Below are positions 1 through 64,000 of a DNA stretch of 64,000 bases, one piece after another. The position numbers and the translations under genes were made by a program. The DNA is taken from IMG/VR virus record IMGVR_UViG_2877251553_000001, positions 10,207 through 74,206 of that record. One strand, given 5' to 3'. The stretch is from a virus. Taxonomy: Duplodnaviria > Heunggongvirae > Uroviricota > Caudoviricetes. Positions within the stretch are counted from its first letter, which is position 1, and the number at the start of each line of letters is the position of its first letter. Under the pieces are notes generated by a model. That model was not told where the DNA came from. It searched no databases and was given only the letters and a program-made list of their open reading frames with translations.

Positions 1-9039: not shown

Positions 9040-11140
9040 TGCTGAATCAGGAAACCGCAAAGGCAGCACGAACCGATTCAGGTTATATCCTTCGCGCACC
9101 GAGACGAATGCGGGTTGCTGATGCCGTTGCTCAGTATATGCGGGTGCCCATGGGGGCAGGGAACTCAGTCCCGTGGGATCCGCTGGTGGCACCGTATGTT
9201 ATTGAGCCGATGAACTGCCTGGCCTCGCGTGAATACGACGCAGTGATATTTGTTGGCCCGGCACGAACCGGCAAGACTATCGGCCTGATTGACGGCTGGG
9301 TGATTTACAACGTGATTTGCGATCCTGCTGATATGCTGATCATTCAGATGACGGAGGAAAAAGCCCGCGAACACTCCAAAAAACGACTCGCCAGAACGTT
9401 TCGCGTCAGCCCGGAAGTGGTCAGTCGCCTGAGTCCGAACAAAAATGACAACAACGTTTATGACAGAACATTCCTTGCTGGTAACTACCTGAAAATCGGC
9501 TGGCCGTCAGTCAATATCATGTCCTCATCAGATTATAAATGCGTCGCGCTGACGGATTATGACCGTTTTCCGGAAGATATTGATGGCGAGGGGATGCTTT
9601 CTCTCTTGCCTCAAAACGTACCACCACATTTATGTCCAGCGGTATGACGCTGGTGGAGAGTTCCCCCGGCAGGGATGTGAAGGATGTGAAATGGCGACGG
9701 ACTTCACCGCATGAGGCTCCACCAACCACGGGGATCCTGTCGCTCTATAACCGTGGTGATCGCCGTCGCTGGTACTGGCCCTGTCCACACTGTGGTGAGT
9801 ATTTTCAGCCCTGCGGCGATGTGGTTGCTGGTTTCCGTGATATTGCCGATCCCGTGCTGGCAAGTGAGGCGGCTTATATTCAGTGCCCTTCCTGTTCAGG
9901 ACGGATTATGCCTGAACAAAAACGTGAGCTGAACGGACGTGGGGTCTGGTTGCGGGATGGTGAATCCATCAATGCGGATGGCAGTCGTTATGGTGATCCC
10001 CGACGCTCACGTATTGCGTCATTCTGGATGGAGGGTCCGGCAGCTGCTTACCAGACACTCTCGCAACTCGTTTACAAACTGCTTACTGCAGAACAGGAAT
10101 ACGAGACAACCGGAAGTGAAGAAACACTCAAGACGGTTATCAATACCGACTGGGGATTACCTTATCTTCCCCGCGCCAGCATGGAGCAACGAAAAAGTGA
10201 ACTGCTTGAGCAGCGGGCAGAGCCAGTTCCTTCCCGCAGTGTGCCGGATGGCGTTAATTTCCTTGTGGCGACAGTGGATGTGCAGGCGGGACGTCATCGC
10301 CGTTTTGTGGTTCAGGTAACGGGCTATGGCAGCCGTGGCGAACGCTGGATTATTGATCGTTACAACATCACGCAGTCATTGCGCGGTGACAGCGACGGGG
10401 AGAGCCAGCGAATTGATCCGGCCAGCTATCCGGAAGACTGGGATGTCCTGCTGACGGATGTTTTTCATAAAAGCTGGCCGCTGGCCTCCGATCCTTCTCA
10501 ACAAATGCGACTGATGGCAATGGCGGTGGACTCCGGCGGTGAAGACGGGGTCACTGATAATGCCTATAAATTCTGGCGTCGTTGCCGTCGTGATGGCCTT
10601 GGTAAACGTATTTACCTGTTTAAGGGCGACAGCATCCGGCGCGCAAAACTGATCACTCGTACATTCCCTGATAACACCGGACGAACGGGCCGACGGGCGC
10701 AGGCCGCAGGTGATGTGCCGCTCTGGCTTCTTCAGACGGATGCACTGAAAGACCGGGTGAATAACGCGTTATGGCGTGACTCGCCAGGTCCCGGCTATGT
10801 GCATTTCCCTGACTGGCTGGGGAGCTGGTTTTACGACGAACTGACGTATGAAGAGCGGAGCAGTGACGGGAAATGGAGTAAGCCTGGTCGCGGTGCCAAC
10901 GAAGCTTTTGACCTGATGGTGTATGCCGAGGCTCTGGTCATTCTGCATGGATACGAAAAGATCCGCTGGCCGGATGCACCGGAGTGGGCGAGCCGGGAAA
11001 CCTGGCTGGAGTGTGTCCAGGACAGTACCGAACCGTCATCCTCACCGGAACCGGTATCCACGCCTGTTAAAAAACAAAAACGGAAGAAAACAGTAACTGA
11101 CGATGTTAACCCCTGGCTGACTTCCGGAGGATGGTTATGA
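9039..11140 (+). CDS. A: Terminase large subunit (lambda gpA-like); apparent frameshift near 9590
   Basis: Two overlapping ORFs (9039-9647, 9632-11140) rejoin if one G is added to the G run at 9590-9593; Walker A motif GPARTGKT. Confidence 0.8.
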
Positions 11141-11349
11141 ACCAGAATGATATCGAAGCCATGATTCAGCGTTATATGGAAGCTGAAATGGCGGTGCTGG
11201 ACGGAAAATCCGTCACCTTTAATGGTCAGCAGATGACCATGGAAAACTTATCTGAGATCCGGCAGGGACGGCAGGAGTGGGAGCGCCGCCTTGCGGCTCT
11301 GATTACACGACGACGGGGGCATCCCGGGTACCGGCTGGCGAGGTTCTGA
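11131..11349 (+). CDS. W: Head-tail joining protein, lambda gpW-like
   Basis: 72 aa, C-terminus RRRGHPGY resembles gpW; between terminase and portal. Confidence 0.6.
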   Translation: MVMNQNDIEAMIQRYMEAEMAVLDGKSVTFNGQQMTMENLSEIRQGRQEWERRLAALITRRRGHPGYRLARF

Positions 11350-12856
11350 TGGCAATTCTTGATGATGTGATTGGCGTTTTTTCACCTGGATGGAAAGCGG
11401 CAAGGCTGCGTTCCCGTGCGGTGATCCAGGCTTATGAAGCCGTAAAAACGACGCGGACACACAAAGCCCGACGGGAGAACCGAACTGCCGACCAGCTAAG
11501 CCAGTACGGGGCCGTGTCGTTACGTGAGCAGGCCCGTTACCTTGATAACAACCACGATCTGGTTATTGGTGTATTTGACAAGCTGGAAGAACGGGTGGTG
11601 GGGAAAAACGGGATTATTGTCGAGCCACATCCGGTATTACGCAATGGGGCCATTGCCCGTGATCTGGCAGCGGAGATTCGCACCCGATGGAGTGAATGGT
11701 CTGTCAGCCCGGAAGTCACCGGGCAGTTTACCCGTCCGATGCTGGAACGTCTGATGCTGCGTACCTGGCTGCGCGATGGTGAGGTGTTTGCCCAGATGGT
11801 TTCCGGGCGCATAAACAGCCTGACGCCTTCTGCCGGTGTTCATTTCTGGCTGGAGGCGCTCGAGCCGGACTTTATTCCCATGACCAGTGATGAGAGCAAC
11901 AGGCTGAATCAGGGCGTGTTTGTTGATGACTGGGGCGTCCCGAAAAATATCTGGTGTATAAAAGCCGTCCCGTATCCGGACGGCAGATGGAAACCAAAGA
12001 AGTGGATGCAGAGCGAATGCTGCATCTTAAATTTGTTCGCCGTCTGCACCAGATGCGCGGGACGTCTTTGTTGTCCGGTGTGCTGATCCGCCTCAGTGCC
12101 CTGAAAGATTATGAAGATTATGAGCTGACTGCAGCAAGGATCGCCGCTGCTCTGGGGATGTACATCCGCAAAGGCGACGGGCAGAGCTATGAACCGGATG
12201 GTAATGGCAGCAAGGATAAGGAACGCGAGCTTACCATTCAGCCAGGCATTATTTACGATGATCTGAAACCCGGCGAAGAAATCGGAATGGTGAAGTCGGA
12301 TCGCCCCAATCCTAACCTTGAAACTTTTCGTAATGGTCAGTTGCGTGCCGTGGCGGCGGGCAGTCGTCTGAGTTTTTCCAGTACAGCGCGCAACTATAAC
12401 GGCACTTACAGCGCCCAGCGTCAGGAGCTGGTTGAATCTACTGATGGCTACCTGATCCTGCAGGACTGGTTTATTGGTGCCGTCACCCGCCCGATGTATC
12501 GTGCATGGCTGAAACAGGCTGTGGCATCCGGTGTTATCAGGCTACCCCGCGATCTTGACCGTTCTTCACTGTATACCGCGGTGTATTCCGGACCAGTGAT
12601 GCCGTGGATTGACCCTGTTAAGGAGGCTGAGGCCTGGAAAATCCAGATTCGTGGTGGAGCGGCGACAGAATCAGACTGGGTACGTGCTGGTGGTCGTAAT
12701 CCGGATGATGTCAAACGTCGGCGCAAGGCCGAAATTGATGAAAACCGCAAGCTGGATCTGGTATTTGATACCGATCCGGCCAGTGATAAAGGAGGCAGTA
12801 GTGCCGCAACGAAACGACAGGAGCCGCAGCACACCGACGACCAGTCCGAAGATTAA
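11349..12856 (+). CDS. B: Portal protein (lambda gpB-like); apparent frameshift near 11945
   Basis: Two overlapping ORFs rejoin with one extra A in the A run at 11943-11947. Confidence 0.8.
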
Positions 12857-12869
12857 TTCCTGGTTCAGG

Positions 12870-14827
12870 ATGCAGGCTGGTCACCAGAGTGACGCGGATA
12901 TTTATATTTATGACGAGATTGGTTTCTGGGGTGTTACAGCGAAGCAGTTTATCAGTGATCTGAATGCACTGGGCGATATCACCCACATTAATCTCCATAT
13001 CAATTCACCGGGTGGCGATGTCTTTGAAGGCATCGCCATTTTTAATGCGCTGAAAACACATGGTGCGTCCATTACCGTTTATGTCGACGGTGTGGCGGCG
13101 TCAATGGCGTCGGTCATTGCGATGGTGGGAAACCCGGTCATTATGCCGGAAAACACCTTCATGATGATTCATAAACCATTTGGCTTTACGGGCGGTGATG
13201 CGGAGGACATGCGCACCTATGCCGACCTGCTCGATAAGGTTGAGGCGGTTCTGTTACCCGCTTATGCACAGAAAACCGGGAAAACCACCGATGAAATTGC
13301 TGCCATGCTGGCGGATGAGACCTGGATGTCCGGTGCCGAATGTCTGGCACATGGATTTGCTGATCAGGTGACGCCAGCCGTTAAGGCAATGGCATGTATT
13401 CAGTCAAAACGTACAGAGGAATTTAAAAAGATGCCGGAATCCATTCGAAACATGATTACTCCGCCACGCAACAGTGCTCCACGCGTACAGGATGATGAAC
13501 CTGCAGCCTCCCGGACGCCAGTGCAGGCAGCAGCACCCGTGGTGAATGAAAACAGTATCCGTGCGCAGGTACTGGCAGAGCAAAAAGCGCGTGTAAACGG
13601 TATTAATGATCTGTTTGCCATGTTTGGCGGGCGTTATCAGACGCTGCAGGCTCAGTGTCTTGCCGATCCTGAGTGTTCGCTGGAGCAGGCCCGCGAAAAG
13701 CTGTTGAACGAGATGGGGCGCGAGTCCACGCCATCCAATAAAAATACACCGGCTCATATTTATGCTGGTAACGGTAATTTTGTGGGGGACGGGATTCGCC
13801 AGGCGCTGATGGCGCGTGCCGGATTTGAAAAAACCGAACGTGATAATGTCTACAACGGGATGACCCTGCGTGAATATGCCCGTATGTCACTGACTGAACG
13901 GGGTATTGGGGTTTCCGGTTATAACCCGATGCAGATGGTCGGTGCGGCGTTCACCCACAGTACGTCTGACTTCGGTAATATTCTGCTGGATGTTGCGAAC
14001 AAAGCCATTCTGCAGGGCTGGGAAGATGCTCCTGAAACCTATGAACAATGGACGCGGAAAGGTCAGTTGTCTGATTTTAAAATTGCCCATCGTGTGGGTA
14101 TGGGGGCTTCAGTGCTCTGCGTCAGGTGCGTGAAGGGGCGGAATATAAATACGTCACCACCGGAGATAAACAGGCCACTATTGCACTGGCGACCTATGGC
14201 GAGCTGTTCAGTATCACCCGTCAGGCCATTATCAATGATGATCTGAATATGCTGACCGATGTCCCGATGAAACTGGGCCGTGCGGCGAAATCCACTATTG
14301 CCGATCTGGTTTATGCCATTCTGACGTCTAACCCGAAAATCTCCACAGATAATGTAAGTCTGTTCGATAAAGCGAAACATGCAAACGTACTGGAGAGCGC
14401 TGCAATGGACGTGGCATCGCTGGATAAAGCCCGCCAGTTGATGCGCGTTCAGAAAGAGGGGGAGCGTCATCTGAATATTCGTCCTGCGTTCGTACTGGTA
14501 CCGACGGCGATGGAGTCTGTTGCTAACCAGGTCATTCGCTCCTCAAGTGTCAAGGGGGCTGACATTAACGCCGGTATTATTAACCCGGTGAAAGATTTTG
14601 CGACCGTTATTGCAGAGCCCCGTCTTGATGATAACAGCCAGACCACCTTCTACCTGGCTGCGTCAAAAGGCTCCGATACGATTGAAGTGGCTTATCTCAA
14701 CGGTGTGGATACGCCATATATTGATCAGATGGAGGGCTTCAGTGTGGATGGCGTGACAACGAAAGTGCGTATTGACGCCGGTGTCGCGCCAGTTGATCAC
14801 CGCGGTCTGGTGAAATGTACGGCGTAA
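12870..14827 (+). CDS. Prohead protease (ClpP-like) / scaffold / major capsid fusion; apparent frameshift near 14104
   Basis: N-terminal ClpP-like serine protease region and C-terminal capsid region; frames rejoin at G run 14102-14106. Confidence 0.75.
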
Positions 14828-14851
14828 ACGTCGCAGACAACAACTCTGATG

Positions 14852-14871
14852 GCCCGTAAGGGCTTTTTTTG
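14852..14871 (+). terminator. Rho-independent terminator after capsid gene
   Basis: GCCCGTAAGGGC hairpin followed by T7. Confidence 0.5.
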
Positions 14872-14913
14872 TACCTGAAATCAGCCCCTGAACGGGGCTG
14901 TGCGGAGACAGTT

Positions 14914-15222
14914 ATGGCAAAGAATTTTGTAGAAGAAGGAAAAACGGTGGCGATTGTTGCCAGTGCAGCCATCAGCAGCGGAGACCTGGTGCAGGTGGGT
15001 GATGTTTTTGCGGTGGCGCTGACCGATATTCCACAGGGTGAAACAGGCGACGGCCTGACCGAAGGTGTGTTTATGCTGCCTAAGCTGAAAACGGATGACA
15101 TGAAAACGGGTAAGAAGGTTTATCTGAAGTCCGGAAAAGTTCAGCTGACTAACAGCGGCTCTGATCCGCTGGTCGGGTTGTCTGGGCAGATGCCGGAACC
15201 AGTGCAGAAGAAGTGCCGGTAA
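14914..15222 (+). CDS. Head-associated protein (lambda FI position), unknown family
   Basis: ORF with GGAGACAG ribosome-binding site; synteny only. Confidence 0.45.
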   Translation: MAKNFVEEGKTVAIVASAAISSGDLVQVGDVFAVALTDIPQGETGDGLTEGVFMLPKLKTDDMKTGKKVYLKSGKVQLTNSGSDPLVGLSGQMPEPVQKKCR

Positions 15223-15228
15223 AACTCA

Positions 15229-15504
15229 ATGTCTGATCCCTTTTCCCGGCTGGCAGCGCGTATGGATGCGATCACGGTCAGAAAGATGGGAAAGACAGCC
15301 TCGATTAATGATGTCGATATGACTGTGATCCCGGGAGAAACACTGGCAGAGCTGAATGCTCTGTCCGGACCTGCGGTCTCTCTGGTGGTGTTTTCTTCGG
15401 GATACCGCCCACGGCGCGGGGATCGCGTTGTTTATGACGGACAACATTGGACGGTCACACGGCATGAACGCTTTAACGGTAAGCCAATGATCTTTATTGA
15501 GTAA
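15229..15504 (+). CDS. Head-tail adaptor (lambda FII position)
   Basis: 91-aa ORF; synteny between head genes and Z. Confidence 0.5.
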   Translation: MSDPFSRLAARMDAITVRKMGKTASINDVDMTVIPGETLAELNALSGPAVSLVVFSSGYRPRRGDRVVYDGQHWTVTRHERFNGKPMIFIE

Positions 15505-15515
15505 AGAGGTGTGGG

Positions 15516-16094
15516 ATGAAGGGGCTTGAGAATGCCATCCGCAATCTGAACAGCCTTGATACCCGTATGGTGCCACAGGCCAGCGCATGGGCGATAAACC
15601 GTGTGGCACAGAAAGCGGTCTCGGTTGCCACCCGGCAGGTTGCCGGGAATACCGTTGCGGGAGATAACCAGGTGAAAGGGATACCCCTGAAACTGGTACG
15701 TCAGCGTGTCCGGGTGTTTAAAGCCAGTCCGTCAGGAAAAATGACGGCCAGGATCCGCGTTAACCGGGGCAATCTGCCTGCCATTAAGCTGGGGACCGCC
15801 CGGGTCAGACTGACCCGGCGTGGTGGAAAACTGCAGTACCGTGGCAGCGTGCTGAAGGTGGGTAAATATCTTTTCCGGGATGCGTTTATTCAGCAACTGG
15901 CGAATGGTCGCTGGCATGTGATGCGGCGTATTGATGGCAAAAATCGTTACCCCATTGATGTGGTGAAAATCCCTCTGTCCGGACCGCTGACACAGGCATT
16001 TGAAGATGCCCGCGACCGCATCATTGCTGCGGAAATGCCGAAACAGCTGGGGTATGCACTGAAACAACAACTGAGGTTATGGCTGACCCGATGA
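15516..16094 (+). CDS. Z: Minor tail protein Z
   Basis: 192 aa, same length as lambda gpZ; shared motifs NGRWHVM and NRYPIDVVKIP. Confidence 0.75.
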   Translation: MKGLENAIRNLNSLDTRMVPQASAWAINRVAQKAVSVATRQVAGNTVAGDNQVKGIPLKLVRQRVRVFKASPSGKMTARIRVNRGNLPAIKLGTARVRLTRRGGKLQYRGSVLKVGKYLFRDAFIQQLANGRWHVMRRIDGKNRYPIDVVKIPLSGPLTQAFEDARDRIIAAEMPKQLGYALKQQLRLWLTR

Positions 16095-16492
16095 ACCGAC
16101 ATACACAAATCCGCCAGGTCGTACTGGCACGCCTTCGGGAACAGTGTGGAGACAGCGCCACGTTTTTTGACGGGCTTCCGGCATTTGTTGATGCGCAGGA
16201 ACTGCCTGCCGTGGCGGTGTGGCTGAGTGATGCTCAGTACACCGGAAAAATGACGGATGAAGATGACTGGCAGGCTGTTCTGCATATTGCTGTCTTCATC
16301 CGGGCACAGGCACCGGATTCAGAGCTGGATATGTGGATGGAGAGCACCATTTTCCCGGCCCTGAATGATGTACCGGCACTTTCCGGACTCATCGACACCC
16401 TGATCCCACTCGGTTTTAACTATCAACGTGATAATGAGATGGCCACCTGGGCGATGGCGGAAATCACGTACCAGATCACGTACACGAATTAA
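16079..16492 (+). CDS. U: Tail terminator protein U
   Basis: Lambda gpU-like motifs ATFFDG, PAVAV, PDSELD, WMES. Confidence 0.75.
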   Translation: MADPMNRHTQIRQVVLARLREQCGDSATFFDGLPAFVDAQELPAVAVWLSDAQYTGKMTDEDDWQAVLHIAVFIRAQAPDSELDMWMESTIFPALNDVPALSGLIDTLIPLGFNYQRDNEMATWAMAEITYQITYTN

Positions 16493-16502
16493 GGAGGTGG
16501 CA

Positions 16503-17246
16503 ATGACCACACCAAATCCACTGGCAAAAACGAAAGGTGCGGGAACGACGTTCTGGATGTACACCGGCAAGGGCGATGCGTTTGCGAACCCTTTATCGGA
16601 CACTGACTGGCTGCGTCTTGCGATGGTGAAGGATCTGCAGCCTGGCGAAATGACCGCTGATGCAGAAGATGACACTTATCTCGATGATGAAGATGCAGAC
16701 TGGAAAACGACAACCCAGGGGCAGAAATCCGTCGGTGATACTTCGGCGACGCTGGCCTGGCGTCCGGGTGACAGCGGGCAGAAAAAACTGGTTCAGTTGT
16801 TCGACTCCGGTGAAGTCTGCGCGTTTCGTATCAAATATCCCAACGGTACTGTTGATGTTTTCCGTGGCTGGCTGAGTTCACTGGGTAAAACCATTGCCTC
16901 AAAAGACGTGATGACCCGCACAGTGAAAATCAGCGGTGTGGGGCGTCCGTATCTGGCAGAAGAAGGCACTGAAATCGTGGGCGTTACCGGGCTGACGGTG
17001 GCACCGGCATCTGCCAGTGTAAAAGTGGGAGCAACCACCACGCTGACCTTTACAGTAAAACCTGACGGAGCCAGTGACAAAGCGATCAGTGTGCATTCGA
17101 CAGATCCACAGACTGCCACGGTGACCCTGAACGGGCTTGTGGCCACGGTGAAAGGCGTGAAGCAGGGCAGTGTCAGCATTGTGGGCATGACTTCTGACGG
17201 CGATTTTGTGGCAGTGGCTACGGTGGCTGTCAGCGCCGCAGGTTAA
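16503..17246 (+). CDS. V: Major tail protein V with C-terminal Ig-like domain
   Basis: AAGGAGG ribosome-binding site; N-terminus KGAGTT and NGTVDVFRGW match lambda gpV. Confidence 0.85.
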   Translation: MTTPNPLAKTKGAGTTFWMYTGKGDAFANPLSDTDWLRLAMVKDLQPGEMTADAEDDTYLDDEDADWKTTTQGQKSVGDTSATLAWRPGDSGQKKLVQLFDSGEVCAFRIKYPNGTVDVFRGWLSSLGKTIASKDVMTRTVKISGVGRPYLAEEGTEIVGVTGLTVAPASASVKVGATTTLTFTVKPDGASDKAISVHSTDPQTATVTLNGLVATVKGVKQGSVSIVGMTSDGDFVAVATVAVSAAG

Positions 17247-17266
17247 CAGGACGATACTCATCATTT

Positions 17267-17291
17267 GCCCCGATTATCCGGGGCTTTTTTG
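17267..17291 (+). terminator. Rho-independent terminator after major tail gene
   Basis: GCCCCGATTATCCGGGGC hairpin plus T6. Confidence 0.5.
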
Positions 17292-17306
17292 CAGGTGGAG
17301 AACATG

Positions 17307-17693
17307 ATGTTTCTGAAACAGGGCACGTTTAATTATGAAAAGCAGTCCGTGGTGCTCAGTGAGCTGTCCGGGCTGCAGAGAATTGAATATCTGGCGTTTG
17401 TTCAGCAGCGAACGGCAAAGTTTGATGCCGAAGAGGGAGAACTGCCGGAGGCTGAACGACAGATTGCTTTTCTGCGGATGGGGATGGATATCAATGCCTG
17501 GCTGGTTTCCCGCTCACTGTGGAATGCGGATCAGTCTAAGGATGTAGAGACGCTTTGCGCATCCGTTATTACAACATGGTCGTATGATGCCCTGGGTGCG
17601 GGGGCGGAGATGGTTCTGTCGCTGAGCGGTATGGGGACCATTGATAATGCCGGGGATGATGAGCATGAGGCGCTGACGCCGGAAAAGTCCTGA
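17307..17693 (+). CDS. G: Tail assembly chaperone G
   Basis: MFLK start and LSELSxLQRIE motif as in lambda gpG. Confidence 0.75.
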   Translation: MFLKQGTFNYEKQSVVLSELSGLQRIEYLAFVQQRTAKFDAEEGELPEAERQIAFLRMGMDINAWLVSRSLWNADQSKDVETLCASVITTWSYDALGAGAEMVLSLSGMGTIDNAGDDEHEALTPEKS

Positions 17694-18031
17694 CGCGGGA
17701 AATGCAGTTTGTCATGCGGCTTGCCCGGGAGTTCCGGCGGGCAGACTGGCGGCGGATGCTGTCGGAAATGTCGGCCACTGAGCTTGGTGAGTGGGGCGAT
17801 TATTTCCGGATGCAGAGCTTCAGTGATGTGTGGATGGATGCGCAGTTTGCCTCGCTGAAGGCATTGATCGTGAGAATGGTGTCCGGCAGTAGTGATGCTG
17901 CGGTGGCTGATTTCAGCCTTTTACCGGAAGAGAACGGGATACCGGAGCGAACGGACGAAGAACTGATGCATCTTGGGGAAGGTATTTCCGGAGGTGTGCG
18001 TTATGGACCAGATAGCCAACCTGGTCATTGA
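17307..18031 (+). CDS. T: Tail assembly chaperone G-T, product of -1 frameshift near 17681
   Basis: T frame is -1 relative to G and opens after stop at 17666-17668; lambda G/T paradigm; slip site as read is non-canonical. Confidence 0.45.
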
Positions 18032-21000
18032 TTTGGGGATTGATGCGGCAGAGTTTAAAAATGAAATCCCCCGTATCAAAAACCTTCTGAATGGTGCAGC
18101 CAGCGATGCAGAACGATCTTCTGCCCGTATGCAGCGTTTTATGGAGCGTCAGACTCAGGCCGCCCGGCAGACAACGCAGGCGGCTTCTTCGGCTGCAACA
18201 GCCGCATCCGTCCATGCGCAGACGGTGGAGAAGAACGCACAGGCTCATGAACGCATGGCCCGCGAGGTGGAGAAAACCCGCCAGCGCATGGAGGCGCTGA
18301 GCCAGAAAATGCGCGAGGAACAGGCGCAGGCCATGGCTCTGGCGGAGGCTCAGGATAAAACAGCTGCTGCGTTTTATCGTCAGATTGACAGTGTGAAACA
18401 GGCCAGTGCGGGGCTGCAGGAATTACAGCGTATTCAGCAGCAGATCCGACAGGCCAGAAACAGTGGCGGGATTGGTCAGCAGGATTATCTGGCGCTGATT
18501 TCTGAGGTTACGGCGAAAACCCGTGTTCTTACGCAGGCTGAGGAAGAGTCTACCCGACAGAAAGTGGCGTTTATCCGTCAGCTTAAAGAGCAGGCAACCC
18601 GCCAGAATCTTTCTTCTTCTGAGTTGCTTCGTGCCAGGGCTGCCCAGCTGGGGGTAAGCAGTGCTGCAGAAGTGTATATCCGCAAAATGGAGCAGGCAGG
18701 AAAAGCCACGCATTCGCTGGGTCTGAAAAGTGCAGCAGCCCGCCAGGAGATAGGCGTTCTGATAGGTGAACTGGCCCGTGGCAATTTAGGAGCGCTGAGG
18801 GGATCCGGGATAACGCTGGCTAACCGTGCCGGATGGATAGACACACTGATGTCACCGAAAGGCATGATGCTGGGCGGGGTTATTGGCGGTATTGCCGCGG
18901 CCGTCTATGGTCTGGGTAAAGCCTGGTATGACGGTCAGAAGGAGGGGGAAGAATTTAACCGCCAGCTGTCACTGACGGGGCATTATGCCGGAGTCACTGC
19001 CGGGCAGCTGTGGACGCTCAGTCGTGCTATTTCCGGGAATGGTATCACGCAACATGCTGCAGCCGGTGCGCTGGCTCAGGTGGTGGGGAGTGGTGCATTT
19101 CGTGGAAACGATATCGGTATGGTGGCGAGAGCTGCCGCACAGATGGAGCGATCGGTTGGCCAGTCGGTCAGCGATACCATAAATCAGTTTAAGCGGCTGA
19201 AGGATGATCCTGTAAATGCCGCGAAGGCTCTGGACAATGAGCTGCATTTTCTTACTGCCACTCAGCTTGAGCAGATACGCGTCCTTGGGGATCAGGGGCG
19301 GTCCAGTGATGCTGCACGGATAGCCATGTCTGCACTGGCAGAGGAAACCGGTCGGCGTACTGCGGATATTGATAATAACCTCAATGCGCTGGGCAGTACG
19401 CTGAAGTATCTGTCTGATTTATGGAATCGTTTCTGGGATGCGGCCATGAATATTGGTCGTGAAGACTCGCTGGATGAACAGATTGCCGCTTTACAGGAGA
19501 AAGTGTCGCGGGCGAAAAGACTCCCCTGGACGGCATCATCTTCTCAGGTTGAATACGATCAGCAGCGTCTTAACGATCTTCAGGAGAAAAAACGCCAGAA
19601 GGATTTGCAGGATGCAAAAGAGCAGGCAGAGCGGAATTATCAGGAGCAACAGAAACGCCGTAATGCTGAAAATGCTGCACTGAACCGGATGAATGAAACG
19701 GAAGCTGCACGACATCAGCGTGAAATTGCGCGTATTAATGCCATGCAGTACGCCGATCAGGCTGTCAGGGATGCGGCGATACAACGTGAAAATGAACGTT
19801 ACGAGAAAGCCCTGGCATCCGGTAAGAAAAAAACACGCGAAACCCGTAATGATGAGGCCACCCGGTTATTGCTGCAGTACAGTCAGCAACAGGCACAGGT
19901 GGAAGGACAGATTGCTGCTGCCAGACAGTCAGCAGGCATTGCCACGGAAAGGATGACAGAAGCGCATAAACAGCTTCTGGCTCTGCAGCAGCGCATCAGC
20001 GACCTGGACGGGAAAAAACTGACGGCAGATGAAAAGAGTGTGCTGGCCCGTAAAGATGAACTGATTCAGGCACTGACGCTGCTGGATGTAAAACAGCAGG
20101 AGCTTCAGAAACAGACGGCACTCAACGAGCTGAAGAAAAAAACAATTCAGCTGACCAGTCAACTGGCTGAAGAAGAGCGCGCTCAGCGTCAGCAACATGA
20201 CCTGGATATCGCCACGGTGGGTATGGGTGATCAGCAGCGACAGCGATATCAGGTACAACTGAGTCTTCGCCAGAAATACCAGCAACAGCTGGAGCAGTTG
20301 AGGCGGGATAGTGAGCAGAAAGGGACATATAACACGGATGACTACAGAAAGGCCGAGCAGGCGCTGACGGAGAGCCTGAACCGACAACTGAATGAGAATC
20401 GCCGTTACTGGCAACAGCTTGAAGTTGTGCAGGGTAACTGGAAAAACGGAGTCCTGCGTGCATTTCAGGATTTTACCGTGGATGCAGATAATACGGCAGA
20501 AACAGCAGAACAGGTGTTCTCGTCAGCCTTCAGCAACATGGGAAATGGCCTGGCAACTTTTGTCACTACCGGCAAACTCAATTTCAAATCCTTCACCTCT
20601 TCTGTGCTGTCAGATATGGCGAAAATCCTGGCGCAGGCAACCATGATGAAATCGATAAAAGGGATTGGCAGTGTACTGGGATTTGATCTCAGCAGCCTTT
20701 CCCTGAATGCCAATGGGGGGATTTATCAGTCTGCTGATTTGAGTCGTTACAGTGGCACGGTGGTTAACCGTCCGACGTTTTTTGCTTTTGCAAAAGGCGC
20801 GGGTGTGATGGGGGAAGCGGGACCTGAAGCCATTCTGCCATTGCGTCGTGGTGCTGACGGTAAGCTGGGGGTTGTGGCGGATATTGGGGGTTCAGGTATG
20901 GCGATGTTTTCCCCGCAGTACAACATCGAGATCAATAACGATGGCACGAACGGGCAGATAGGTCCGGCTGCCCTGAAGGCGGTTTATGACCTCGGGAAAA

Positions 21001-21068
21001 AAGCGGCAGCGGACTTTATGCAACAGCAGGCCCGTGATGGTGGTCGGTTAAGTGGAGCATATCGGTAA
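18003..21068 (+). CDS. H: Tail tape measure protein H
   Basis: 1021 aa, coiled-coil rich; C-terminus NNDGTNGQIGPAALKAVYD matches lambda gpH. Confidence 0.85.
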   Translation: MDQIANLVIDLGIDAAEFKNEIPRIKNLLNGAASDAERSSARMQRFMERQTQAARQTTQAASSAATAASVHAQTVEKNAQAHERMAREVEKTRQRMEALSQKMREEQAQAMALAEAQDKTAAAFYRQIDSVKQASAGLQELQRIQQQIRQARNSGGIGQQDYLALISEVTAKTRVLTQAEEESTRQKVAFIRQLKEQATRQNLSSSELLRARAAQLGVSSAAEVYIRKMEQAGKATHSLGLKSAAARQEIGVLIGELARGNLGALRGSGITLANRAGWIDTLMSPKGMMLGGVIGGIAAAVYGLGKAWYDGQKEGEEFNRQLSLTGHYAGVTAGQLWTLSRAISGNGITQHAAAGALAQVVGSGAFRGNDIGMVARAAAQMERSVGQSVSDTINQFKRLKDDPVNAAKALDNELHFLTATQLEQIRVLGDQGRSSDAARIAMSALAEETGRRTADIDNNLNALGSTLKYLSDLWNRFWDAAMNIGREDSLDEQIAALQEKVSRAKRLPWTASSSQVEYDQQRLNDLQEKKRQKDLQDAKEQAERNYQEQQKRRNAENAALNRMNETEAARHQREIARINAMQYADQAVRDAAIQRENERYEKALASGKKKTRETRNDEATRLLLQYSQQQAQVEGQIAAARQSAGIATERMTEAHKQLLALQQRISDLDGKKLTADEKSVLARKDELIQALTLLDVKQQELQKQTALNELKKKTIQLTSQLAEEERAQRQQHDLDIATVGMGDQQRQRYQVQLSLRQKYQQQLEQLRRDSEQKGTYNTDDYRKAEQALTESLNRQLNENRRYWQQLEVVQGNWKNGVLRAFQDFTVDADNTAETAEQVFSSAFSNMGNGLATFVTTGKLNFKSFTSSVLSDMAKILAQATMMKSIKGIGSVLGFDLSSLSLNANGGIYQSADLSRYSGTVVNRPTFFAFAKGAGVMGEAGPEAILPLRRGADGKLGVVADIGGSGMAMFSPQYNIEINNDGTNGQIGPAALKAVYDLGKKAAADFMQQQARDGGRLSGAYR

Positions 21069-21397
21069 TGGAGACGTTTCACTGGAAAGTGCGCCCGGAT
21101 ATGAATGTGGTATCAGAGCCGAAAGTGGTGACAGTGAAGCTGGGCGATGGTTATGAACAGCGTCGTGCGGCGGGACTGAATAACCAGTTGTCGACTTACA
21201 GCGTGACGATACGTGTTCGTAAATGTGAACACCCATCTTTAAAAGCCTTTCTGGAACGGCACGGTGGCGTCCGTGCATTTCAGTGGACGCCACCTTATGA
21301 CTGGAAACCGATCAGGGTGGTTTGTCGTAAATGGTCGGCAAGCGTGGGGGCGCTGTGGGTAACCATAACGGCAGATTTTGAACAGGTCGTGGCATAG
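21068..21397 (+). CDS. M: Minor tail protein M
   Basis: 109 aa, lambda gpM size and position. Confidence 0.8.
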   Translation: METFHWKVRPDMNVVSEPKVVTVKLGDGYEQRRAAGLNNQLSTYSVTIRVRKCEHPSLKAFLERHGGVRAFQWTPPYDWKPIRVVCRKWSASVGALWVTITADFEQVVA

Positions 21398-21406
21398 GAG
21401 GCTCTG

Positions 21407-22105
21407 ATGCAGGATATTCCACAGGAAACACATCATGAGACGACACGCCTCACTCAGTCAGCCCAGGTGGTGCTCTGGGAAATCGATCTGACAGAGGTCG
21501 GTGGTGAACGTTATTTTTTCTGTAATGAGCAGAACGAAAAAGGTGAGCCGGTTACCTGGCAGGGGCGGCAGTATCAGGCATACCCCATTCAGGGGACAGG
21601 ATTTGAACTGAACGGCAAGGGCAGTGCTGCCCGTCCGACACTGACGGTTTCTAACCTGCACGGTATGGTCACCGGGATGGCGGAAGATCTGCAGAGTCTG
21701 GTCGGCGGAACGGTGGTCCGGCGTAAGGTTTACGCCCGTTTTCTGGATGCGGTGAACTTCGTCAACGGAAACAGTGACGCCGACCCGGAGCAGGAGGTGA
21801 TCAGCCGCTGGCGCATCGAGCAGTGCAGCGAACTGAGCGCGGTCAGTGCCTCTTTTGTACTGGCCACGCCGACGGAAACGGACGGCGCTGTTTTTCCGGG
21901 ACGTATCATGCTGGCCAACACCTGCACCTGGACCTATCGCGGCGATGAGTGCGGTTATCACGGTCCGGCGGTCGCGGATGAATATGACCAGCCAACGTCC
22001 GATATCACGAAGGATAAATGCAGCAAATGCCTGAGCGGTTGTAAGTTCCGCAATAACGTCGGCAACTTTGGCGGCTTCCTTTCCATTAACAAACTTTCGC
22101 AGTAA
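21407..22105 (+). CDS. L: Minor tail protein L
   Basis: 232 aa, lambda gpL size; C-terminal Cys cluster. Confidence 0.8.
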   Translation: MQDIPQETHHETTRLTQSAQVVLWEIDLTEVGGERYFFCNEQNEKGEPVTWQGRQYQAYPIQGTGFELNGKGSAARPTLTVSNLHGMVTGMAEDLQSLVGGTVVRRKVYARFLDAVNFVNGNSDADPEQEVISRWRIEQCSELSAVSASFVLATPTETDGAVFPGRIMLANTCTWTYRGDECGYHGPAVADEYDQPTSDITKDKCSKCLSGCKFRNNVGNFGGFLSINKLSQ

Positions 22106-22110
22106 ATCCC

Positions 22111-22854
22111 ATGACAGAAACAGAATCAGCGATTCTGGCGCACGCCCGGCGATGTGCGCCAGCGGAGTCGTGCGGCTTCGTGGTGAGAACGCCGGAGGGA
22201 GAAAGATATTTTCCCTGCGTGAATATCTCCGGTGAGCCGGAGGAGTATTTCCGGATGTCGCCGGAGGACTGGCTGCGGGCAGAAATGCAGGGTGAGATTG
22301 TGGCGCTGGTCCACAGCCACCCCGGTGGTCTGCCCTGGCTGAGTGAGGCTGACCGGCGGCTGCAGGTGCAGAGTGATTTGCCGTGGTGGCTGGTCTGCCG
22401 GGGTGAGATTCATAAATTCCGCTGTGTGCCGCATCTCACCGGGCGGCGCTTTGAGCACGGGGTGACGGACTGTTACACGCTGTTCCGGGATGCTTACCAT
22501 CTGGCGGGGATTGAGATGCCGGATTTTCATCGCGGGGATGACTGGTGGCGTAACGGTCAGAATCTCTATCTGGATAATCTGGAGGCCACAGGGCTGTATC
22601 AGGTGCCGTTGTCAGCGGCGCAGCCGGGCGATGTGCTGCTGTGCTGTTTTGGTTCATCGGTGCCGAATCATGCCGCTATTTACTGCGGCGACGGCGAGCT
22701 GCTGCACCATATTCCTGAACAACTGAGCAAACGAGAGAGGTATACCGACAAATGGCAGCGACGCACACACTCCCTCTGGCGTCACCGGGCATGGCACGCA
22801 TCTGCCTTTACGGGGATTTGCAACGATTTGGCCGCCGCATCGACCTTCGTGTGA
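22111..22854 (+). CDS. K: Tail assembly protein K (peptidase-like)
   Basis: Lambda gpK-like sequence including HSHPGG motif. Confidence 0.8.
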   Translation: MTETESAILAHARRCAPAESCGFVVRTPEGERYFPCVNISGEPEEYFRMSPEDWLRAEMQGEIVALVHSHPGGLPWLSEADRRLQVQSDLPWWLVCRGEIHKFRCVPHLTGRRFEHGVTDCYTLFRDAYHLAGIEMPDFHRGDDWWRNGQNLYLDNLEATGLYQVPLSAAQPGDVLLCCFGSSVPNHAAIYCGDGELLHHIPEQLSKRERYTDKWQRRTHSLWRHRAWHASAFTGICNDLAAASTFV

Positions 22855-23399
22855 AAACGGGGGCCGAAGCCATCCGGGCGCTGGCCACACAGCTCCCGGC
22901 GTTTCGTCAGAAACTGAATGACGGCTGGTATCAGGTGCGCATTGCCGGGCGTGATGCAGGTGAAACCGAATTATCTGCCCGTCTTAATGAGCCGCTGGCA
23001 AATGGTGCCGTGATCCATATCGTGCCGCGTCTGGCGGGAGCTAAAAGTGGCGGTGTGTTTCAGGTGGTGCTGGGGGCGGCGTTGATTGCGGTGGCATGGT
23101 GGAACCCTGTGGGCTGGCTGGGTGCCGCGGCTGTATCGGGCATGTATGCGGCAGGGGCCAGTATGATCCTGGGCGGTGTGGCGCAGATGCTGGCACCGAA
23201 AGCCAGGACGTCCACGGCAGCCAGTACAGATAACGGCAAACAGAACACCTATTTTTCCTCACTGGATAACATGGTTGCTCAGGGCAATGTTTTGCCTGTT
23301 CTGTACGGTGAAATGCGTGTGGGGTCGCGGGTGGTTTCTCAGGAGATCAGCACGGCAGACGAAGGGGACGGTGGTCAGGTTGTGGTGATTGGTCGCTGA
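22752..23399 (+). CDS. I: Tail assembly protein I; start uncertain, overlaps K
   Basis: C-terminus matches lambda gpI (TDNGKQNTYFSSLDNMVAQGNVLPVLYGE). Confidence 0.7.
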   Translation: MAATHTLPLASPGMARICLYGDLQRFGRRIDLRVKTGAEAIRALATQLPAFRQKLNDGWYQVRIAGRDAGETELSARLNEPLANGAVIHIVPRLAGAKSGGVFQVVLGAALIAVAWWNPVGWLGAAAVSGMYAAGASMILGGVAQMLAPKARTSTAASTDNGKQNTYFSSLDNMVAQGNVLPVLYGEMRVGSRVVSQEISTADEGDGGQVVVIGR

Positions 23400-23459
23400 T
23401 GCAAAATGTTTTATGTGAAACCGCCTCCGGGCGGTTTTGTCGTTTATGGAGCATGACGA

Positions 23460-26857
<3,398 letters not shown>

Positions 26858-26923
26858 ATTTTATAACCCAGAACGGGCGCCAGAAATGACGCCTTTTTTA
26901 TTGCAGAAAAGCGAGAGGTAATT

Positions 26924-27519
26924 ATGCGTAAAGTTTGTGCAGCAATTTTGTCCGCAGCCATTTGTCTGGCCGTATCCGGTGCGCCTGCATGGGCGTCTGA
27001 ACATCAGTCCACGCTGAGCGCGGGTATCTTCATGCCTCGACGAACGTCCCCGGCAGTGATGATCTGAACGGGATTAACATGAAATACCGTTATGAGTTTA
27101 CGGACACACTGGGGCTGGTGACGTCATTCAGCTATGCAGGAGACAAGAATCGCCAGCTGACCCGTTACAGCGATACCCGCTGGCATGAAGATTCCGTTCG
27201 TAACCGCTGGTTCAGCGTAATGGCGGGCCGTCTGTGCGCGTGAATGAATGGTTCAGCGCGTATGCGATGGCGGGTGTAGCTTACAGCCGTGTGTCGACTT
27301 TCTCCGGGGATTATCTTCGCGTAACTGACAACAAGGGGAAAAAGCACGATGTGCTGACCGGAAGTGATGACGGTCGCCACAGCAACACGTCTCTGGCGTG
27401 GGGGCTGGCGTGCAGTTTAACCCGACCGAATCCGTGTCCATTGATATTGCTTATGAAGGCTCCGGCAGTGGTGACTGGCGCACTGACGGTTTCATCGTGG
27501 GTGTCGGTTATAAATTCTG
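26924..27519 (+). pseudogene. lom: lom-like outer membrane protein gene, multiple frame disruptions
   Basis: Lambda Lom-like translation recoverable only by switching frames at three G/C runs. Confidence 0.7.
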
Positions 27520-27584
27520 ATTAGCCAGGTAACACAGTGTTATGACAGCCCGCCGGTTCAGGCGGGCTTTTTTGTGGGTGAATA

Positions 27585-29959
27585 TGGCAGTAAAGATTTC
27601 AGGTGTACTGAAAGACGGCACAGGAAAACCGGTACAGAACTGCACAATCCAGCTGAAAGCAAAACGTAACAGCACCACGGTGGTGGTGAACACGCTGGCC
27701 TCAGAAAATCCGGATGAAGCCGGGCGTTACAGCATGGACGTTGAGTACGGGCAGTACAGCGTTATTCTGTTGGTGGAGGGATTCCCGCCGTCACATGCCG
27801 GGACCATCACCGTGTATGAAGATTCCCGACCCGGTACGCTGAATGATTTTCTCGGTGCCATGACGGAGGATGATGCCCGTCCTGAGGCACTGCGCCGTTT
27901 TGAACTGATGGTGGAAGAGGTGGCGCGTAACGCGTCCGCGGTGGCACAGAACACGGCAGCCGCGAAGAAGTCAGCCAGTGATGCCAGCACATCAGCCCGT
28001 GAGGCGGCAACCCATGCGACTGATGCTGCAGGCTCAGCACGCGCAGCCAGCACATCAGCCGGGCAGGCCGCGACGTCGGCTCAGTCAGCGTCTTCCAGCG
28101 CAGGAACGGCATCAACAAAGGCCACTGAAGCCTCAAAAAGTGCTGCCGCTGCAGAGTCCTCAAAAAGCGCGGCAGCTACCAGTGCCGGTGCGGCGAAAAC
28201 GTCAGAAACGAATGCGGCAGCGTCACAAAAATCTGCAGCCACTTCTGCATCCGCAGCGACCACAAAGGCGTCAGAAGCTGCCACCTCAGCCCGGGATGCG
28301 GCGGCCTCAAAAGAGGCAGCGAAATCATCAGAAACGAACGCATCATCAAGCGCCAGTAGTGCCGCTTCCTCGGCAACGGCGGCAGGAAATTCCGCGAAGG
28401 CGGCAAAAACGTCCGAGACGAACGCCAGGTCTTCTGAAACGGCAGCGGGACAGAGTGCCTCAGCTGCGGCAGGCTCAAAAACAGCGGCTGCATCATCTGC
28501 CAGTGCCGCATCAACAAGTGCCGGGCAGGCCTCAGCCAGTGCCACCGCTGCCGGAAAGTCGGCAGAAAGTGCCGCATCGTCTGCTTCAACAGCCACAACG
28601 AAGGCTGGCGAAGCCACTGAACAGGCCAGCGCAGCAGCGAGGTCAGCTTCCGCAGCGAAGACATCCGAAACGAACGCGAAAGCGTCGGAAACCCGTGCAG
28701 AATCCTCAAAAACGGCTGCCGCATCGTCAGCCAGTTCGGCGGCGTCATCGGCATCATCGGCGTCTGCTTCAAAAGATGAGGCGACCAGACAGGCGTCAGC
28801 AGCGAAGGGCAGCGCCACGACAGCATCCACGAAGGCGACAGAGGCAGCTGGCAGTGCGACGGCGGCAGCACAGAGCAAAAGTACGGCGGAATCCGCGGCA
28901 ACGCGCGCTGAGACAGCGGCAAAACGTGCAGAGGATATTGCATCCGCCGTGGCGCTTGAGGATGCGAGCACGACGAAAAAGGGGGTAGTACAGCTCAGCA
29001 GTGCGACCAACAGCACGTCTGAAACGCTGGCGGCAACGCCAAAGGCAGTAAAAGCAGCCTATGACAATGCAGAGAAACGTCTGCAGAAAGACCAGAACGG
29101 TGCTGATATTCCCGACAAGGACCGCTTCCTGAGTAACATTAATGTTTACAGCAAAGGTGAAGTGGATCAGAAAAAGGGGATGCGATACGTTGTGGTAAAT
29201 GCCCCGGCGGGTGTCCAGGAAGGTAAATATTATCCGTTAGTGATAAAAAGGAATGACAGCCATCGAGCATCCCGCGTTGTCATTTCAACGCCAAGGCGCA
29301 CAGCTAATCACAGAATGAATAACTGTGAGTTTAATGGTTTTGTTTGCACAGGCGGCTGGACGGACCGGGGTAGCTATGCCTGTGGTATGTTCTGGGCTTA
29401 TTCATCATCGGAACGCGCTATTCATTCCATTCTGATGAGTAATAAAGGCGATACCGTAGACAGCGTATTCTATATAGAAGGTGGGGCATTTCCCGTAGAG
29501 GTTTTTTTAGAAGAAGGACTCTCCGTTACTGCACCTGCTTCTGATTATGTTGTTGCTGAAACAACTTATAAATTTGGTGCAACTGATCCTTATTCTGAAT
29601 CAGTTGCTGTAAATTTAATTTTAGATTTTAAACAAGGTAATGGATTTTATAGTTCGTATCCTGTTTTGAGTAAGTCAGATATTAGCGGGAATAAGATTTA
29701 CGCTAATGATGAAGTTATTGTCCGTAGTCAGAACGCGTTAAGGATGATTGCAGGCGATTACGGTGTCATATGGCGAAATGATGGAGCAAATACTTACTTG
29801 CTCATGACTGATAAAGGCGACCAGTACGGTGGCTGGAACGGTCTTCGACCATTTGCTGTAAATAACGCAACAGGTGAAGTGACGATCAATACACCACTTA
29901 ATTCGCCTAAGGGATTAAGGGAAATTCTGATACAGCTACGAAACTTCAGACAGCAATAA
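27585..29959 (+). CDS. stf: Side tail fibre protein Stf with divergent AT-rich C-terminal domain
   Basis: N-terminus MAVKISGVLKDGTGKPVQNCTIQLKA and Ala/Ser-rich shaft match lambda Stf; last ~280 aa differ and are AT-rich. Confidence 0.75.
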
Positions 29960-30872
29960 AAATATCTGGTGTTTCGTTTGATGGTTCTACTGATATCACT
30001 TTAACCGCTGCGCATGTTGCTGCTTTTGCCAGAAGAGCAACGGATACGTATGCCGATGCGGATGGGGCGTTCCCTGGAATGCCGAATCAGGCGCTTATAA
30101 TGTCACCCGCTCTGGCGACAGCTATATTCTGGTTAACTTCTATACCGGAGTCGGAAGTTGCCGGACCTTGCAGATGAAGGCGCATTACAGAAATGGTGGT
30201 CTGTTCTACCGTTCTTCAAGAGACGGTTATGGTTTTGAGGAAGACTGGGCAGAAGTTTATACCTCGAAAAATCTTCCACCAGAAAGCTACCCAGTCGGCG
30301 CACCAATCCCGTGGCCATCAGATACCGTTCCGTCTGGTTATGCCCTGATGCAGGGGCAGACTTTTGACAAATCTGCTTACCCGAAACTTGCAGCTGCTTA
30401 TCCGTCAGGCGTGATCCCTGATATGCGTGGCTGGATGATTAAGGGCAAGCCCGCCAGTGGTCGAGCCATATTGTCTCAGGAACAGGACGGCATTAAATCG
30501 CACACCCACAGCGCCAGCGCATCCAGTACGGATTTGGGTACGAAAACCACATCGTCGTTTGATTACGGCACTAAATCCACGAATAACACCGGGGCGCATA
30601 CCCATAGTGTTAGCGGTACGGCTGCTTCAGCCGGTGCACATACCCATTCGATGACATTTGTTTCAGGTGGTTCCAGTGGTGCTCCGGGAAGTGGATCACC
30701 TGATTATTCTAAATACAGTGTTAACACTTCTTCTGCAGGCGCTCATACGCACTCTGTATCGGGTACTGCTGCAAGCGCAGGTTAGACTGGCCCCTGAATC
30801 TCCAGACAACCAGTATCACTTAAATAAGTGATAGTCTTAATACTAGTTTTTAGACTAGTCATTGGAGTACAG

Positions 30873-31238
30873 ATGATTGATGTCTTAGGGCCGGAGAAAC
30901 GCAGACGGCGTACCACACAGGAAAAGATCGCAATTGTTCAGCAGAGCTTTGAACCGGGGATGACGGTCTCCCTAGTTGCCCGGCAACATGGTGTAGCAGC
31001 CAGCCAGTTATTTCTCTGGCGTAAGCAATACCAGGAAGGAAGTCTTACTGCTGTGGCCGCCGGAGAACAGGTTGTTCCTGCCTCTGAACTTGCTGCCGCC
31101 ATGAAGCAGATTAAAGAACTCCAGCGCCTGCTCGGCAAGAAAACGATGGAAAATGAACTCCTCAAAGAAGCCGTTGAATATGGACGGGCAAAAAAGTGGA
31201 TAGCGCACGCGCCCTTATTGCCCGGGGATGGGAGTAAG
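30873..31238 (+). CDS. insC: IS2 transposase OrfA (InsC)
   Basis: Begins [20 protein letters not shown], matching IS2 InsC; 3' end approximate. Confidence 0.7.
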
Positions 31239-32100
31239 CTTAGTCAGCCGTTGTCTCCGGATGTCGCGTGCGCAGTTGCACGTCATTCTCAGACGAACCG
31301 ATGACTGGATGGATGGCCGCCGCAGTCGTCACACTGATGATACGGATGTGCTTCTCCGTATACACCATGTTATCGGAGAGCTGCCCACGTATGGTTATCG
31401 TCGGGTATGGGCGCTGCTTCGCAGACAGGCAGAACTTGATGGTATGCCTGCGATCAATGCCAAACGTGTTTACCGGATCATGCGCCAGAATGCGCTGTTG
31501 CTTGAGCGAAAACCTGCTGTACCGCCATCGAAACGGGCACATACAGGCAGAGTGGCCGTGAAAGAAAGCAATCAGCGATGGTGCTCTGACGGGTTCGAGT
31601 TCTGCTGTGATAACGGAGAGAGACTGCGTGTCACGTTCGCGCTGGACTGCTGTGATCGTGAGGCACTGCACTGGGCGGTGACTACCGGCGGCTTCAACAG
31701 TGAAACAGTACAGGACGTCATGCTGGGAGCGGTGGAACGCCGCTTCGGCAACGATCTTCCGTCGTCTCCAGTGGAGTGGCTGACGGATAATGGTTCATGC
31801 TACCGGGCTAATGAAACACGCCAGTTCGCCCGGATGTTGGGACTTGAACCGAAGAACACGGCGGTGCGGAGTCCGGAGAGTAACGGAATAGCAGAGAGCT
31901 TCGTGAAAACGATAAAGCGTGACTACATCAGTATCATGCCCAAACCAGACGGGTTAACGGCAGCAAAGAACCTTGCAGAGGCGTTCGAGCATTATAACGA
32001 ATGGCATCCGCATAGTGCGCTGGGTTATCGCTCGCCACGGGAATATCTGCGGCAGCGGGCTTGTAATGGGTTAAGTGATAACAGATGTCTGGAAATATAG
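31228..32100 (+). CDS. insD: IS2 transposase OrfB (InsD)
   Basis: DDE transposase sequence of IS2 InsD. Confidence 0.7.
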
Positions 32101-32262
32101 GGGCAAATCCACAGGTGCACACGCACATACTGTCGGTATTGGTGCTCATACGCACTCCGTTGCGATTGGTTCACATGGACATACCATCACCGTTAACGCT
32201 GCTGGTAACGCGGAAAACACCGTCAAAAACATCGCATTTAACTATATTGTGAGGCTTGCATA

Positions 32263-32847
32263 ATGGCATTCAGAATGAGTGAACAACCACGGACCATAAA
32301 AATTTATAATCTGCTGGCCGGAACTAATGAATTTATTGGTGAAGGTGACGCATATATTCCGCCTCATACAGGTCTGCCAGCAAACAGTACCGATATTGCA
32401 CCGCCAGATATTCCGGCAGGCTTCGTGGCTGTTTTCAACAGTGATGAGGCATCGTGGCATCTCGTTGAAGATCATCGGGGTAAAACGGTTTATGACGTGG
32501 CTTCCGGCGACGCGTTATTTATTTCTGAACTCGGTCCGTTACCGGAAAATGCCACTTGGTTATCCCGGAAGGGAGTTTCAGAAGTGGAACGGCACAGCCT
32601 GGGTGAAAGATGCAGAAGCAGAAAAACTGTTCCGGATCCGGGAGGCGGAAGAAACAAAAAACAGCCTGATGCAGGTAGCCAGTGAGCATATTGCGCCACT
32701 TCAGGATGCTGTAGATCTGGAAATCGCAACGGAGGAAGAAACCTCATTGCTGGAAGCCTGGAAAAAGTATCGGGTGTTGCTGAACCGTGTTGATACATCA
32801 ACTGCACCGGATATTGAGTGGCCAGAAGAACCAGACACCGTGTAAGC
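32263..32847 (+). CDS. tfa: Tail fibre assembly protein Tfa; apparent frameshift near 32565
   Basis: N-terminus [20 protein letters not shown] matches lambda Tfa; frames rejoin at C run 32565-32567. Confidence 0.8.
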
Positions 32848-32906
32848 AAAAAAGAAAAACCGCAGACACGACGTATGCATGACGTGCTGCGGTTTATGCT
32901 TATCAC

Positions 32907-33730
<824 letters not shown>

Positions 33731-34091
33731 TCATTGCAAGGGCTCACAACCAGTAGTGTTGAGAAAACCATCGGAGAAATGAGGCTAAGCCTTTGAATTT
33801 ACATAGTACAAAAAAGATACTTTTCCTCATAATGTGAGCTAATTTTATGTTTCGTTTGATGATTGGACCGGTCTCGAAAACCGTAGACACATAGTATGCG
33901 TTAATTTATGAACAAACTACTTGTCTGCTGTTTTTCTGTCATTAGTCGTATATAGAATGATTCTCTATGCCTAACAAAGCATCACCAGTGCTAGATTACG
34001 TTGTAGTCACTGTTTAAATATCCAGATAAAACATTTCCTTCTGGGTTGAATGAGTGATAAAGTTTCACCCATTAGACCCCTTGGAGGAATT

Positions 34092-35524
34092 ATGTCTGAA
34101 TTTGAAGTGTTGGCACAGCATCTGCTGAAGGAAGCCGAGGCGGAAGAAAAGCTGCGACAGGAAAATGATAAAAAGCTTATCGAGAAAGTGCTGGAAATCT
34201 ATGATCAGAAGTATGTGGCTGAATTACTGAGAAAAGTCGGAAAAAATGAGTGGAGCCGTGAAACCATTAACCGCTGGATTAATGGCAAGTGTTTACCAAA
34301 ATCGTTGACTTCAGTAGAAGAGTCTCTTCTGCGTAAGATGCTACCAGAACCACCTGCAAACCATCCGGAATATGCTTTCCGCTTCATTGACTTATTTGCT
34401 GGAATTGGAGGGATACGGAAAGGTTTTGAGGCCATTGGAGGCCAGTGTGTTTTTACCAGTGAATGGAATAAAGATGCTGTGCGTACATACAAGGCCAACT
34501 GGTTTAACGATGAACAGGTGCATAAATTCAATCTCGATATTCGGGAAGTCACGCTGAGTGATAAAACCGATGTATTGGAAACGGATGCTTATGCATATAT
34601 TGATGAGCATGTGCCGGATCATGATGTGCTTCTTGCGGGGTTCCCGTGCCAGCCATTTAGCCTTGCTGGTGTTAGTAAGAAAAACTCACTTGGTCGTGCG
34701 CATGGTTTTGAATGTGAAGCACAAGGAACACTTTTTTTTGACGTGGCACGTATTATACGAGCAAAAAAACCGGCAATTTTTGTGCTGGAAAATGTCAAAA
34801 ATCTGAAGAGCCATGATAAGGGTAAAACTTTCAAAGTCATTATGGAGACCCTTGACGAGCTGGGCTACGAAGTTGCCGATGCTGCAGAAATGGGAAAAAA
34901 CGATCCAAAGATTATCGATGGGAAGCATTTTTTGCCTCAGCATCGTGAACGCATTGTTCTGGTCGGATTTAGACGAGATCTGAATATTCACAAGGGGTTT
35001 ACCTTGCGTGATATCAGTCGTTTTTATCCGGAACACCGCCCATCATTTGGTGAATTGCTGGAGCCTGTAGTCGACAGTAAATATATACTTACGCCAAAAC
35101 TATGGGAGTACCTTTATAACTACGCCAAAAAGCATGCAGCCAAGGGGAATGGTTTTGGCTTTGGGTTGGTCAATCCTGAGAATAAGGAAAGCATTGCACG
35201 CACACTTTCTGCCAGATATCACAAAGACGGATCAGAAATTCTTATTGATCGTGGTTGGGATATGGCAACGGGAGAGGCTGACTTTATGAATGAGAGTAAT
35301 CAGGCTCGTCGACCACGCAGGCTGACTCCCGAGAGTGCGCACGCCTTATGGGATTTGAAAAACCTGGAGGGAAACCATTCCGTATTCCGGTTTCAGATAC
35401 TCAGTCATATCGGCAGTTCGGTAACTCAGTTGTGGTGCCAGTATTTGAAGCTGTTGCCAGACTTCTGGAACCCTATATCCTCAAAGCTGTTTCTGCTGAT
35501 GCTGGTAAGACTGGGCAGCCTTGA
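34092..35524 (+). CDS. DNA cytosine-5 methyltransferase, Dcm / M.EcoRII-like; apparent frameshift near 35328
   Basis: Motifs [46 protein letters not shown] match Dcm; 477 codons once C run 35328-35330 is corrected. Confidence 0.85.
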
Positions 35525-35558
35525 GAACATCTCCCGGCCTTTTAAGCCGGGAGTCAGC

Positions 35559-36767
35559 CTATGATAGTTCAGCGTAAAGCTCTATCAGCTCAGTAATGAA
35601 TGCTCCGAGCGTTATTAATTCTTCTCTAACTGCTTCTGGGTATTTTTTATGTAAAGTTGATGGTACAACGAGTCTGACACCCGCATCTTTCATTTCTCGG
35701 TATTGTGCTGAAGAAACACCTTCTTGCAGTGTAAATAAATGTACCTGATGGATTTTATCTGCTTCATTCAGTATCTGACGCCAGCGATCTTTGCAGGTGG
35801 TCTTTACTGCCAGCATACGTAAGTTTTCTACAGGAAATTCAACGTTATGATATGCCTCTGCTGAAGGAAACAGGAAATCTGGTTTTTTATTACCTTCAGT
35901 AACTGCCTGAGTGGAGAAATGCCGTAGTCCGTGCTCGATAAAAAGCTTCTCTAGGTGAAGTTCAAGTGATTTGCCTGCCCTTGATTTACGTCGATTACTG
36001 ACAGAGTTGGCTAATGCAATAAACTCATCTACAGAATCGAATCCTTTCTTAATAATATCAAGAACATGTAATTCCTCGACGAGTAGAAAAATATCATACT
36101 CGACACGCCGACGGTCAATCAGTTGCTCATCTGGATCCTTGGAGTTTTTAGCATAATGGCCAGCAGCATATTGAATAATTTCGTTTCCAGAAGGAAAACG
36201 CTTCTTCCAGTCTTCAGGAATAACATATTTATGATTTACTGGAGTTTGCTGAAGAGACAATCCGCCCAAAATTTGTCCGGCAGGGCCGGAAATTAGGGTT
36301 CCAGGTATGATTTCGCCAATAGCAGACTCGATGATATCCTCTTCATCGGGATTGACGCAGACCCATATATCTACCTCGGAACAGTCAGTGTTCTGTTCGT
36401 TTAACCTGAAAGCAAGAATTGTGAGGGCTCCTGTATTTTCAGGGTTCTGTAATGGACTTCCTCTCCCCCAGCGCGTAATTCTTTTTTCGTTTCGGGTCTT
36501 ACCAAAATAACGGTTGTTGTAATAAATTGCGCGTGCTTGGGTATCAGGGCAATCATGGGATGATACATGCGCAGTAAGGAAGACTGAAGGGTTCAGTTCG
36601 CGAGTATGATTGATAGATGGAAAAAGCTTTTCAACGATATTTGAGGGGATATAAAGTCCGACCTGATGGCCACCTGTTGCGCCTGTGTCGTTTGCAGAAA
36701 GGCGTTTGATGTAGATAAAGTAATTCCCGCTTGCGATATCAAGCAGCCAGTTATGAAAAACCGACAT
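35559..36767 (-). CDS. Type IIE restriction endonuclease, EcoRII-like
   Basis: About 400 aa; N-terminus SVFHNWLL...[23 protein letters not shown] matches EcoRII; convergent with the methyltransferase gene. Confidence 0.85.
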
Positions 36768-36845
36768 ATACATCCCTTTGTTAACATACAGTCAGGGTTA
36801 ACATTTTTCCATAGTTATAGATAAGCGGCTAGGAACTTAAGGGAA

Positions 36846-36875
36846 AAACAAAAAGCCCGCATAAGCGGGCTTTTG
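36846..36875. terminator. Bidirectional rho-independent terminator
   Basis: GCCCGCATAAGCGGGC hairpin flanked by A run and T run. Confidence 0.45.
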
Positions 36876-37002
36876 TGTCACTCGAGAGCCGCGGCTCCTT
36901 TGCGTATCCTTTTTTGTCTCCTCACCGTCTGGTCGGTGTCCTGCTGAGACTGCTAACTTCCTGTTTTTGTTGGTGTTGCCCTTACACCGTCCAATCATGA
37001 TT

Positions 37003-37034
37003 GGTGGAGCTGGCGGGAGTTGAAACCGTAGCCA
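37003..37034 (-). other. tmRNA (ssrA) 3'-end fragment, probable attachment-site core
   Basis: Minus strand ends TTCAACTCCCGCCAGCTCCACCA, identical to the last 23 nt of E. coli tmRNA as recalled; upstream does not match ssrA. Confidence 0.5.
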
Positions 37035-38436
37035 CGTCGTATGCAAGAACGTGCTACGACTGGCTGGTGAACTTCCGATAGTGCGAGTATTGAATGATTT
37101 CCAACTGTTATCGATTTTGCGTATTTTTTGCATGAGAGGATTTTTACCTCCTCCCACCGATCCTCCATGGCTTTACGCCAGTGTCTCTAGGACTGCTATG
37201 TGCCAAAAGCAGAACTTGCTTACATTGTGCTATGTTAATTTGTTGGGAGCAGGTCACAAAGTCCAGCCAGGACGAAAATAAATAATTGCCATACATTTAG
37301 TGTTGATTATTTCGGGATTGTTCATCTATTCTGATTGTATCAGCGAGCAGGCCGGAGTCACTCTTCGTGGAACATCCCATACTTCAGAAAACAATCGTTC
37401 TCTTTATTCTTGCCCTATGGGTAATTGATCCATTCAGGACAAAGAGAAGAAAGCATACTGAATCCACCATTGAAGAAGCCGATGCCAGAGAACGTCATAA
37501 ATGGCGATATCTCAGATGGGGAGTACGAACAATACAAATTGCAGCGACAGTATATATGTTTGCTATGCTGATTCAGTTTTTACTGAAGTAGACGGCTCAG
37601 GCAGGTACGACCGGACGGAATTGGCAGCCAATTCAGCGGAGGCCGGACGGGGTTAAACGTCCCCTCTGTGCCAGTGACCTGCTCCCCGTTGATTCACACG
37701 GAAGACTGTTAGAAATGTGCAATTTTTGCTCACAGCAGACTTTAAGAGTTGATTGTGTGTTGCACTGTGAGATCAAATCAAAACCAATATATTCAGGCAT
37801 CTTCCCACAGCGCCCCCATTCAACAGGCAATTGCTCCTTATCAAATCCCTCAAACCAGTAAACACTACTTTTTGCCCAACAATAGGCACTTCTCCCCAAC
37901 CCTAATGAAACAATGCGCGACTCCAGTCCGGCTTGAGACGACCATGCCGTTTAAGGCGCACACCATTACAAGCAGTTGCTCATATTGAGGGAAAGTTAAT
38001 AAAGAAACTTAACGGCATTTCCTCTTTTGCGCACGTTTCAATTGCCTTGATATCCAGTCTTGGTTACGTTTGCGAATTTTTTGTTTCATTGGCTACTGTT
38101 CTGATTCGACTCACTTATTAATCAATGATCTTACTGTATTCCAACGCCATGCTTTGTACAGGAATGTCCGCTTTTCGCTCATAACAGACATTAACTACAG
38201 TTATGGTAGAAGGTATGCATGCTGGGTGGGGAAAGTATGAAGGAAAAGAAGACTGCTGCGCCGTTTGTCGTCACATTTATCTTCATTGGCTATGCAAGTC
38301 GTAATACAAGGTGGGACAAAACTGAGACACATAAGGCCTCGCAATGACTTGCAAGGCTTTACATGTTTTGATGTGGTGGGACGTGTGAGCGCAGTGTTGA
38401 TGGGGTAATGCTTTGAATTAGAAGCGGATTCTTATA

Positions 38437-38482
38437 ATTCGTAATGCGAAGGTCGTAGGTTCGACTCCTATTATCGGCACCA
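38437..38482 (+). other. tRNA-Thr (CGU, thrW-like) 3' fragment, probable attachment-site core
   Basis: 46 nt from anticodon loop through CCA match thrW as recalled; no 5' half or acceptor partner upstream. Confidence 0.6.
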
Positions 38483-38594
38483 TTCAAACATCTCCCCAAG
38501 TCTACTAAAGTCTTTCAAAACCCCTTATAATCCGCGTATTAAAGCCCCGTTCGTCTTTTGACGCCTACTAAAGTCCCTCAAAATCTACGGTCAG

Positions 38595-38616
38595 ATGGGG
38601 GTACTTATGGGGGTAT
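38595..38616 (+). repeat. 22-bp element ATGGGGGTACTTATGGGGGTAT, left copy of an inverted pair
   Basis: About 20 of 22 positions match the reverse complement of 53464-53485; lies about 30 bp upstream of the integrase start. Confidence 0.5.
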
Positions 38617-38647
38617 TTGCTGTTCGGTTTAGTGGAGGTACCCCCAA

Positions 38648-39862
38648 GTGAAACTCAATGCCCGTCAAATAGACACAGCCAAGCCAAAAGAGAAGGCTTA
38701 CAAGCTGGCCGATGGTGGCGGTTTGTATCTCTTGGTAAAACCTAATGGAGGTAAATACTGGCGACTTAAATATCGTGTAGCTGGTAAAGAGAAGCTATTG
38801 GCACTAGGTGTGTATCCTGAGGTTACTCTAGCCGATGCTCGGGCAAAACGTGAAGATGCGAAAAGAGGTATCGCTGGTGGTATCGATCCGATGGAAGCGA
38901 AACGAGAGGAAAAGATTGCCCGGGAAACGCAGTTAAACAACACCTTCAAAGATATTGCCCTTGAGTGGCACAGCAGCAAATTAAAAAAATGGTCTGCTGG
39001 TTATGCTTCAGACATCCTCGAAGCCTTCAACAAAGATGTGTTCCCTTACATTGGCAAAAAACCAATCGCCGAAATCAAACCACTTGAACTTCTGAATGTG
39101 CTGCGGCGCATCGAGGGGCGCGGTGCTACAGAAAAAGCCAAAAAAGTGAGGCAGCGGTGCGGGGAAGTTTTCCGCTATGCAATAGTCACTGGTCGCGCAG
39201 AGTATAACCCTGCACCAGACCTTACTAGCGCGATGCAAGGCCATGAATCTAATCATTACCCTTTCCTTACAGCTAAAGAATTACCTGATTTTTTCAAGGC
39301 ATTGTCCAGTTACTCAGGAAGCGCATTGGTTGTTATGGCGGCTCGTCTACTGATTATCATCGGCTTGCGGACTGGCGAACTACGTGGCGCATTATGGGAT
39401 GAAATTGATTTCAACAAGGCTATCTGGGAGATACCCGCTTCACGTATGAAAATGCGGCGGCCTCATATTGTGCCATTGTCTGATCAGGCTCTTTCGCTTA
39501 TTGGGAAGATTAGAGAAATAACAGGCAATTACCCTCTTATGTTTCCCGGGCGCAATGATCCAAGGAAAACAATGAGTGAGGCCAGCATAAACCAAGTGTT
39601 TAAGCGCATTGGCTACGCTGGACGTGTAACTGGTCATGGGTTCCGGCACACTATGAGCACGATTTTGCATGAGCAGGGCTATAACACCGCGTGGATAGAA
39701 ACGCAGCTCGCTCACGTTGATAAGAACTCAATTCGTGGCACATACAACCATGCGCAATATCTGGATGGAAGGCGGGAGATGCTTCAATGGTATGCCGACT
39801 ATATGGATGCGCTGGAGAAGGAGGAGAACGTTGTTCATGGTTCGTTTGGGAAACGAGCTTAA
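38648..39862 (+). CDS. Tyrosine integrase, P4-like
   Basis: 404 aa with C-terminal HGFRHT, LAH and RGxY catalytic motifs; adjacent to tRNA fragment. Confidence 0.85.
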   Translation: MKLNARQIDTAKPKEKAYKLADGGGLYLLVKPNGGKYWRLKYRVAGKEKLLALGVYPEVTLADARAKREDAKRGIAGGIDPMEAKREEKIARETQLNNTFKDIALEWHSSKLKKWSAGYASDILEAFNKDVFPYIGKKPIAEIKPLELLNVLRRIEGRGATEKAKKVRQRCGEVFRYAIVTGRAEYNPAPDLTSAMQGHESNHYPFLTAKELPDFFKALSSYSGSALVVMAARLLIIIGLRTGELRGALWDEIDFNKAIWEIPASRMKMRRPHIVPLSDQALSLIGKIREITGNYPLMFPGRNDPRKTMSEASINQVFKRIGYAGRVTGHGFRHTMSTILHEQGYNTAWIETQLAHVDKNSIRGTYNHAQYLDGRREMLQWYADYMDALEKEENVVHGSFGKRA

Positions 39863-39925
39863 CTGTATGAATAGACCGTGTTAAGCAATGGTAGTAGACT
39901 TATGTAGACGAACAAAGAATAGGCT

Positions 39926-40276
39926 ATGTCTAGGCTGATCCCGAAAACCCGTACACCCCTACGGGCTGGCATAGCCGTCAGAATTAGGGGCGCGGGGTGG
40001 CGTATGGTGAGAGCCAAAAAACAAGATTTAGCATGGTTTGATATTAGTAATTATGAATTTTTAAATGATTTAACCTTGCCGGACTTGATTCAAGAATTAG
40101 AGTGGCGCGATTTTTTATTGCGTCATGCAAAAGATGACACTGCTATATTCAAAGAAGAGTACGATATAAAATATGAAAGGATTTTTTCGGGCGATCCTAA
40201 CCTAACCATTCTCAATGAAGAAGAGGAAGAGGTCGAAGAATTTATTCGCAAAGTAAATGATGAAGCCCATCATTAA
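39926..40276 (+). CDS. Hypothetical protein with acidic C-terminus
   Basis: ORF in AT-rich DNA just downstream of integrase; start uncertain. Confidence 0.35.
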   Translation: MSRLIPKTRTPLRAGIAVRIRGAGWRMVRAKKQDLAWFDISNYEFLNDLTLPDLIQELEWRDFLLRHAKDDTAIFKEEYDIKYERIFSGDPNLTILNEEEEEVEEFIRKVNDEAHH

Positions 40277-40349
40277 GAAATGAGTACGATGATCTACCCT
40301 CATTATCTTCAGCTATGGGGTTAGTCCAGTAACATTTTCAGAGCTGGCC

Positions 40350-40691
40350 ATGTACTCTTTCTCATCGATAGATCAAGGCTTTTTTAAAAGAGACGAAGAG
40401 GATTGCTACCTCAAGGCAAACGCTATGCTTGCGAGTGTTACTGGAAACCTAAGTAATTGTTCCCCTAACATCATACTCGTTTCTATAGATTTAGATGACG
40501 CCACTGATGACGAAATTATTACCAGCCTGACTCACCTTCTACCTCTATGGCGAAAAGAGTTAAAAGTACCAGAGAGAGAGCATGTCGCTCAGAAAAGGAT
40601 TGGATTAAAGACCCTTCAGAAGTTGATATCTAATAGAGTGATACCTATTGTTGATCTGCTGATTTGGGTGAGAAGTCAGGTAAGGAAGTGA
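40350..40691 (+). CDS. Hypothetical protein
   Basis: 113-aa ORF, AT-rich; overlaps next ORF. Confidence 0.35.
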   Translation: MYSFSSIDQGFFKRDEEDCYLKANAMLASVTGNLSNCSPNIILVSIDLDDATDDEIITSLTHLLPLWRKELKVPEREHVAQKRIGLKTLQKLISNRVIPIVDLLIWVRSQVRK

Positions 40692-40882
40692 GCAATCCGA
40701 TGATTTCTGCCTTGGTTTTTAGTGATGATCCGAAAGATACGCAGGCTATTAAGGAATCAATAAAGCCTTTTGCACTTGAATCTATAAGCGAGAGATACAC
40801 CCGCTTGCTTCAGCTTTATGTAAACAAAGACAGAGAAATGAGCTTGATAAAAATATCTGATTTAATGAGTAGAGATTTATAG
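40664..40882 (+). CDS. Hypothetical small protein
   Basis: 72-aa ORF overlapping previous ORF in another frame. Confidence 0.3.
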   Translation: MGEKSGKEVSNPMISALVFSDDPKDTQAIKESIKPFALESISERYTRLLQLYVNKDREMSLIKISDLMSRDL

Positions 40883-41079
40883 CAAGCAAAATCCTACGTA
40901 AACGTTTTAAGTAAATTTCGCGATTTCCGCTTTGAATACGCTACTGTGTATTTCAAAGCGGATAATCTTCTCAAAAAAATATTTTATTTTTATCCGCTAT
41001 CACCCATTCACCGGTTTGTTTAATCTCCTTTCTGTCTACTGATGTCCATTAAAGAAGATGACAGAATATAGGAGTAAAC

Positions 41080-41277
41080 ATGTCTCAATCATTTATTCGT
41101 CTTTCTGAGGTTCAACGCCGTACTGGTTACAGCAAAGTGTGGATTTATCGGCTCATCAAAGAACAGCGATTCCCTCAATCTGTAAAGATTGGAAGCCGAT
41201 CAATTGCGTTTATTGAAAGTGAAATTGAAGAATGGATTAATCAGCGCATCGCTGAGTCGCGTGGCGAGGTAGCGTAA
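41080..41277 (+). CDS. AlpA-family transcriptional regulator
   Basis: 65 aa helix-turn-helix protein with AlpA-like pattern; typical partner of P4-like integrases. Confidence 0.7.
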   Translation: MSQSFIRLSEVQRRTGYSKVWIYRLIKEQRFPQSVKIGSRSIAFIESEIEEWINQRIAESRGEVA

Positions 41278-41615
41278 TGAATAAGAAAAACCGCCCATTA
41301 CAGGCGGCTAATTCAGATATTCGCGTATCTGATGTTACGCCCCTTACAAAATCCCTTCAAGCACCAAAGCGCACACCGAAAAAGCATCGTGCCAGAGTCT
41401 ATATGCTGCGTACTGGTATAGAGGGATGGACAGAAAATGACATTCTTCGCTACTGCCGTCTGTCTTCTGGTCGTAACTATGCAACAGAGTTAGAACGCCA
41501 GCTTGGAATCACTCTGGAACGTATCGACGAAAAGAATCCTGATGGTATCGGAACACACCTTCGCTACCGTTTCTCCTGCCGTGGTGATGTTCTGAAAGTG
41601 ATCACTCATATGTAA
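41277..41615 (+). CDS. Hypothetical island protein
   Basis: 112-aa ORF, ATGA-coupled to the AlpA-like gene. Confidence 0.4.
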   Translation: MNKKNRPLQAANSDIRVSDVTPLTKSLQAPKRTPKKHRARVYMLRTGIEGWTENDILRYCRLSSGRNYATELERQLGITLERIDEKNPDGIGTHLRYRFSCRGDVLKVITHM

Positions 41616-41649
41616 GGCAGTATGACTTTCCGTGAGACAGATGCTGGCC

Positions 41650-42900
41650 AACGTGGGATATTTAACGCGGGTTAACATCGTTGTCAGAGCCGCATGGGTG
41701 AGCTGTTGCTACACCCCGGTATTTCCACCACGGAGGCCAGCATGAACAACAATAACACATTGTACGTCGGGTTAGATGTTCACAAAGAATCGATTACTGT
41801 CGCTTATGCTATCAATTCAGAACCTGTTGAACTGATGGGTAAAATTGGCACATCACCTACTGATATTCAGAATCTTTGTAAACGTCTCAGGTCAAAGTCA
41901 TCGCAGGTCAGTATCGTTTATGAAGCGGGGCCCTGTGGTTATGGACTTTATCGTCGGCTGGTGAAATCCGGTTTTGACTGCATGGTCTGCGCCCCTCACT
42001 TATCCCGAAAAAACCGGGGGAGCGGGTTAAAACCGATCGCCGTGATGCCATCAGACTTGTGCGTTCACTGCGTGCAGGAGATCTTTCTGCTGTCTACGTA
42101 CCCGGCATTGAAGATGAGGCATTCCGGGATTTGGCCCGGGCATGGGCATCTGCCCGCGATGATTTACGGCATGCAAGGCAACGTCTGAAATCGTTTCTTC
42201 TGGTTCATGGGGTCCATTATGTCGGGCGAGCAGATTGGGGCCCTGCACACCGACGCTGGCTCAGCAAATACTCATTCGAAAGTCCCTGGCGACAATTAGC
42301 TTTTGACGAACACCGTCGTACAATAGAAGACCGGCAGGCACAATGTGAACGGCTGGAATCCGCCCTGAAGGAGGCCGTTACCGAATGGAGGCTGTATCCG
42401 GTAGTAGAGGCGCTGCAAGCCATGCGAGGGATTCAGTTTATTACTGCGGTTGGATTAATTTCTGAACTGGGTGATCTGACCCGTTTTGAACATCCACGAC
42501 AACTGATGTCATGGTTTGGTATCACGCCATCAGAATATTCATCGGGTGGAAGCAGACATCAGGGCAGCATTACCAAAGCCGGAAACAGCTATGCCAGAAA
42601 GCTATTGGTCGAGGCAGCGTGGAGTTACCGTCATCCGGCACGCATCAGTCCGGCAATACAAAAAAGGCAGGAAAATTTACCCCGCCCCGTCATTGACAGA
42701 GCATGGGATGCTCAACTCAGGCTCTGTAAGAGGTATCGAAAACTTCAGGCCAAAGGAAAGAATGTCAATATTACAATTGTTGCTGTTGCACGTGAGCTGG
42801 CGGGTTTTATCTGGGATATGGGCCGAATAGCAATGTCTGTCGCACAACAACCACAATGTCACAAATAAAAAATGAGAATAACCAGTTCCCTGAAGGCGAC
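41650..42900 (+). mobile_element. IS110-family insertion sequence, boundaries approximate
   Basis: Encodes IS110-type transposase; family lacks clear terminal repeats. Confidence 0.55.
41742..42868 (+). CDS. IS110-family transposase; apparent frameshift near 41985
   Basis: N-terminus LYVGLDVHK and C-terminal ITPSEYSSGG..GSITKAGN motifs; two ORFs rejoin at a C run. Confidence 0.7.
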
Positions 42901-43160
42901 GTAGCCCGGTACAAGAGTAACCCACGTTAGCGCTTGGCGACGGCGGAACAAAGCTGATTCGCGACGTAAGAAAGTGGCAGGCTCATATGACGGACCTCTG
43001 TAATGCGGTATCCAACCCGCGAATATCAGCGTGATTCACCGTCGGATTTACTGCTACGTCGCCCTCAGGGAATTAAACCTAAAAAGAAAATCGTCAAAAT
43101 TAGAGATTCCGGTTTGACACGGAAAGTCATATCAGCGTCAACGGAGCACCGTATTGACGC

Positions 43161-44752
43161 TTATTTATTGGTGAGTGCTACGTTCCATGGCAGGAGTTCG
43201 TCAACACGGTTGGAAGGCCATTCCGGCAGTACGCTCAGGATATAGCGCAGATACGCTTCCGGATCGATACCGTTCAGTCGGCAGGTGCCGATCAGCCCGT
43301 ACAGTAGCGCACCACGCTCTCCACCGTGATCGCTGCCGAAGAACATAAAGTTTTTCTTTCCGAGACAGACTGCACGAAGCGCTCTTTCCGCGGCATTATT
43401 ATCCGCCTCAGCCAGACCATCATCACTGAAGTTGCACAACGCAACCCAGTGCTTCCTGATATACCGGAACGCATCTCTCAGACGGCATTTTTTCGATAAC
43501 GTCTGTTCTTTCTCCTGCATCAGCTTATACAGGGAAGTCAGTAGCGGTTTACTCTGCATTTGCCTGACCGCCAGGCGTTCAGACACCGGCAACCCGCGTA
43601 TTTCGTGCTCGATGGCGTACAGCTCACCGATTAGTTTCAGGGCTTCTTCCGCTGTCGCGCTTTTGGTACTGATATATACATCGTGGACTTTGCGCCGCGC
43701 ATGAGCCCAGCATCCTGCTTCCGTCAACGCGCCGCCTTCTCGTTCGGCACTGAACAGCCGATCGTAACCATTAAACGCATCTGCCTGCAGGATACCCCGG
43801 AAGGGACTAAGGTGCTGCTCCGGATGTTTACCCTGATGGTCCGGTGAGTAGGCGAACCAGACCGCCGGAGGCTCTGGCGAACCGGCATTCCTGTCATCCC
43901 GGACATACGTCCAGATATATCCTGTTTTCGCCTTCTTCCTGCCCGGTGCCAGCACTTTTACTGGTGTGTCATCAGTGTGAACTTTGCGGCTGTTCATCAC
44001 ATAACGGTACAGAGCATCATTCAGCGGCGTCATTAACTGGCAGCACGCGTCAACCCAGTTGGAGAGTAATGCACGGCTCAGTTCGACACCCTGACGGGCA
44101 AAAATTTCACTCTGACGATACAGTGGCAGGTGTTCGCAGTATTTTCCCGTTAACACGCGGGCAAGTAACCCCGGGCCCGCGATACCACGCTCTATCGGAC
44201 GGGATGGTGCCGGTGCTTCAACGATGCAGTCACATTTTGTACAGGCTTTTTTTACCCGTTCTGTGCGGATCACTTTCAGAGCGCTGCTCACCAGTTCCAG
44301 TTGTTCTGCGCTGACTTCCCCAGATAATCCAGCTCACCGCCACACTCCGGGCAACAGCTTTCTTCTGGCTCCAGGCGATTTATTTCGCGGGGCAGATGCT
44401 CCGGTAACGGGCGACGATGACGAGACTGTCGCAACTGGCGGGGAACCTGCGGATCGTCTTCCCGCCCACTGTAACGATCACTGTCCTGTTCGCGTTGTTT
44501 CAGCAGGGCCTCAGCCTGTTCAACTTCACGACGCAGTTTTTCAGAACGGGTACCGAACAGCATCCGGCGCAGTTTTTCTATCTGAGCCCGCAGATGTTCT
44601 ATTTCCCGTTCATCTTCTTCGATCTTTTCTTCGGCGCGGGCCAGTGCAGAGCGCAGGAAGGCCTCCGTCTCTTCAACCAGACTCAGTTGCTGGTCTTTCT
44701 GACGGAGCTGGCATTCCAGTTCTGCAATGCGAATGAGGTATTTTTGATTCAT
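43161..44752 (-). CDS. IS66-family transposase TnpC; apparent frameshift near 44295
   Basis: Two ORFs with leucine zipper, CxxC zinc finger and DDE region typical of IS66 transposase. Confidence 0.7.
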
Positions 44753-44782
44753 GGCCGTTTTTATAATCCGGCCATGACATTT

Positions 44783-45142
44783 TTACAACATTGTCAGTGC
44801 GTTAAGGCGGGATGTTTTTGGCTGACGCCAGTCCAGCTTATCGAGGAGCATTGCCAGTTGCGAGCGGGTAATGGATACCTTGCCGTCACGCACAGCAGGC
44901 CAGATAAACTGGCCTTCCTCCAGGCGTCTGGTGAACAGGCACAGACCATCAGCATCAGCCCACAGGATTTTAATCATGTCACCCCGTCGGCCACGGAAGA
45001 TGAACAGGTGACCGGAGAAGGGATTATCATTCAGCACATGCTGTACCTGTTCACCCAGCCCGTTGAAAGACTTACGCATATCGGTTATCCCAGCAACGAG
45101 CCAGATGCGGGTGCCTGACGGGAGTGAGATCATCGTCCCCAC
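44783..45142 (-). CDS. IS66-family accessory protein TnpB
   Basis: 119-aa ORF with IS66 orf2 pattern (LPSGTRIWLVAGITDMR). Confidence 0.75.
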   Translation of the reverse strand: MGTMISLPSGTRIWLVAGITDMRKSFNGLGEQVQHVLNDNPFSGHLFIFRGRRGDMIKILWADADGLCLFTRRLEEGQFIWPAVRDGKVSITRSQLAMLLDKLDWRQPKTSRLNALTML

Positions 45143-45561
45143 CCGGTCAGTTCACGGATCAACACTGTGAGCAGCTCTGGTGAAGGATTTTCCAGCGTCA
45201 TGTTACCGTGACGGAACTCCACCTTGCAGGAGCTGGCACTAACTGTAGTCTGAGTAGATAAAGACGGAGTAAGAGCAGCCACCGGTTCTTTCGGCTCATC
45301 CGGCGTTATCTCCACAGGTAATAATTCAACGCCAGTGTCAGAAGAGGTTGTTACCGGAAGACGCCGCGATATGCGCCCTTCGTTCTGCCAGAGCCTGAGC
45401 CATTTGAACAGCAGGTTATCATTGATATCGTGTTCCCGGGCAATACGGGCAACAGAGGCTCCTGGTTGTGAAGCCAGTTTAACCATTTGAAGTTTAAACT
45501 CATTTGAAAATGATCTGCGGGTTCTGCAGATAATGCTTTCTGTTCCATAACAGGTGTCCAC
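45130..45561 (-). CDS. IS66-family accessory protein TnpA
   Basis: Small upstream ORF in IS66 arrangement. Confidence 0.6.
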   Translation of the reverse strand: MDTCYGTESIICRTRRSFSNEFKLQMVKLASQPGASVARIAREHDINDNLLFKWLRLWQNEGRISRRLPVTTSSDTGVELLPVEITPDEPKEPVAALTPSLSTQTTVSASSCKVEFRHGNMTLENPSPELLTVLIRELTGWGR

Positions 45562-45714
45562 TAGTTGAAAAGGTGGGCACCTACGTTACCAATACAGGCT
45601 TAATGGCTACATACGGCGGTCAGTTTACGCTTACACTCATATTGAAGTGGCACACTGAATTTGGCCACCTGAACAGAGGTGATATGCTCACCTCAGAACA
45701 ACACAGGTGCTCCA

Positions 45715-46958
<1,244 letters not shown>

Positions 46959-46999
46959 TGATTCTGTAACTCATATTTGCCCAACAATTCGTCCGCTTC

Positions 47000-47155
47000 C
47001 TAAATAGCTTCTGGTACGCCATTGAGCAGTGACATAACCGCGCCAATCATTAACTTGTCTCTGTTGCTGGGGCTGGCCCCTTCAAGCCAGAACCCTAAAA
47101 CAGTCTGAACCTGTTCGATGCGACATTGCGCTTCAATGAGCTGGATGTTGGTCAT
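47000..47155 (-). CDS. Small hypothetical phage protein
   Basis: 51-aa ORF, ATGA-coupled to upstream gene. Confidence 0.3.
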   Translation of the reverse strand: MTNIQLIEAQCRIEQVQTVLGFWLEGASPSNRDKLMIGAVMSLLNGVPEAI

Positions 47156-47415
47156 TTCGCACTCTCCACATCGATTAAACCGATATCTATCAGGGAGGTA
47201 ACTTTTTGTAGCCAGCTATTGATTACTGTCGCCTGTTCCCCTCCCACCGAGGGAACAATCTCATTCATCACATGAACCAGACCTGTGCGCGCTCTGGTAA
47301 GCCGTTCAGTCGCGCAATCTGCGGGAGTGAATGTGTCTGGATATGGCTCTTCACGCCCCAGCAATGATTCAATTTCCAGCTCACACGGATGACGATAAAT
47401 TAAGTTGATATTCAT
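47152..47415 (-). CDS. Hypothetical phage protein
   Basis: 87-aa ORF in a co-directional overlapping gene string. Confidence 0.35.
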   Translation of the reverse strand: MNINLIYRHPCELEIESLLGREEPYPDTFTPADCATERLTRARTGLVHVMNEIVPSVGGEQATVINSWLQKVTSLIDIGLIDVESAK

Positions 47416-47606
47416 TTTTCACCCCCAAGAATTACCAGCTCGGCACGGGCATCGTTAACCAAAGATGAGCACGCTTTAATCGCATCCACGACATCAGTAG
47501 CGTCCATTTCTTCAGCCGAAAGACTGACAGCAACCAGGACAGCCGCTGCTTGCTCGATTAATTGAAGTGCGGACGTAAGGCGAGGGGTATTAATTGAGTT
47601 ATTCAT
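47412..47606 (-). CDS. Small hypothetical phage protein
   Basis: 64-aa ORF with overlapping start and stop. Confidence 0.3.
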   Translation of the reverse strand: MNNSINTPRLTSALQLIEQAAAVLVAVSLSAEEMDATDVVDAIKACSSLVNDARAELVILGGEK

Positions 47607-47817
47607 TGGTTGCCCCCGTTTTTCCTGGCATTTCGCCACCTTCCAGCAGGAAATGAACGTCACGAACGGCGAGATCCAATATCGCGAGTAACGCCTTCAG
47701 TCTTTCGTCTCGTGAGGGAGAGTTGCTCACCAGAATGTCGTTAATCACTTCTGTCAGTGTGATGATCTGGCTTGTGCGTTCGAGGGGATCCATATGCACA
47801 TCGTAGGTTTTAATCAT
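47599..47817 (-). CDS. Small hypothetical phage protein
   Basis: 72-aa C-terminal segment of the long ORF reads as a separate coupled gene. Confidence 0.3.
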   Translation of the reverse strand: MIKTYDVHMDPLERTSQIITLTEVINDILVSNSPSRDERLKALLAILDLAVRDVHFLLEGGEMPGKTGATNE

Positions 47818-48666
47818 GTGCCACCTCCATGCGGATACGACCAGCAAAAAAGCAGATGTGATCGCGCACCAGAGAACGGCGAGCATCGCGTTCAGACTCG
47901 GCAGCAATATGATGAATTTTGGCGGTAATTGTCGGGCAATCGCGGCGAACTGCGGCGATAATCCAGATAAATTGCGGTTTTTGGGTAGGGGTAGTAGCCA
48001 GCATGTGGCAGCCTCCATTCGATAGCATGTAACGCTACCACCGGAAACGCCAATTTCGCTGGTGGTAGCCCAGACAGGGTTGGCGTAACCGGCTCGAATG
48101 GATACCGGCGCTTCCGAAGAAGCCCCTGCCTGAGCCACCATTGATTGACAAAGGCGCTGGATTATACACCAACGCCCAAAAAATGGGTGAGTCAGACCTA
48201 CGACATAAAAAAAGACGCTCGGCGCGTCATATGTCGCCATTCGATTTACCAGGACGCCAATCCCGGCACCCGTTTTATGAGGTGCCTTATAACCATAAAC
48301 CGTGTTGCCGCATAACGGCAAGCTCTTTTTTATGGACTCCGAAAACTCACTATTGGAAGAACCAGAAGCACAGTACATCGCGCTCATTTCGTTAACGTCA
48401 CGCGCGTGGACGAATGTTTTTGTGGAGTCACTACACGAGCTGAAGACATCATCTACGACCAGAAATTTTCTGGCGCAGCCGCTGACCTTCTCAATGCTAA
48501 TATCATCGCCCGAGATTTCTGGTATGGTTAAGGCATCCGTTCCGACCACAAGCAAATGATAAACTTTGCTTGTATCTGCTGTATTAATGCCTGACTTTGC
48601 CGTCATATTTCTGGATTTTGGCGACATGCCAGCCAGTGAAAATGTCTTCTTCTGGACGGGTATCAT
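47810..48666 (-). CDS. Hypothetical phage protein, probably frameshifted near 48000
   Basis: Long ORF changes to low-complexity sequence mid-way; alternative frame 47810-48028 continues. Confidence 0.3.
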
Positions 48667-48842
48667 TGGTTAACCTCCGCGAACTCCTTCATGAAACGCG
48701 CCAGCGGTTGTACGCATGGCGATTGATACCCGTCGCGATAAAACGTCACTCGGTTGTGAGACACGCTTTCGACAGTAACGAGTGCTCCGTGGGCATCTTT
48801 GTAGCGTTTTTGTGGTTGTGGTGTTCCTGTTGGCTTAGACAT
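48663..48842 (-). CDS. Small hypothetical phage protein
   Basis: 59-aa ORF overlapping the antirepressor stop. Confidence 0.3.
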   Translation of the reverse strand: MSKPTGTPQPQKRYKDAHGALVTVESVSHNRVTFYRDGYQSPCVQPLARFMKEFAEVNQ

Positions 48843-49668
48843 TGAGCGCCTCCAGACGCTTGGCGAGCCAGCGTTGCGACAGGCGGGTGAGTTCTCCTTT
48901 GCGCTGCTCATATTCCATGCCCATATCAATTAACGTGATATTGGTGCTTTCGAGATATGAGAGGTGCTCAAGCTGTTCTGCGTTCATATGGTCGCGAGGT
49001 TCGCCAGAATAGCCATTTATCCGCGCCCACTGCTTAGCAGTTAGCCCACCAAGAACGATACGAGAAATCATATTGCTCTCGTTTGTGTAGTGGTGTTGCT
49101 GCGTCGTTTTCCCCATCTCGGCACGGGCCATATTCAGCGCATCGCACATTGGCTTAAAGTTGTTTGCGGCACTGATACGGGCTTTTAGCTGGCGACGATA
49201 GCGTGCGGCGATTTCAGGCACGCTACGCTGTAATTCTTCCTCGCACTGGATGAAATAACGGCGGATAGCGTGACCCTGATCATTGCGTTCGATCATTGCC
49301 AGTTCTTTCGCCATTCCGACACTTAACAGATAGTCTTTGCCGGGTCTGCCAGACTGCTTAATCTTGCTGTAAGCCGCGCCATTCGGGCTTTTCCCCAAAT
49401 TTGGGGAAATTGTTTTATGGACTGAGTAATCGTGCCCAATGGTGAAGTCATATTCAGAGATGCGATCAGTGATCCATGTAGAGAAGTCTTTTCCCACGCC
49501 CAACGCTTTGTGTAACGCTTTTGCGCTAACAATATTGGTTTCACGCCCACCGATATGACCAGGAATAACCGGGACAATTGCGGCAAATTCATTACCGTTA
49601 ATTGTGCTCAGAGAGGCGTTCAGATGAGGGGCGGCCTCAGAAATTAATCTGCTTTTTTCGATGTTCAT
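48835..49668 (-). CDS. Phage antirepressor-like regulatory protein
   Basis: 277 aa; overall resemblance to phage antirepressor proteins, not motif-verified. Confidence 0.45.
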   Translation of the reverse strand: MNIEKSRLISEAAPHLNASLSTINGNEFAAIVPVIPGHIGGRETNIVSAKALHKALGVGKDFSTWITDRISEYDFTIGHDYSVHKTISPNLGKSPNGAAYSKIKQSGRPGKDYLLSVGMAKELAMIERNDQGHAIRRYFIQCEEELQRSVPEIAARYRRQLKARISAANNFKPMCDALNMARAEMGKTTQQHHYTNESNMISRIVLGGLTAKQWARINGYSGEPRDHMNAEQLEHLSYLESTNITLIDMGMEYEQRKGELTRLSQRWLAKRLEALNV

Positions 49669-49788
49669 TTTCAGTCTCCGTTAAGCGGCGTTAAACGCGT
49701 CCGGGTAGAGTTTCAGAATGTCGGCAATTTCCTGCTGAGAAAGTCCGTTGTGATCATTTATGTTCGCAAGATGGTTAATATGAAGTGG

Positions 49789-51059
<1,271 letters not shown>

Positions 51060-51063
<4 letters not shown>

Positions 51064-51950
51064 TGCCACTGCTGGATAAGCTGCGTAAGCTGTACGGGGT
51101 CGGACCGGTATGCAGTGAACTGCATATTGCCCCGTCAACGTATTACCACTGTCAGCAACAGCGACATCATCCGGATAAACGCAGTGCCCGTGCGCAGCGC
51201 GATGACTGGCTGAAGAAAGAGATACTGCGCGTATACGATGGGAATCATCAGGTATACGGTGTGTGTAAAGTCTGGCGTCAGTTGTTACGGGAAGGTATCA
51301 GAGTGGCCAGATGCACTGTGGCACGTCTCATGGCGGTTATGGGACTTGCCGGTGTTCTCCGGGGTAAAAAGGTCCGTACGACCATCAGCCGGAAAGCCGT
51401 TGCCGCAGGCGACCGCGTAAACCGTCAGTTCGTGGCAGAACGACCTGACCAGCTGTGGGTGGCTGATTTTACTTACGTCAGCACATGGCAGGGCTTCGTC
51501 TATGTGGCGTTCATCATTGATGTGTTTGCCGGATACATCGTGGGGTGGCGGGTCTCATCGTCCATGGAAACGACATTCGTGCTGGATGCTCTGGAGCAGG
51601 CGTTATGGGCCCGTCGACCGTCCGGCACGGTCCATCACAGTGATAAAGGTTCTCAGTATGTATCGCTGGCCTACACACAGCGGCTTAAGGAAGCCGGATT
51701 ACTGGCATCAACAGGAAGTACAGGCGACTCGTATGACAACGCGATGGCGGAGAGCATCAATGGTCTTTACAAAGCGGAGGTAATACACCGTAAGAGCTGG
51801 AAAAACCGTGCAGAAGTGGAACTGGCCACACTCACGTGGGTGGACTGGTATAATAATCGACGATTGCTGGAAAGGCTGGGCCATACTCCTCCGGCAGAAG
51901 CAGAAAAAGCTTATTATGCTTCCATCGGAAACGATGATCTGGCAGCCTGA
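51060..51950 (+). CDS. IS629 transposase OrfB
   Basis: DDE transposase of IS3 family matching IS629 OrfB. Confidence 0.85.
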
Positions 51951-51962
51951 GTTCACAGATAA

Positions 51963-52270
<308 letters not shown>

Positions 52271-52342
52271 TGGAGCACCTGTGTTGTTCTGAGGTGAGCA
52301 TATCACCTCTGTTCAGGTGGCCAAATTCAGTGTGCCACTTCA

Positions 52343-52858
52343 GAACCAGACGTTCGCTCCTACAGCACCAAATCAGGTCTGGGTGGCGGACCTGACGTAT
52401 GTTGCCACACAGGAGGGATGGTTGTACCTCGCTGGCATCAAAGATGTTTATACGTGCGAAATTGTCGGCTACGCCATGGGAGAGCGCATGACAAAAGAGC
52501 TGACAGGTAAAGCCCTGTTTATGGCGCTCAGGAGCCAGCGCCCACCTGCCGGGCTAATCCACCACTCTGATCGAGGTTCACAGTACTGCGCATACGATTA
52601 CCGGGTCATACAGGAGCAGTCTGGTCTGAAAACATCAATGTCGCGTAAAGGTAACTGTTACGACAACGCTCCGATGGAAAGCTTCTGGGGAACGCTGAAA
52701 AATGAGAGCCTGAGCCACTATCGTTTTAATAACCGGGATGAAGCCATCTCAGTAATACGGGAATACATTGAGATTTTCTACAATCGTCAGCGTCGTCACT
52801 CTCGTCTGGGGAATATCTCCCGGCAGCCTTCAGGGAAAAATATCATCAGATGGCTGCT
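52343..52858 (+). pseudogene. IS3-family transposase OrfB fragment, 5' truncated by IS911
   Basis: DDE-type sequence starting at the IS911 boundary; C-terminus frameshifted at a C run. Confidence 0.6.
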
Positions 52859-52929
52859 TAAAAAAAGAACAAATGGTAGTGTCCGCTATTGCCAGTACAC
52901 CTCACCGGGTGGCATGGATAAACCCGGAA

Positions 52930-53376
52930 GAGAGTAAATCAAACCGCGCAATTGGCGTTGCGCTGAATGATACTGCATGTCGCGTATTGAAAAAACAAAT
53001 CGGGAATCATCACCGTTGGGTATTTGTGTATAAGGAAAGCTGTACCAAACCAGACGGAACGAAAGCGCCAACAGTCAGGAAGATGCGGTATGACGCAAAC
53101 ACAGCCTGGAAAGCGGCGCTGAGACGAGCAGGTATTGATGATTTCAGATTTCACGACTTGAGACACACCTGGGCAAGTTGGCTGGTTCAAGCCGGAGTCC
53201 CGTTATCAGTGTTACAGGAAATGGGAGGCTGGGAGTCTATCGAAATGGTTCGTCGATATGCTCACCTCGCACCTAATCACCTTACCGAACACGCACGGCA
53301 AATAGACTCGATTCTGAACCCATCGGTCCCAAATTTGTCCCAGTCAAGAAATAAGGAACGTACTAATGATGTGTAA
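52930..53376 (+). pseudogene. Tyrosine integrase C-terminal fragment (phage Int / Xer type)
   Basis: Catalytic HDLRHT and RYAHL motifs present; no N-terminal domain; start approximate. Confidence 0.6.
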
Positions 53377-53463
53377 CTTATTGATTTAAATGGATAATAG
53401 GAACAATACACATAGGCGATAAGCTTTGTTTTTGTTGCCTTTTTTATTGTTCATTTTTTATAG

Positions 53464-53485
53464 ATACCCCCAAAAGTACCCCCAT
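53464..53485 (-). repeat. 22-bp element, right copy of the inverted pair with 38595-38616
   Basis: Reverse complement reads ATGGGGGTACTTTTGGGGGTAT; about 85 bp downstream of the integrase fragment. Confidence 0.5.
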
Positions 53486-53603
53486 ATCTTTTTCCGCCCC
53501 TGAAATTTGGTTGTTATTCATACAGCATATCAGGCGGTAACGCTCTCCCTTTAACCCACTTATTGTATGATAGTGCTATCCCACAATAAGGAATCAGCCA
53601 GCC

Positions 53604-53963
53604 ATGAGAATGACCAGTCGCAAAAAAGAGATACTTAGCTACTTTGAACCGGATAACCTCGAATGGGTGACTGGTGAGATTGGTGCGCCGCCGTTCGATG
53701 TGTCGGGTGTGGCCTACCTGCTTCATGGCATGGTGTCGTTCGATAAGCGTCACCAGCTCGAATCAACCCGGCGCACACTGGAAAGCATGGTTGCTGGTGG
53801 ACTGCTTGAGCGGGTGACAGTGTATGAATCGCGCCAGATACGGCGCGGCGGTGATACTAACGCAACGGTCGTGCGCTACGGTTTACCCGGTCAGTGCGCT
53901 GTTATGCGCGATACTGGCGGCGCTGACAACGCAATATCAGGTGAATACATGCGGGTCAGTTAA
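53604..53963 (+). CDS. Hypothetical prophage protein
   Basis: 119-aa ORF, no family assigned. Confidence 0.4.
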   Translation: MRMTSRKKEILSYFEPDNLEWVTGEIGAPPFDVSGVAYLLHGMVSFDKRHQLESTRRTLESMVAGGLLERVTVYESRQIRRGGDTNATVVRYGLPGQCAVMRDTGGADNAISGEYMRVS

Positions 53964-54498
53964 TAGCCTGCAATCTGTCGTTGATGCGGCTCAGGTCGTA
54001 AACCCGGCGTTCAATATCCAGCATCAGGAAATTGTGGATCTCGGCCTGCTCAGGATTATCAGACTCTCTGGCCTGTAATAGCAATTCATTGTAACCATGC
54101 AAGCCGCCTGAGTTTTCCGCCGGGGTGGTGCCTTTCCCACGCAGGCAGCTAATGGGCTGATTACTCGTATCGTGTGTTTGCTTCTCCAGCACAATGACGC
54201 AATCCCACCAGTCGCCAAAGTCATACGTGTAAACCAGCTTGTCACCCTCATTCTGGAGCGCCGCCCATAGTGGCGTGATTGCCGCGTTACCCATGCTTTC
54301 ATCCTCACCCCATACGCGATACTCGCTACCTGGATCACCTTTACGCCCTTTCTCGAACATATACAGGTGTTCGTCATTCCAGCCAAAAGCTAACTGGATC
54401 ACGGCATGAAGTTTACTAAAGGGGATTTGCTCTGGAACCAGCACACGCCGCCATATAGGTGGTTTGCTGTCTCGGATGGTTATCTTTAGCTGGTACAT
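53956..54498 (-). CDS. pRiA4b ORF-3-like family protein
   Basis: N-terminus MYQLKITIRDSKPPIWRRVLVP resembles this family's signature. Confidence 0.5.
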   Translation of the reverse strand: MYQLKITIRDSKPPIWRRVLVPEQIPFSKLHAVIQLAFGWNDEHLYMFEKGRKGDPGSEYRVWGEDESMGNAAITPLWAALQNEGDKLVYTYDFGDWWDCVIVLEKQTHDTSNQPISCLRGKGTTPAENSGGLHGYNELLLQARESDNPEQAEIHNFLMLDIERRVYDLSRINDRLQAIN

Positions 54499-54618
54499 GC
54501 AAATCCTGAATAAATGCGAATCGGAAGGATAACGATACTGACGTACTCACAATTCTGTAAAGGTGAATAAAGGAAATTTGCTTAATACGCATAAGGTACA
54601 TGTGGAATAATCCCATAT

Positions 54619-54804
54619 CTACCTGCGCGGCGCTGGCTTCTTCCACTGGTAGGCAGGTGCTCGCATCATTTCGCGGAACCTGTCGCGCCGGGCTATATCG
54701 GCATTAACTGATCGTTCTATCTCCCGTTGATCTGCCTGTGTAAGCTGGTGGCCTCCGTGCTCAAGTTTGGCGATGGTCAATAAGGCTATTTCGCGTGGTG
54801 TCAT
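54619..54804 (-). CDS. Small hypothetical protein
   Basis: 61-aa ORF. Confidence 0.3.
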   Translation of the reverse strand: MTPREIALLTIAKLEHGGHQLTQADQREIERSVNADIARRDRFREMMRAPAYQWKKPAPRR

Positions 54805-55101
54805 ACGTCATACCCTCTGGAAGGATGAAACACGCCCGGATTAAATTTCATTTTTCGCGGGTATAAAAAAACGATGGGGCGGGCAGTCCCGGATAGTCAG
54901 GGCTGTAGAGATTTGACTACCCCCTCCCCACTGGATTCAGGTTACTGCTATTCCGTTAAGCGCTGCTTACGGGGATAGCTGCGTTGTGATTTTGACCATT
55001 CAGGTCGCCGCTATTTCCTCACCGATTGGGTGCTACGCGCGCGCGTACTTGTCCCGAAATACCAGAAACCGCCAGCCAGAGGATGATTTCCCTCTGGTGG
55101 T

Positions 55102-55383
55102 CTACCTTTGCCTCTTGCCGCCATTTAACCGGAAGGCGTTACCGTTCGGTTGCGCTATCCCCATGCGGTGTTGCGTTTCGGTAACAGCTTTATGCAGGTC
55201 GCCAAATTCCTCAACCTTCACGGGCGGGCGCTTCACGTTCTCCAGACACGTTTCACGGCGGCGCTTTATCCATTCCCGATCATCGTCCTCGGTGCATAAC
55301 AGCATGACTTCCATCCATCGTGCGGCAGCTCTCCGGTATAGCCCTTTTGACTCCAGCTCTTCAGCTTTCCTGTCCCTTATCAT
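55102..55383 (-). CDS. PerC-family transcriptional activator-like protein
   Basis: 93 aa with AEELESKGLYRRAAARW motif. Confidence 0.55.
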   Translation of the reverse strand: MIRDRKAEELESKGLYRRAAARWMEVMLLCTEDDDREWIKRRRETCLENVKRPPVKVEEFGDLHKAVTETQHRMGIAQPNGNAFRLNGGKRQR

Positions 55384-55420
55384 TTCTGCCTCTCAGATTA
55401 TATAGATAAGCAAAAAGGTG

Positions 55421-55540
55421 TTGGTTCAGTTGGTTCAGTTGGTTCAATTTGTAAAGATCGTTGTTTTTATTATGTTTTTCTAAAATATTGAACCAACATC
55501 AACTCATTTTGAACCAACACAGCCCAGCTCTGAACCAACA
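55421..55540. promoter_or_regulatory. Iteron-like repeat array in a divergent intergenic region
   Basis: Three tandem TTGGTTCA(G/A) units at 55421-55447, AT-rich spacer, then three TGAACCAACA units at 55489-55540 spaced 21 bp apart. Confidence 0.55.
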
Positions 55541-55641
55541 ACACAGCGATAGCTTTGTGATTGGTCCGTTATTTTCTGGCTGATATTTGAGCGTATAACA
55601 GTGTTATACAGTGGTATACTGTATGGATATTACTCACTGAT

Positions 55642-56097
55642 ATGGTCTTTGCAATGAGCAAATCTAATCTGATCGCGTTCCGCATCCCATCTGAATTGCA
55701 GGATGAGTTTAATCGGTCTGTTCTCGCTTCTGGAGGGGATAAAACCTCCTGGCTTGTTGATGCGATTCGCATGAAGCTGGGACAGCCGGAAAAGTCTATT
55801 GATTCACGAATGCTTGGGCTGGTGGAGCGCATGGAAAAAGCCGCTGCGTCGCTTATTGCCGGAAAGCCGAACATCCCACCAAAGCCATATAACGAAACGG
55901 CAGTTATAAAGATCATTGCCGATACCATCCAACAGGGATTTGATAATGGGCGTGTGATAGCTGAACGGATCAATGAAGCAGGCTATCAAACAAAAGCTGG
56001 TAAAGCGTGGGATAAAGATATTTACAGCGCGTGGAAGCGTCAGGGAAGCAATGCTGAAAATTTAAAAGCGGTGATTGATTGTAAGGTCAGCGTATAA
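55642..56097 (+). CDS. Hypothetical regulatory / DNA-binding protein
   Basis: 151-aa ORF immediately downstream of the repeat array. Confidence 0.4.
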   Translation: MVFAMSKSNLIAFRIPSELQDEFNRSVLASGGDKTSWLVDAIRMKLGQPEKSIDSRMLGLVERMEKAAASLIAGKPNIPPKPYNETAVIKIIADTIQQGFDNGRVIAERINEAGYQTKAGKAWDKDIYSAWKRQGSNAENLKAVIDCKVSV

Positions 56098-56188
56098 ACA
56101 TGAGTGCCCATTGGAAAGTAAGCGTACAGCCTGAACCGTCTGGTCAGAATCTGACGAATTAGACAAAGTGGTGTCCACCAAATAAGTA

Positions 56189-56590
56189 GTGGGAACCAAA
56201 GTGTCAGATATGCAGAAAAATGTGAATCCCGGCAGGCGAAAAGGCTGCCCTAATTATCCTCCCGAATTTAAACAGCAGCTCGTTGCTGCCTCCTGTGAAC
56301 CCGGGATATCCATCTCAAAACTTGCTCTTGAAAATGGCATTAACGCCAATCTGTTGTTCAAATGGCGACAACAATGGCGCGAGGGAAAGCTGCTATTACC
56401 TTCTTCAGAGAGCCCCCAGCTACTTCCTGTGACTCTCGATGCAGCTGCCGAACAGCCAGAATCGCTCGCAGAGGATCCGGAAACCCTCAGTATCAGCTGT
56501 GAGGTAACGTTCCGGCACGGGACGCTCCGCTTCAATGGCAATGTCAGCGAAAAGCTCCTGACTCTGCTGATACAGGAACTGAAGCGATGA
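56189..56590 (+). CDS. IS66-family accessory protein TnpA
   Basis: First ORF of IS66 unit. Confidence 0.65.
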   Translation: MGTKVSDMQKNVNPGRRKGCPNYPPEFKQQLVAASCEPGISISKLALENGINANLLFKWRQQWREGKLLLPSSESPQLLPVTLDAAAEQPESLAEDPETLSISCEVTFRHGTLRFNGNVSEKLLTLLIQELKR

Positions 56591-56934
56591 TCCCGTTACC
56601 TTCCGGGACCAAAATTTGGCTGGTTGCCGGTATCACCGATATGAGAAATGGCTTCAACGGCCTGGCGGCAAAGGTGCAGACGACGCTGAAAGACGATCCG
56701 ATGTCAGGTCACGTTTTTATCTTCCGTGGGCGTAATGGCAGTCAGGTAAAGCTCCTCTGGTCTACCGGCGATGGACTGTGTCTGCTGACCAAACGGCTGG
56801 AGCGCGGCCGCTTCGCCTGGCCGTCAGCCCGGGATGGCAAAGTGTTCCTCACACCGGCACAGCTGGCGATGCTCCTTGAAGGTATCGACTGGCGGCAGCC
56901 TAAAAGACTGCTTACGTCCCTGACTATGTTGTAA
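56587..56934 (+). CDS. IS66-family accessory protein TnpB
   Basis: 115 aa with LPSGTKIWLVAGITDMR pattern. Confidence 0.75.
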   Translation: MIPLPSGTKIWLVAGITDMRNGFNGLAAKVQTTLKDDPMSGHVFIFRGRNGSQVKLLWSTGDGLCLLTKRLERGRFAWPSARDGKVFLTPAQLAMLLEGIDWRQPKRLLTSLTML

Positions 56935-56982
56935 GCCTCTTTATCCTGGTCGACGCTGAATGAGCCTGGTAATATACCCGGT

Positions 56983-58520
56983 ATGAGCAGCTCACTTCCT
57001 GACGATATCAATGCACTGAAACGTCTCCTTGCCGAACAGGAGGCGCTGAACCGTGCCCTGCTGGAAAAGCTGAACGAGCGTGAACGCGAAATAGACCATC
57101 TGCAGGCACAGCTGGATAAGCTGCGCCGGATGAACTTCGGCAGCCGCTCCGAAAAAGTCTCCCGTCGTATCGCACAGATGGAAGCTGACCTGAAGGCACT
57201 TCAGAAAGAAAGTGATACCCTTACCGGTCGGGTTGACGACCCGGCCGTGCAGCGCCCGCTGCGTCAAACCCGCACCCGCAAACCGTTCCCCGAATCACTC
57301 CCCCGCGATGAAAAACGGCTGCTGCCGGCAGCGTCATGCTGCCCGGAATGTGGAGGCTCACTGAGCTATCCGGGTGAGGATGCCGCCGAACAGCTGGAGT
57401 TGATGCGCAGCGTCTTCCGGGTTATCCGGACTGTACGTGAAAAGCATGCCTGTACTCAGTGCGATGCCATCGTGCAGGCCCCGCGCCTTCACGGCCCATC
57501 GAGCGGGGTATCGCAGGACCGGGGCTGCTGGCCCGCGTGCTGATCTCAAAGTATGCAGAGCACACCCCGCTGTACCGCCAGTCTGAAATGTACGGCCGCC
57601 AGGGCGTGGAGCTGAGTCGTTCACTGCTGTCGGGCTGGGTGGATGCATGCTGCCGGCTACTGTCACCGCTGGAAGAAGCGCTTCAGGACTATGTGCTGAC
57701 TGACGGTAAGCTCCATGCTGATGACACGCCTGTCCCGGTGCTGTTACCAGGCAATAAGAAAACGAAGACCGGGCGGTTATGGACCTACGTTCGTGACGAC
57801 CGTAACGCCGGGTCAACGCTGGCGCCGGCGGTGTGGTTCGCTTACAGCCCGGACAGAAAAGGCATCCATCCGCAGACCCATCTTGCGGGGTTCAGTGGTG
57901 TACTGCAGGCGGATGCATACGCCGGGTTCAACGAGCTGTACCGGGATGGCCGGATAACGGAAGCCGCCTGTTGGGCTCACGCCCGCCGTAAAATCCACGA
58001 TGTGCACGTTCGCACCCCGTCAGCCCTGACGGAGGAAGCGCTGAAACGGATCGGCGAACTGTACGCCATCGAGGCAGAGATAAGGGGAATGACGGCGGAG
58101 CAGCGCCTTGCCGAACGTCAGTTGAAAACGAAACCGCTGCTGAAATCCCTGGAAAGCTGGCTGCGTGAAAAGATGAAAACCCTGTCGCGACACTCAGAAC
58201 TGGCGAAAGCGTTCGCATACGCCCTGAACCAGTGGCCGGCGCTGACGTACTATGCAGATGATGGCTGGGCTGAGGCGGACAATAACATCGCTGAAAATGC
58301 GTTGCGGATGGTCAGTCTGGGCCGCAAAAACTACCTGTTCTTCGGTTCGGATCATGGAGGAGAGCGGGGAGCGCTGCTGTACAGCCTGATCGGGACGTGC
58401 AAACTGAACGGAGTGGAGCCAGAAAGCTACCTCCGCTATGTACTTGACGTCATAGCCGACTGGCCGATAAACCGGGTCGGCGAACTGCTCCCCTGGCGCG
58501 TAGCACTGCCGACTGAATAA
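56983..58520 (+). CDS. IS66-family transposase TnpC; apparent frameshift near 57480
   Basis: Two overlapping ORFs together give IS66 transposase with zinc finger and DDE region. Confidence 0.7.
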
Positions 58521-58557
58521 CACATCCCCGTCAATACGGTTCTTGCTGCACGCTTAC

Positions 58558-59124
58558 AAAAAAGCGGGTTTTCACCCGTCAGAATCTGGCGGGGATCCGT
58601 CAGTAAAATCAAAACATGATCCGTCAGATAAAAAACCTTCTCGTCCGGACGCTTCGCAACCGGACACGCAGACGGCTGAACAGGATTTTTTAACTCGCCA
58701 TCCTGATGCGGTTGTATTCAGCCCTAAAAAGCGCCAGTGGGGGACGCAGGATGATTTGACCTGCGCACAGTGGCTCTGGAAAAAAATCATCGCCCTGTAC
58801 GAGCAGGCTGCCGAATGTGACGGCGAGGTGGTTCGTCCCAAAGAACCGAACTGGACAGCCTGGGCAAACGAAATTCGCCTGATGTGTGTACAGGATGGCC
58901 GTACTCACAAACAAATCTGCGAGATGTACAGCCGCGTCAGCCGCGATCCGTTCTGGTGCCGTAACGTGCTCAGCCCGTCGAAGTTGCGGGAAAAATGGGA
59001 TGAGCTTTCCCTGCGCTTATCGCCGTCCGTCAGCACGCACACAGAAAAACGTGAAGACCCGTACTTCAAAGCCAGTTACGACAACGTGGACTACAGCCAG
59101 ATCCCGGCAGGATTCAGGGGGTGA
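58558..59124 (+). pseudogene. Phage early/replication-region gene, 5' end removed by IS66
   Basis: Open frame begins at the IS66 boundary; function not assigned. Confidence 0.4.
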
Positions 59125-59402
59125 GCATGAGTCTTTTGAATGACGTTCAGAAATTCATTGAAGCCCATCCGGGGTGTACTTCCGGAGACATTGCGGATGC
59201 TTTTGCAGGTTACTCACGGCAGCGCGTTCTGCAGTCTGCAAGCAAGTTACGTCAGAGTGGGCGTGTGGCTCACCGTTGTGAAGGAGATACACGCAGACAT
59301 TTCCCGCGCCTGACTGAGAGAGCGCAGGAACCGGGACCACAATCAGTTCGAGAAACCAGACCTGTGCGCAATTTCTATGTCGGCACTAACGGTCCCGGGT
59401 GA
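59121..59402 (+). CDS. Hypothetical phage protein, possible winged-helix
   Basis: 93-aa ORF coupled to flanking genes. Confidence 0.4.
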   Translation: MSMSLLNDVQKFIEAHPGCTSGDIADAFAGYSRQRVLQSASKLRQSGRVAHRCEGDTRRHFPRLTERAQEPGPQSVRETRPVRNFYVGTNGPG

Positions 59403-59614
59403 TTTTGTGCCTGACCCGCCAGGCTGAAGAACTGGAGTCCAGGGGCTTATACCGTCGTGCTGCAACGGTGTGGATGGCGGCATTCCGTGAAAGCCACTCC
59501 CAGCCAGAACGAAACAATTTTCTGGCGCGTCGTGAGCGGTGCTTACGGAAAAGCAGCAAGCGCGCTGTATCGGGTGATGAGTGGTATCTGTCAGGGAATT
59601 ACGTGGGGGCTTAA
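59399..59614 (+). CDS. PerC-like small regulator
   Basis: 71 aa containing AEELESRGLYRRAA. Confidence 0.4.
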   Translation: MILCLTRQAEELESRGLYRRAATVWMAAFRESHSQPERNNFLARRERCLRKSSKRAVSGDEWYLSGNYVGA

Positions 59615-60267
59615 TGAGTAATAAATATTGCCAGGCGCTGGTGGAGTTGCGAAACAAACCAGCCCATGAACTGAAGGAAGTGGGCGATCAGTGGCGCACA
59701 CCGGACAACATTTTCTGGGGAATTAACACCCTGTTTGGCCCGTTTGTTCTGGATCTGTTTACTGACGGTGATAACGCCAAATGTGCCGCGTATTACACGG
59801 CGGAAGACAACGCGCTGGCGCATGACTGGTCAGAACGTCTTGCGGAGCTTAAAGGTGCTGCCTTTGGAAATCCTCCATACAGCCGCGCCAGTCAGCATGA
59901 GGGGCAATACATCACCGGCATGCGTTACATCATGAAACATGCCAGTGCCATGCGTGATAAGGGCGGGCGCTATGTTTTCCTGATCAAAGCTGCCACCAGC
60001 GAAGTGTGGTGGCCGGAAGATGCGGATCATATTGCTTTTATTCGCGGGCGTATTGGTTTTGAACTGCCTGCCTGGTTTATCCCGAAAGACGAGAAGCAGG
60101 TGCCAACCGGTGCTTTCTTCGCTGGTGCTATTGCCGTTTTCGACAAGACCTGGAAGGGACCGGCAATCAGCTACATCGGGCGCGATGAACTTGAGGCATG
60201 TGGTGAGGCCTTTCTGGCGCAAGTTCGCCAGCAGGCAGAAAAACTTGTCAGGGAGATGGCGGCATGA
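59614..60267 (+). CDS. Phage DNA N6-adenine methyltransferase (Dam-like)
   Basis: Full-length copy of the gene truncated at window start. Confidence 0.75.
   Translation: MSNKYCQALVELRNKPAHELKEVGDQWRTPDNIFWGINTLFGPFVLDLFTDGDNAKCAAYYTAEDNALAHDWSERLAELKGAAFGNPPYSRASQHEGQYITGMRYIMKHASAMRDKGGRYVFLIKAATSEVWWPEDADHIAFIRGRIGFELPAWFIPKDEKQVPTGAFFAGAIAVFDKTWKGPAISYIGRDELEACGEAFLAQVRQQAEKLVREMAA

Positions 60268-64000: not shown

What the first reader, a model, noticed from the sequence alone, without database searches (positions are those of the whole stretch)
17666..17704. G to T tail-chaperone frameshift window lacks a canonical slippery heptamer as read
The T frame is -1 relative to G and is open only between 17669 and the G stop at 17691, as expected for the lambda G/T programmed frameshift. 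The available sequence there (GCCGGAAAAGTCC) does not contain the GGGAAAG-type heptamer. Either a non-canonical slip site is used or this is another homopolymer miscall.
Basis: partly seen in the sequence, partly recalled or inferred. Interest (0 to 1): 0.25.

Follow-up and report, generated by a model that had tools for sequence, protein, structure and literature searches.

The report
Ordinary phage tail-chaperone frameshift site
The lambda-like prophage's G/T tail-chaperone genes carry the slip sequence G_GAA_AAG, one base different from lambda's textbook G_GGA_AAG; it is the usual site in this phage family and not a sequencing error, so the finding is ordinary.

Summary
G (17307-17693) and T (-1 frame, open from 17669) overlap by 22 nt, and that overlap has no GGGAAAG. 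It does hold G_GAA_AAG (17681-17687) in the correct register, a single substitution from lambda's G_GGA_AAG and not an indel.

It is not a miscall. The same 33-51-mer is found in more than 1,800 complete E. coli genomes and in isolated phages (cdtI, mEp460, Ayreon). It is an invariant island even in Gifsy-1, which is only about 70% identical overall.

Across 320 G/T loci (21 lineages at 70% G identity), G_GAA_AAG is the only motif in 17 lineages and the main one in an 18th. Only lambda's own lineage uses G_GGA_AAG. The phi80 GenBank record annotates exactly these 7 bases as the slippery sequence.

Heptamer position 1, a synonymous third base after five different codons, is G in 20 of 21 lineages. 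The T frame aligns without gaps from the heptamer. An ATG at the annotated T start occurs in only 2 of 21 lineages.

No conserved Shine-Dalgarno-like (SD-like) or structural stimulator was found.

Best explanation: low-efficiency programmed -1 frameshifting, with tRNA-Lys moving AAG to AAA and tRNA-Glu moving GAA to GGA through a G•U pair, giving a 241-aa G-T fusion. This is already known and of low interest.

The parts
17307..17693 (+). Gene G, tail assembly chaperone (128 aa; an alternative ATG lies at 17304); stop TGA at 17691-17693
   Evidence: Pfam Phage_TAC_2 5.8e-40; translation; 32-36% identical to lambda, phi80 and HK225 gpG
17666..17668 (+). TGA in the -1 (T) frame that sets the 5' limit of the frameshift window
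   Evidence: Sequence; script gives T frame open from 17669
17669..17693 (+). G/T overlap, the only stretch where a -1 shift can join G to T
   Evidence: GGAAAAG is the only in-register Y_YYZ or X_XXY_YYZ motif inside it
17681..17687 (+). Shift site G_GAA_AAG (0-frame codons GAA Glu, AAG Lys; -1 frame codons GGA, AAA)
   Evidence: Same heptamer in the same register in about 290 of 320 loci; the only motif in 17 of 21 lineages and in 33 of 34 loci of an 18th; 7-column conservation peak of 1.45-2.0 bits, position 1 G in 20/21; annotated as the slippery sequence in phi80
17687..18031 (+). T segment decoded in the -1 frame after the shift (114 aa, VLTREMQFVMRLAREF...; stop 18029-18031); predicted G-T fusion 127 + 114 = 241 aa
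   Evidence: Translation; Pfam Phage_tail_T 5.1e-15; the T frame aligns without gaps from the heptamer in 21 lineages
17702..17704 (+). ATG used by database annotation as the start of a separate T gene; probably not a conserved initiation codon
   Evidence: ATG at this position in only 2 of 21 lineages, the rest CTG, CGN, CAT and others; the conserved T-frame Glu codon lies upstream of it
16500..17246 (+). Context: major tail tube protein V with a C-terminal Big_2 domain
   Evidence: Pfam Phage_TTP_12 1.5e-66, Big_2 1.7e-11
18003..21068 (+). Context: tape measure protein H, overlapping the 3' end of T
   Evidence: Pfam TMP_2 2.7e-49, Tape_meas_lam_C 4.7e-22

Best explanation
This is the standard lambda-type G/G-T programmed -1 ribosomal frameshift, carried out on the near-cognate heptamer G_GAA_AAG (17681-17687). 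Most ribosomes read ...Pro-Glu-Lys-Ser-stop and release the 128-aa chaperone G. A small fraction slip back one base while tRNA-Glu occupies GAA (P site) and tRNA-Lys occupies AAG (A site). tRNA-Lys (anticodon UUU, the only Lys tRNA in E. coli) re-pairs perfectly with AAA. tRNA-Glu (anticodon UUC) re-pairs with GGA using two Watson-Crick pairs and a middle-position G•U pair. Translation then continues with GTC CTG ACG... in the T frame and yields a 241-aa G-T fusion (...TPEK-VLTREMQFVMRLAREF...). By analogy with lambda, this fusion links the tape measure protein to the tail tube protein during tail assembly. What is shown here: the gene identities, the frames, the single in-register motif, its conservation, and the absence of a conserved T start codon. 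What is inferred: that the fusion is actually made, how efficiently, and the two-tRNA geometry of the slip.
For: G and T are Pfam Phage_TAC_2 and Phage_tail_T, placed between V and H. GGAAAAG is the only in-register slippery motif in the 22-nt overlap. An 18-base block, ACGCCGGAAAAGTCCTGA, is invariant between this window, cdtI, Ayreon and Gifsy-1 although the flanks diverge; a shorter block, CCGGAAAAGTCCTGA, is also shared by the diverged N61 prophage. In 320 loci the in-register motif is GGAAAAG in about 290 and GGGAAAG in 20. Seventeen of 21 lineages use only GGAAAAG and an 18th uses it in 33 of 34 loci. Heptamer position 1 is G in 20/21 lineages after CCG, GCG, CTG, TTG or GTG, whereas neighbouring third positions carry 0.1-0.3 bits. 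That fits P-site re-pairing to GGA. The T frame aligns gaplessly from the heptamer (GK[VAI]xxxE.xF..LAREF.RPDWR), and an ATG at +21 occurs in 2 of 21 lineages. phi80 record FN582354 annotates GGAAAAG as the 'slippery sequence for -1 translational frameshift' with a joined G-T CDS. The Gifsy-1 and Gifsy-2 records describe T as made by frameshifting. Literature: A_AAG is the most shift-prone tetramer in E. coli (PMC4066793) and is used at G_CGA_AAG by IS1222 (PMC5009743). GAA-to-GGA re-pairing through G:U, and a 'twofour' motif class, are noted for tail chaperones (PMC10885494).
Against: No protein data exist for this lineage. In a reconstituted E. coli system G GAA AAG served as the 'less slippery' sequence and gave mainly the 0-frame product (PMC6924986). 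Bare tetramers are near background in vivo without a stimulator (PMC4066793). No conserved stimulator was found here: SD-like matches are no better than elsewhere in G, the downstream fold has z = +0.57 or -1.77, and the 21-lineage alignment shows no covarying pairs. The efficiency could therefore be well below lambda's few percent.
Confidence: 0.85

Rival explanations
1. The sequence is miscalled at the A run, or was originally GGGAAAG, and the true phage has a canonical heptamer.
For: The window does contain three isolated one-base contractions of G-runs relative to cdtI. They are private or nearly so among roughly 1,800 related E. coli prophages: exact matches in 1/1852, 7/1823 and 0/1812 records, in different strains.
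Against: The slip-site region is the consensus state. The exact 51-mer is in 585 records and the rest differ outside the heptamer; the 36-mer is present in 1,817 records. It is the same in isolated, independently sequenced phages and in Salmonella and Providencia phages. GGGAAAG versus GGAAAAG is a substitution, not a homopolymer length change. One extra A would fuse G and T in frame and remove free G.
Confidence: 0.01
2. The shift is a single-tRNA slip of tRNA-Lys on the tetramer A_AAG, for example P-site slippage while the next codon or the nearby stop is slowly decoded. The preceding GAA codon plays no re-pairing role. The protein product would be identical.
For: A_AAG alone is a proven minimal -1 site in E. 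coli, and N_CGA_AAG sites are used by IS1222 and B. subtilis cdd. Five lineages have a stop codon directly after AAG, and two loci have C_GAA_AAG or A_GAA_AAG, which cannot re-pair at position 1. [quoted passage not shown]
Against: Positions 1-3 of the heptamer (G, G, A) are nearly invariant across lineages although position 1 is a free synonymous site after five different codons. Pure tetramer slippage would not predict that. Tetramers without a stimulator are near background in vivo, and no stimulator is conserved.
Confidence: 0.2
3. T is translated on its own from ATG 17702, as RefSeq and GenBank annotate it ('phage tail assembly protein T'), and no frameshift is needed.
For: An ATG is present at 17702 in this lineage, and databases annotate a separate CDS.
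Against: An ATG at this position occurs in only 2 of 21 lineages. T-frame conservation, including an invariant GAR Glu codon, and gapless collinearity extend upstream of it to the heptamer. The only purine-rich stretch, GGGAA, abuts the ATG with about 2 nt of spacing. In lambda, T sequences are made only as the G-T fusion (PMC5009743).
Confidence: 0.04
4. The frame change is made by RNA polymerase slippage on the A4 run, not by the ribosome.
For: The site contains a short homopolymer, and inserting one A in the mRNA would give the G-T frame.
Against: From established knowledge, documented transcriptional slippage sites need runs of about 6-9 or more identical bases, and four A's are far below that. 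The conserved unit is the full heptamer in codon register, including the 3' G and the 5' GG, which is the signature of tRNA re-pairing.
Confidence: 0.01

Closest known systems
Bacteriophage lambda G / G-T programmed -1 frameshift (Levin, Hendrix & Casjens 1993; Xu, Hendrix & Duda 2004, 2013)
   Same: Homologous G (Phage_TAC_2) and T (Phage_tail_T) domains, the same V-G-T-H gene order, T in the -1 frame, the shift site at the 3' end of G in the same register, and the same A-site event (AAG to AAA by tRNA-Lys). The T-frame sequence is collinear from the heptamer.
   Different: Heptamer position 3 is A, not G (G_GAA_AAG against G_GGA_AAG). The P-site tRNA is therefore tRNA-Glu re-pairing to GGA with a middle G•U, instead of tRNA-Gly moving from GGA to GGG. 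The G stop lies 3 nt after the heptamer instead of 15. The G proteins are only about 33% identical.
Phage phi80 gpG-T (GenBank FN582354), and the N15/HK225-type and Gifsy/Fels-type prophages
   Same: An identical heptamer, GGAAAAG, in the identical register. It is explicitly annotated as the slippery sequence, with a joined G-T CDS, in phi80. The Gifsy-1 record describes T as made by translational frameshifting.
   Different: A different G lineage (35% identity for phi80, 56% for Gifsy-1). The preceding codon is GCG rather than CCG in phi80, and the stop lies 15 nt downstream in phi80.
A_AAG tetranucleotide -1 shift sites (IS3; IS1222 G_CGA_AAG; B. subtilis cdd A_CGA_AAG)
   Same: The same A-site slip of the single E. 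coli tRNA-Lys from AAG to AAA, with a P-site codon that is not a perfect XXY (PMC5009743; PMC4066793).
   Different: The IS sites depend on a downstream pseudoknot or hairpin. None is conserved here. Here the P-site codon can still re-pair through G•U.
E. coli dnaX A_AAA_AAG frameshift
   Same: A -1 shift whose A-site codon is AAG, read by tRNA-Lys.
   Different: dnaX has a perfect heptamer plus an upstream SD-like element and a downstream stem-loop, and reaches about 50% efficiency. Neither stimulator is supported here, and a low efficiency is expected.

Membership tests
Lambda-type G/G-T tail assembly chaperone with programmed -1 frameshift | Upstream ORF is a gpG-family tail assembly chaperone | tested here: met
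   Pfam PF06894 Phage_TAC_2, 5.8e-40, 136 bits against a cutoff of 27
Lambda-type G/G-T tail assembly chaperone with programmed -1 frameshift | Downstream ORF is a gpT domain in the -1 frame, overlapping the 3' end of G | tested here: met
   Pfam PF06223 Phage_tail_T, 5.1e-15; -1 frame open 17669-18031, G stop at 17691
Lambda-type G/G-T tail assembly chaperone with programmed -1 frameshift | Located between the major tail protein and tape measure protein genes | tested here: met
   V (Phage_TTP_12) at 16500-17246, H (TMP_2, Tape_meas_lam_C) at 18003-21068
Lambda-type G/G-T tail assembly chaperone with programmed -1 frameshift | A conserved slippery sequence in register inside the overlap | tested here: met
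   G_GAA_AAG at 17681-17687; the same motif and register in about 290 of 320 loci; the only motif in 17 of 21 lineages and the main one in an 18th
Lambda-type G/G-T tail assembly chaperone with programmed -1 frameshift | T has no conserved initiation codon of its own and is made only as a fusion | tested here: met
   ATG at the annotated start in 2 of 21 lineages; T-frame conservation begins at the heptamer. That no free T is made is inferred, not shown.
Lambda-type G/G-T tail assembly chaperone with programmed -1 frameshift | A G-T fusion protein is produced at a few percent of G | not testable with these tools
   Needs proteomics or reporter assays
Canonical X_XXY_YYZ slippery heptamer | Positions 1-3 identical and positions 4-6 identical | tested here: not met
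   GGA AAA G: position 3 is A, not G. It meets the near-cognate criterion only if a middle-position G•U pair is allowed (PMC10885494; PMC6924986).
Z_ZZN tetranucleotide -1 shift site | A_AAG with AAG as the 0-frame codon | tested here: met
   AAG is the 0-frame codon at 17685-17687, preceded by A at 17684
Stimulated -1 PRF signal (dnaX/IS type) | Conserved SD-like element 6-17 nt upstream, or a stem-loop or pseudoknot 5-9 nt downstream | tested here: not met
   SD-like duplex energies are no better than elsewhere in G (median rank 0.32; 0.26 for this lineage). Downstream fold z = +0.57 and -1.77. RNAalifold on 21 lineages gives -1.29 kcal/mol with 0 covarying pairs. No Rfam match.
Sequencing artefact (homopolymer miscall) | The sequence differs from independently sequenced close relatives by a run-length change | tested here: not met
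   Identical in more than 1,800 complete E. coli genomes and in isolated phages. Contrast the private G-run contractions elsewhere in the window.

The most novel reading that the evidence does not exclude
The textbook lambda heptamer is the exception. Most lambda-type G/T pairs (17 of 21 lineages sampled exclusively, an 18th mainly) use G_GAA_AAG, a sequence that biochemists have used as a poorly slippery comparison and that has no conserved SD-like or structural stimulator. Two explanations remain open. Middle-position G•U re-pairing by tRNA-Glu may be much more effective in vivo than in vitro work suggests. Alternatively, an unrecognised stimulator may operate, such as the conserved ...T-P/A-E-K nascent peptide or the nearby stop codon. 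These phages may also run at a G:GT ratio well above lambda's 30:1.
Probability: 0.2. Interest if true: 0.3.

Novelty: already known. Interest (0 to 1): 0.08.

Why it matters
It matters little beyond annotation. RefSeq and most GenBank records of this very common E. coli prophage type, present in about a third of complete genomes, annotate T as a free-standing gene starting at an ATG that other lineages lack. They should annotate a G-T fusion joined at GGAAAAG. The survey is also a reminder that searches restricted to strict X_XXY_YYZ motifs miss the majority shift site of the lambda G/T family. The in vivo efficiency of G_GAA_AAG is still worth measuring.

Tried and rejected
1. Homopolymer miscall at the slip site. 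Rejected by identity with more than 1,800 genomes and with isolated phages.

2. Upstream SD-like stimulator. GAGG at 17667-17670, 10 nt upstream, looked promising, and AGG motifs occur 10-13 nt upstream in the Gifsy, Fels and N61 relatives. However, duplex energies are no better than in random blocks of G (rank 0.26 here, median 0.32), and phi80/HK225-type lineages lack any such element.

3. Downstream stimulatory structure. The single-sequence fold is marginal (z = -1.77; 14 of 200 shuffles as good) and begins 1 nt after the heptamer. The per-lineage folds differ from one another. RNAalifold finds no shared structure or covariation.

4. Rfam scan of 17200-18200. Only a meaningless sub-threshold lncRNA hit.

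5. A single-protein scan of genome contigs, and the first viral-contig scan, returned only near-identical relatives. Reordering the query alignment was needed to reach other lineages.

6. Full-text searches for the string GGAAAAG were mostly noise.

7. Xu, Hendrix & Duda 2004 is not held in the library, so I could not check whether it already tabulates this heptamer.

Full report
**1. The observation**

The window between 16.5 and 21 kb is a lambda-type tail module. The major tail tube protein V (Pfam Phage_TTP_12, 1.5e-66) lies at 16500-17246 and the tape measure protein H (TMP_2, 2.7e-49) at 18003-21068.

Between them lie two ORFs:
- a 128-aa ORF at 17307-17693 that matches Phage_TAC_2, the lambda gpG family, at 5.8e-40
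- a -1 frame ORF that matches Phage_tail_T at 5.1e-15

Reading the sequence, the G-frame codons at the 3' end are GCG CTG ACG CCG GAA AAG TCC TGA, with the stop at 17691-17693. The -1 frame is closed by TGA at 17666-17668 and open from 17669 to 18031. A script confirmed these limits.

It differs from lambda's G_GGA_AAG by one substitution, not by an insertion or deletion.

**2. It is not a miscall**

- The 771-bp G-T region is 98-99.9% identical to isolated phages (cdtI, mEp460, Ayreon, Tritos and others) and about 70% identical to Gifsy-1.
- In alignments, an 18-base block, ACGCCGGAAAAGTCCTGA, is invariant between the window, cdtI, Ayreon and Gifsy-1.
- A shorter block, CCGGAAAAGTCCTGA, is also invariant in an O157 prophage and in the diverged N61 prophage, while the sequence just upstream is scrambled.
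- The exact 51-mer around the site occurs in 585 complete E. coli records. About 1,240 more differ by one base; in the sequences I read (an O157 prophage and phage Ayreon) that base is C to T at 17671, outside the heptamer.
- A 36-mer centred on the site is found in 1,817 records, which is 1,814 of 5,426 genomes.

The window does have one-base contractions of G-runs relative to cdtI at about 11932 (portal), 14102 (protease-capsid fusion) and 15175 (decoration protein). Among roughly 1,800 related prophages these are exact in only 1, 7 and 0 records respectively, and in different strains.

Those three sites look like homopolymer errors or private mutations. The G/T site, by contrast, is the consensus state. 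Adding one A would also fuse G and T in frame and abolish free G, which is incompatible with the family's biology.

**3. How general the site is**

I fetched distant lambda-family G/T loci from the phage collection and about 300 loci from IMG/VR, using reordered G alignments. For each locus a script located G, delimited the G/T overlap and listed the in-register motifs.

| In-register motif | Loci (of 320) |
|---|---|
| GGAAAAG | about 290 |
| GGGAAAG | 20 |
| Rare variants (GGCAAAA, GGCAAAG, GGAAAAA, CGAAAAG, AGAAAAG) | a handful |

Collapsed to 21 lineages at 70% G-protein identity, 17 use G_GAA_AAG exclusively, and an 18th (the HK225 type) uses it in 33 of 34 loci. Only lambda's own lineage uses G_GGA_AAG.

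phi80 is one of the GGAAAAG phages. Its GenBank record FN582354 carries a joined G-T CDS and a misc_feature, 'slippery sequence for -1 translational frameshift', on exactly those seven bases. The Gifsy-1 and Gifsy-2 records likewise describe T as made by frameshifting.

**4. Evidence that the heptamer is the functional unit**

- Anchored on the heptamer, the 21 lineage representatives show seven consecutive columns of 1.45-2.0 bits, preceded by a poorly conserved acidic linker.
- Position 1 of the heptamer is the third base of the preceding G codon and is never decoded in the T frame. It is G in 20 of 21 lineages, after five different codons (CCG, GCG, CTG, TTG, GTG).
- The third positions at -3, -6 and -9 carry only 0.1-0.3 bits.
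- The T frame aligns without a single gap from the heptamer onward: GK[VAI]xxxE.xF..LAREF.RPDWR.
- The codon at +21, which in this window is the ATG (17702) used by RefSeq as the start of a separate 'tail assembly protein T', is ATG in only 2 of 21 lineages.

T therefore has no conserved start of its own, and its conserved coding begins at the shift site.

**5. Mechanism**

The best-supported reading is a tandem -1 slip:
- tRNA-Lys(UUU) is the only lysine tRNA in E. coli (PMC5009743). It moves from AAG to AAA with perfect pairing.
- tRNA-Glu(UUC) moves from GAA to GGA with a middle-position G•U pair. PRFect's authors point to the same re-pairing for tail-chaperone sites, and they list a 'twofour' XXYYYY motif class (PMC10885494).

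The product would be G residues 1-127 (...TPEK) followed by 114 T-frame residues (VLTREMQF...), 241 aa in all.

A variant mechanism is slippage of tRNA-Lys alone on the tetramer A_AAG, the best tetramer in E. coli, which is used at G_CGA_AAG by IS1222. It gives the same protein and cannot be excluded. The conservation of heptamer positions 1-3 argues that the P-site tRNA contributes.

**6. Stimulators**

Bare tetramers are near background in vivo and need a pseudoknot to reach 5.6% (PMC4066793). In a reconstituted system G GAA AAG served as the 'less slippery' sequence and gave mostly 0-frame product (PMC6924986). I therefore looked for stimulators and found none that is conserved:
- SD-like complementarity 4-17 nt upstream is no better than in other blocks of G (rank 0.26 for this lineage, median 0.32 across lineages).
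- The downstream fold is unremarkable (z = +0.57; z = -1.77 with 14 of 200 shuffles as good).
- RNAalifold on the 21 lineages gives -1.29 kcal/mol and no covarying pair.
- Rfam has no match.

The expected efficiency is therefore low. That fits a system that in lambda needs only about one G-T per 30 G (PMC5009743), but it has not been measured for this heptamer in vivo.

**7. Comparison and verdict**

This locus meets every testable defining feature of the lambda G/G-T frameshift system. It fails only the strict X_XXY_YYZ rule, by one base, in the same way as most of its relatives.

It is an already known arrangement in one of the commonest E. coli prophage types. The finding is ordinary.

Two things remain of mild interest. 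The textbook heptamer turns out to be the minority form in its own family. And the majority form's in vivo efficiency, and any hidden stimulator, have apparently not been characterised.

Noticed in passing
window ~11932, ~14102, ~15175: There are three isolated one-base contractions of G-runs relative to phage cdtI, in the portal gene, the ClpP-protease/major-capsid fusion gene and the DUF2190/decoration gene. The one at 14102 splits the capsid gene into ORFs 12609-14246 and 14126-14827. Exact matches to each variant occur in only 1/1852, 7/1823 and 0/1812 related E. coli records, in different strains, so they are private homopolymer errors or inactivating mutations.
   Followed up: partly
window 17267-17290: A G+C-rich hairpin (GCCCCG-ATTAT-CCGGGGC) followed by TTTTTT sits between the major tail gene V and gene G. 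The equivalent position is annotated 'terminator' in phages Ayreon and mEp460. A partial terminator here could help set the V to G/T/H stoichiometry.
   Followed up: no
window 17702-18031; RefSeq/GenBank relatives (L001, L004, L005, L321): Public records of this prophage type annotate T as an independent CDS, starting either at an ATG that only 2 of 21 lineages possess or at a CTG inside the overlap. None of the records examined for this lineage carries a joined G-T CDS.
   Followed up: yes
L013 (lambda), L014 (phi80), L017, L018 (HK225), L102, L233: about 35-70 nt downstream of the heptamer: Several lineages other than the window's fold into a strong hairpin inside the T coding region (z about -2.2 to -4.7). 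It lies too far downstream to be a classical frameshift stimulator and is not shared across lineages.
   Followed up: partly
L108, L109, L153 and one locus of the L018 cluster (IMG/VR contigs): Rare variant shift sites occur at the homologous position: G_GCA_AAA, G_GAA_AAA, C_GAA_AAG, A_GAA_AAG and G_GCA_AAG. Most have a stop codon directly after the heptamer. These are natural experiments on which heptamer positions are dispensable.
   Followed up: no
L007 and L012 (genome contigs): Near-identical copies (91-95%) of this E. coli-type G gene occur in metagenome-assembled genomes labelled 'Bacillota bacterium' and 'Proteobacteria bacterium'. The Bacillota label suggests a binning contaminant.
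   Followed up: no

Follow-up and report, generated by a model that had tools for sequence, protein, structure and literature searches.

An EcoRII-type restriction-modification pair beside CMoRE in a defective lambda-like prophage, with a methyltransferase frameshift that is most probably an assembly error

Does the prophage in this DNA carry a complete EcoRII-type restriction-modification pair, or a restriction enzyme whose methyltransferase partner is broken? EcoRII is among the best-studied restriction enzymes, and the first-pass annotation of the window (the whole stretch of 64,000 nucleotides that we analyzed) described a complete EcoRII-like type IIE system, made up of a Dcm/M.EcoRII-like cytosine methyltransferase gene, here called M, and an EcoRII-like endonuclease gene, here called R. 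Direct comparison bears out both family assignments, with 86% identity for R and 91% for M once the latter is repaired. The word complete holds for R, which is intact and full length; it holds for M only after one base is restored, to mend a 1-bp frameshift that had gone unnoticed. The reading we favor, to which we give a probability of about 0.72, is that the locus is a phage-borne EcoRII isoschizomer lying beside the CMoRE nuclease gene in a defective lambda-like prophage, that the frameshift in M is most probably an assembly error, and that the true locus is probably intact. The pair itself comprises the following features.

34010..34091, plus strand: conserved region upstream of M, about 80 bp, with a CCAGA...TCTGG inverted motif and a GGAGG site
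34092..35524, plus strand: M, an M.EcoRII/Dcm-type C5-cytosine methyltransferase with the Pfam domains DNA_meth_N and DNA_methylase, broken by a 1-bp deletion
35531..35553, no strand assigned: 8-bp inverted repeat CTCCCGGC / GCCGGGAG, read from the sequence, in the 34-bp gap between M and R
35559..36773, minus strand: R, an EcoRII-type type IIE endonuclease, an intact open reading frame encoding 404 aa if translated from the ATG at 36773 and 402 aa if from 36767
36774..36835, minus strand: conserved region upstream of R, from alignment with pACN001-A and the circular phage CP081794

M and R are convergent, with 34 bp between their stop codons. A GGAGG ribosome-binding site precedes the start of M at 34092, and with an unbroken frame the gene would finish at 35524. 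For R, the RefSeq homologues, which include an identical protein, start at the position equal to 36767, the very coordinate at which the first-pass annotation had ended the gene; its placement of M from 34092 and its convergent layout likewise agree with the open reading frames.

The nuclease leaves little doubt as to its family. Residues 1-403 of R are matched to crystallized EcoRII (PDB 1na6) with 86% identity (E 3e-243), and both Pfam domains of the family are present, EcoRII-N (PF09217, E 3.9e-61) and EcoRII-C (PF09019, E 2.4e-71). The functional residues of EcoRII have been listed by Golovenko et al. (PMC2770665). They comprise the catalytic residues E271, D299, K324, and E337; the CC:GG readout formed by K328-D329-R330 together with N260; a base-flipping pocket of R222, E225, Y226, F229, R265, and A266, with R262; and the effector-domain contacts N28, H36, Q37, Y41, R81, Y85, K92, T93, R94, E96, R98, T100, and R101 (PMC2770665). 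All 21 of the published catalytic and DNA-contact residues that we compared (the four catalytic residues, K328-D329-R330, N260, and the 13 N-domain contacts) are identical in R, and none of the 56 positions at which R differs from EcoRII falls on pocket residues 222, 225, 226, 229, 262, 265, or 266. Judged by its sequence, R is an EcoRII-family type IIE nuclease, possessing both the effector domain and the PD-(D/E)XK catalytic domain. From the 86% identity and the conserved residues, R would be expected to need two or three CCWGG sites and to be blocked by 5-methylation of the inner C. The CCWGG/CCNGG nucleases PspGI, Ecl18kI, and SsoII have a core related to EcoRII-C, match R weakly (E 2e-4 to 4e-4), and use a base-flipping mechanism in common with EcoRII, but they are without the N-terminal effector domain and are therefore type IIP rather than type IIE.

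The methyltransferase is equally recognizable once its reading frame is mended. Alignment with E. coli chromosomes locates the lesion at 35327/8, in codon 413, where a CCCC run has lost one C and reads CCC in the window. From 34092 the frame proceeds to ...RRLTP and then through nonsense to a stop at 35564, which gives a 490-aa product; the proper end of the protein (MGFEKPGG..., with motif X) lies out of frame in a 58-aa open reading frame at 35348..35524. In the sequence as it stands, the break interrupts motif IX and leaves motif X in a different frame. With one C restored, M is a 477-aa protein identical to WP_001288444.1, with 91% identity to a plasmid M.EcoRII-type enzyme, whose own partner R is 98.8% identical to crystallized EcoRII, and 68.6% identity to K-12 Dcm. 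All six of the motifs sought in the repaired protein (I, IV, VI, VIII, IX, and X) are present as FAGIGG, PCQ, ENV, QHRER, RRLTPRE, and GNSV, and their positions coincide with those in the plasmid enzyme. The protein scores 927 bits against NCBIfam PRK10458 (cutoff 710), and it has the N-terminal repressor domain PF18284 (E 6.6e-27).

Its target-recognition domain is identical to that of the plasmid M.EcoRII-type enzyme at 102 of 108 positions and to that of Dcm at 70 of 108. Because the residues of R are conserved and the recognition domain of M is near-identical to the M.EcoRII type, CCWGG specificity of the pair, offered conditionally in the first-pass annotation, is strongly predicted. The chromosomal Dcm-Vsr system of E. 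coli belongs to the same C5 methyltransferase subfamily (PRK10458) and has the same predicted CCWGG target. Dcm, however, unlike M, is an orphan that overlaps the vsr repair gene and has no nuclease partner, and over the N-terminal 95 residues only 29 are identical between Dcm and M.

The resemblance to the plasmid-borne EcoRII systems (IncN/IncX-type, with R.EcoRII represented by PDB 1na6, 3hqf, and 3hqg, and M.EcoRII) extends beyond the individual proteins. The convergent order, the gap of ~34 bp, the lengths of 404 and 477 aa, and the two-domain nuclease are all the same; the catalytic, CC:GG-recognition, base-flipping-pocket, and effector-contact residues all match those of R; and the repaired M shares its motifs and its N-terminal repressor domain with the plasmid enzyme, the recognition domains of the two being near-identical. 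Homology with the plasmid systems covers about 34010-36835, and its right-hand limit is ~60 bp upstream of R (36774..36835). On the left, when the phage cassette is compared with an IncX-plasmid EcoRII-type system, homology begins at ~34010 and continues almost without mismatch to the ATG of M, so that the ~80-bp upstream region is conserved in the phage cassette; by analogy with published M.EcoRII work, from which its auto-repression role is taken, we presume that 34010..34091 contains the promoter and auto-repression site of M. The inverted repeat between the genes may serve as a weak bidirectional terminator. Folding of a 76-nt segment gave z = -1.0, which is not significant for this hairpin; it was absent from the consensus scan, and promoter-like matches in the region were no commoner than in shuffles. 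The phage and plasmid pairs are nonetheless distinct, with protein identities of 86-87% for R and 91% for M and a DNA identity of about 80%, and whereas plasmid EcoRII resides on conjugative plasmids amid plasmid genes, the pair described here is found in temperate phages by an attachment site, beside CMoRE.

Whether M is really broken is the question on which the locus turns, and we judge the deletion very likely to be a homopolymer error of the assembly. When a 61-nt query spanning the deletion site was searched, 263 E. coli records matched, none of them exactly, and all have CCCC. In a separate listing of places that encode the identical R (10 shown, of 30 contigs read), a 477-aa M stands beside it in all 10. 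Exact-pattern scans of species-representative genomes gave no matches to either the deleted or the intact M allele. The rest of the window has many lesions of the same kind. Between 32112 and 38492 it differs from strain KKa014 by six 1-bp deletions, all homopolymeric, and by no substitutions, while 21.8 kb compared with a related prophage contain no insertion but ten 1-bp deletions, of which nine affect G runs. Four more 1-bp deletions occur in the satellite element to the right of the prophage, and two copies of one IS within the window are identical over 902 bp save for a C5-to-C4 change. Set against near-identical references, the window as a whole has lost a single base from about 20 other homopolymers and has gained a base in none; the genes broken in this way include terminase, portal, tail protein J, CMoRE, and genes of the satellite. 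One-sided, homopolymer-only losses unaccompanied by substitutions are the signature of unpolished long reads and not of mutation, which is why we favor an artefact. The window derives from CP026825.1 (GCA_002949915.1), whose accession range may belong to a PacBio-only set of historical Shigella genomes.

The strongest competitor, which we nevertheless regard as unlikely, is that the frameshift is real: R would be intact and M dead, truncated before motifs IX/X, and the cell would survive only through methylation of CCWGG by chromosomal Dcm, leaving R as a solitary enzyme whose antidote is a host gene. Just two recorded sequences encode the frameshifted 490-aa M, namely the source of the window and a Logan contig of 3.9 kb from run ERR15284554 (locus L014). 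The latter is an independent read set, and its contig repeats both the deletion and the 490-aa product in a sequence that is not identical to the window, since it is without the window's deletion at 33610 and has its own SNP at 34039; this fits an inherited or recurrent change. A real lesion would also accord with the absence of any lesion from R in the window and with the IS-rich character of the window, which recalls Shigella-like genomes, in which pseudogenes are frequent. The required antidote is also common: dcm is nearly universal, occurring in 98.9% of complete E. coli genomes (5368 of 5426), and published work indicates that Dcm can substitute for M.EcoRII in protection. Against this, the second sequence has an A5-to-A4 deletion of its own that frameshifts R, so that both of its own indels are homopolymer deletions. 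Logan contigs that have the window's terminase deletion contain further homopolymer deletions and few or no substitutions; because these contigs are visibly error-prone, identical homopolymer errors evidently recur in independent error-prone data. The deletion in M has the same signature as the ~20 others in the assembly, with no accompanying substitutions, and neither the 263 E. coli records nor the 10 listed places with an identical R contain it. Programmed frameshifting in M was ruled out, as all other copies are in frame.

With an intact pair as the favored state of the locus, the presence of Dcm bears on how the pair would behave. The first-pass annotation had proposed both that host Dcm would already protect the chromosome, easing acquisition, and that the pair could act as an addiction module for the prophage. 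The frequency of dcm among E. coli genomes is in keeping with the former, and the host, whose dcm would lie beyond the window, very probably has Dcm. The latter is weakened by it, and indeed the two ideas pull against each other, because Dcm is reported to attenuate host killing after EcoRII loss (review, PMC3874152). Post-segregational killing by the pair in a dcm+ host is unlikely, and with Dcm almost certain to be present in the host, the pair should be both easy to acquire and easy to lose, with little or no such killing. The same reasoning narrows its value in defense: mainly DNA from Dcm-less hosts or incompletely methylated DNA should be restricted.

We then considered the element that carries the pair, the relevant features of which are these.

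30783..32111, plus strand: IS2 in a prophage tail-fiber gene, with IS2-type open reading frames and a 5-bp target duplication
32915..33685, minus strand: PD-T4-3/CMoRE, a GIY-YIG type IV nuclease divergent from M, from PADLOC and PDB matches
36851..36874, minus strand: strong terminator hairpin (10-bp stem), located within phage DNA immediately 3' to the attachment sequence derived from ssrA
37002..37028, minus strand: 3' end of ssrA (tmRNA), the last ~27 nt, left over from the attachment site and delimiting the prophage on the right

A lambda-like prophage occupies the window from position 1 to about 37028; its genes are those for early functions and lysis, the series from terminase to protein J, Lom, the tail fiber, and tail-fiber assembly. 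In many genomes the gene order is tail-fiber assembly, CMoRE, M, R, complete ssrA, and then smpB. The alignment with genomes that have a whole ssrA after R stops at 37028, and the rest of ssrA is absent here. The remnant contains an exact 23-nt match to ssrA, of which none is expected by chance, and positions 36850-37028 share 91% identity with the attP/'tmRNA pseudogene' region in Escherichia phage LLS. Scans of the window for tRNA/tmRNA and with Rfam returned no ssrA or tRNA gene, and only fragments were found, by pattern or by eye. The block of CMoRE, M, and R also adjoins DinI and an integrase in a 43.7-kb circular, non-mobilizable 'plasmid' that is plainly a myovirus-type phage genome, and it occurs beside several different tail-fiber modules; in a closely related prophage, the same slot is filled by a reverse transcriptase and SLATT gene pair. 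Because both the content of the slot and its tail-fiber neighbors vary between phages, the slot is a variable cargo position. The pair is a phage-borne accessory (moron/cargo) locus between the tail-fiber assembly gene and an ssrA-type attachment site, and the prophage carriage proposed in the first-pass annotation is thereby confirmed, in a carrier that is here defective from the interruption of its tail-fiber gene by IS2. A related prophage, L003, is continuous across the IS2 point (36976-37470 and 37466-38179). The prophage shows no avoidance of CCWGG, with 68 sites in 30.8 kb and 67 expected from base composition; the R-M cassette contains 3 such sites.

A defective carrier raises the further possibility that the prophage is decaying, that neither R nor M is expressed or active, and that the locus is without present function. 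The IS2 insertion is consistent with such decay, as is the right junction, which is rearranged, is without the ssrA body, and abuts a tRNA-Thr fragment and the integrase of the satellite; no promoter or terminator signal rose above shuffled controls. We consider an inert remnant highly improbable, however, since R retains its full length and all of its functional residues, and the upstream control regions of both M and R are conserved with the plasmid systems. In addition, the identical R protein occurs in more than 10,000 blocks of the assembly collection. That an identical R is so widespread and that an intact M accompanies it in all of the places listed argues for purifying selection on the cassette.

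The neighboring gene had not been recognized in the first-pass annotation as the PD-T4-3/CMoRE gene that travels with the pair. The intact homologue in reference genomes matches PADLOC PD-T4-3 (E 7.6e-140) and PDB 9u75 (E 5e-171), and the window copy is full-length and ~97% identical to PD-T4-3/CMoRE (PDB 9u75, 9u7u) once repaired. As it stands, three 1-bp homopolymer deletions (32916, 32938, and 33610) reduce it to a 216-aa fragment, and these too are probably artefacts. A role for this GIY-YIG neighbor as a Vsr-like repair partner of M was ruled out by its identity as PD-T4-3/CMoRE, a separate single-gene type IV system that lies outside EcoRII. CMoRE has been described as a type IV GIY-YIG nuclease that degrades DNA containing 5hmC and glucosyl-5hmC but not DNA containing C or 5mC (2026 paper, PMC12923530). 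A query of CMoRE plus M was covered to at least 80% in 242 genomes, and the chromosomal R-M allele was found in 261, which places the linkage at 242 of 261; CMoRE without R-M occurs in several hundred more genomes. No mention of CMoRE linkage with EcoRII-type R-M was found in the searched papers, and the terms 'EcoRII' and 'prophage' do not occur in the 2026 CMoRE paper.

These comparisons suggest how the block would work in an intact locus. By analogy with its family, M would methylate the inner C of CCWGG at its 5 position, while its N-terminal repressor domain would limit its own transcription. R would be auto-inhibited by its N-terminal effector domain and would cut unmethylated CCWGG only when holding two or three sites at once, so that incoming DNA without Dcm-type methylation would be cut. 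With CMoRE alongside, 5-methylcytosine would be the only tolerated state of these cytosines. Since neither system should attack 5-methylcytosine, whereas every other state of cytosine at these sites should be open to one of them, the two are in principle compatible and complementary, and their pairing may be a selected two-layer unit from which only 5-methylcytosine DNA escapes.

Taken by itself, the R-M pair belongs to a textbook system, in an ordinary and widespread allele that the annotations of hundreds of genomes already include, and it adds little new biology. The apparent pseudogene in M shows that long-read homopolymer errors can mimic gene decay. Should the deletion prove real and shared, host dcm would be conditionally essential, and the locus would provide a natural case of a restriction enzyme with outsourced self-protection; the strain would then offer a natural experiment on whether Dcm alone can protect a cell from its resident nuclease. 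The usual joining of the R-M pair with CMoRE in a phage cargo slot suggests complementarity, in which one system would cut DNA with unmethylated C and the other DNA with hydroxymethyl or glucosyl-hydroxymethyl C.

Compared with near-identical references, homopolymer runs across the window (mostly of G or C) have systematically lost single base pairs, and the same comparison found no homopolymer insertions in the window. Examples of these 1-bp deletions lie at 6094, 9589, 11931, 14101, 15174, 24780, 27021, 27224, 27399, 32916, 32938, 33610, 35327, 39939, 40265, 40316, 40665, and 46824. The genes that they split encode the terminase, the portal, tail protein J, the type IV nuclease CMoRE, the M.EcoRII/Dcm-type methyltransferase M, and satellite functions. 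The window corresponds to about 1,815,816-1,879,815 of CP026825.1 (GCA_002949915.1), an assembly whose apparent pseudogenes are not to be relied on without polishing. The frameshift in M is also present in an independent contig, L014 (Logan, run ERR15284554), which additionally carries a T-to-C change in the conserved motif upstream of M (equivalent to window 34039). Near the start of R, the EcoRII-type endonuclease gene, L014 also lacks one base pair (equivalent to window 36621). Either L014 comes from a further read set prone to errors, or it represents an isolate whose M and R genes have both decayed.

The right junction of the prophage comprises the following features.

37002-37028, ssrA remnant, only the last ~27 nt of the gene, after the prophage
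38420-38485, 3' half of a tRNA, directly upstream of the P4-like integrase
38648-39862, P4-like integrase
39923-39989, int-alpA RNA, with the integrase

Between the ssrA remnant and the tRNA half lies 1.4 kb of remnant DNA, annotated in the reference strain KKa014 as a partial capsid pseudogene. The same junction occurs in KKa014, followed there by paoD and the ecp operon. We take the tRNA half to be tRNA-Thr (thrW-type) and paoD with the ecp operon to be the thrW neighborhood of K-12. The partial ssrA, the tRNA half, and paoD/ecp in KKa014 suggest that this unusual junction arose when an element at ssrA and one at thrW were rearranged with each other.

Farther right, insertion sequences are densely clustered at 41.7-58.5 kb, interrupting a satellite or prophage region, and their load resembles that of Shigella-like genomes.

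42059-42868, IS110 family
46044-46961, 49789-50775, 51060-51950, and 52317-52937, IS3-family copies
51018-51134, ALIL frameshift pseudoknot, with the IS3-family copies
57459-58520, IS66

A further group of features covers 48058-48285 (minus strand) and 59049-63682. C4 antisense RNA and isrK are found there beside Ash and AntA-type genes, and after them comes a second set of early genes of lambdoid type. This second copy shares about 95-96% identity with window 1-2661 and indicates that another prophage is present to the right.

Two further features lie in or near the tail-fiber genes of the first prophage.

30783-32111, IS2, inside the tail-fiber gene, with a 5-bp target duplication
32915-33685 (minus strand), PD-T4-3/CMoRE, a type IV nuclease that targets DNA with 5hmC or glucosyl-5hmC, adjoining the M and R pair

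With IS2 in this gene, the prophage is unable to make normal tail fibers. An Rfam match to the 'IS009' RNA (229 bits) falls at 32604-32802, within the tail-fiber assembly gene region. Of the 261 E. coli genomes with the window's M-R allele, 242 have CMoRE linked to it. Several hundred other genomes, for example, O157:H7, carry CMoRE at the end of a prophage without the pair. The related prophage in NZ_CP015085.1 (L003) matches the 18.5-kb query of structural genes, from terminase to tail protein J, at 99.8% identity. At 38314-40213 it carries a gene pair encoding a reverse transcriptase and a SLATT-domain protein, followed by DinI and by an integrase at dusA. That pair occupies the slot held in the window by CMoRE, M, and R, a slot that is a variable defense-cargo position.

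What the first reader, a model, noticed from the sequence alone, without database searches (positions are those of the whole stretch)
36846..38482. Two attachment-site relics 1.4 kb apart: tmRNA 3' end and tRNA-Thr 3' end
The last 23 nt of tmRNA are present on the minus strand at 37003-37025 and the last 46 nt of a thrW-like tRNA on the plus strand at 38437-38482, neither with a gene body. Both are classic integration cores for phages and P4-like islands. Their proximity and opposite orientation imply sequential or tandem integrations followed by rearrangement; which core bounds which element is not resolvable from this window.
Basis: partly seen in the sequence, partly recalled or inferred. 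Interest (0 to 1): 0.45.

Follow-up and report, generated by a model that had tools for sequence, protein, structure and literature searches.

The report
One live, one fossil phage attachment site
Both short RNA-gene ends are real phage attachment-site cores, but only the tRNA-Thr one marks a boundary (between a lambda-like prophage and a neighbouring integrative element), while the tmRNA one is a leftover attachment site carried inside the prophage; this is ordinary prophage anatomy.

Summary
There is no tRNA or tmRNA gene in the window.

The two pieces are different kinds of thing. The thrW core is a working junction in a tandem array. It is the attR of a ~45-kb lambdoid prophage with an SfII/P22-type attP arm. 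The intact thrW and its integrase lie about 6 kb left of the window, as seen in strain KKa014. The same core is the attL of a P4-type-integrase element, whose own degenerate, inverted right-hand core I found at 53391-53401.

The ssrA piece bounds nothing here. It is the core of a PhiNP/LLS-type ssrA attP (24 of 25 nt of the experimentally mapped PhiNP attP). It comes with the 152-nt trailer and terminator that such phages use to rebuild ssrA. It has the same polarity towards the tail-fibre genes as in LLS, but no cognate integrase. The same unit sits inside prophages at dusA and yecE and in viral contigs.

The opposite orientation follows from the two module designs, not from rearrangement. 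Real IS-mediated rearrangements do exist, further right. This is ordinary and of low interest.

The parts
1..38436 (+). Right (late-gene) part of a lambdoid prophage: nin/Q region, lysis, terminase, head, tail, J, lom, tail fibre, accessory region. Its left end (int next to intact thrW) lies outside the window.
   Evidence: 594 E. coli genomes hold >=80% of window 1-25000; terminase, portal, tape measure and J are annotated. (window 32112-38492 is 99.9% identical to the KKa014 prophage end). (KKa014 left end: proA, thrW, int, xis, yfdT/R/Q/P, cI...; the prophage is about 44.9 kb).
34050..36773 (.). EcoRII-type restriction-modification cargo: C5 methylase at 34050-35564 (+) and EcoRII-like endonuclease at 35559-36773 (-). 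It lies immediately left of the tmRNA unit.
   Evidence: Pfam DNA_methylase 2e-60; EcoRII-N 4e-61; EcoRII-C 2e-71. (PGAP annotation in KKa014).
36850..37001 (-). 152-nt 'block': a homologue of the sequence that follows ssrA in the chromosome (3' trailer), ending in a rho-independent terminator hairpin at 36851-36874. It is the far arm of a PhiNP/LLS-type attP and would rebuild the 3' trailer and terminator of ssrA on integration.
   Evidence: 91-93% to the native flank in 536 and at the K-12 CP4-57 attR; all sequences diverge right after the hairpin. (91% to LLS, 86% to PhiNP). (terminator-like, 10 bp, 6 GC, T-run, minus strand).
37002..37024 (-). 23 nt identical to the 3' end of tmRNA (from the T-loop to CCA). 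This is the core of a vestigial ssrA-type attP; 37002-37026 matches the 25-bp PhiNP attP at 24 of 25 positions.
   Evidence: PhiNP attP sequence from PMC6456863.
37025..37217 (-). Near arm ('X arm') of the relic. It is shared with other phage- or island-borne copies: the dusA prophage in pSX12-2, the yecE prophage in W224N, and 23CRST025. It contains a 90-nt repeat (37034-37123) that PGAP labels a capsid-protein fragment.
37218..38311 (.). Variable spacer between the two att modules. It has only small ORFs with no Pfam match. It is replaced by other DNA in CH4784 and is shorter or longer (0.4-2.7 kb between the cores) in viral contigs. Part of it (38164-38371) resembles the region near attP of phage 21.
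38312..38436 (+). P arm of an SfII/SfI/SfIV (P22-like) thrW-type attP.
   Evidence: window 38312-38488 is 96-97% identical to the annotated attP regions of Shigella phages SfII, SfI and SfIV.
38437..38482 (+). 46-nt core identical to the thrW 3' end. It is the attR of the lambdoid prophage and, at the same time, the attL of the adjacent P4-type-integrase element (the middle site of a tandem array).
   Evidence: 46/46 to thrW of KKa014. (in KKa014 the chromosomal flank follows). (CH4784 has the same core followed by the same integrase).
38483..41615 (+). Left end of the P4-type-integrase element: int at 38648-39862, int-alpA RNA at 39923-39989, and downstream small genes.
   Evidence: Arm-DNA-bind_3, Phage_int_M and Phage_integrase domains. 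(int-alpA RNA, 47 bits against a gathering score of 35.8). (99.7% to EC26 L012 22057-25072).
53391..53401 (-). Third, degenerate thrW core (CCTATTAT-----CCA on the minus strand). It is the junction between the right end of the P4-type element and the P' arm of a thrW-type phage, and it is inverted relative to the other thrW core.
   Evidence: alignment with EC26 attR CCTATTATCG-CACCA and with KKa014 attL. (six genomes, e.g. 18AR0366, have the same junction with the 15-nt core in direct orientation).
52906..53390 (+). 3' fragment (156 codons) of a thrW-type phage integrase plus its P' arm, inverted.
   Evidence: 98.2% to the KKa014 int end. (Phage_integrase profile positions 54-171). (98.7% aa identity to residues 217-372 of the KKa014 integrase).
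53402..55519 (-). Right end of the P4-type-integrase element (hypothetical protein, pRiA4b ORF-3 family, PerC-like), inverted relative to its left end.
   Evidence: 98.7% to EC26 L012 3001-5152, which abuts yagP'-paoD there.

Best explanation
The two cores are unrelated in role.

(A) thrW core, 38437-38482. This is a functional-type junction of a tandem array at the thrW locus. A ~45-kb lambdoid prophage with an SfII/P22-type integration module integrated into thrW. The intact tRNA gene, rebuilt from phage DNA, and the phage integrase lie at the prophage's left end, about 6 kb beyond the window start. The displaced 46-nt tRNA fragment marks its right end (attR). A second integrative element with a P4-type integrase uses the same tRNA end and begins at that fragment (its attL). 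Its own right-hand fragment is the short, degenerate core at 53391-53401. That core is joined to the int end of yet another thrW-type phage remnant, and it now lies inverted within an IS-rich, rearranged region.

(B) ssrA piece, 37002-37024. This is the core of a second, vestigial attP carried inside the lambdoid prophage's accessory region. In phages such as PhiNP and LLS the order is xis, int, (one gene), [tmRNA 3' end, ~150-nt trailer, terminator], cargo, tail fibres. On integration into ssrA the phage copy rebuilds the tmRNA 3' end and its terminator. The prophage here keeps that unit in the same place and polarity. In place of the ssrA-specific int module it has a different near arm, a variable spacer and the thrW-type attP/int module.

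Shown: the identity, position, polarity and distribution of the unit, and the absence of a cognate integrase. Inferred: that the unit was left behind when the integration module was exchanged by recombination among mosaic temperate phages, and that it is now non-functional.
For: thrW core:
- 46/46 identity to thrW.
- P arm 96-97% identical to the annotated attP of SfII/SfI/SfIV.
- KKa014 carries the same prophage end (99.9%) followed directly by the K-12-type chromosomal flank yagP'-paoDCBA-yagU-ykgJ. At the other end it has proA, intact thrW, int, xis.
- CH4784 has the same core followed by the same P4-type integrase.
- The integrase has the P4-type domain set and is followed by int-alpA RNA.
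- The element's right end with its short core is seen next to yagP' in EC26 and next to a phage int remnant in 18AR0366.

ssrA piece:
- 23/23 to ssrA and 24/25 to the experimentally mapped PhiNP attP.
- It is followed by a 152-nt block that is 91% identical to LLS and 86% to PhiNP and ends in a terminator.
- LLS annotates this very stretch as 'tmRNA pseudogene' and attP, between int and the cargo/tail fibres.
- The unit is 91% identical to LLS whereas the flanking late genes are 71-77%, and it has the same orientation relative to them.
- The same arm-core-block unit lies inside prophages at dusA and yecE, with decayed cores.
- 108 complete E. coli genomes hold >=80% of window 36780-37300.
- Four of seven IMG/VR contigs with the relic also have the thrW 46-mer in the same relative arrangement, with spacers of 0.4-2.7 kb.
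- The window has no relative of the LLS/PhiNP integrase, which are 85% identical to each other.
Against: - The prophage's left end and the intact thrW are not in the window. They are inferred from KKa014, which shares the last ~6.4 kb at 99.9% but differs in places further left.
- The module-exchange history is inferred, not observed. No phage was found that has this particular near arm (X arm) together with a cognate ssrA integrase.
- In 23CRST025 the same arm-core-block lies at the end of a CP4-57-like island, so the near arm may come from an island rather than a phage.
- The 152-nt block is also the native chromosomal sequence downstream of ssrA. Capture of chromosomal DNA therefore cannot be excluded as the ultimate origin.
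- The core is intact over 23 nt and the arms are well conserved, so residual activity with an integrase supplied in trans is not excluded.
Confidence: 0.8

Rival explanations
1. Chromosomal capture. An ancestor prophage or island resident at ssrA excised aberrantly, as in specialised transduction, and carried off a complete attR junction: element arm, core and about 150 nt of bacterial DNA downstream of ssrA. That junction then spread among phages.
For: The block is 91-93% identical to the native sequence after ssrA in the empty-site strain 536 and after the CP4-57 attR in K-12, up to and including the terminator. In 23CRST025 the same arm-core-block is contiguous at the end of a CP4-57-like island.
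Against: Viable phages LLS and PhiNP carry core plus block as part of their normal attP region, with the same polarity. No aberrant event is therefore needed in the recent lineage. The near arm is found downstream of dinI in several prophages. This rival may still describe the remote origin of ssrA-type attP sites in general, and it is not exclusive of the main explanation.
Confidence: 0.12
2. The ssrA fragment is the displaced end of an element that integrated at ssrA in this genome, later brought next to thrW by inversion or translocation.
For: It is a genuine att-type junction whose identity starts in the T-loop. The window does contain IS-mediated inversions elsewhere.
Against: Both flanks are prophage DNA: R-M cargo on the left, and the near arm, spacer and Sf-type P arm on the right. 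The identical arrangement is present in KKa014, where only 1.4 kb separate it from the chromosome flank, and no ssrA, smpB or ssrA-type integrase is nearby. The unit occurs in prophages at dusA and yecE and in viral contigs. The canonical ssrA locus (smpB-ssrA) is far from proA-thrW in E. coli.
Confidence: 0.03
3. The relic is still a usable secondary attP, or has been exapted. Either an ssrA-specific integrase supplied by a co-resident phage can recombine it with ssrA, or the unit is kept because its terminator insulates the EcoRII cassette from read-through.
For: 23 nt are exact. The arms are 88-96% conserved among copies. The terminator is strong and lies about 75 nt upstream of the endonuclease start on the same strand.
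Against: There is no cognate integrase in the window. Position 24 of the 25-bp PhiNP core is changed, and the LLS-annotated attP segment upstream of TTCA is absent. Sister copies in other prophages carry indels in the core, as expected without selection on the core.
Confidence: 0.05

Closest known systems
attP of Citrobacter phage PhiNP (25-bp ssrA 3' end; Magaziner et al. 2019, PMC6456863) and of Escherichia phage LLS (GenBank PQ299149, annotated 'tmRNA pseudogene'/attP)
   Same: Same core (24/25 to PhiNP). Same downstream ~150-nt block with terminator (91% to LLS, 86% to PhiNP). Same position between the cargo/tail-fibre end and the integration module, and same polarity.
   Different: There is no adjacent ssrA-specific integrase or excisionase. 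The arm on the int side is replaced by an unrelated 'X arm'. tmRNA identity stops at the T-loop, whereas LLS has 39 nt. The host prophage is integrated at thrW, not at ssrA.
attP/attR of thrW-integrating phages SfII, SfI, SfIV, SfV, SfX and P22
   Same: A core that is the 3' part of thrW, and a P arm 96-97% identical to the annotated Sf attP regions. The prophage lies between proA-thrW and the downstream chromosome, as in KKa014.
   Different: The phage body is lambda-like (siphovirus late genes, lom, stf/tfa), not P22- or Sf-like. Only the integration module is shared. That the P22 common core is 46 bp is my recollection and was not tested here.
Tandem arrays of islands at one tDNA (Islander/TIGER concept; Hudson, Lau and Williams 2015, PMC4383910)
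   Same: Each member has its own integrase and its own displaced tDNA fragment. The internal fragment serves as attR of one member and attL of the next (for the definition; for the data).
   Different: The second member's right-hand fragment is degenerate (11 nt with a gap) and inverted, and the element is interrupted by IS66- and IS3-type insertions.
CP4-57 attR at ssrA in E. coli K-12
   Same: A partial tmRNA 3' end followed by the same ~150-nt native flank and terminator.
   Different: In K-12 it really is a boundary at the ssrA locus, next to ypjA. Its element-side arm is unrelated and its core is shorter and more degenerate.

Membership tests
SfII/P22-type thrW attachment junction (attR) | Core identical to the 3' part of the thrW gene | tested here: met
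   46/46 to thrW of KKa014
SfII/P22-type thrW attachment junction (attR) | Element-side arm homologous to a characterised attP P arm | tested here: met
   Window 38312-38488 is 96-97% identical to the annotated attP of SfII, SfI and SfIV
SfII/P22-type thrW attachment junction (attR) | Intact thrW and a cognate integrase at the other end of the same prophage | tested here: inconclusive
   Met in the close relative KKa014 (proA, thrW, int, xis). In the source genome this end lies outside the window.
SfII/P22-type thrW attachment junction (attR) | Chromosomal flank resumes after the core when no further element is present | tested here: met
   In KKa014 the core is followed by TTAAAATCAAAGAG... 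and yagP'-paoDCBA
SfII/P22-type thrW attachment junction (attR) | Excision or integration activity | not testable with these tools
   Needs induction and junction PCR
PhiNP/LLS-type ssrA attP (functional member) | 25-bp core equal to the ssrA 3' end | tested here: inconclusive
   24/25: 23 exact, then A for C at position 24
PhiNP/LLS-type ssrA attP (functional member) | Downstream trailer plus terminator able to rebuild ssrA | tested here: met
   152-nt block, 91% to LLS, with a terminator at 36851-36874
PhiNP/LLS-type ssrA attP (functional member) | Cognate ssrA-specific integrase and excisionase adjacent on the 5' side of the tmRNA fragment | tested here: not met
   No relative of the LLS/PhiNP integrase in the window. 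The adjacent DNA is the X arm, the spacer and the thrW-type attP. It is therefore filed as a vestige, not a functional member.
PhiNP/LLS-type ssrA attP (functional member) | Location between the integration module and the cargo/tail-fibre end, with the tmRNA fragment pointing to the cargo | tested here: met
   Same orientation as LLS relative to the late genes. The PhiNP layout agrees.
   No tmRNA gene in the window. To the right of the fragment lie the thrW core at 1.4 kb and, in KKa014, the chromosome flank.
Tandem island array at a tDNA (Islander definition) | Each member has its own integrase and its own tDNA fragment | tested here: met
   Prophage: int (in KKa014) plus the 46-nt fragment. 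P4-type element: int at 38648-39862 plus a degenerate fragment at 53391-53401. The latter is inverted and damaged.
P4-type (CP4-like) tyrosine integrase | Arm-DNA-bind_3, central and catalytic domains, followed by the int-alpA RNA/alpA region | tested here: met
   Pfam 1e-28, 1e-34 and 2e-25. int-alpA RNA at 39923-39989 above gathering score.

The most novel reading that the evidence does not exclude
The retained ssrA-type attP unit (intact 23-nt core, conserved arms, terminator) might still be a substrate for PhiNP/LLS-type integrases supplied by co-resident or superinfecting phages. A thrW prophage could then relocate to ssrA, recombine with ssrA-resident prophages, or drive thrW-ssrA chromosomal rearrangements. 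In effect it would be a latent second integration specificity, kept in more than 100 E. coli lineages.
Probability: 0.06. Interest if true: 0.45.

Novelty: already known. Interest (0 to 1): 0.14.

Why it matters
Mostly as a cautionary example for annotation. A tDNA fragment is not always an island boundary. Fragment-based island finders, and human readers, can be misled by vestigial attP cores that travel inside mosaic prophages. Here the ssrA fragment would suggest a false ssrA-related boundary 1.4 kb from a true thrW boundary.

It also illustrates integration-module exchange among lambdoid phages. The thrW-type module sits exactly where the ssrA-type module sits in LLS and PhiNP. Finally, it documents a three-member, IS-scrambled array at thrW. 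None of this is unexpected to a specialist.

Tried and rejected
- **Chance match:** rejected. 0 of 100 shuffles gave either core.
- **Hidden tRNA or tmRNA gene at these positions:** rejected (ARAGORN; Rfam). The only nearby Rfam hits are sub-threshold ones driven by the terminator or a hairpin (STnc350 27 bits against 60; CssrB 24 against 76).
- **A second full copy of the thrW core as the right end of the P4-type element:** none with up to 3 mismatches. The right end turned up only through comparison with EC26, as a gapped 11-nt core in inverted orientation.
- **The near arm as a dinI remnant:** not supported. dinI precedes the arm in pSX12-2 and W224N, but in the window and in 23CRST025 the sequence upstream of the shared ~110-190 nt is different, and the small ORFs there have no Pfam match.
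- **Species spread of the relic:** two scans of the species-representative genome collection with junction patterns gave 0 hits, so nothing can be said beyond E. coli-type genomes and seven IMG/VR contigs.
- **EC26 as a 'P4-type element only' reference directly next to thrW:** not so. A 3.2-kb ORF lies upstream of its integrase, with no tRNA within 3.5 kb.
- **A search for Williams' 'Traffic at the tmRNA gene'** failed on term length and was not repeated. What I recall of that paper is not used as evidence.
Full report
**1. The observation**

Both strings are in the window. ATTCGTAATGCGAAGGTCGTAGGTTCGACTCCTATTATCGGCACCA occurs once, at 38437-38482 on the + strand. Neither is expected by chance: no shuffle of the window gave a match.

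ARAGORN finds no tRNA or tmRNA gene in the 64 kb. Rfam finds none either, at gathering scores or at E<=10 around the site.

Comparison with real genes confirms the identities:
- The 46-mer equals the last 46 nt of the intact tRNA-Thr gene next to proA in E. coli KKa014.
- The 23-mer equals the last 23 nt of ssrA in strain 536.
- Upstream of the 23 nt there is a mismatch (T for G) exactly at the 5' edge of the T-loop.

**2. What surrounds them**

Window 1-38436 is the late half of a lambdoid prophage: terminase, portal, protease-capsid fusion, tape measure, J, lom, tail fibre and assembly genes. It ends in an accessory region with a GIY-YIG gene and an EcoRII-type restriction-modification pair at 34050-36773.

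Window 32112-38492 is 99.9% identical to a prophage end in E. coli KKa014. There the sequence after the 46-mer is the chromosome: a truncated yagP-like LysR gene, then paoDCBA, yagU, ykgJ and ecp, which is the K-12 flank of the thrW/CP4-6 locus.

At the other end of the KKa014 prophage, 44.9 kb away, lie proB, proA, an intact tRNA-Thr, a tyrosine integrase, an excisionase-like gene and the early genes yfdT/R/Q/P. The 46-mer is therefore the attR of this prophage. The intact thrW would lie about 6.4 kb left of the window start.

Window 38312-38488 is 96-97% identical to the annotated attP of Shigella phages SfII, SfI and SfIV, which the SfII record describes as similar to P22 attP. The integration module is thus of the thrW-specific Sf/P22 type, although the phage body is lambda-like.

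**3. The element to the right of the thrW core**

In the window the 46-mer is not followed by chromosome. It is followed by a 404-aa integrase with the P4-type domain set (Arm-DNA-bind_3, central and catalytic domains), and then by int-alpA RNA. CH4784 has the same prophage end, the same core and the same integrase. The 46-mer therefore serves twice, as attR of the prophage and as attL of a second element. This is the internal site of a tandem array as defined by Hudson, Lau and Williams (PMC4383910).

No second full core exists in the window. Comparison with EC26, where a ~21-kb version of the element abuts yagP'-paoD, located its right end. In EC26 it reads ...TATTGTT|CCTATTATCG-CACCA|TTAAAATCAAAGAG..., a 15-nt core followed by the same chromosomal flank as in KKa014.

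In the window the same right end is present at 53402-55519, but inverted. It is joined through a further-deleted core (CCTATTAT-----CCA, 53391-53401) to the P' arm and the last 156 codons of a thrW-type phage integrase (52906-53390). Six complete E. coli genomes have this junction with the 15-nt core, and in 18AR0366 it lies in direct orientation.

The thrW locus therefore held at least three members: prophage, P4-type element, and a second thrW-type phage. The element is now interrupted and partly inverted:

| Window | Feature |
|---|---|
| 43134-45634 | IS66-type insertion |
| 45643-46890 and 49781-52342 | inverted pair of IS copies |
| 46891-49791 | segment between the pair, flipped relative to EC26 and CH4784 |
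| 56477-58557 | another IS66 |
| 58557-62783 | second copy of a lambdoid nin/Q region |

These are the real rearrangements in the window.

**4. The ssrA piece**

Read on the minus strand, the 23 nt are followed by 152 nt (37001 to 36850). These are 91-93% identical to the sequence that follows ssrA in many E. coli chromosomes. Two examples are the empty site of strain 536 (smpB, ssrA, block, glaH) and the far side of CP4-57 in K-12 (ypjF, partial core, block, ypjA). The block ends in a strong terminator hairpin (36851-36874), and all compared sequences diverge immediately after it.

On the other side of the core, about 190 nt (37025-37217) are shared with 23CRST025, pSX12-2 and W224N.

The same arm-core-block unit, however, sits inside prophages integrated elsewhere:
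- next to dusA, in the order dusA, int, dinI, unit, cargo, invertase, tail fibres;
- next to yecE, in the order yecD, yecE', dinI, unit, cargo.

In both of these the core carries small deletions.

Free phages carry core plus block too. In Escherichia phage LLS the stretch is annotated 'tmRNA pseudogene' and attP. It lies between gp31-int-xis and the cargo/invertase/tail-fibre end. The genome record of Citrobacter phage PhiNP begins with it and ends with xis, int and an ATPase. For PhiNP the attP was mapped experimentally as the 25 bp TGGTGGAGCTGGCGGGAGTTGAACC, the 3' end of ssrA, and integration reconstitutes an intact ssrA (PMC6456863). The window's + strand reads TGGTGGAGCTGGCGGGAGTTGAAAC at 37002-37026, which is 24 of 25.

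A real ssrA lysogen (UTAK-23) shows the expected order smpB, ssrA, block, dinI, effector cargo.

**5. Polarity**

In LLS the late genes are on the + strand and the tmRNA fragment is on the - strand. The fragment points from the integration module towards the cargo and tail-fibre end, so that on integration the phage copy completes ssrA and supplies its trailer and terminator.

The window's unit aligns with LLS in the same orientation relative to the late genes. It is 91% identical, while the late genes themselves are only 71-77% identical.

In the Sf/P22-type module the tRNA fragment points the other way, from the cargo end towards int. The opposite orientation of the two cores is therefore what one expects when the two module types occupy the same place in a lambdoid genome. 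No inversion is needed.

**6. Is the relic functional?**

- The integrases of LLS and PhiNP are 85% identical to each other. The window has no relative of them, only distant similarity (25-38% over part of the length) to its two other tyrosine recombinases.
- The LLS-annotated attP segment upstream of TTCA is absent, replaced by the unrelated near arm.
- Position 24 of the PhiNP core is changed.
- Sister copies have indels in the core.

I conclude that the unit is a vestige. The most likely history is inferred rather than shown: exchange of the integration module by recombination among mosaic temperate phages. The KKa014 prophage and LLS share the yfdP/Q/R early genes next to their different int modules.

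The unit is common. 108 complete E. coli genomes hold at least 80% of window 36780-37300. Of seven IMG/VR contigs with the diagnostic GGTTTCAAC variant, four also have the thrW 46-mer in the same relative arrangement, with spacers of about 0.4, 1.4, 2.6 and 2.7 kb. The 1.4-kb spacing is thus one state of a variable accessory spacer in which I found no recognisable gene.

**7. Rivals**

- Capture of chromosomal DNA by aberrant excision from ssrA may be the remote origin of the block. It is not needed for this lineage, because viable phages carry the unit as their attP.
That scenario was an element integrated at ssrA in this genome, followed by rearrangement.
- Residual activity with an integrase supplied in trans, or exaptation of the terminator upstream of the EcoRII endonuclease gene, cannot be excluded but has no positive support.

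**8. Comparison with known systems, and verdict**

The thrW core meets the tested criteria of an Sf/P22-type attR and of a tandem-array internal site. The ssrA unit has the core, block and polarity of a PhiNP/LLS-type attP but fails the criterion of an adjacent cognate integrase. I therefore file it as a vestige of that family, not a functional member.

Everything here belongs to well-known kinds. The main value is as a warning that tDNA fragments inside prophages are not always boundaries. Interest is low.

Noticed in passing
window 38483-55519 (compare L012, EC26): The P4-type-integrase element at thrW has an unusual gene set in its intact ~21-kb form in EC26: int, AlpA-like HTH, AntA/AntB antirepressor, Ash, a TOPRIM-DUF927 primase, and also P22-like DNA ejection/injection proteins and a lytic transglycosylase fragment. 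Ejection proteins are unusual cargo for a satellite-like element.
   Followed up: partly
window 43134-45634, 45643-46890, 49781-52342, 56477-58557: IS66-type and IS3-type (ALIL pseudoknot at 51018-51134) insertions. An inverted IS pair flanks segment 46891-49791, which is flipped relative to EC26 and CH4784. The element's right end (52906-55519) is also inverted.
   Followed up: partly
window 48058-48145 (-) and 48208-48285 (-): C4 antisense RNA and isrK RNA (Rfam, above gathering score) lie in the inverted segment next to the ant/ash genes. This suggests a P1/P7-style ImmI-like antirepressor control module on the element.
   Followed up: no
window 34050-36773: EcoRII-type restriction-modification pair (C5 methylase plus EcoRII N/C-domain endonuclease) carried as prophage cargo. 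The terminator of the tmRNA unit lies about 75 nt upstream of the endonuclease start.
   Followed up: partly
window 37034-37123; L001 16953-17042: A 90-nt repeat inside the relic's near arm is labelled 'capsid protein (partial)' by PGAP in KKa014, probably spuriously. It recurs at 84% identity between ykgJ and ecpE, and near the attP region of phage 21 and lambda-like phages.
   Followed up: partly
window 58557-62783 versus window 1-2661: A second copy of a lambdoid replication/nin/Q region, 96-97% identical to the first. It indicates a second lambdoid prophage (or remnant) at the right edge and offers long homology for recombination.
   Followed up: no
window 32604-32802: IS009 RNA (Rfam RF02111, 229 bits) inside the prophage tail-fibre/accessory region.
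   Followed up: no
L023 (IMGVR_UViG_2713896833_000003): A 14.4-kb viral contig that contains the same relic and R-M region is flanked at both ends by the thrW 46-mer in direct orientation. It may be a short element, or a deleted prophage still bounded by both att sites.
   Followed up: no
L014 (EC26, upstream of the element's integrase): In EC26 the P4-type integrase is not next to thrW. A 3.2-kb hypothetical ORF lies upstream and there is no tRNA within 3.5 kb, so EC26 also has something else between thrW and the element.
   Followed up: no
L024 / L012 / L010 att flanks: The native chromosomal flank after thrW (TTAAAATCAAAGAGTTACC) and the phage P' arm (TTTAAATCAATAAGTTACAC) are similar for about 20 nt beyond CCA. 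The thrW-type attP homology therefore extends a little past the tRNA end.
   Followed up: no

Follow-up and report, generated by a model that had tools for sequence, protein, structure and literature searches.

Known PerC-family regulators and their carriers

EcCIMP1 is a phage-inducible chromosomal island of Escherichia coli MP1 which is integrated at thrW (Pick, Stadel and Raivio, ISME J 2025; PMC11773190). Over-expression of its gene EcCIMP1_025 silenced a LEE1-lux reporter in Citrobacter rodentium in a dose-dependent manner, whereas perC of EPEC activated LEE1 in the same C. rodentium lux assay, and it was suggested by the authors that EcCIMP1_025 is an ANR-like repressor (PMC11773190). 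PerC and PchABC activate LEE1 through relief of H-NS/StpA silencing (PMC4764244, PMC5931665). Among the PerC homologues of O157, activation of ler was seen only with group 1 (PchA/B/C), with PchD having no effect on ler and PchE an effect of less than 2-fold (PMC5931665). The ANR family (AraC negative regulators) is defined by a size below 10 kDa and three conserved alpha-helices (PMC4983702), and its members bind AraC-family regulators and H-NS without DNA binding (PMC4983702, PMC5570504).

In SfII-like lambdoid phages, a yfdN-type gene is normally located between an O-like replication gene and dam. Intact yfdN-type genes are 486–489 bp in length (162–164 aa) in SfII, SKA5, SfV and Ayreon, with the intact gene being named "yfdN: PerC family transcriptional regulator" by PGAP. 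The domain order of the product, namely winged helix, linker and PerC core, was taken from an AF2 model of the homologue P0106. No function has been reported for YfdN, which is mentioned in the literature only as a K-12 PerC homologue deleted in reporter strains.

Two PerC-family sequences on two element remnants

The DNA analyzed here is a stretch of 64 kb (the window) in which two open frames, ORF-A (55102–55383) and ORF-B (59399–59614), carry a GLYRRAA-type motif. A sequence-only reading had placed both in one prophage as small PerC-like regulators that could link the prophage to host gene control, since PerC homologues of prophages in pathogenic E. coli can activate chromosomal virulence regulators. 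Both frames are present, and translation of the window in all six frames yields the pattern G[LIVM][YF]RRA only two times, in ORF-A and in ORF-B. Since the alignments of both to PerC-family proteins extend beyond the motif, the proposed family membership stands. The shared prophage was not borne out, as ORF-A belongs to an EcCIMP1-type island remnant and ORF-B to an SfII-like prophage remnant. The two are separated by ISEc22, an element of the IS66 family (56118–58557, plus strand) which joins the remnants. No target-site duplication was found at ISEc22, the flanking 8-mers being ATTGGAAA and AAAAAAGC, and a frameshift at 57478 (C5 to C4) interrupts its transposase. The region is a mosaic of island and prophage remnants joined by an IS and not a single prophage. 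It is very probable that two PerC-family sequences unrelated to each other lie here in two degraded mobile elements with the IS66-family element between them, ORF-B being most likely a pseudogene fragment.

ORF-A and the EcCIMP1-type island remnant

ORF-A is an intact minus-strand gene (55102–55383 read on the plus strand has many stops) with an ATG start, encoding a 93-aa protein which begins MIRDRKAEELESKGLYRRAAARWM. Against the Pfam PerC model (PF06069, gathering score 22.6 bits) the protein scored 104.5 bits over model positions 1–85 of 90, and it shares 37% identity with the prototype PerC of EPEC (BfpW; reference sequence from pMAR2, L014:18487–18756) across 75 aa (E 7e-21). It aligns over its full length with homologues of 87–103 aa from Klebsiella, Enterobacter, Citrobacter, Salmonella and Pantoea, its size fitting a stand-alone PerC-type protein (about 90–104 aa). 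Identity to a Pch fragment of O157, inferred to be of group 1, is only 31%. With PerC and the PchA/B/C proteins of EHEC O157, ORF-A has in common the Pfam family, an alignment of about 75 residues, an AEELE-x-KGLYRRAA-x-W core with a C-terminal helix, and carriage on a mobile element. It differs from them in that identity is only 31–37%, and in that they are activators of LEE1 whereas the EcCIMP1 gene repressed LEE1 in one published test.

The protein is identical to WP_000617443.1, the sole PerC-family gene product annotated in EcCIMP1, with 282/282 nt and 93/93 aa matching the gene of MP1 (L019:9535–9816). This counterpart is taken to be EcCIMP1_025. The index of the public collection lists exactly this protein in 14,408 blocks. 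ORF-A is best regarded as the PerC-family gene of EcCIMP1, for which the sole experimental evidence points to repression of LEE1, not activation; the importance of these findings is small beyond correct annotation.

ORF-A belongs to the island's distal cargo module (53604–56097), which consists of five genes: a 119-aa hypothetical (53604–53963, plus strand), PRiA4_ORF3 (53956–54498, minus strand), a 61-aa hypothetical (54619–54804, minus strand), ORF-A itself and a 151-aa hypothetical (55642–56097, plus strand). The module is 99.1% identical to L001 11919–14822 and 98.7% identical to positions 7826–9974 of the MP1 locus, with its gene order kept in 8/8 public contexts. A core att repeat, GATAATAGGA, as defined for EcCIMP1 (PMC11773190), marks the distal end of the island at 53393–53402. 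Its partner TCCTATTATC was found at 38466–38475 near the island integrase (38648–39862), in inverted orientation relative to the copy at 53393. A complete island would have direct att repeats, integrase, alpA, primase and cargo; here the att cores are mutually inverted, and no match in the window was found to positions 9975–22549 of the MP1 locus, which hold the alpA-like HTH gene, ejection-protein genes, primase and a primase-proximal iteron module. The same downstream neighbors of ORF-A (61-aa ORF, PRiA4_ORF3 and 119-aa ORF), att core and upstream iteron module are found in EcCIMP1. The present copy differs in being cut by ISEc22 at 56118 and scrambled, and in having upstream of ORF-A a 151-aa variant that is found in other strains. 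The EcCIMP1-type island in the window is an IS-scrambled remnant.

ORF-B and the SfII-like prophage remnant

Beyond ISEc22, the window is collinear with SfII and SKA5 from 58557 to 63646. It opens with the 3′ part of an O-like replication initiator gene (58558–59124, plus strand; phrog_391 positions 119–298 of 298), the 5′ end of which was removed by the IS. The O gene of SfII is 942 bp, and homology in the window begins at its base 375. A cI/cro/PR region upstream of this remnant is absent in the window. The rest of the nin-region remnant (59614–62790, plus strand) comprises dam, a LexA-like gene, rusA, KilA-N and a DUF968 gene. Three 1-bp deletions, at 61815, 62131 and 62622, disrupt the DUF968 frame. 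A twin copy of the DUF968 gene at 1646–2662 of the window retains an intact frame of 339 aa.

Between the O-gene remnant and dam, the single frame of 162–164 aa expected of a yfdN-type gene is split in two. The N-terminal fragment (59121–59402, plus strand), which corresponds to the predicted winged helix and linker, ends at a premature TGA. ORF-B (59399–59614, plus strand) is the out-of-frame C-terminal PerC core, with 71 aa and a GTG start that overlaps this TGA (GTGA), and reads ...RQAEELESRGLYRRAATVWM. Alignments to SfII, SKA5, SfV and Ayreon place a 1-bp deletion at 59395–59396 (GGTCC-CGGG, plus strand), in a C/G run, which splits yfdN where the disordered linker meets the PerC core. The yfdN region is 541 bp long in the window versus 542 bp in 40/40 of the E. 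coli matches listed. Matches to the region with at least 80% coverage were found in 2,547/5,426 E. coli genomes, while the frameshifted N-terminal fragment was found on one contig only in the collection, where ORF-B carries no gene call. The source assembly has no gene call for ORF-B, and its exact product is not on record.

ORF-B scored 41.2 bits against the Pfam PerC model (positions 5–59 of 90), is 32% identical to the EPEC prototype over 57 aa (E 5e-8) and matches positions 98–166 of 172 of phrog_1324; the ORF-A and ORF-B proteins are 43% identical over 56 aa (E 1e-11). The region of ORF-B shows 96–98.5% DNA identity to yfdN of the K-12 element CPS-53 and to orf40/SfII_42 of SfV and SfII, and has the same place between the O-like gene and dam. 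Unlike these known genes, which are single frames, the copy here is split by the deletion and follows an IS-truncated O gene. Of the two small regulators proposed from the sequence alone, ORF-A holds as an intact gene, whereas ORF-B forms the 3′ portion of a yfdN-type gene split by a frameshift, is no independent small gene, and is most likely a pseudogene fragment rather than a regulator. The appropriate annotation is a portion of a yfdN pseudogene. Expression of ORF-B is doubtful, given the frameshift in yfdN, the truncation of the O gene by ISEc22 and the absence of an upstream cI/cro region from the window. For the protein of ORF-A, the proposed link between a mobile element and host gene control is supported in the literature, by a heterologous over-expression test only.

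Alternative readings

Alternatively, a single prophage could carry both sequences as functional small activators of PerC type, which switch on regulators such as ler against H-NS silencing. Both do exceed the Pfam cut-off, and relief of H-NS/StpA silencing at LEE1 is the described action of PerC and PchABC (PMC4764244, PMC5931665). However, the EcCIMP1 gene which is nucleotide-identical to ORF-A repressed LEE1 (PMC11773190), PchD and PchE barely affect ler (PMC5931665), and identity of ORF-A to the Pch fragment assigned by inference to group 1 is low. Also, ORF-A and ORF-B lie on different elements, and ORF-B is a frameshift fragment within a prophage remnant whose O gene is truncated. This reading is extremely improbable, and the activation of chromosomal virulence regulators put forward from the sequence alone finds no support in these data.

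It is very unlikely that the split yfdN is still functional, with termination-reinitiation at GTGA releasing a winged-helix fragment and, separately, a 71-aa PerC core that would act as a stand-alone modulator of ANR/PerC type. The deletion does fall exactly at the boundary of linker and PerC core, both sub-ORFs are open with overlapping stop and start, and PHROGs contains one family for the core on its own (phrog_2608, 83 aa, 155 bits) and another for the N-domain by itself (phrog_23071), although some of these stand-alone families may stem from frameshifted alleles, since such variants were seen. Against it, no Shine-Dalgarno-like sequence precedes the GTG, the phage early region upstream is absent in the window, the O gene is IS-truncated and decay extends to neighboring genes of this remnant. 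The gene is fused in all five phage records examined (SfII, SKA5, SfV and Ayreon, and also E. coli prophages), and the split allele was seen on a single contig, on which ORF-B went uncalled. An assembly artefact through a homopolymer miscall, in a strain truly carrying an intact two-domain yfdN, is also unlikely. It is a single-base difference in a CCC/GGG context (C4 to C3 relative to SfV and Ayreon), and all 1-bp differences from relatives between 56 and 63 kb are deletions, several of them in G/C runs. The twin nin-region copy, however, reads through the contexts of the three DUF968 deletions with its 339-aa frame intact, which makes systematic miscalling unlikely and real decay of the remnant the simpler reading; even with an intact yfdN, the O gene upstream would remain truncated by the IS.

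Predicted fold and mode of action

The AF2 model of ORF-A shows helices at residues 5–13, 16–29 and 33–49 (pLDDT about 90) and a further helix at 61–73. The PerC core is predicted to be a three-helix module resembling TPR/MIT domains and lacking a helix-turn-helix. The absence of a helix-turn-helix from the predicted core favors action by protein contact, as in the ANR family. Against the NCBIfam ANR model (NF033650), ORF-A scored 31.1 bits (E 1.6e-7) and ORF-B 26.5 bits (E 4.2e-6), both below the cut-off of 32, and these sub-cut-off E-values suggest a related fold or homology. With the ANR proteins Aar, Rnr and Cnr the PerC core shares a small helical form, three conserved helices being predicted, and a repressive phenotype has been reported for EcCIMP1_025; ORF-A differs in being longer (93 aa) with its conserved fourth helix at 61–73.

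By analogy with ANR proteins, ORF-A would contact nucleoid silencers of the H-NS family and/or AraC-type activators and would not be a classical DNA-binding activator. Neither the flanking genes inspected in the window nor those in 8 public contexts include a gene of the AraC family. It should also be noted that the Pch proteins, which belong to the PerC family, showed DNA occupancy in ChIP and no co-precipitation with H-NS (PMC4764244), so that a purely protein-contact mechanism is not established family-wide. The kinship of PerC and ANR together with the TPR-like core favors the view that many of the "PerC family activators" of mobile elements are protein-contact modulators, the sign of action differing between members of the family.

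Iteron-like module upstream of ORF-A

No promoter was detected upstream of ORF-A by a simple sigma-70 scan. Directly upstream of the gene lies an iteron-like module (55420–55539), the nearest repeat being 37 nt from the ATG. Its left arm consists of three tandem copies of GTTGGTTCA (55420–55446) and its right arm of three inverted copies at 21-bp spacing (55489–55539), with an AT-rich spacer of 42 bp containing GATC between them. All six exact copies of this repeat in the 64 kb fall within the module and none elsewhere, versus an expectation of 0.56. In intact islands, a twin of the module is located 26 bp beyond the stop codon of the primase gene.

Expression of ORF-A would start from the AT-rich region which the module occupies, and binding there by the island primase or initiator could gate expression of an ANR-like silencer upon island induction. 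It is unlikely that the EcCIMP1-type perC-like gene is wired to replication through the iterons with, as a further possibility, an active PerC core freed by the split yfdN. The phrase "origin of replication" is absent from the EcCIMP1 paper (PMC11773190). By analogy, the paired iteron modules could act like ori and crr of P4, and they represent a testable candidate origin of EcCIMP1-type islands.

Two PerC-family reading frames

Two ORFs with a GLYRRAA-type motif had been picked out from the sequence, and both frames are present. ORF-A (55102–55383, minus strand) encodes a protein of 93 aa starting with MIRDRKAEELESKGLYRRAAARWM, and the plus-strand translation of the same interval is riddled with stops. 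ORF-B (59399–59614, plus strand) encodes 71 aa from a GTG start and reads ...RQAEELESRGLYRRAATVWM. A six-frame translation of the 64-kb window contained the pattern G[LIVM][YF]RRA only twice, once in each of these ORFs, the proteins of which share 43% identity across 56 residues. Against the Pfam PerC model (PF06069; gathering score of 22.6 bits), ORF-A scored 104.5 bits over model positions 1–85 of 90 and ORF-B 41.2 bits over positions 5–59; both exceed the gathering score. The prototype PerC of the EPEC plasmid pMAR2, encoded 3′ of perA and perB (L014:18487–18756), was used as the reference. It aligned with ORF-A at 37% over 75 aa (E 7e-21) and with ORF-B at 32% over 57 aa (E 5e-8), so the similarity reaches beyond the motif. 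The sequence-only reading was based on a real observation, while its description was off in strand, gene integrity and the identity of the elements.

Homologues of ORF-A in E. coli, Klebsiella, Enterobacter, Citrobacter, Salmonella and Pantoea align along its entire sequence. Residues E8, L10, E11, G14, Y16, R17, R18, A19, A20, W23 and C46 were invariant, and a second conserved block, FGDLxxA...TQxRMGI, was apparent. The Pch sequence used for comparison was a partial fragment from an O157-derived record, assigned to group 1 by inference. A plasmid hit (H81) considered as a canonical perC locus was found on examination not to be one. No significant match to ORF-A was returned by a PDB sequence search, and PADLOC gave no defence-system match for ORF-A, ORF-B or their neighbours.

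ORF-A and the EcCIMP1-type island

The gene of ORF-A is annotated by PGAP as "PerC family transcriptional regulator" (WP_000617443.1), and 14,408 indexed blocks of the public assemblies contain the exact protein. Among 5,426 complete E. coli genomes, 2,089 had partial matches to the 2.8 kb around it and 116 covered at least 80% of this stretch. Gene order was the same in all eight contexts shown: a variable upstream gene (AlpA-like or a 151-aa ORF), PerC, a 61-aa ORF (uncalled in three of the eight, though present at the same position), PRiA4_ORF3 and a 119-aa ORF. In these contexts the module forms the far end of an island with a Toprim/DUF927 primase which also carries P22 gp7/gp20/gp16-like ejection proteins; the loci of P15-25 and MP1 show the island integrase.

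The island has been characterised in the commensal E. coli MP1 under the name EcCIMP1 (PMC11773190). It is a phage-inducible chromosomal island (PICI) integrated at a tRNA-Thr site, with proA on one side and yagU on the other, and phage Kapi1 mobilises it. The sole PerC-family gene annotated inside its published boundaries is identical to ORF-A at 282/282 nt and 93/93 residues and, because it is the only such gene annotated in the island, was taken to be EcCIMP1_025. By this identity ORF-A is an already known gene, an exact copy of one that has been described and partly characterised. PerC-family genes have already been reported as common PICI cargo.

At position 53393 the distal end of the island is marked by the published att core (TCCTATTATC), here as GATAATAGGA. 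Another copy (38466–38475), inverted relative to that at 53393–53402, adjoins the island integrase (38648–39862). Positions 7826–9974 (the ORF-A module) and 22550–27827 of the MP1 island are kept in the window, both in pieces; the intervening 12.5 kb, holding the alpA-like gene, the ejection-protein genes and the primase, had no match there. Based on the att core, the identity with MP1 and the mapped island pieces, ORF-A is an intact gene, carried by a PICI remnant that IS elements have scrambled, and does not belong to a lambdoid prophage.

A tRNA scan detected no intact thrW or other tRNA-Thr in the window, only the att cores being left. Between these cores lie pieces of IS911 (45642–46893, 49780–50682 and 51990–52342) and the 3′ fragment of an SfII-type integrase (52905–53402). 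The thrW hotspot is heavily rearranged by IS elements. It should also be noted that, outside the window, the EcCIMP1-type islands of the related loci L004–L011 and of MP1 (L019) encode, 3′ of the primase, a DUF2824 protein and homologues of the P22 ejection proteins (gp7, gp20 and gp16-like, some with an SLT domain), which is unusual cargo for a satellite. Those of EcCIMP1 have been regarded as candidate packaging or transfer genes (PMC11773190). A (CG)n run between the ORF-A stop and the 61-aa ORF (55036–55041) is 2 bp longer than in the two E. coli islands used for comparison, those of L001 and L006. No promoters or terminators were found around ORF-A by a sigma-70 and terminator scan.

ORF-B as part of a broken yfdN

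The early-right (nin) regions of two phages, SfII of Shigella and SKA5 of E. coli, run collinear with 58557–63646 and are 95.6–97.0% identical to it. The counterpart of 59121–59614 is a single gene of 486–489 bp in SfII, SKA5, SfV and Ayreon, annotated as "PerC transcriptional activator family protein", "YfdN" or "transcriptional activator". The E. coli version is named "yfdN: PerC family transcriptional regulator" by PGAP, and published work treats YfdN as the PerC homologue of K-12. In the window one base is missing at about 59395 (GGTCC-CGGG), splitting yfdN into 59121–59402 and 59399–59614; the yfdN region spans 541 bp here versus 542 bp in 40 of the 40 E. coli matches listed. The AlphaFold model of the intact homologue P0106 has three parts, in which a predicted N-terminal winged helix is followed by a disordered linker (residues 65–86) and then by a three-helix PerC core (residues 92–151; pLDDT 88–93 to about residue 140). 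The deletion falls where linker and core meet. ORF-B is a broken copy of yfdN, a gene found in about half of E. coli genomes (region matched at 80% coverage or more in 2,547 of 5,426).

The frameshifted N-fragment (GTG-started, 93 aa) was found on a single contig in the whole collection, CP026825.1 of GCA_002949915.1, a chromosome of 4.70 Mb on which ORF-B is uncalled as a gene. The window evidently derives from this contig. Look-ups of the exact products of ORF-B and of the ATG-started N-fragment returned no record. Residual translation of a free PerC core, coupled to that of the N-fragment, could be imagined from the overlap of the ORF-B GTG with the upstream stop codon (GTGA), but no Shine-Dalgarno-like sequence precedes this GTG and such coupling is considered very improbable. 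It is also unlikely, if less strikingly so, that a sequencing error conceals an intact yfdN. The neighbouring DUF968 (ydfU-like) gene (61794–62737) is likewise broken, by three 1-bp deletions (61815, 62131 and 62622), and its twin at 1646–2662, in a second SfII-like nin region (1–3005), has an intact 339-aa frame. This speaks against systematic assembly error. As the assembly reads the same contexts correctly in the twin copy, real decay is the more likely origin of the 1-bp deletions in the SfII-like remnant. Of the two small regulators proposed from the sequence, ORF-A stands as an intact gene and ORF-B is most likely a pseudogene fragment.

In the annotation of phage SfV, a dam promoter (−35 and −10 signals) lies inside the PerC-core part of the yfdN-like orf40 (L016, 1007–1033). 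By analogy, its counterpart in the window (about 59520–59550) may still drive dam despite the broken yfdN.

The second nin region begins inside dam at the window edge and is without the LexA-like gene, dam being joined directly to rusA (SfII locus 8710 to 9030). Its yfdN copy would fall just outside the window.

The ISEc22 joint

ORF-A and ORF-B had been placed in one prophage. This does not hold, with ORF-A lying in the PICI remnant, ORF-B in the SfII-like remnant and ISEc22 (IS66 family; 56118–58557) joining the two. The 8-mers flanking ISEc22 differ (ATTGGAAA versus AAAAAAGC); there is therefore no 8-bp target-site duplication and the element represents a recombinant joint. A frameshift at 57478 (C5 to C4) disrupts its transposase. 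To its right, an O-like replication gene lacks about the first 118 codons, matching phrog_391 at positions 119–298. No SfII cI/cro/cII (immunity) region was detected by blastn anywhere in the window, so the operon's normal early promoter region is absent upstream. The idea that the SfII early region (cI/cro/O′) had ended up left of the integrase fragment through an IS66-mediated inversion was rejected on the same blastn result.

On CP026825.1 (L015, 1864936–1885217), the prophage remnant is followed on its right by an IS1 fragment, beyond which lies the gcl-allR-allA-allS region. In K-12 these genes are distant from thrW, which implies a large rearrangement or deletion.

Predicted fold and probable action

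The ORF-A model shows confident helices at residues 5–13, 16–29 and 33–49 (pLDDT about 90) and a less confident one at 61–73. With the NCBIfam ANR model, ORF-A and ORF-B scored 31.1 and 26.5 bits, both just below the cut-off of 32. Aar and other ANR proteins are small, consist of three helices and bind AraC-family regulators and H-NS but not DNA (PMC4983702, PMC5570504). The PerC homologue PchA lifts H-NS/StpA silencing at LEE1 and was reported on DNA, with no co-precipitation with H-NS (PMC4764244). In O157, ler is activated only by PchA/B/C, with PchD having no effect and PchE less than 2-fold (PMC5931665), and PchE represses csgD (PMC6265319).

It had been suggested, from PerC homologues that activate chromosomal virulence regulators, that the two could link the prophage to host gene control. 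The one published test on the corresponding gene points away from activation: over-expressed EcCIMP1_025 silenced LEE1-lux in a dose-dependent manner in C. rodentium, where EPEC perC activated it, and an ANR-like repressor was proposed by the authors (PMC11773190). The PerC core probably acts as a protein-contact module that has nucleoid silencers, AraC-type activators or both as its targets, and the direction of the effect would differ between family members; for YfdN, contact with DNA would come from the fused winged helix. The present analysis establishes family membership, a fold prediction and context only, from which point the steps of this mechanism are inferred.

An origin-like iteron module upstream of ORF-A

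Upstream of ORF-A, a stretch of 258 bp is AT-rich (37% GC) and contains six exact copies of GTTGGTTCA, against 0.56 expected, with none elsewhere in the window. Three are in tandem (55420–55446) and three are inverted with 21-bp spacing (55489–55539), the sets being separated by an AT-rich spacer of 42 bp with a GATC site. The phrase "origin of replication" is absent from the EcCIMP1 paper (PMC11773190). The whole module (55420–55539) abuts the start of the perC-like gene. A near-identical twin lies 26 bp past the primase stop, 7.5–8.5 kb off, in MP1 (L019 18393–18513) and four other intact islands (L004 252–362, L006 1713–1823, L007 1042–1152 and L009 344–454); in the window only the copy next to ORF-A is present. 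Origins of SaPIs and PICIs have iterons around an AT-rich spacer beside the initiator gene, and in the ori/crr of P4 there is a second, distant copy. By analogy, the iteron modules of EcCIMP1-type islands may constitute an ori/crr-like pair.

What the first reader, a model, noticed from the sequence alone, without database searches (positions are those of the whole stretch)
55421..55540. Iteron-like array: three direct TTGGTTCA units facing three TGAACCAACA units
The two repeat sets are reverse complements of each other, separated by an AT-rich spacer, with the second set spaced at 21 bp (two helical turns). The array lies between divergent genes, one a PerC-like regulator and the other a putative DNA-binding protein. 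This looks like an operator or origin-type binding array.
Basis: seen in the sequence. Interest (0 to 1): 0.55.

Follow-up and report, generated by a model that had tools for sequence, protein, structure and literature searches.

The report
Orphaned satellite (PICI) replication-origin iteron array
The repeat array is real and is one unit of the replication origin of a phage-satellite island (PICI). In intact relatives the island's own primase-helicase most likely binds it, but in this window that gene has been lost to insertion sequences, so the array is an ordinary relic.

Summary
Three tandem GTTGGTTCA units (55420-55446) face three TGAACCAAC units spaced 21 bp apart (55489-55540), across a 42-bp spacer of about 18-22% G+C. 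The array lies between a PerC-family gene and a 147/151-aa gene.

The "operator bound by the 55642-56097 product" half does not.

Intact relatives include a 12-kb circular E. coli element, a chromosomal copy next to yagU, and a 16-kb Klebsiella capsid-encoding satellite. They carry the same 9-mer array directly after the stop codon of a TOPRIM-DUF927 primase-helicase gene. Several also carry a second, inverted unit either adjacent or 1.9-8.8 kb away. The window's array is that second unit.

Across 80 primase relatives the repeat sits in the same place, but its sequence changes in step with a ~20-aa C-terminal segment of the primase. The architecture matches published SaPI and Gram-negative PICI origins, and the two-site layout recalls P4 ori/crr.

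The 151-aa protein's homologs occur with other iteron types and often without iterons. They always carry their own 10-bp-period repeat, which here lies at 55593-55625.

The window holds no primase: IS elements removed it. The array is a new member of a known kind, and interest is low to moderate.

The parts
55420..55446 (+). Three contiguous GTTGGTTCA iterons with a 9-bp period. This is the PerC-proximal set.
   Evidence: The set is near-invariant in position across 8 copies from 7 genera, with single substitutions in the third iteron in four of them.
55447..55488 (.). AT-rich 42-bp spacer (ATTTGTAAAGATCGTTGTTTTTATTATGTTTTTCTAAAATAT), the presumed DNA-unwinding region.
   Evidence: G+C is 17.5-22.5% in 40-nt windows. 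The stretch that reads ATTTGTAAA on the window + strand (it appears as TTTACAAAT in the alignment, which shows the - strand) is conserved in all relatives.
55489..55540 (-). Three iterons in the opposite orientation (TGAACCAAC on the + strand) at 55489, 55510 and 55531, with a 21-bp period.
   Evidence: The iterons are conserved while the 12-nt stretches between them vary freely among genera.
55102..55383 (-). PerC-family gene. Its start codon lies 36 nt from the first iteron. It is an accessory gene of the satellite.
   Evidence: Pfam PerC, E 3.7e-30. PerC homologs lie downstream of the origin in many related elements and in EcCICFT073. PMC6092414 notes PerC variants in E. coli PICIs.
55654..56097 (+). 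Gene for a 147-aa protein (151 aa if read from 55642). Its N-terminus looks ribbon-helix-helix-like and its C-terminal domain is confidently predicted but unmatched. It is satellite cargo, not the iteron binder.
55593..55625 (+). Repeat with a 10-bp period (GTATAACAGT GTTATACAGT GGTATACTGT ATG) just upstream of the 147-aa gene. It is probably that gene's own operator and promoter, and is separate from the iterons.
   Evidence: TRF period 10. An equivalent repeat lies upstream of all 15 homologs examined and changes with the protein subfamily.
53374..56117 (.). Right-end accessory module of the satellite, comprising the 119-aa gene, pRiA4b-ORF3, the 61-aa gene, PerC, the iteron unit and the 147-aa gene. 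It is 99.7% identical to a chromosomal copy next to yagU in E. coli SWHEFF_68.
   Evidence: The same genes sit downstream of the primase in many relatives.
56118..58557 (+). IS66-family element, ISEc8-like by its terminal match. It cuts the satellite off and joins it to a truncated lambdoid O-like replication gene.
   Evidence: Homology to L001 stops at 56118. The ends read GTAAGCG...CGCTTAC, and the 8-bp flanks differ, so there is no target duplication. The O-like C-terminal fragment matches phrog_391 at E 9e-84.
46891..49791 (-). Remnant of the satellite's early region (Ash-family and AntA-family genes and others). An IS3-family element cuts it at the point corresponding to L003 position 3193, about 560 bp before the primase gene starts in the intact element.
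   Evidence: No primase homolog exists anywhere in the window (tblastn).

Best explanation
The array is one unit of the replication origin of a phage-inducible chromosomal island (PICI, a P4-like satellite) of Enterobacterales. I call it "unit B", the unit distal to the primase gene.

In an intact element the satellite's Pri-Rep protein has three parts: an N-terminal zinc-ribbon/Toprim primase, a DUF927 helicase related to SaPI Rep, and a C-terminal DNA-binding segment. I infer that the C-terminal segment recognises the 9-bp iteron GTTGGTTCA. I further infer, by analogy with SaPI Rep, that Pri-Rep assembles on the two oppositely oriented iteron sets, melts the AT-rich spacer between them, loads itself as the helicase and primes synthesis.

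Unit B is a mirror-image paralogue of "unit A", which starts 27-51 nt after the primase stop codon. In some elements the two units are contiguous. In others, cargo genes of 1.9-8.8 kb separate them, which recalls the P4 ori/crr pair.

In this window, IS elements have removed the primase gene and unit A. The array is therefore an orphan cis site. It should be inert unless a Pri-Rep of the same specificity is supplied in trans.
For: What is shown:
- Intact relatives carry the same 9-mer array directly 3' of a TOPRIM-DUF927 gene, plus a second inverted copy that corresponds to the window's array. In L003 the arrays are at 6540-6650 and 8436-8556. In L001 they are at 19810-19899 and 12371-12491. 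The Klebsiella element L004 has 11 copies, at 5507-5784.
- Most of the 80 primase relatives (43-100% identity) have 4-12 copies of an 8-mer within 700 bp after the stop codon. There are 13 different iteron classes.
- The iteron class tracks a ~20-aa C-terminal segment of the primase. All 35 GTTGGTTC-class proteins listed carry G[YF]QRKS-PR[IV]x-[GK]RQx[NR]V[YV]V. L003 and L011 are 87% identical over the preceding 155 aa but only 65% identical in this segment, and their iterons differ. L003 and L043 are 63% and 90% identical over the same two regions, and their iterons are the same.
- The unit architecture is conserved. Unit A reads '>9>9>51<11<21<' and unit B reads '>21>21>51<9<9<'. The two are adjacent in about 10 loci and split in 8.
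- In 8 unit-B copies from 7 genera the iterons are conserved (a few carry single substitutions) and the inter-iteron spacers are free to vary.
- The primase's DUF927 region matches solved SaPI-type helicases, with 8tch at E 1e-11.

What comes from published work:
- SaPI origins have 6-12 iterons just 3' of rep, an AT-rich centre, at least 2 iterons on each side in opposite directions, and are bound by the Rep C-terminal winged helix (PMC9371898).
- The validated EcCICFT073 origin has the same layout with a different iteron.
- The P4 record annotates crr directly 3' of the alpha gene and ori 4.7 kb away between divergent genes, both with the same type-1 repeats.
Against: - No binding or replication experiment exists for this iteron and primase lineage. 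Binding by the C-terminal segment is inferred from covariation only.
- The AlphaFold model of the primase was poor (mean pLDDT 54, C-terminal domain below 50), so a winged-helix fold could not be confirmed.
- Unit B is not directly 3' of the primase gene. Many relatives have only unit A. Unit B may therefore be dispensable or have an auxiliary or regulatory role.
- In the window the cognate protein is absent, so no function in this genome is demonstrated.
Confidence: 0.8

Rival explanations
1. One reading: the array is an operator for the divergent PerC and 147-aa genes, bound by the 55642-56097 product.
For: The array lies between the two divergent genes. The protein's N-terminus resembles a ribbon-helix-helix motif, and one public source names a homolog "Arc-like DNA binding domain protein". 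In 7 of 15 loci the iterons lie upstream of the homolog.
Against: - Eight of 15 homologs have none of their element's iterons within 330 bp upstream.
- Homologs about 65% identical occur in elements whose iterons are GACACACT or GTCGGTTC.
- The Klebsiella element keeps the array, and a tblastn of the phage collection, which holds the Klebsiella phage record carrying that segment, found no homolog.
- The same array also follows the primase gene, far from this protein.
- The protein has its own conserved repeat, which covaries with its subfamily, at 55593-55625.
Confidence: 0.05
2. Pri-Rep binds the array, but unit B is not an origin. It would act as an auxiliary or regulatory site, for example a crr-like enhancer of initiation at unit A, a handcuffing or copy-control site, or a Pri-dependent switch for the adjacent PerC gene.
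For: - Many relatives replicate with unit A alone, or would have to.
- P4 needs two separated iteron regions, ori and crr (and my own knowledge of P4).
- The tandem iterons end 36 nt from the PerC start codon, and no consensus sigma-70 promoter was found for PerC.
Against: Unit B has the full minimal origin anatomy on its own, with 3+3 opposed iterons around an AT-rich core. It is nearly a mirror copy of unit A. Nothing in the sequence separates "origin" from "auxiliary site".
Confidence: 0.13
3. The repeats are arm-type sites for the integrase or excisionase, or a packaging (cos/pac, TerS) site of the satellite.
For: Short repeats in both orientations near the end of an integrative element could in principle be arm sites. 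P4 has such arm repeats near int.
Against: - The integrases of L003 and L004 are only 27% identical, yet their iterons are identical.
- The repeat covaries with the primase C-terminus.
- The main copy sits at the primase stop codon, not at the att site.
Confidence: 0.01
4. The array is a chance or slippage-generated simple repeat with no function.
For: None, beyond the fact that the first three units form a perfect tandem.
Against: Six copies fall in 120 bp against two in the other 64 kb. Position and orientation are conserved across 7 genera while the spacers vary. A blastn of the array finds a match in 565 of 5426 E. coli genomes.
Confidence: 0.01

Closest known systems
Replication origins of SaPIs and Gram-negative PICIs (Ubeda et al.; Fillol-Salom et al. 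2018, PMC6092414; Qiao et al. 2022, PMC9371898)
   Same: Short iterons lie in two oppositely oriented sets around an AT-rich centre, 6-12 copies in all, next to the pri-rep gene. The helicase part of the cognate protein (DUF927) is sequence-related to SaPI-type Rep helicases (8tch, E 1e-11). PerC is carried as an accessory gene, as in EcCICFT073.
   Different: The iteron is a 9-mer (GTTGGTTCA), where SaPI iterons are 5-6 nt and the EcCICFT073 iteron is TGTCTACC. The EcCICFT073 primase belongs to a different family (D5_N/DUF5906/Pox_D5, 584 aa). The window's array is a second, inverted unit that cargo genes can separate from the primase by kilobases.
Satellite phage P4 ori and crr with alpha protein
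   Same: Two cis regions carry the same short iterons in both orientations. One lies directly 3' of the primase-helicase gene (crr, like unit A). The other lies kilobases away between divergent genes (ori, like unit B). The N-terminal zinc-ribbon/Toprim primase domain is homologous (33% identity, E 4e-42).
   Different: The helicase and origin-binding part is unrelated by sequence: DUF927 here, D5_N/DUF5906/Pox_D5 in alpha. The iteron differs from P4's type-1 repeat (TGTTCACC, from my own knowledge). In this family the second unit is optional and is often contiguous with the first.
Iteron-type plasmid origins (RepA/Pi/TrfA class)
   Same: Repeated initiator-binding sites sit beside an AT-rich unwinding element.
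   Different: Plasmid iterons are typically 17-22 bp direct repeats bound by a dedicated winged-helix Rep that recruits host DnaB (my own knowledge). Here the repeats are 9-mers in opposed sets, bound (by inference) by a self-loading primase-helicase. No Rep_3-type gene is present.

Membership tests
SaPI / Gram-negative PICI replication origin | Two sets of short iterons in opposite orientation flanking an AT-rich region, 6-12 iterons in all. | tested here: met
   There are 3+3 iterons around a 42-bp spacer of about 18-22% G+C. The definition comes from PMC9371898 and PMC6092414.
SaPI / Gram-negative PICI replication origin | Located immediately 3' of the pri-rep gene. | tested here: not met
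   The window has no primase. In intact relatives unit A meets this feature, starting 27-51 nt after the stop codon. The window's unit B is either contiguous with unit A or 1.9-8.8 kb further on. The array is therefore part of such an origin region, not the canonical unit.
SaPI / Gram-negative PICI replication origin | Iterons are specific to the element's own Rep, through its C-terminal DNA-binding domain. | tested here: met
   This is met by covariation only. Thirteen iteron classes track a ~20-aa C-terminal segment of the primase. Physical binding was not tested. The structure model of the C-terminal domain was inconclusive.
SaPI / Gram-negative PICI replication origin | Supports pri-rep-dependent autonomous replication. 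| not testable with these tools
   This needs the plasmid-maintenance assay used for EcCICFT073.
SaPI / Gram-negative PICI replication origin | Resides in a PICI: int, regulator, pri-rep, accessory or interference genes, 10-20 kb. | tested here: met
   Intact relatives are L003 (a 12.2-kb circle with int, antA, icd-like, TOPRIM-DUF927 and PerC) and L004 (a 16-kb circle with int, alpA, DUF927, capsid and terminase genes). The window holds IS-broken pieces of such an element.
P4 ori/crr system | Two separated cis regions share the same iteron, one of them directly 3' of the primase-helicase gene. | tested here: met
   L003, L001, L070, L074, L023, L021, L015 and L038 show this layout.
P4 ori/crr system | Alpha-type protein with a D5_N / DUF5906 / Pox_D5 helicase and origin-binding part, and the type-1 iteron TGTTCACC. 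| tested here: not met
   Only the N-terminal primase domain is shared. The helicase region is DUF927. The iteron is GTTGGTTCA.
P4 ori/crr system | Both regions are required in cis for replication. | not testable with these tools
   Many relatives have unit A only, which argues that unit B is not universally required.
Ribbon-helix-helix repressor operator (Arc/Mnt/omega-like) for the 147-aa protein | The repeat array accompanies the regulator gene and covaries with it. | tested here: not met
   Eight of 15 homologs lack their element's iterons upstream. Homologs coexist with unrelated iteron classes. A different repeat (55593-55625) accompanies all 15.

The most novel reading that the evidence does not exclude
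The two mirror-image origin units (A at the primase stop codon, B kilobases away) may form a genuinely bipartite, P4-like origin, with the interval between them serving as a preferred bay for accessory genes. The cargo seen between them here includes the 147-aa gene, other hypothetical genes and P22-type ejection genes (L001), while PerC lies just outside unit B. An orphan unit B such as this one could still be fired in trans by a co-resident or incoming satellite of the same GTTGGTTCA specificity, amplifying the neighbouring PerC locus in situ. A blastn of the array finds a match in about 10% of complete E. coli genomes.
Probability: 0.25. Interest if true: 0.5.

Novelty: new member of a known kind. 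Interest (0 to 1): 0.3.

Why it matters
For this window it explains an unannotated, highly regular repeat as a relic of satellite replication, not a new regulatory device. It also redirects the proposed experiment to the right protein: the primase-helicase, not the neighbouring 147-aa protein.

More generally, the comparison yields three things.
- A 13-class table pairs iteron sequence with a ~20-aa primase segment in the TOPRIM-DUF927 Pri-Rep family. This is a ready hypothesis for the specificity determinant and a possible source of orthogonal replicons.
- These satellites often carry a second, inverted origin unit that can be separated from the first by cargo genes.
- The array matches sequence in about 10% of complete E. 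coli genomes and carried no annotated feature in any of the 12 hits listed. At least two "plasmid" records are excised satellites.

Tried and rejected
- A consensus promoter and terminator scan of 55000-56200 found nothing. The PerC and 147-aa promoters remain undefined.
- Rfam at a permissive threshold gave only two sub-threshold hits to a plant microRNA hairpin family (21-22 bits against a gathering score of 180). These reflect the inverted repeat and I rejected them.
- The 40-aa ORF at 55461-55583 reads LNQH-type repeats straight off the iterons. I do not consider it a gene.
- The 147-aa protein has no Pfam match even at E 10, apart from an insignificant HTH_62 hit. It has no PDB profile match. 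Its AlphaFold model has a confident C-terminal domain but no Foldseek PDB hit with E below 1. A ribbon-helix-helix fold is therefore not demonstrated.
- The AlphaFold model of the 711-aa DUF927 primase was too poor for fold comparison (pLDDT 54), so no fold search was run on it.
- A tblastn of the 147-aa protein against the phage collection gave no match.
- One literature search for P4 crr returned a paper that uses crr only as a cosmid part. I used the annotated P4 record instead.
- I considered and rejected integrase arm sites, DnaA or LexA boxes (by eye, no match) and a partition site (no partner ATPase; covariation is with the primase).

Full report
**1. The observation**

GTTGGTTCA is repeated three times head to tail at 55420, 55429 and 55438. 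TRF reports period 9, 3.0 copies and 100% matches. After a 42-bp spacer, its reverse complement TGAACCAAC occurs at 55489, 55510 and 55531, 21 bp apart.

The 8-mer TTGGTTCA has only two other matches in the 64-kb window. The cluster of six in 120 bp is therefore far beyond chance (my own Poisson estimate). The spacer drops to 17.5-22.5% G+C.

On the left is a PerC-family gene at 55102-55383 on the - strand (PF06069, E 3.7e-30). On the right is an ORF of 151 aa. Alignment with its homologs suggests it is more likely 147 aa, starting at 55654.

**2. Where the window's sequence comes from**

The 1.1 kb around the array is 99-100% identical to chromosomal sequence in 115 complete E. coli genomes. 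In strain SWHEFF_68 (L001) it lies next to yagU. There it is in a block that continues to a TOPRIM-DUF927 primase gene and an Ash-family gene.

A 12,152-bp circular record filed as an E. coli plasmid (NZ_CP148430, L003) is the same kind of element in excised form. It carries int, antA, DUF4222, an icd-like gene, the TOPRIM-DUF927 primase, a small ORF, the 147-aa gene, PerC, and then int again as the circle closes.

The repeat region alone also matches a 16-kb circular Klebsiella "plasmid" (L004) at 76% identity, and a segment of the record "Klebsiella phage P12620-1" (L002). L004 encodes int, AlpA, an antirepressor, an icd-like protein, a DUF927 protein, and capsid, portal, protease and terminase genes. 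That is a capsid-encoding PICI-type satellite.

The window itself holds only broken pieces.
- 53374-56117 is the satellite's right-hand accessory module.
- 46891-49791 is part of its early region, cut by an IS3-family element at the point corresponding to L003 position 3193. The primase gene starts at 3758 in L003.
- An IS66-family element (56118-58557, with no target-site duplication) joins the module to a truncated lambdoid O-like gene.
- No primase homolog exists anywhere in the window.

**3. The same array sits at the primase stop codon**

In L003 the 9-mer occurs 12 times, in two clusters. Unit A (6540-6650) starts 27 nt after the primase stop codon. Unit B (8436-8556) is the counterpart of the window's array.

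The two units share about 55 nt almost exactly: AAAAGGT, three tandem iterons, then ATTTGTAAAGATCGTTGTTTT. They lie in inverted orientation, flanking a small ORF and the 147-aa gene. L001 has the same pair, 7.3 kb apart. In the Klebsiella element, 11 copies form one continuous array directly 3' of the DUF927 gene, and its distal half is the part homologous to the window.

**4. Comparative test**

A scan of one genome per species found 80 loci encoding relatives of the primase, at 43-100% identity, across Enterobacterales plus two Avibacterium genomes.

In most of them, the 700 bp after the stop codon holds 4-12 copies of one 8-mer in both orientations. The 8-mer differs between lineages. The classes are GTTGGTTC (35 loci), GTCGGTTC (8), GTTGTCTC (8), TAACCCGT (4), and TAACCCAC, GACACACT, GTCGGTTT, TACCCGAC, GTCGGGTC, TTGTACCA, CGTGGTTC and others.

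The class follows a ~20-aa segment near the primase C-terminus.
- All 35 GTTGGTTC-class proteins listed read G[YF]QRKS-PR[IV]x-[GK]RQx[NR]V[YV]V.
- Five GTTGTCTC proteins read GYQGRV--RE[DG]-GRQIRVY[VM], although they are about 80% identical overall to the E. coli protein.
- L003 against L011: 87% identity in the preceding 155 aa, 65% in the segment, different iterons.
- L003 against L043: 63% and 90% over the same regions, same iterons.

This is the pattern expected if that segment reads the iteron.

The architecture is also conserved. Unit A is '>9>9>51<11<21<' and unit B is '>21>21>51<9<9<'. They are contiguous in about ten loci and separated by 1.9-8.8 kb in eight. An alignment of eight unit-B copies from seven genera keeps the iterons and the stretch TTTACAAATTGAACC conserved, apart from a few single substitutions in individual iterons. 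The 12-nt inter-iteron stretches vary freely.

**5. Mechanism**

The primase has an N-terminal zinc ribbon and Toprim domain homologous to that of P4 alpha (33% identity, E 4e-42). It also has a DUF927 region that matches solved SaPI-type Rep helicases (8tch, E 1e-11; 5dgk) (Pfam domains).

Two published descriptions bear on the anatomy.
- SaPI Rep proteins are self-loading helicases whose C-terminal winged helix binds 6-12 iterons just 3' of rep. An AT-rich centre separates iteron sets that point in opposite directions (PMC9371898).
[quoted passage not shown] For EcCICFT073, both pri-rep and ori are needed for plasmid replication (PMC6092414).

I checked the EcCICFT073 origin directly. It has the same layout, but with TGTCTACC iterons and a primase of the D5_N/DUF5906 type.

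My inference is that Pri-Rep binds the opposed iteron sets, opens the 42-bp spacer, loads and primes. Binding and melting are inferred, not shown. My structure model of the primase was too poor to confirm a winged helix (pLDDT 54). Its predicted secondary structure does place the covarying segment in a β-hairpin after two helices.

**6. What unit B adds**

The annotated P4 genome offers a precedent. Its crr lies directly 3' of the alpha gene and its ori lies 4.7 kb away between divergent genes. Both carry the same type-1 repeats in both orientations.

Unit A and unit B mirror that layout. Many relatives carry unit A alone, however, so unit B is not universally needed. It may be a second origin, an auxiliary site, or the distal half of a composite origin into which cargo has been inserted. 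The sequence cannot decide between these.

**7.

Homologs of the 147-aa protein occur in 15 of the fetched loci. Eight have none of their element's iterons within 330 bp upstream. Several of these sit in elements whose iterons are GACACACT, GTCGGTTC or TTGTACCA.

All 15 carry a repeat with a 10-bp period overlapping a -10-like hexamer. This repeat changes with the protein subfamily: TGTATAAC/TGTTATAC, TGTCTTAC or GTTTAC. In the window it is 55593-55625.

The iterons are therefore not this protein's operator. Its DNA-binding nature remains a reasonable guess only. Integrase arm sites are also excluded: the E. coli and Klebsiella elements share the iteron, but their integrases are only 27% identical.

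**8. Verdict**

The array is real, conserved and functional in kind. It is a PICI-type origin unit specific to a TOPRIM-DUF927 Pri-Rep.

In this window it is an orphan left by IS-mediated decay. It belongs to a known class of origin, with a previously uncatalogued iteron and primase lineage and a P4-like two-site arrangement. A blastn of the array finds a match in 565 of 5426 complete E. coli genomes, with a median of two places per genome, and none of the 12 listed hits overlaps an annotated feature.

Noticed in passing
window 55593-55625: A repeat with a 10-bp period (GTATAACAGT GTTATACAGT GGTATACTGT) lies directly upstream of the 147-aa gene. An equivalent repeat precedes all 15 homologs and changes with the protein subfamily. 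It is probably an autoregulatory operator and promoter. The copy in L003 has one repeat fewer.
   Followed up: partly
L003 (NZ_CP148430, 12,152 bp) and L004 (NZ_CP069874, 15,995 bp): Two records filed as small non-mobilizable plasmids have the gene content of excised phage satellites: int, antirepressor, icd-like and a DUF927 primase. L004 also has AlpA and capsid, portal and terminase genes. No plasmid replication gene is annotated. They are most likely circular PICIs caught in the assemblies.
   Followed up: partly
L002 (PQ569648, Klebsiella phage P12620-1, record 95970-106087): This 106.5-kb "phage genome" contains a segment with the same gene order and the same pattern of iteron positions as the 16-kb Klebsiella satellite L004 (capsid, protease, portal, DUF927 primase, iteron array). 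The record may therefore include a satellite, or a satellite concatemer.
   Followed up: no
window 56118-58557 and 58558-59124: An IS66-family element (ISEc8-like) has ends GTAAGCG...CGCTTAC and non-matching 8-bp flanks (ATTGGAAA against AAAAAAGC). It joins the satellite remnant to the C-terminal two-thirds of a lambdoid O-like replication initiator (phrog_391). The listed ORF start at 58543 lies inside the IS.
   Followed up: partly
window 43161-53376: This is a dense patch of IS66- and IS3-family transposase genes. It includes a C-terminal fragment of a tyrosine integrase (52768-53376) and a satellite early-region remnant (46891-49791) that now lies on the wrong side of the accessory module compared with L001. 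That implies IS-mediated rearrangement or tandem elements.
   Followed up: partly
L003 3758-6514; L085 4636-6969: The TOPRIM-DUF927 primase is a chimera in family terms. Its first ~340 aa are homologous to the P4 alpha primase domain. Its helicase region is of the SaPI Rep type (DUF927), not the D5_N/DUF5906/Pox_D5 type found in P4 alpha and EcCICFT073 Pri.
   Followed up: partly
L001 14504-19162: In the chromosomal E. coli copy, the interval between the two origin units holds P22-type DNA ejection and injection protein genes and a DUF2824 gene. This is phage-derived cargo inside the satellite.
   Followed up: no
L077 and L082 (Citrobacter, Avibacterium): Distant primase relatives with different 8-mers (GAAACCGT, TGCGTCTA) have a second cluster of the same 8-mer about 10 kb upstream of the primase. 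This may be another two-site arrangement, or a neighbouring element. I did not examine it.
   Followed up: no
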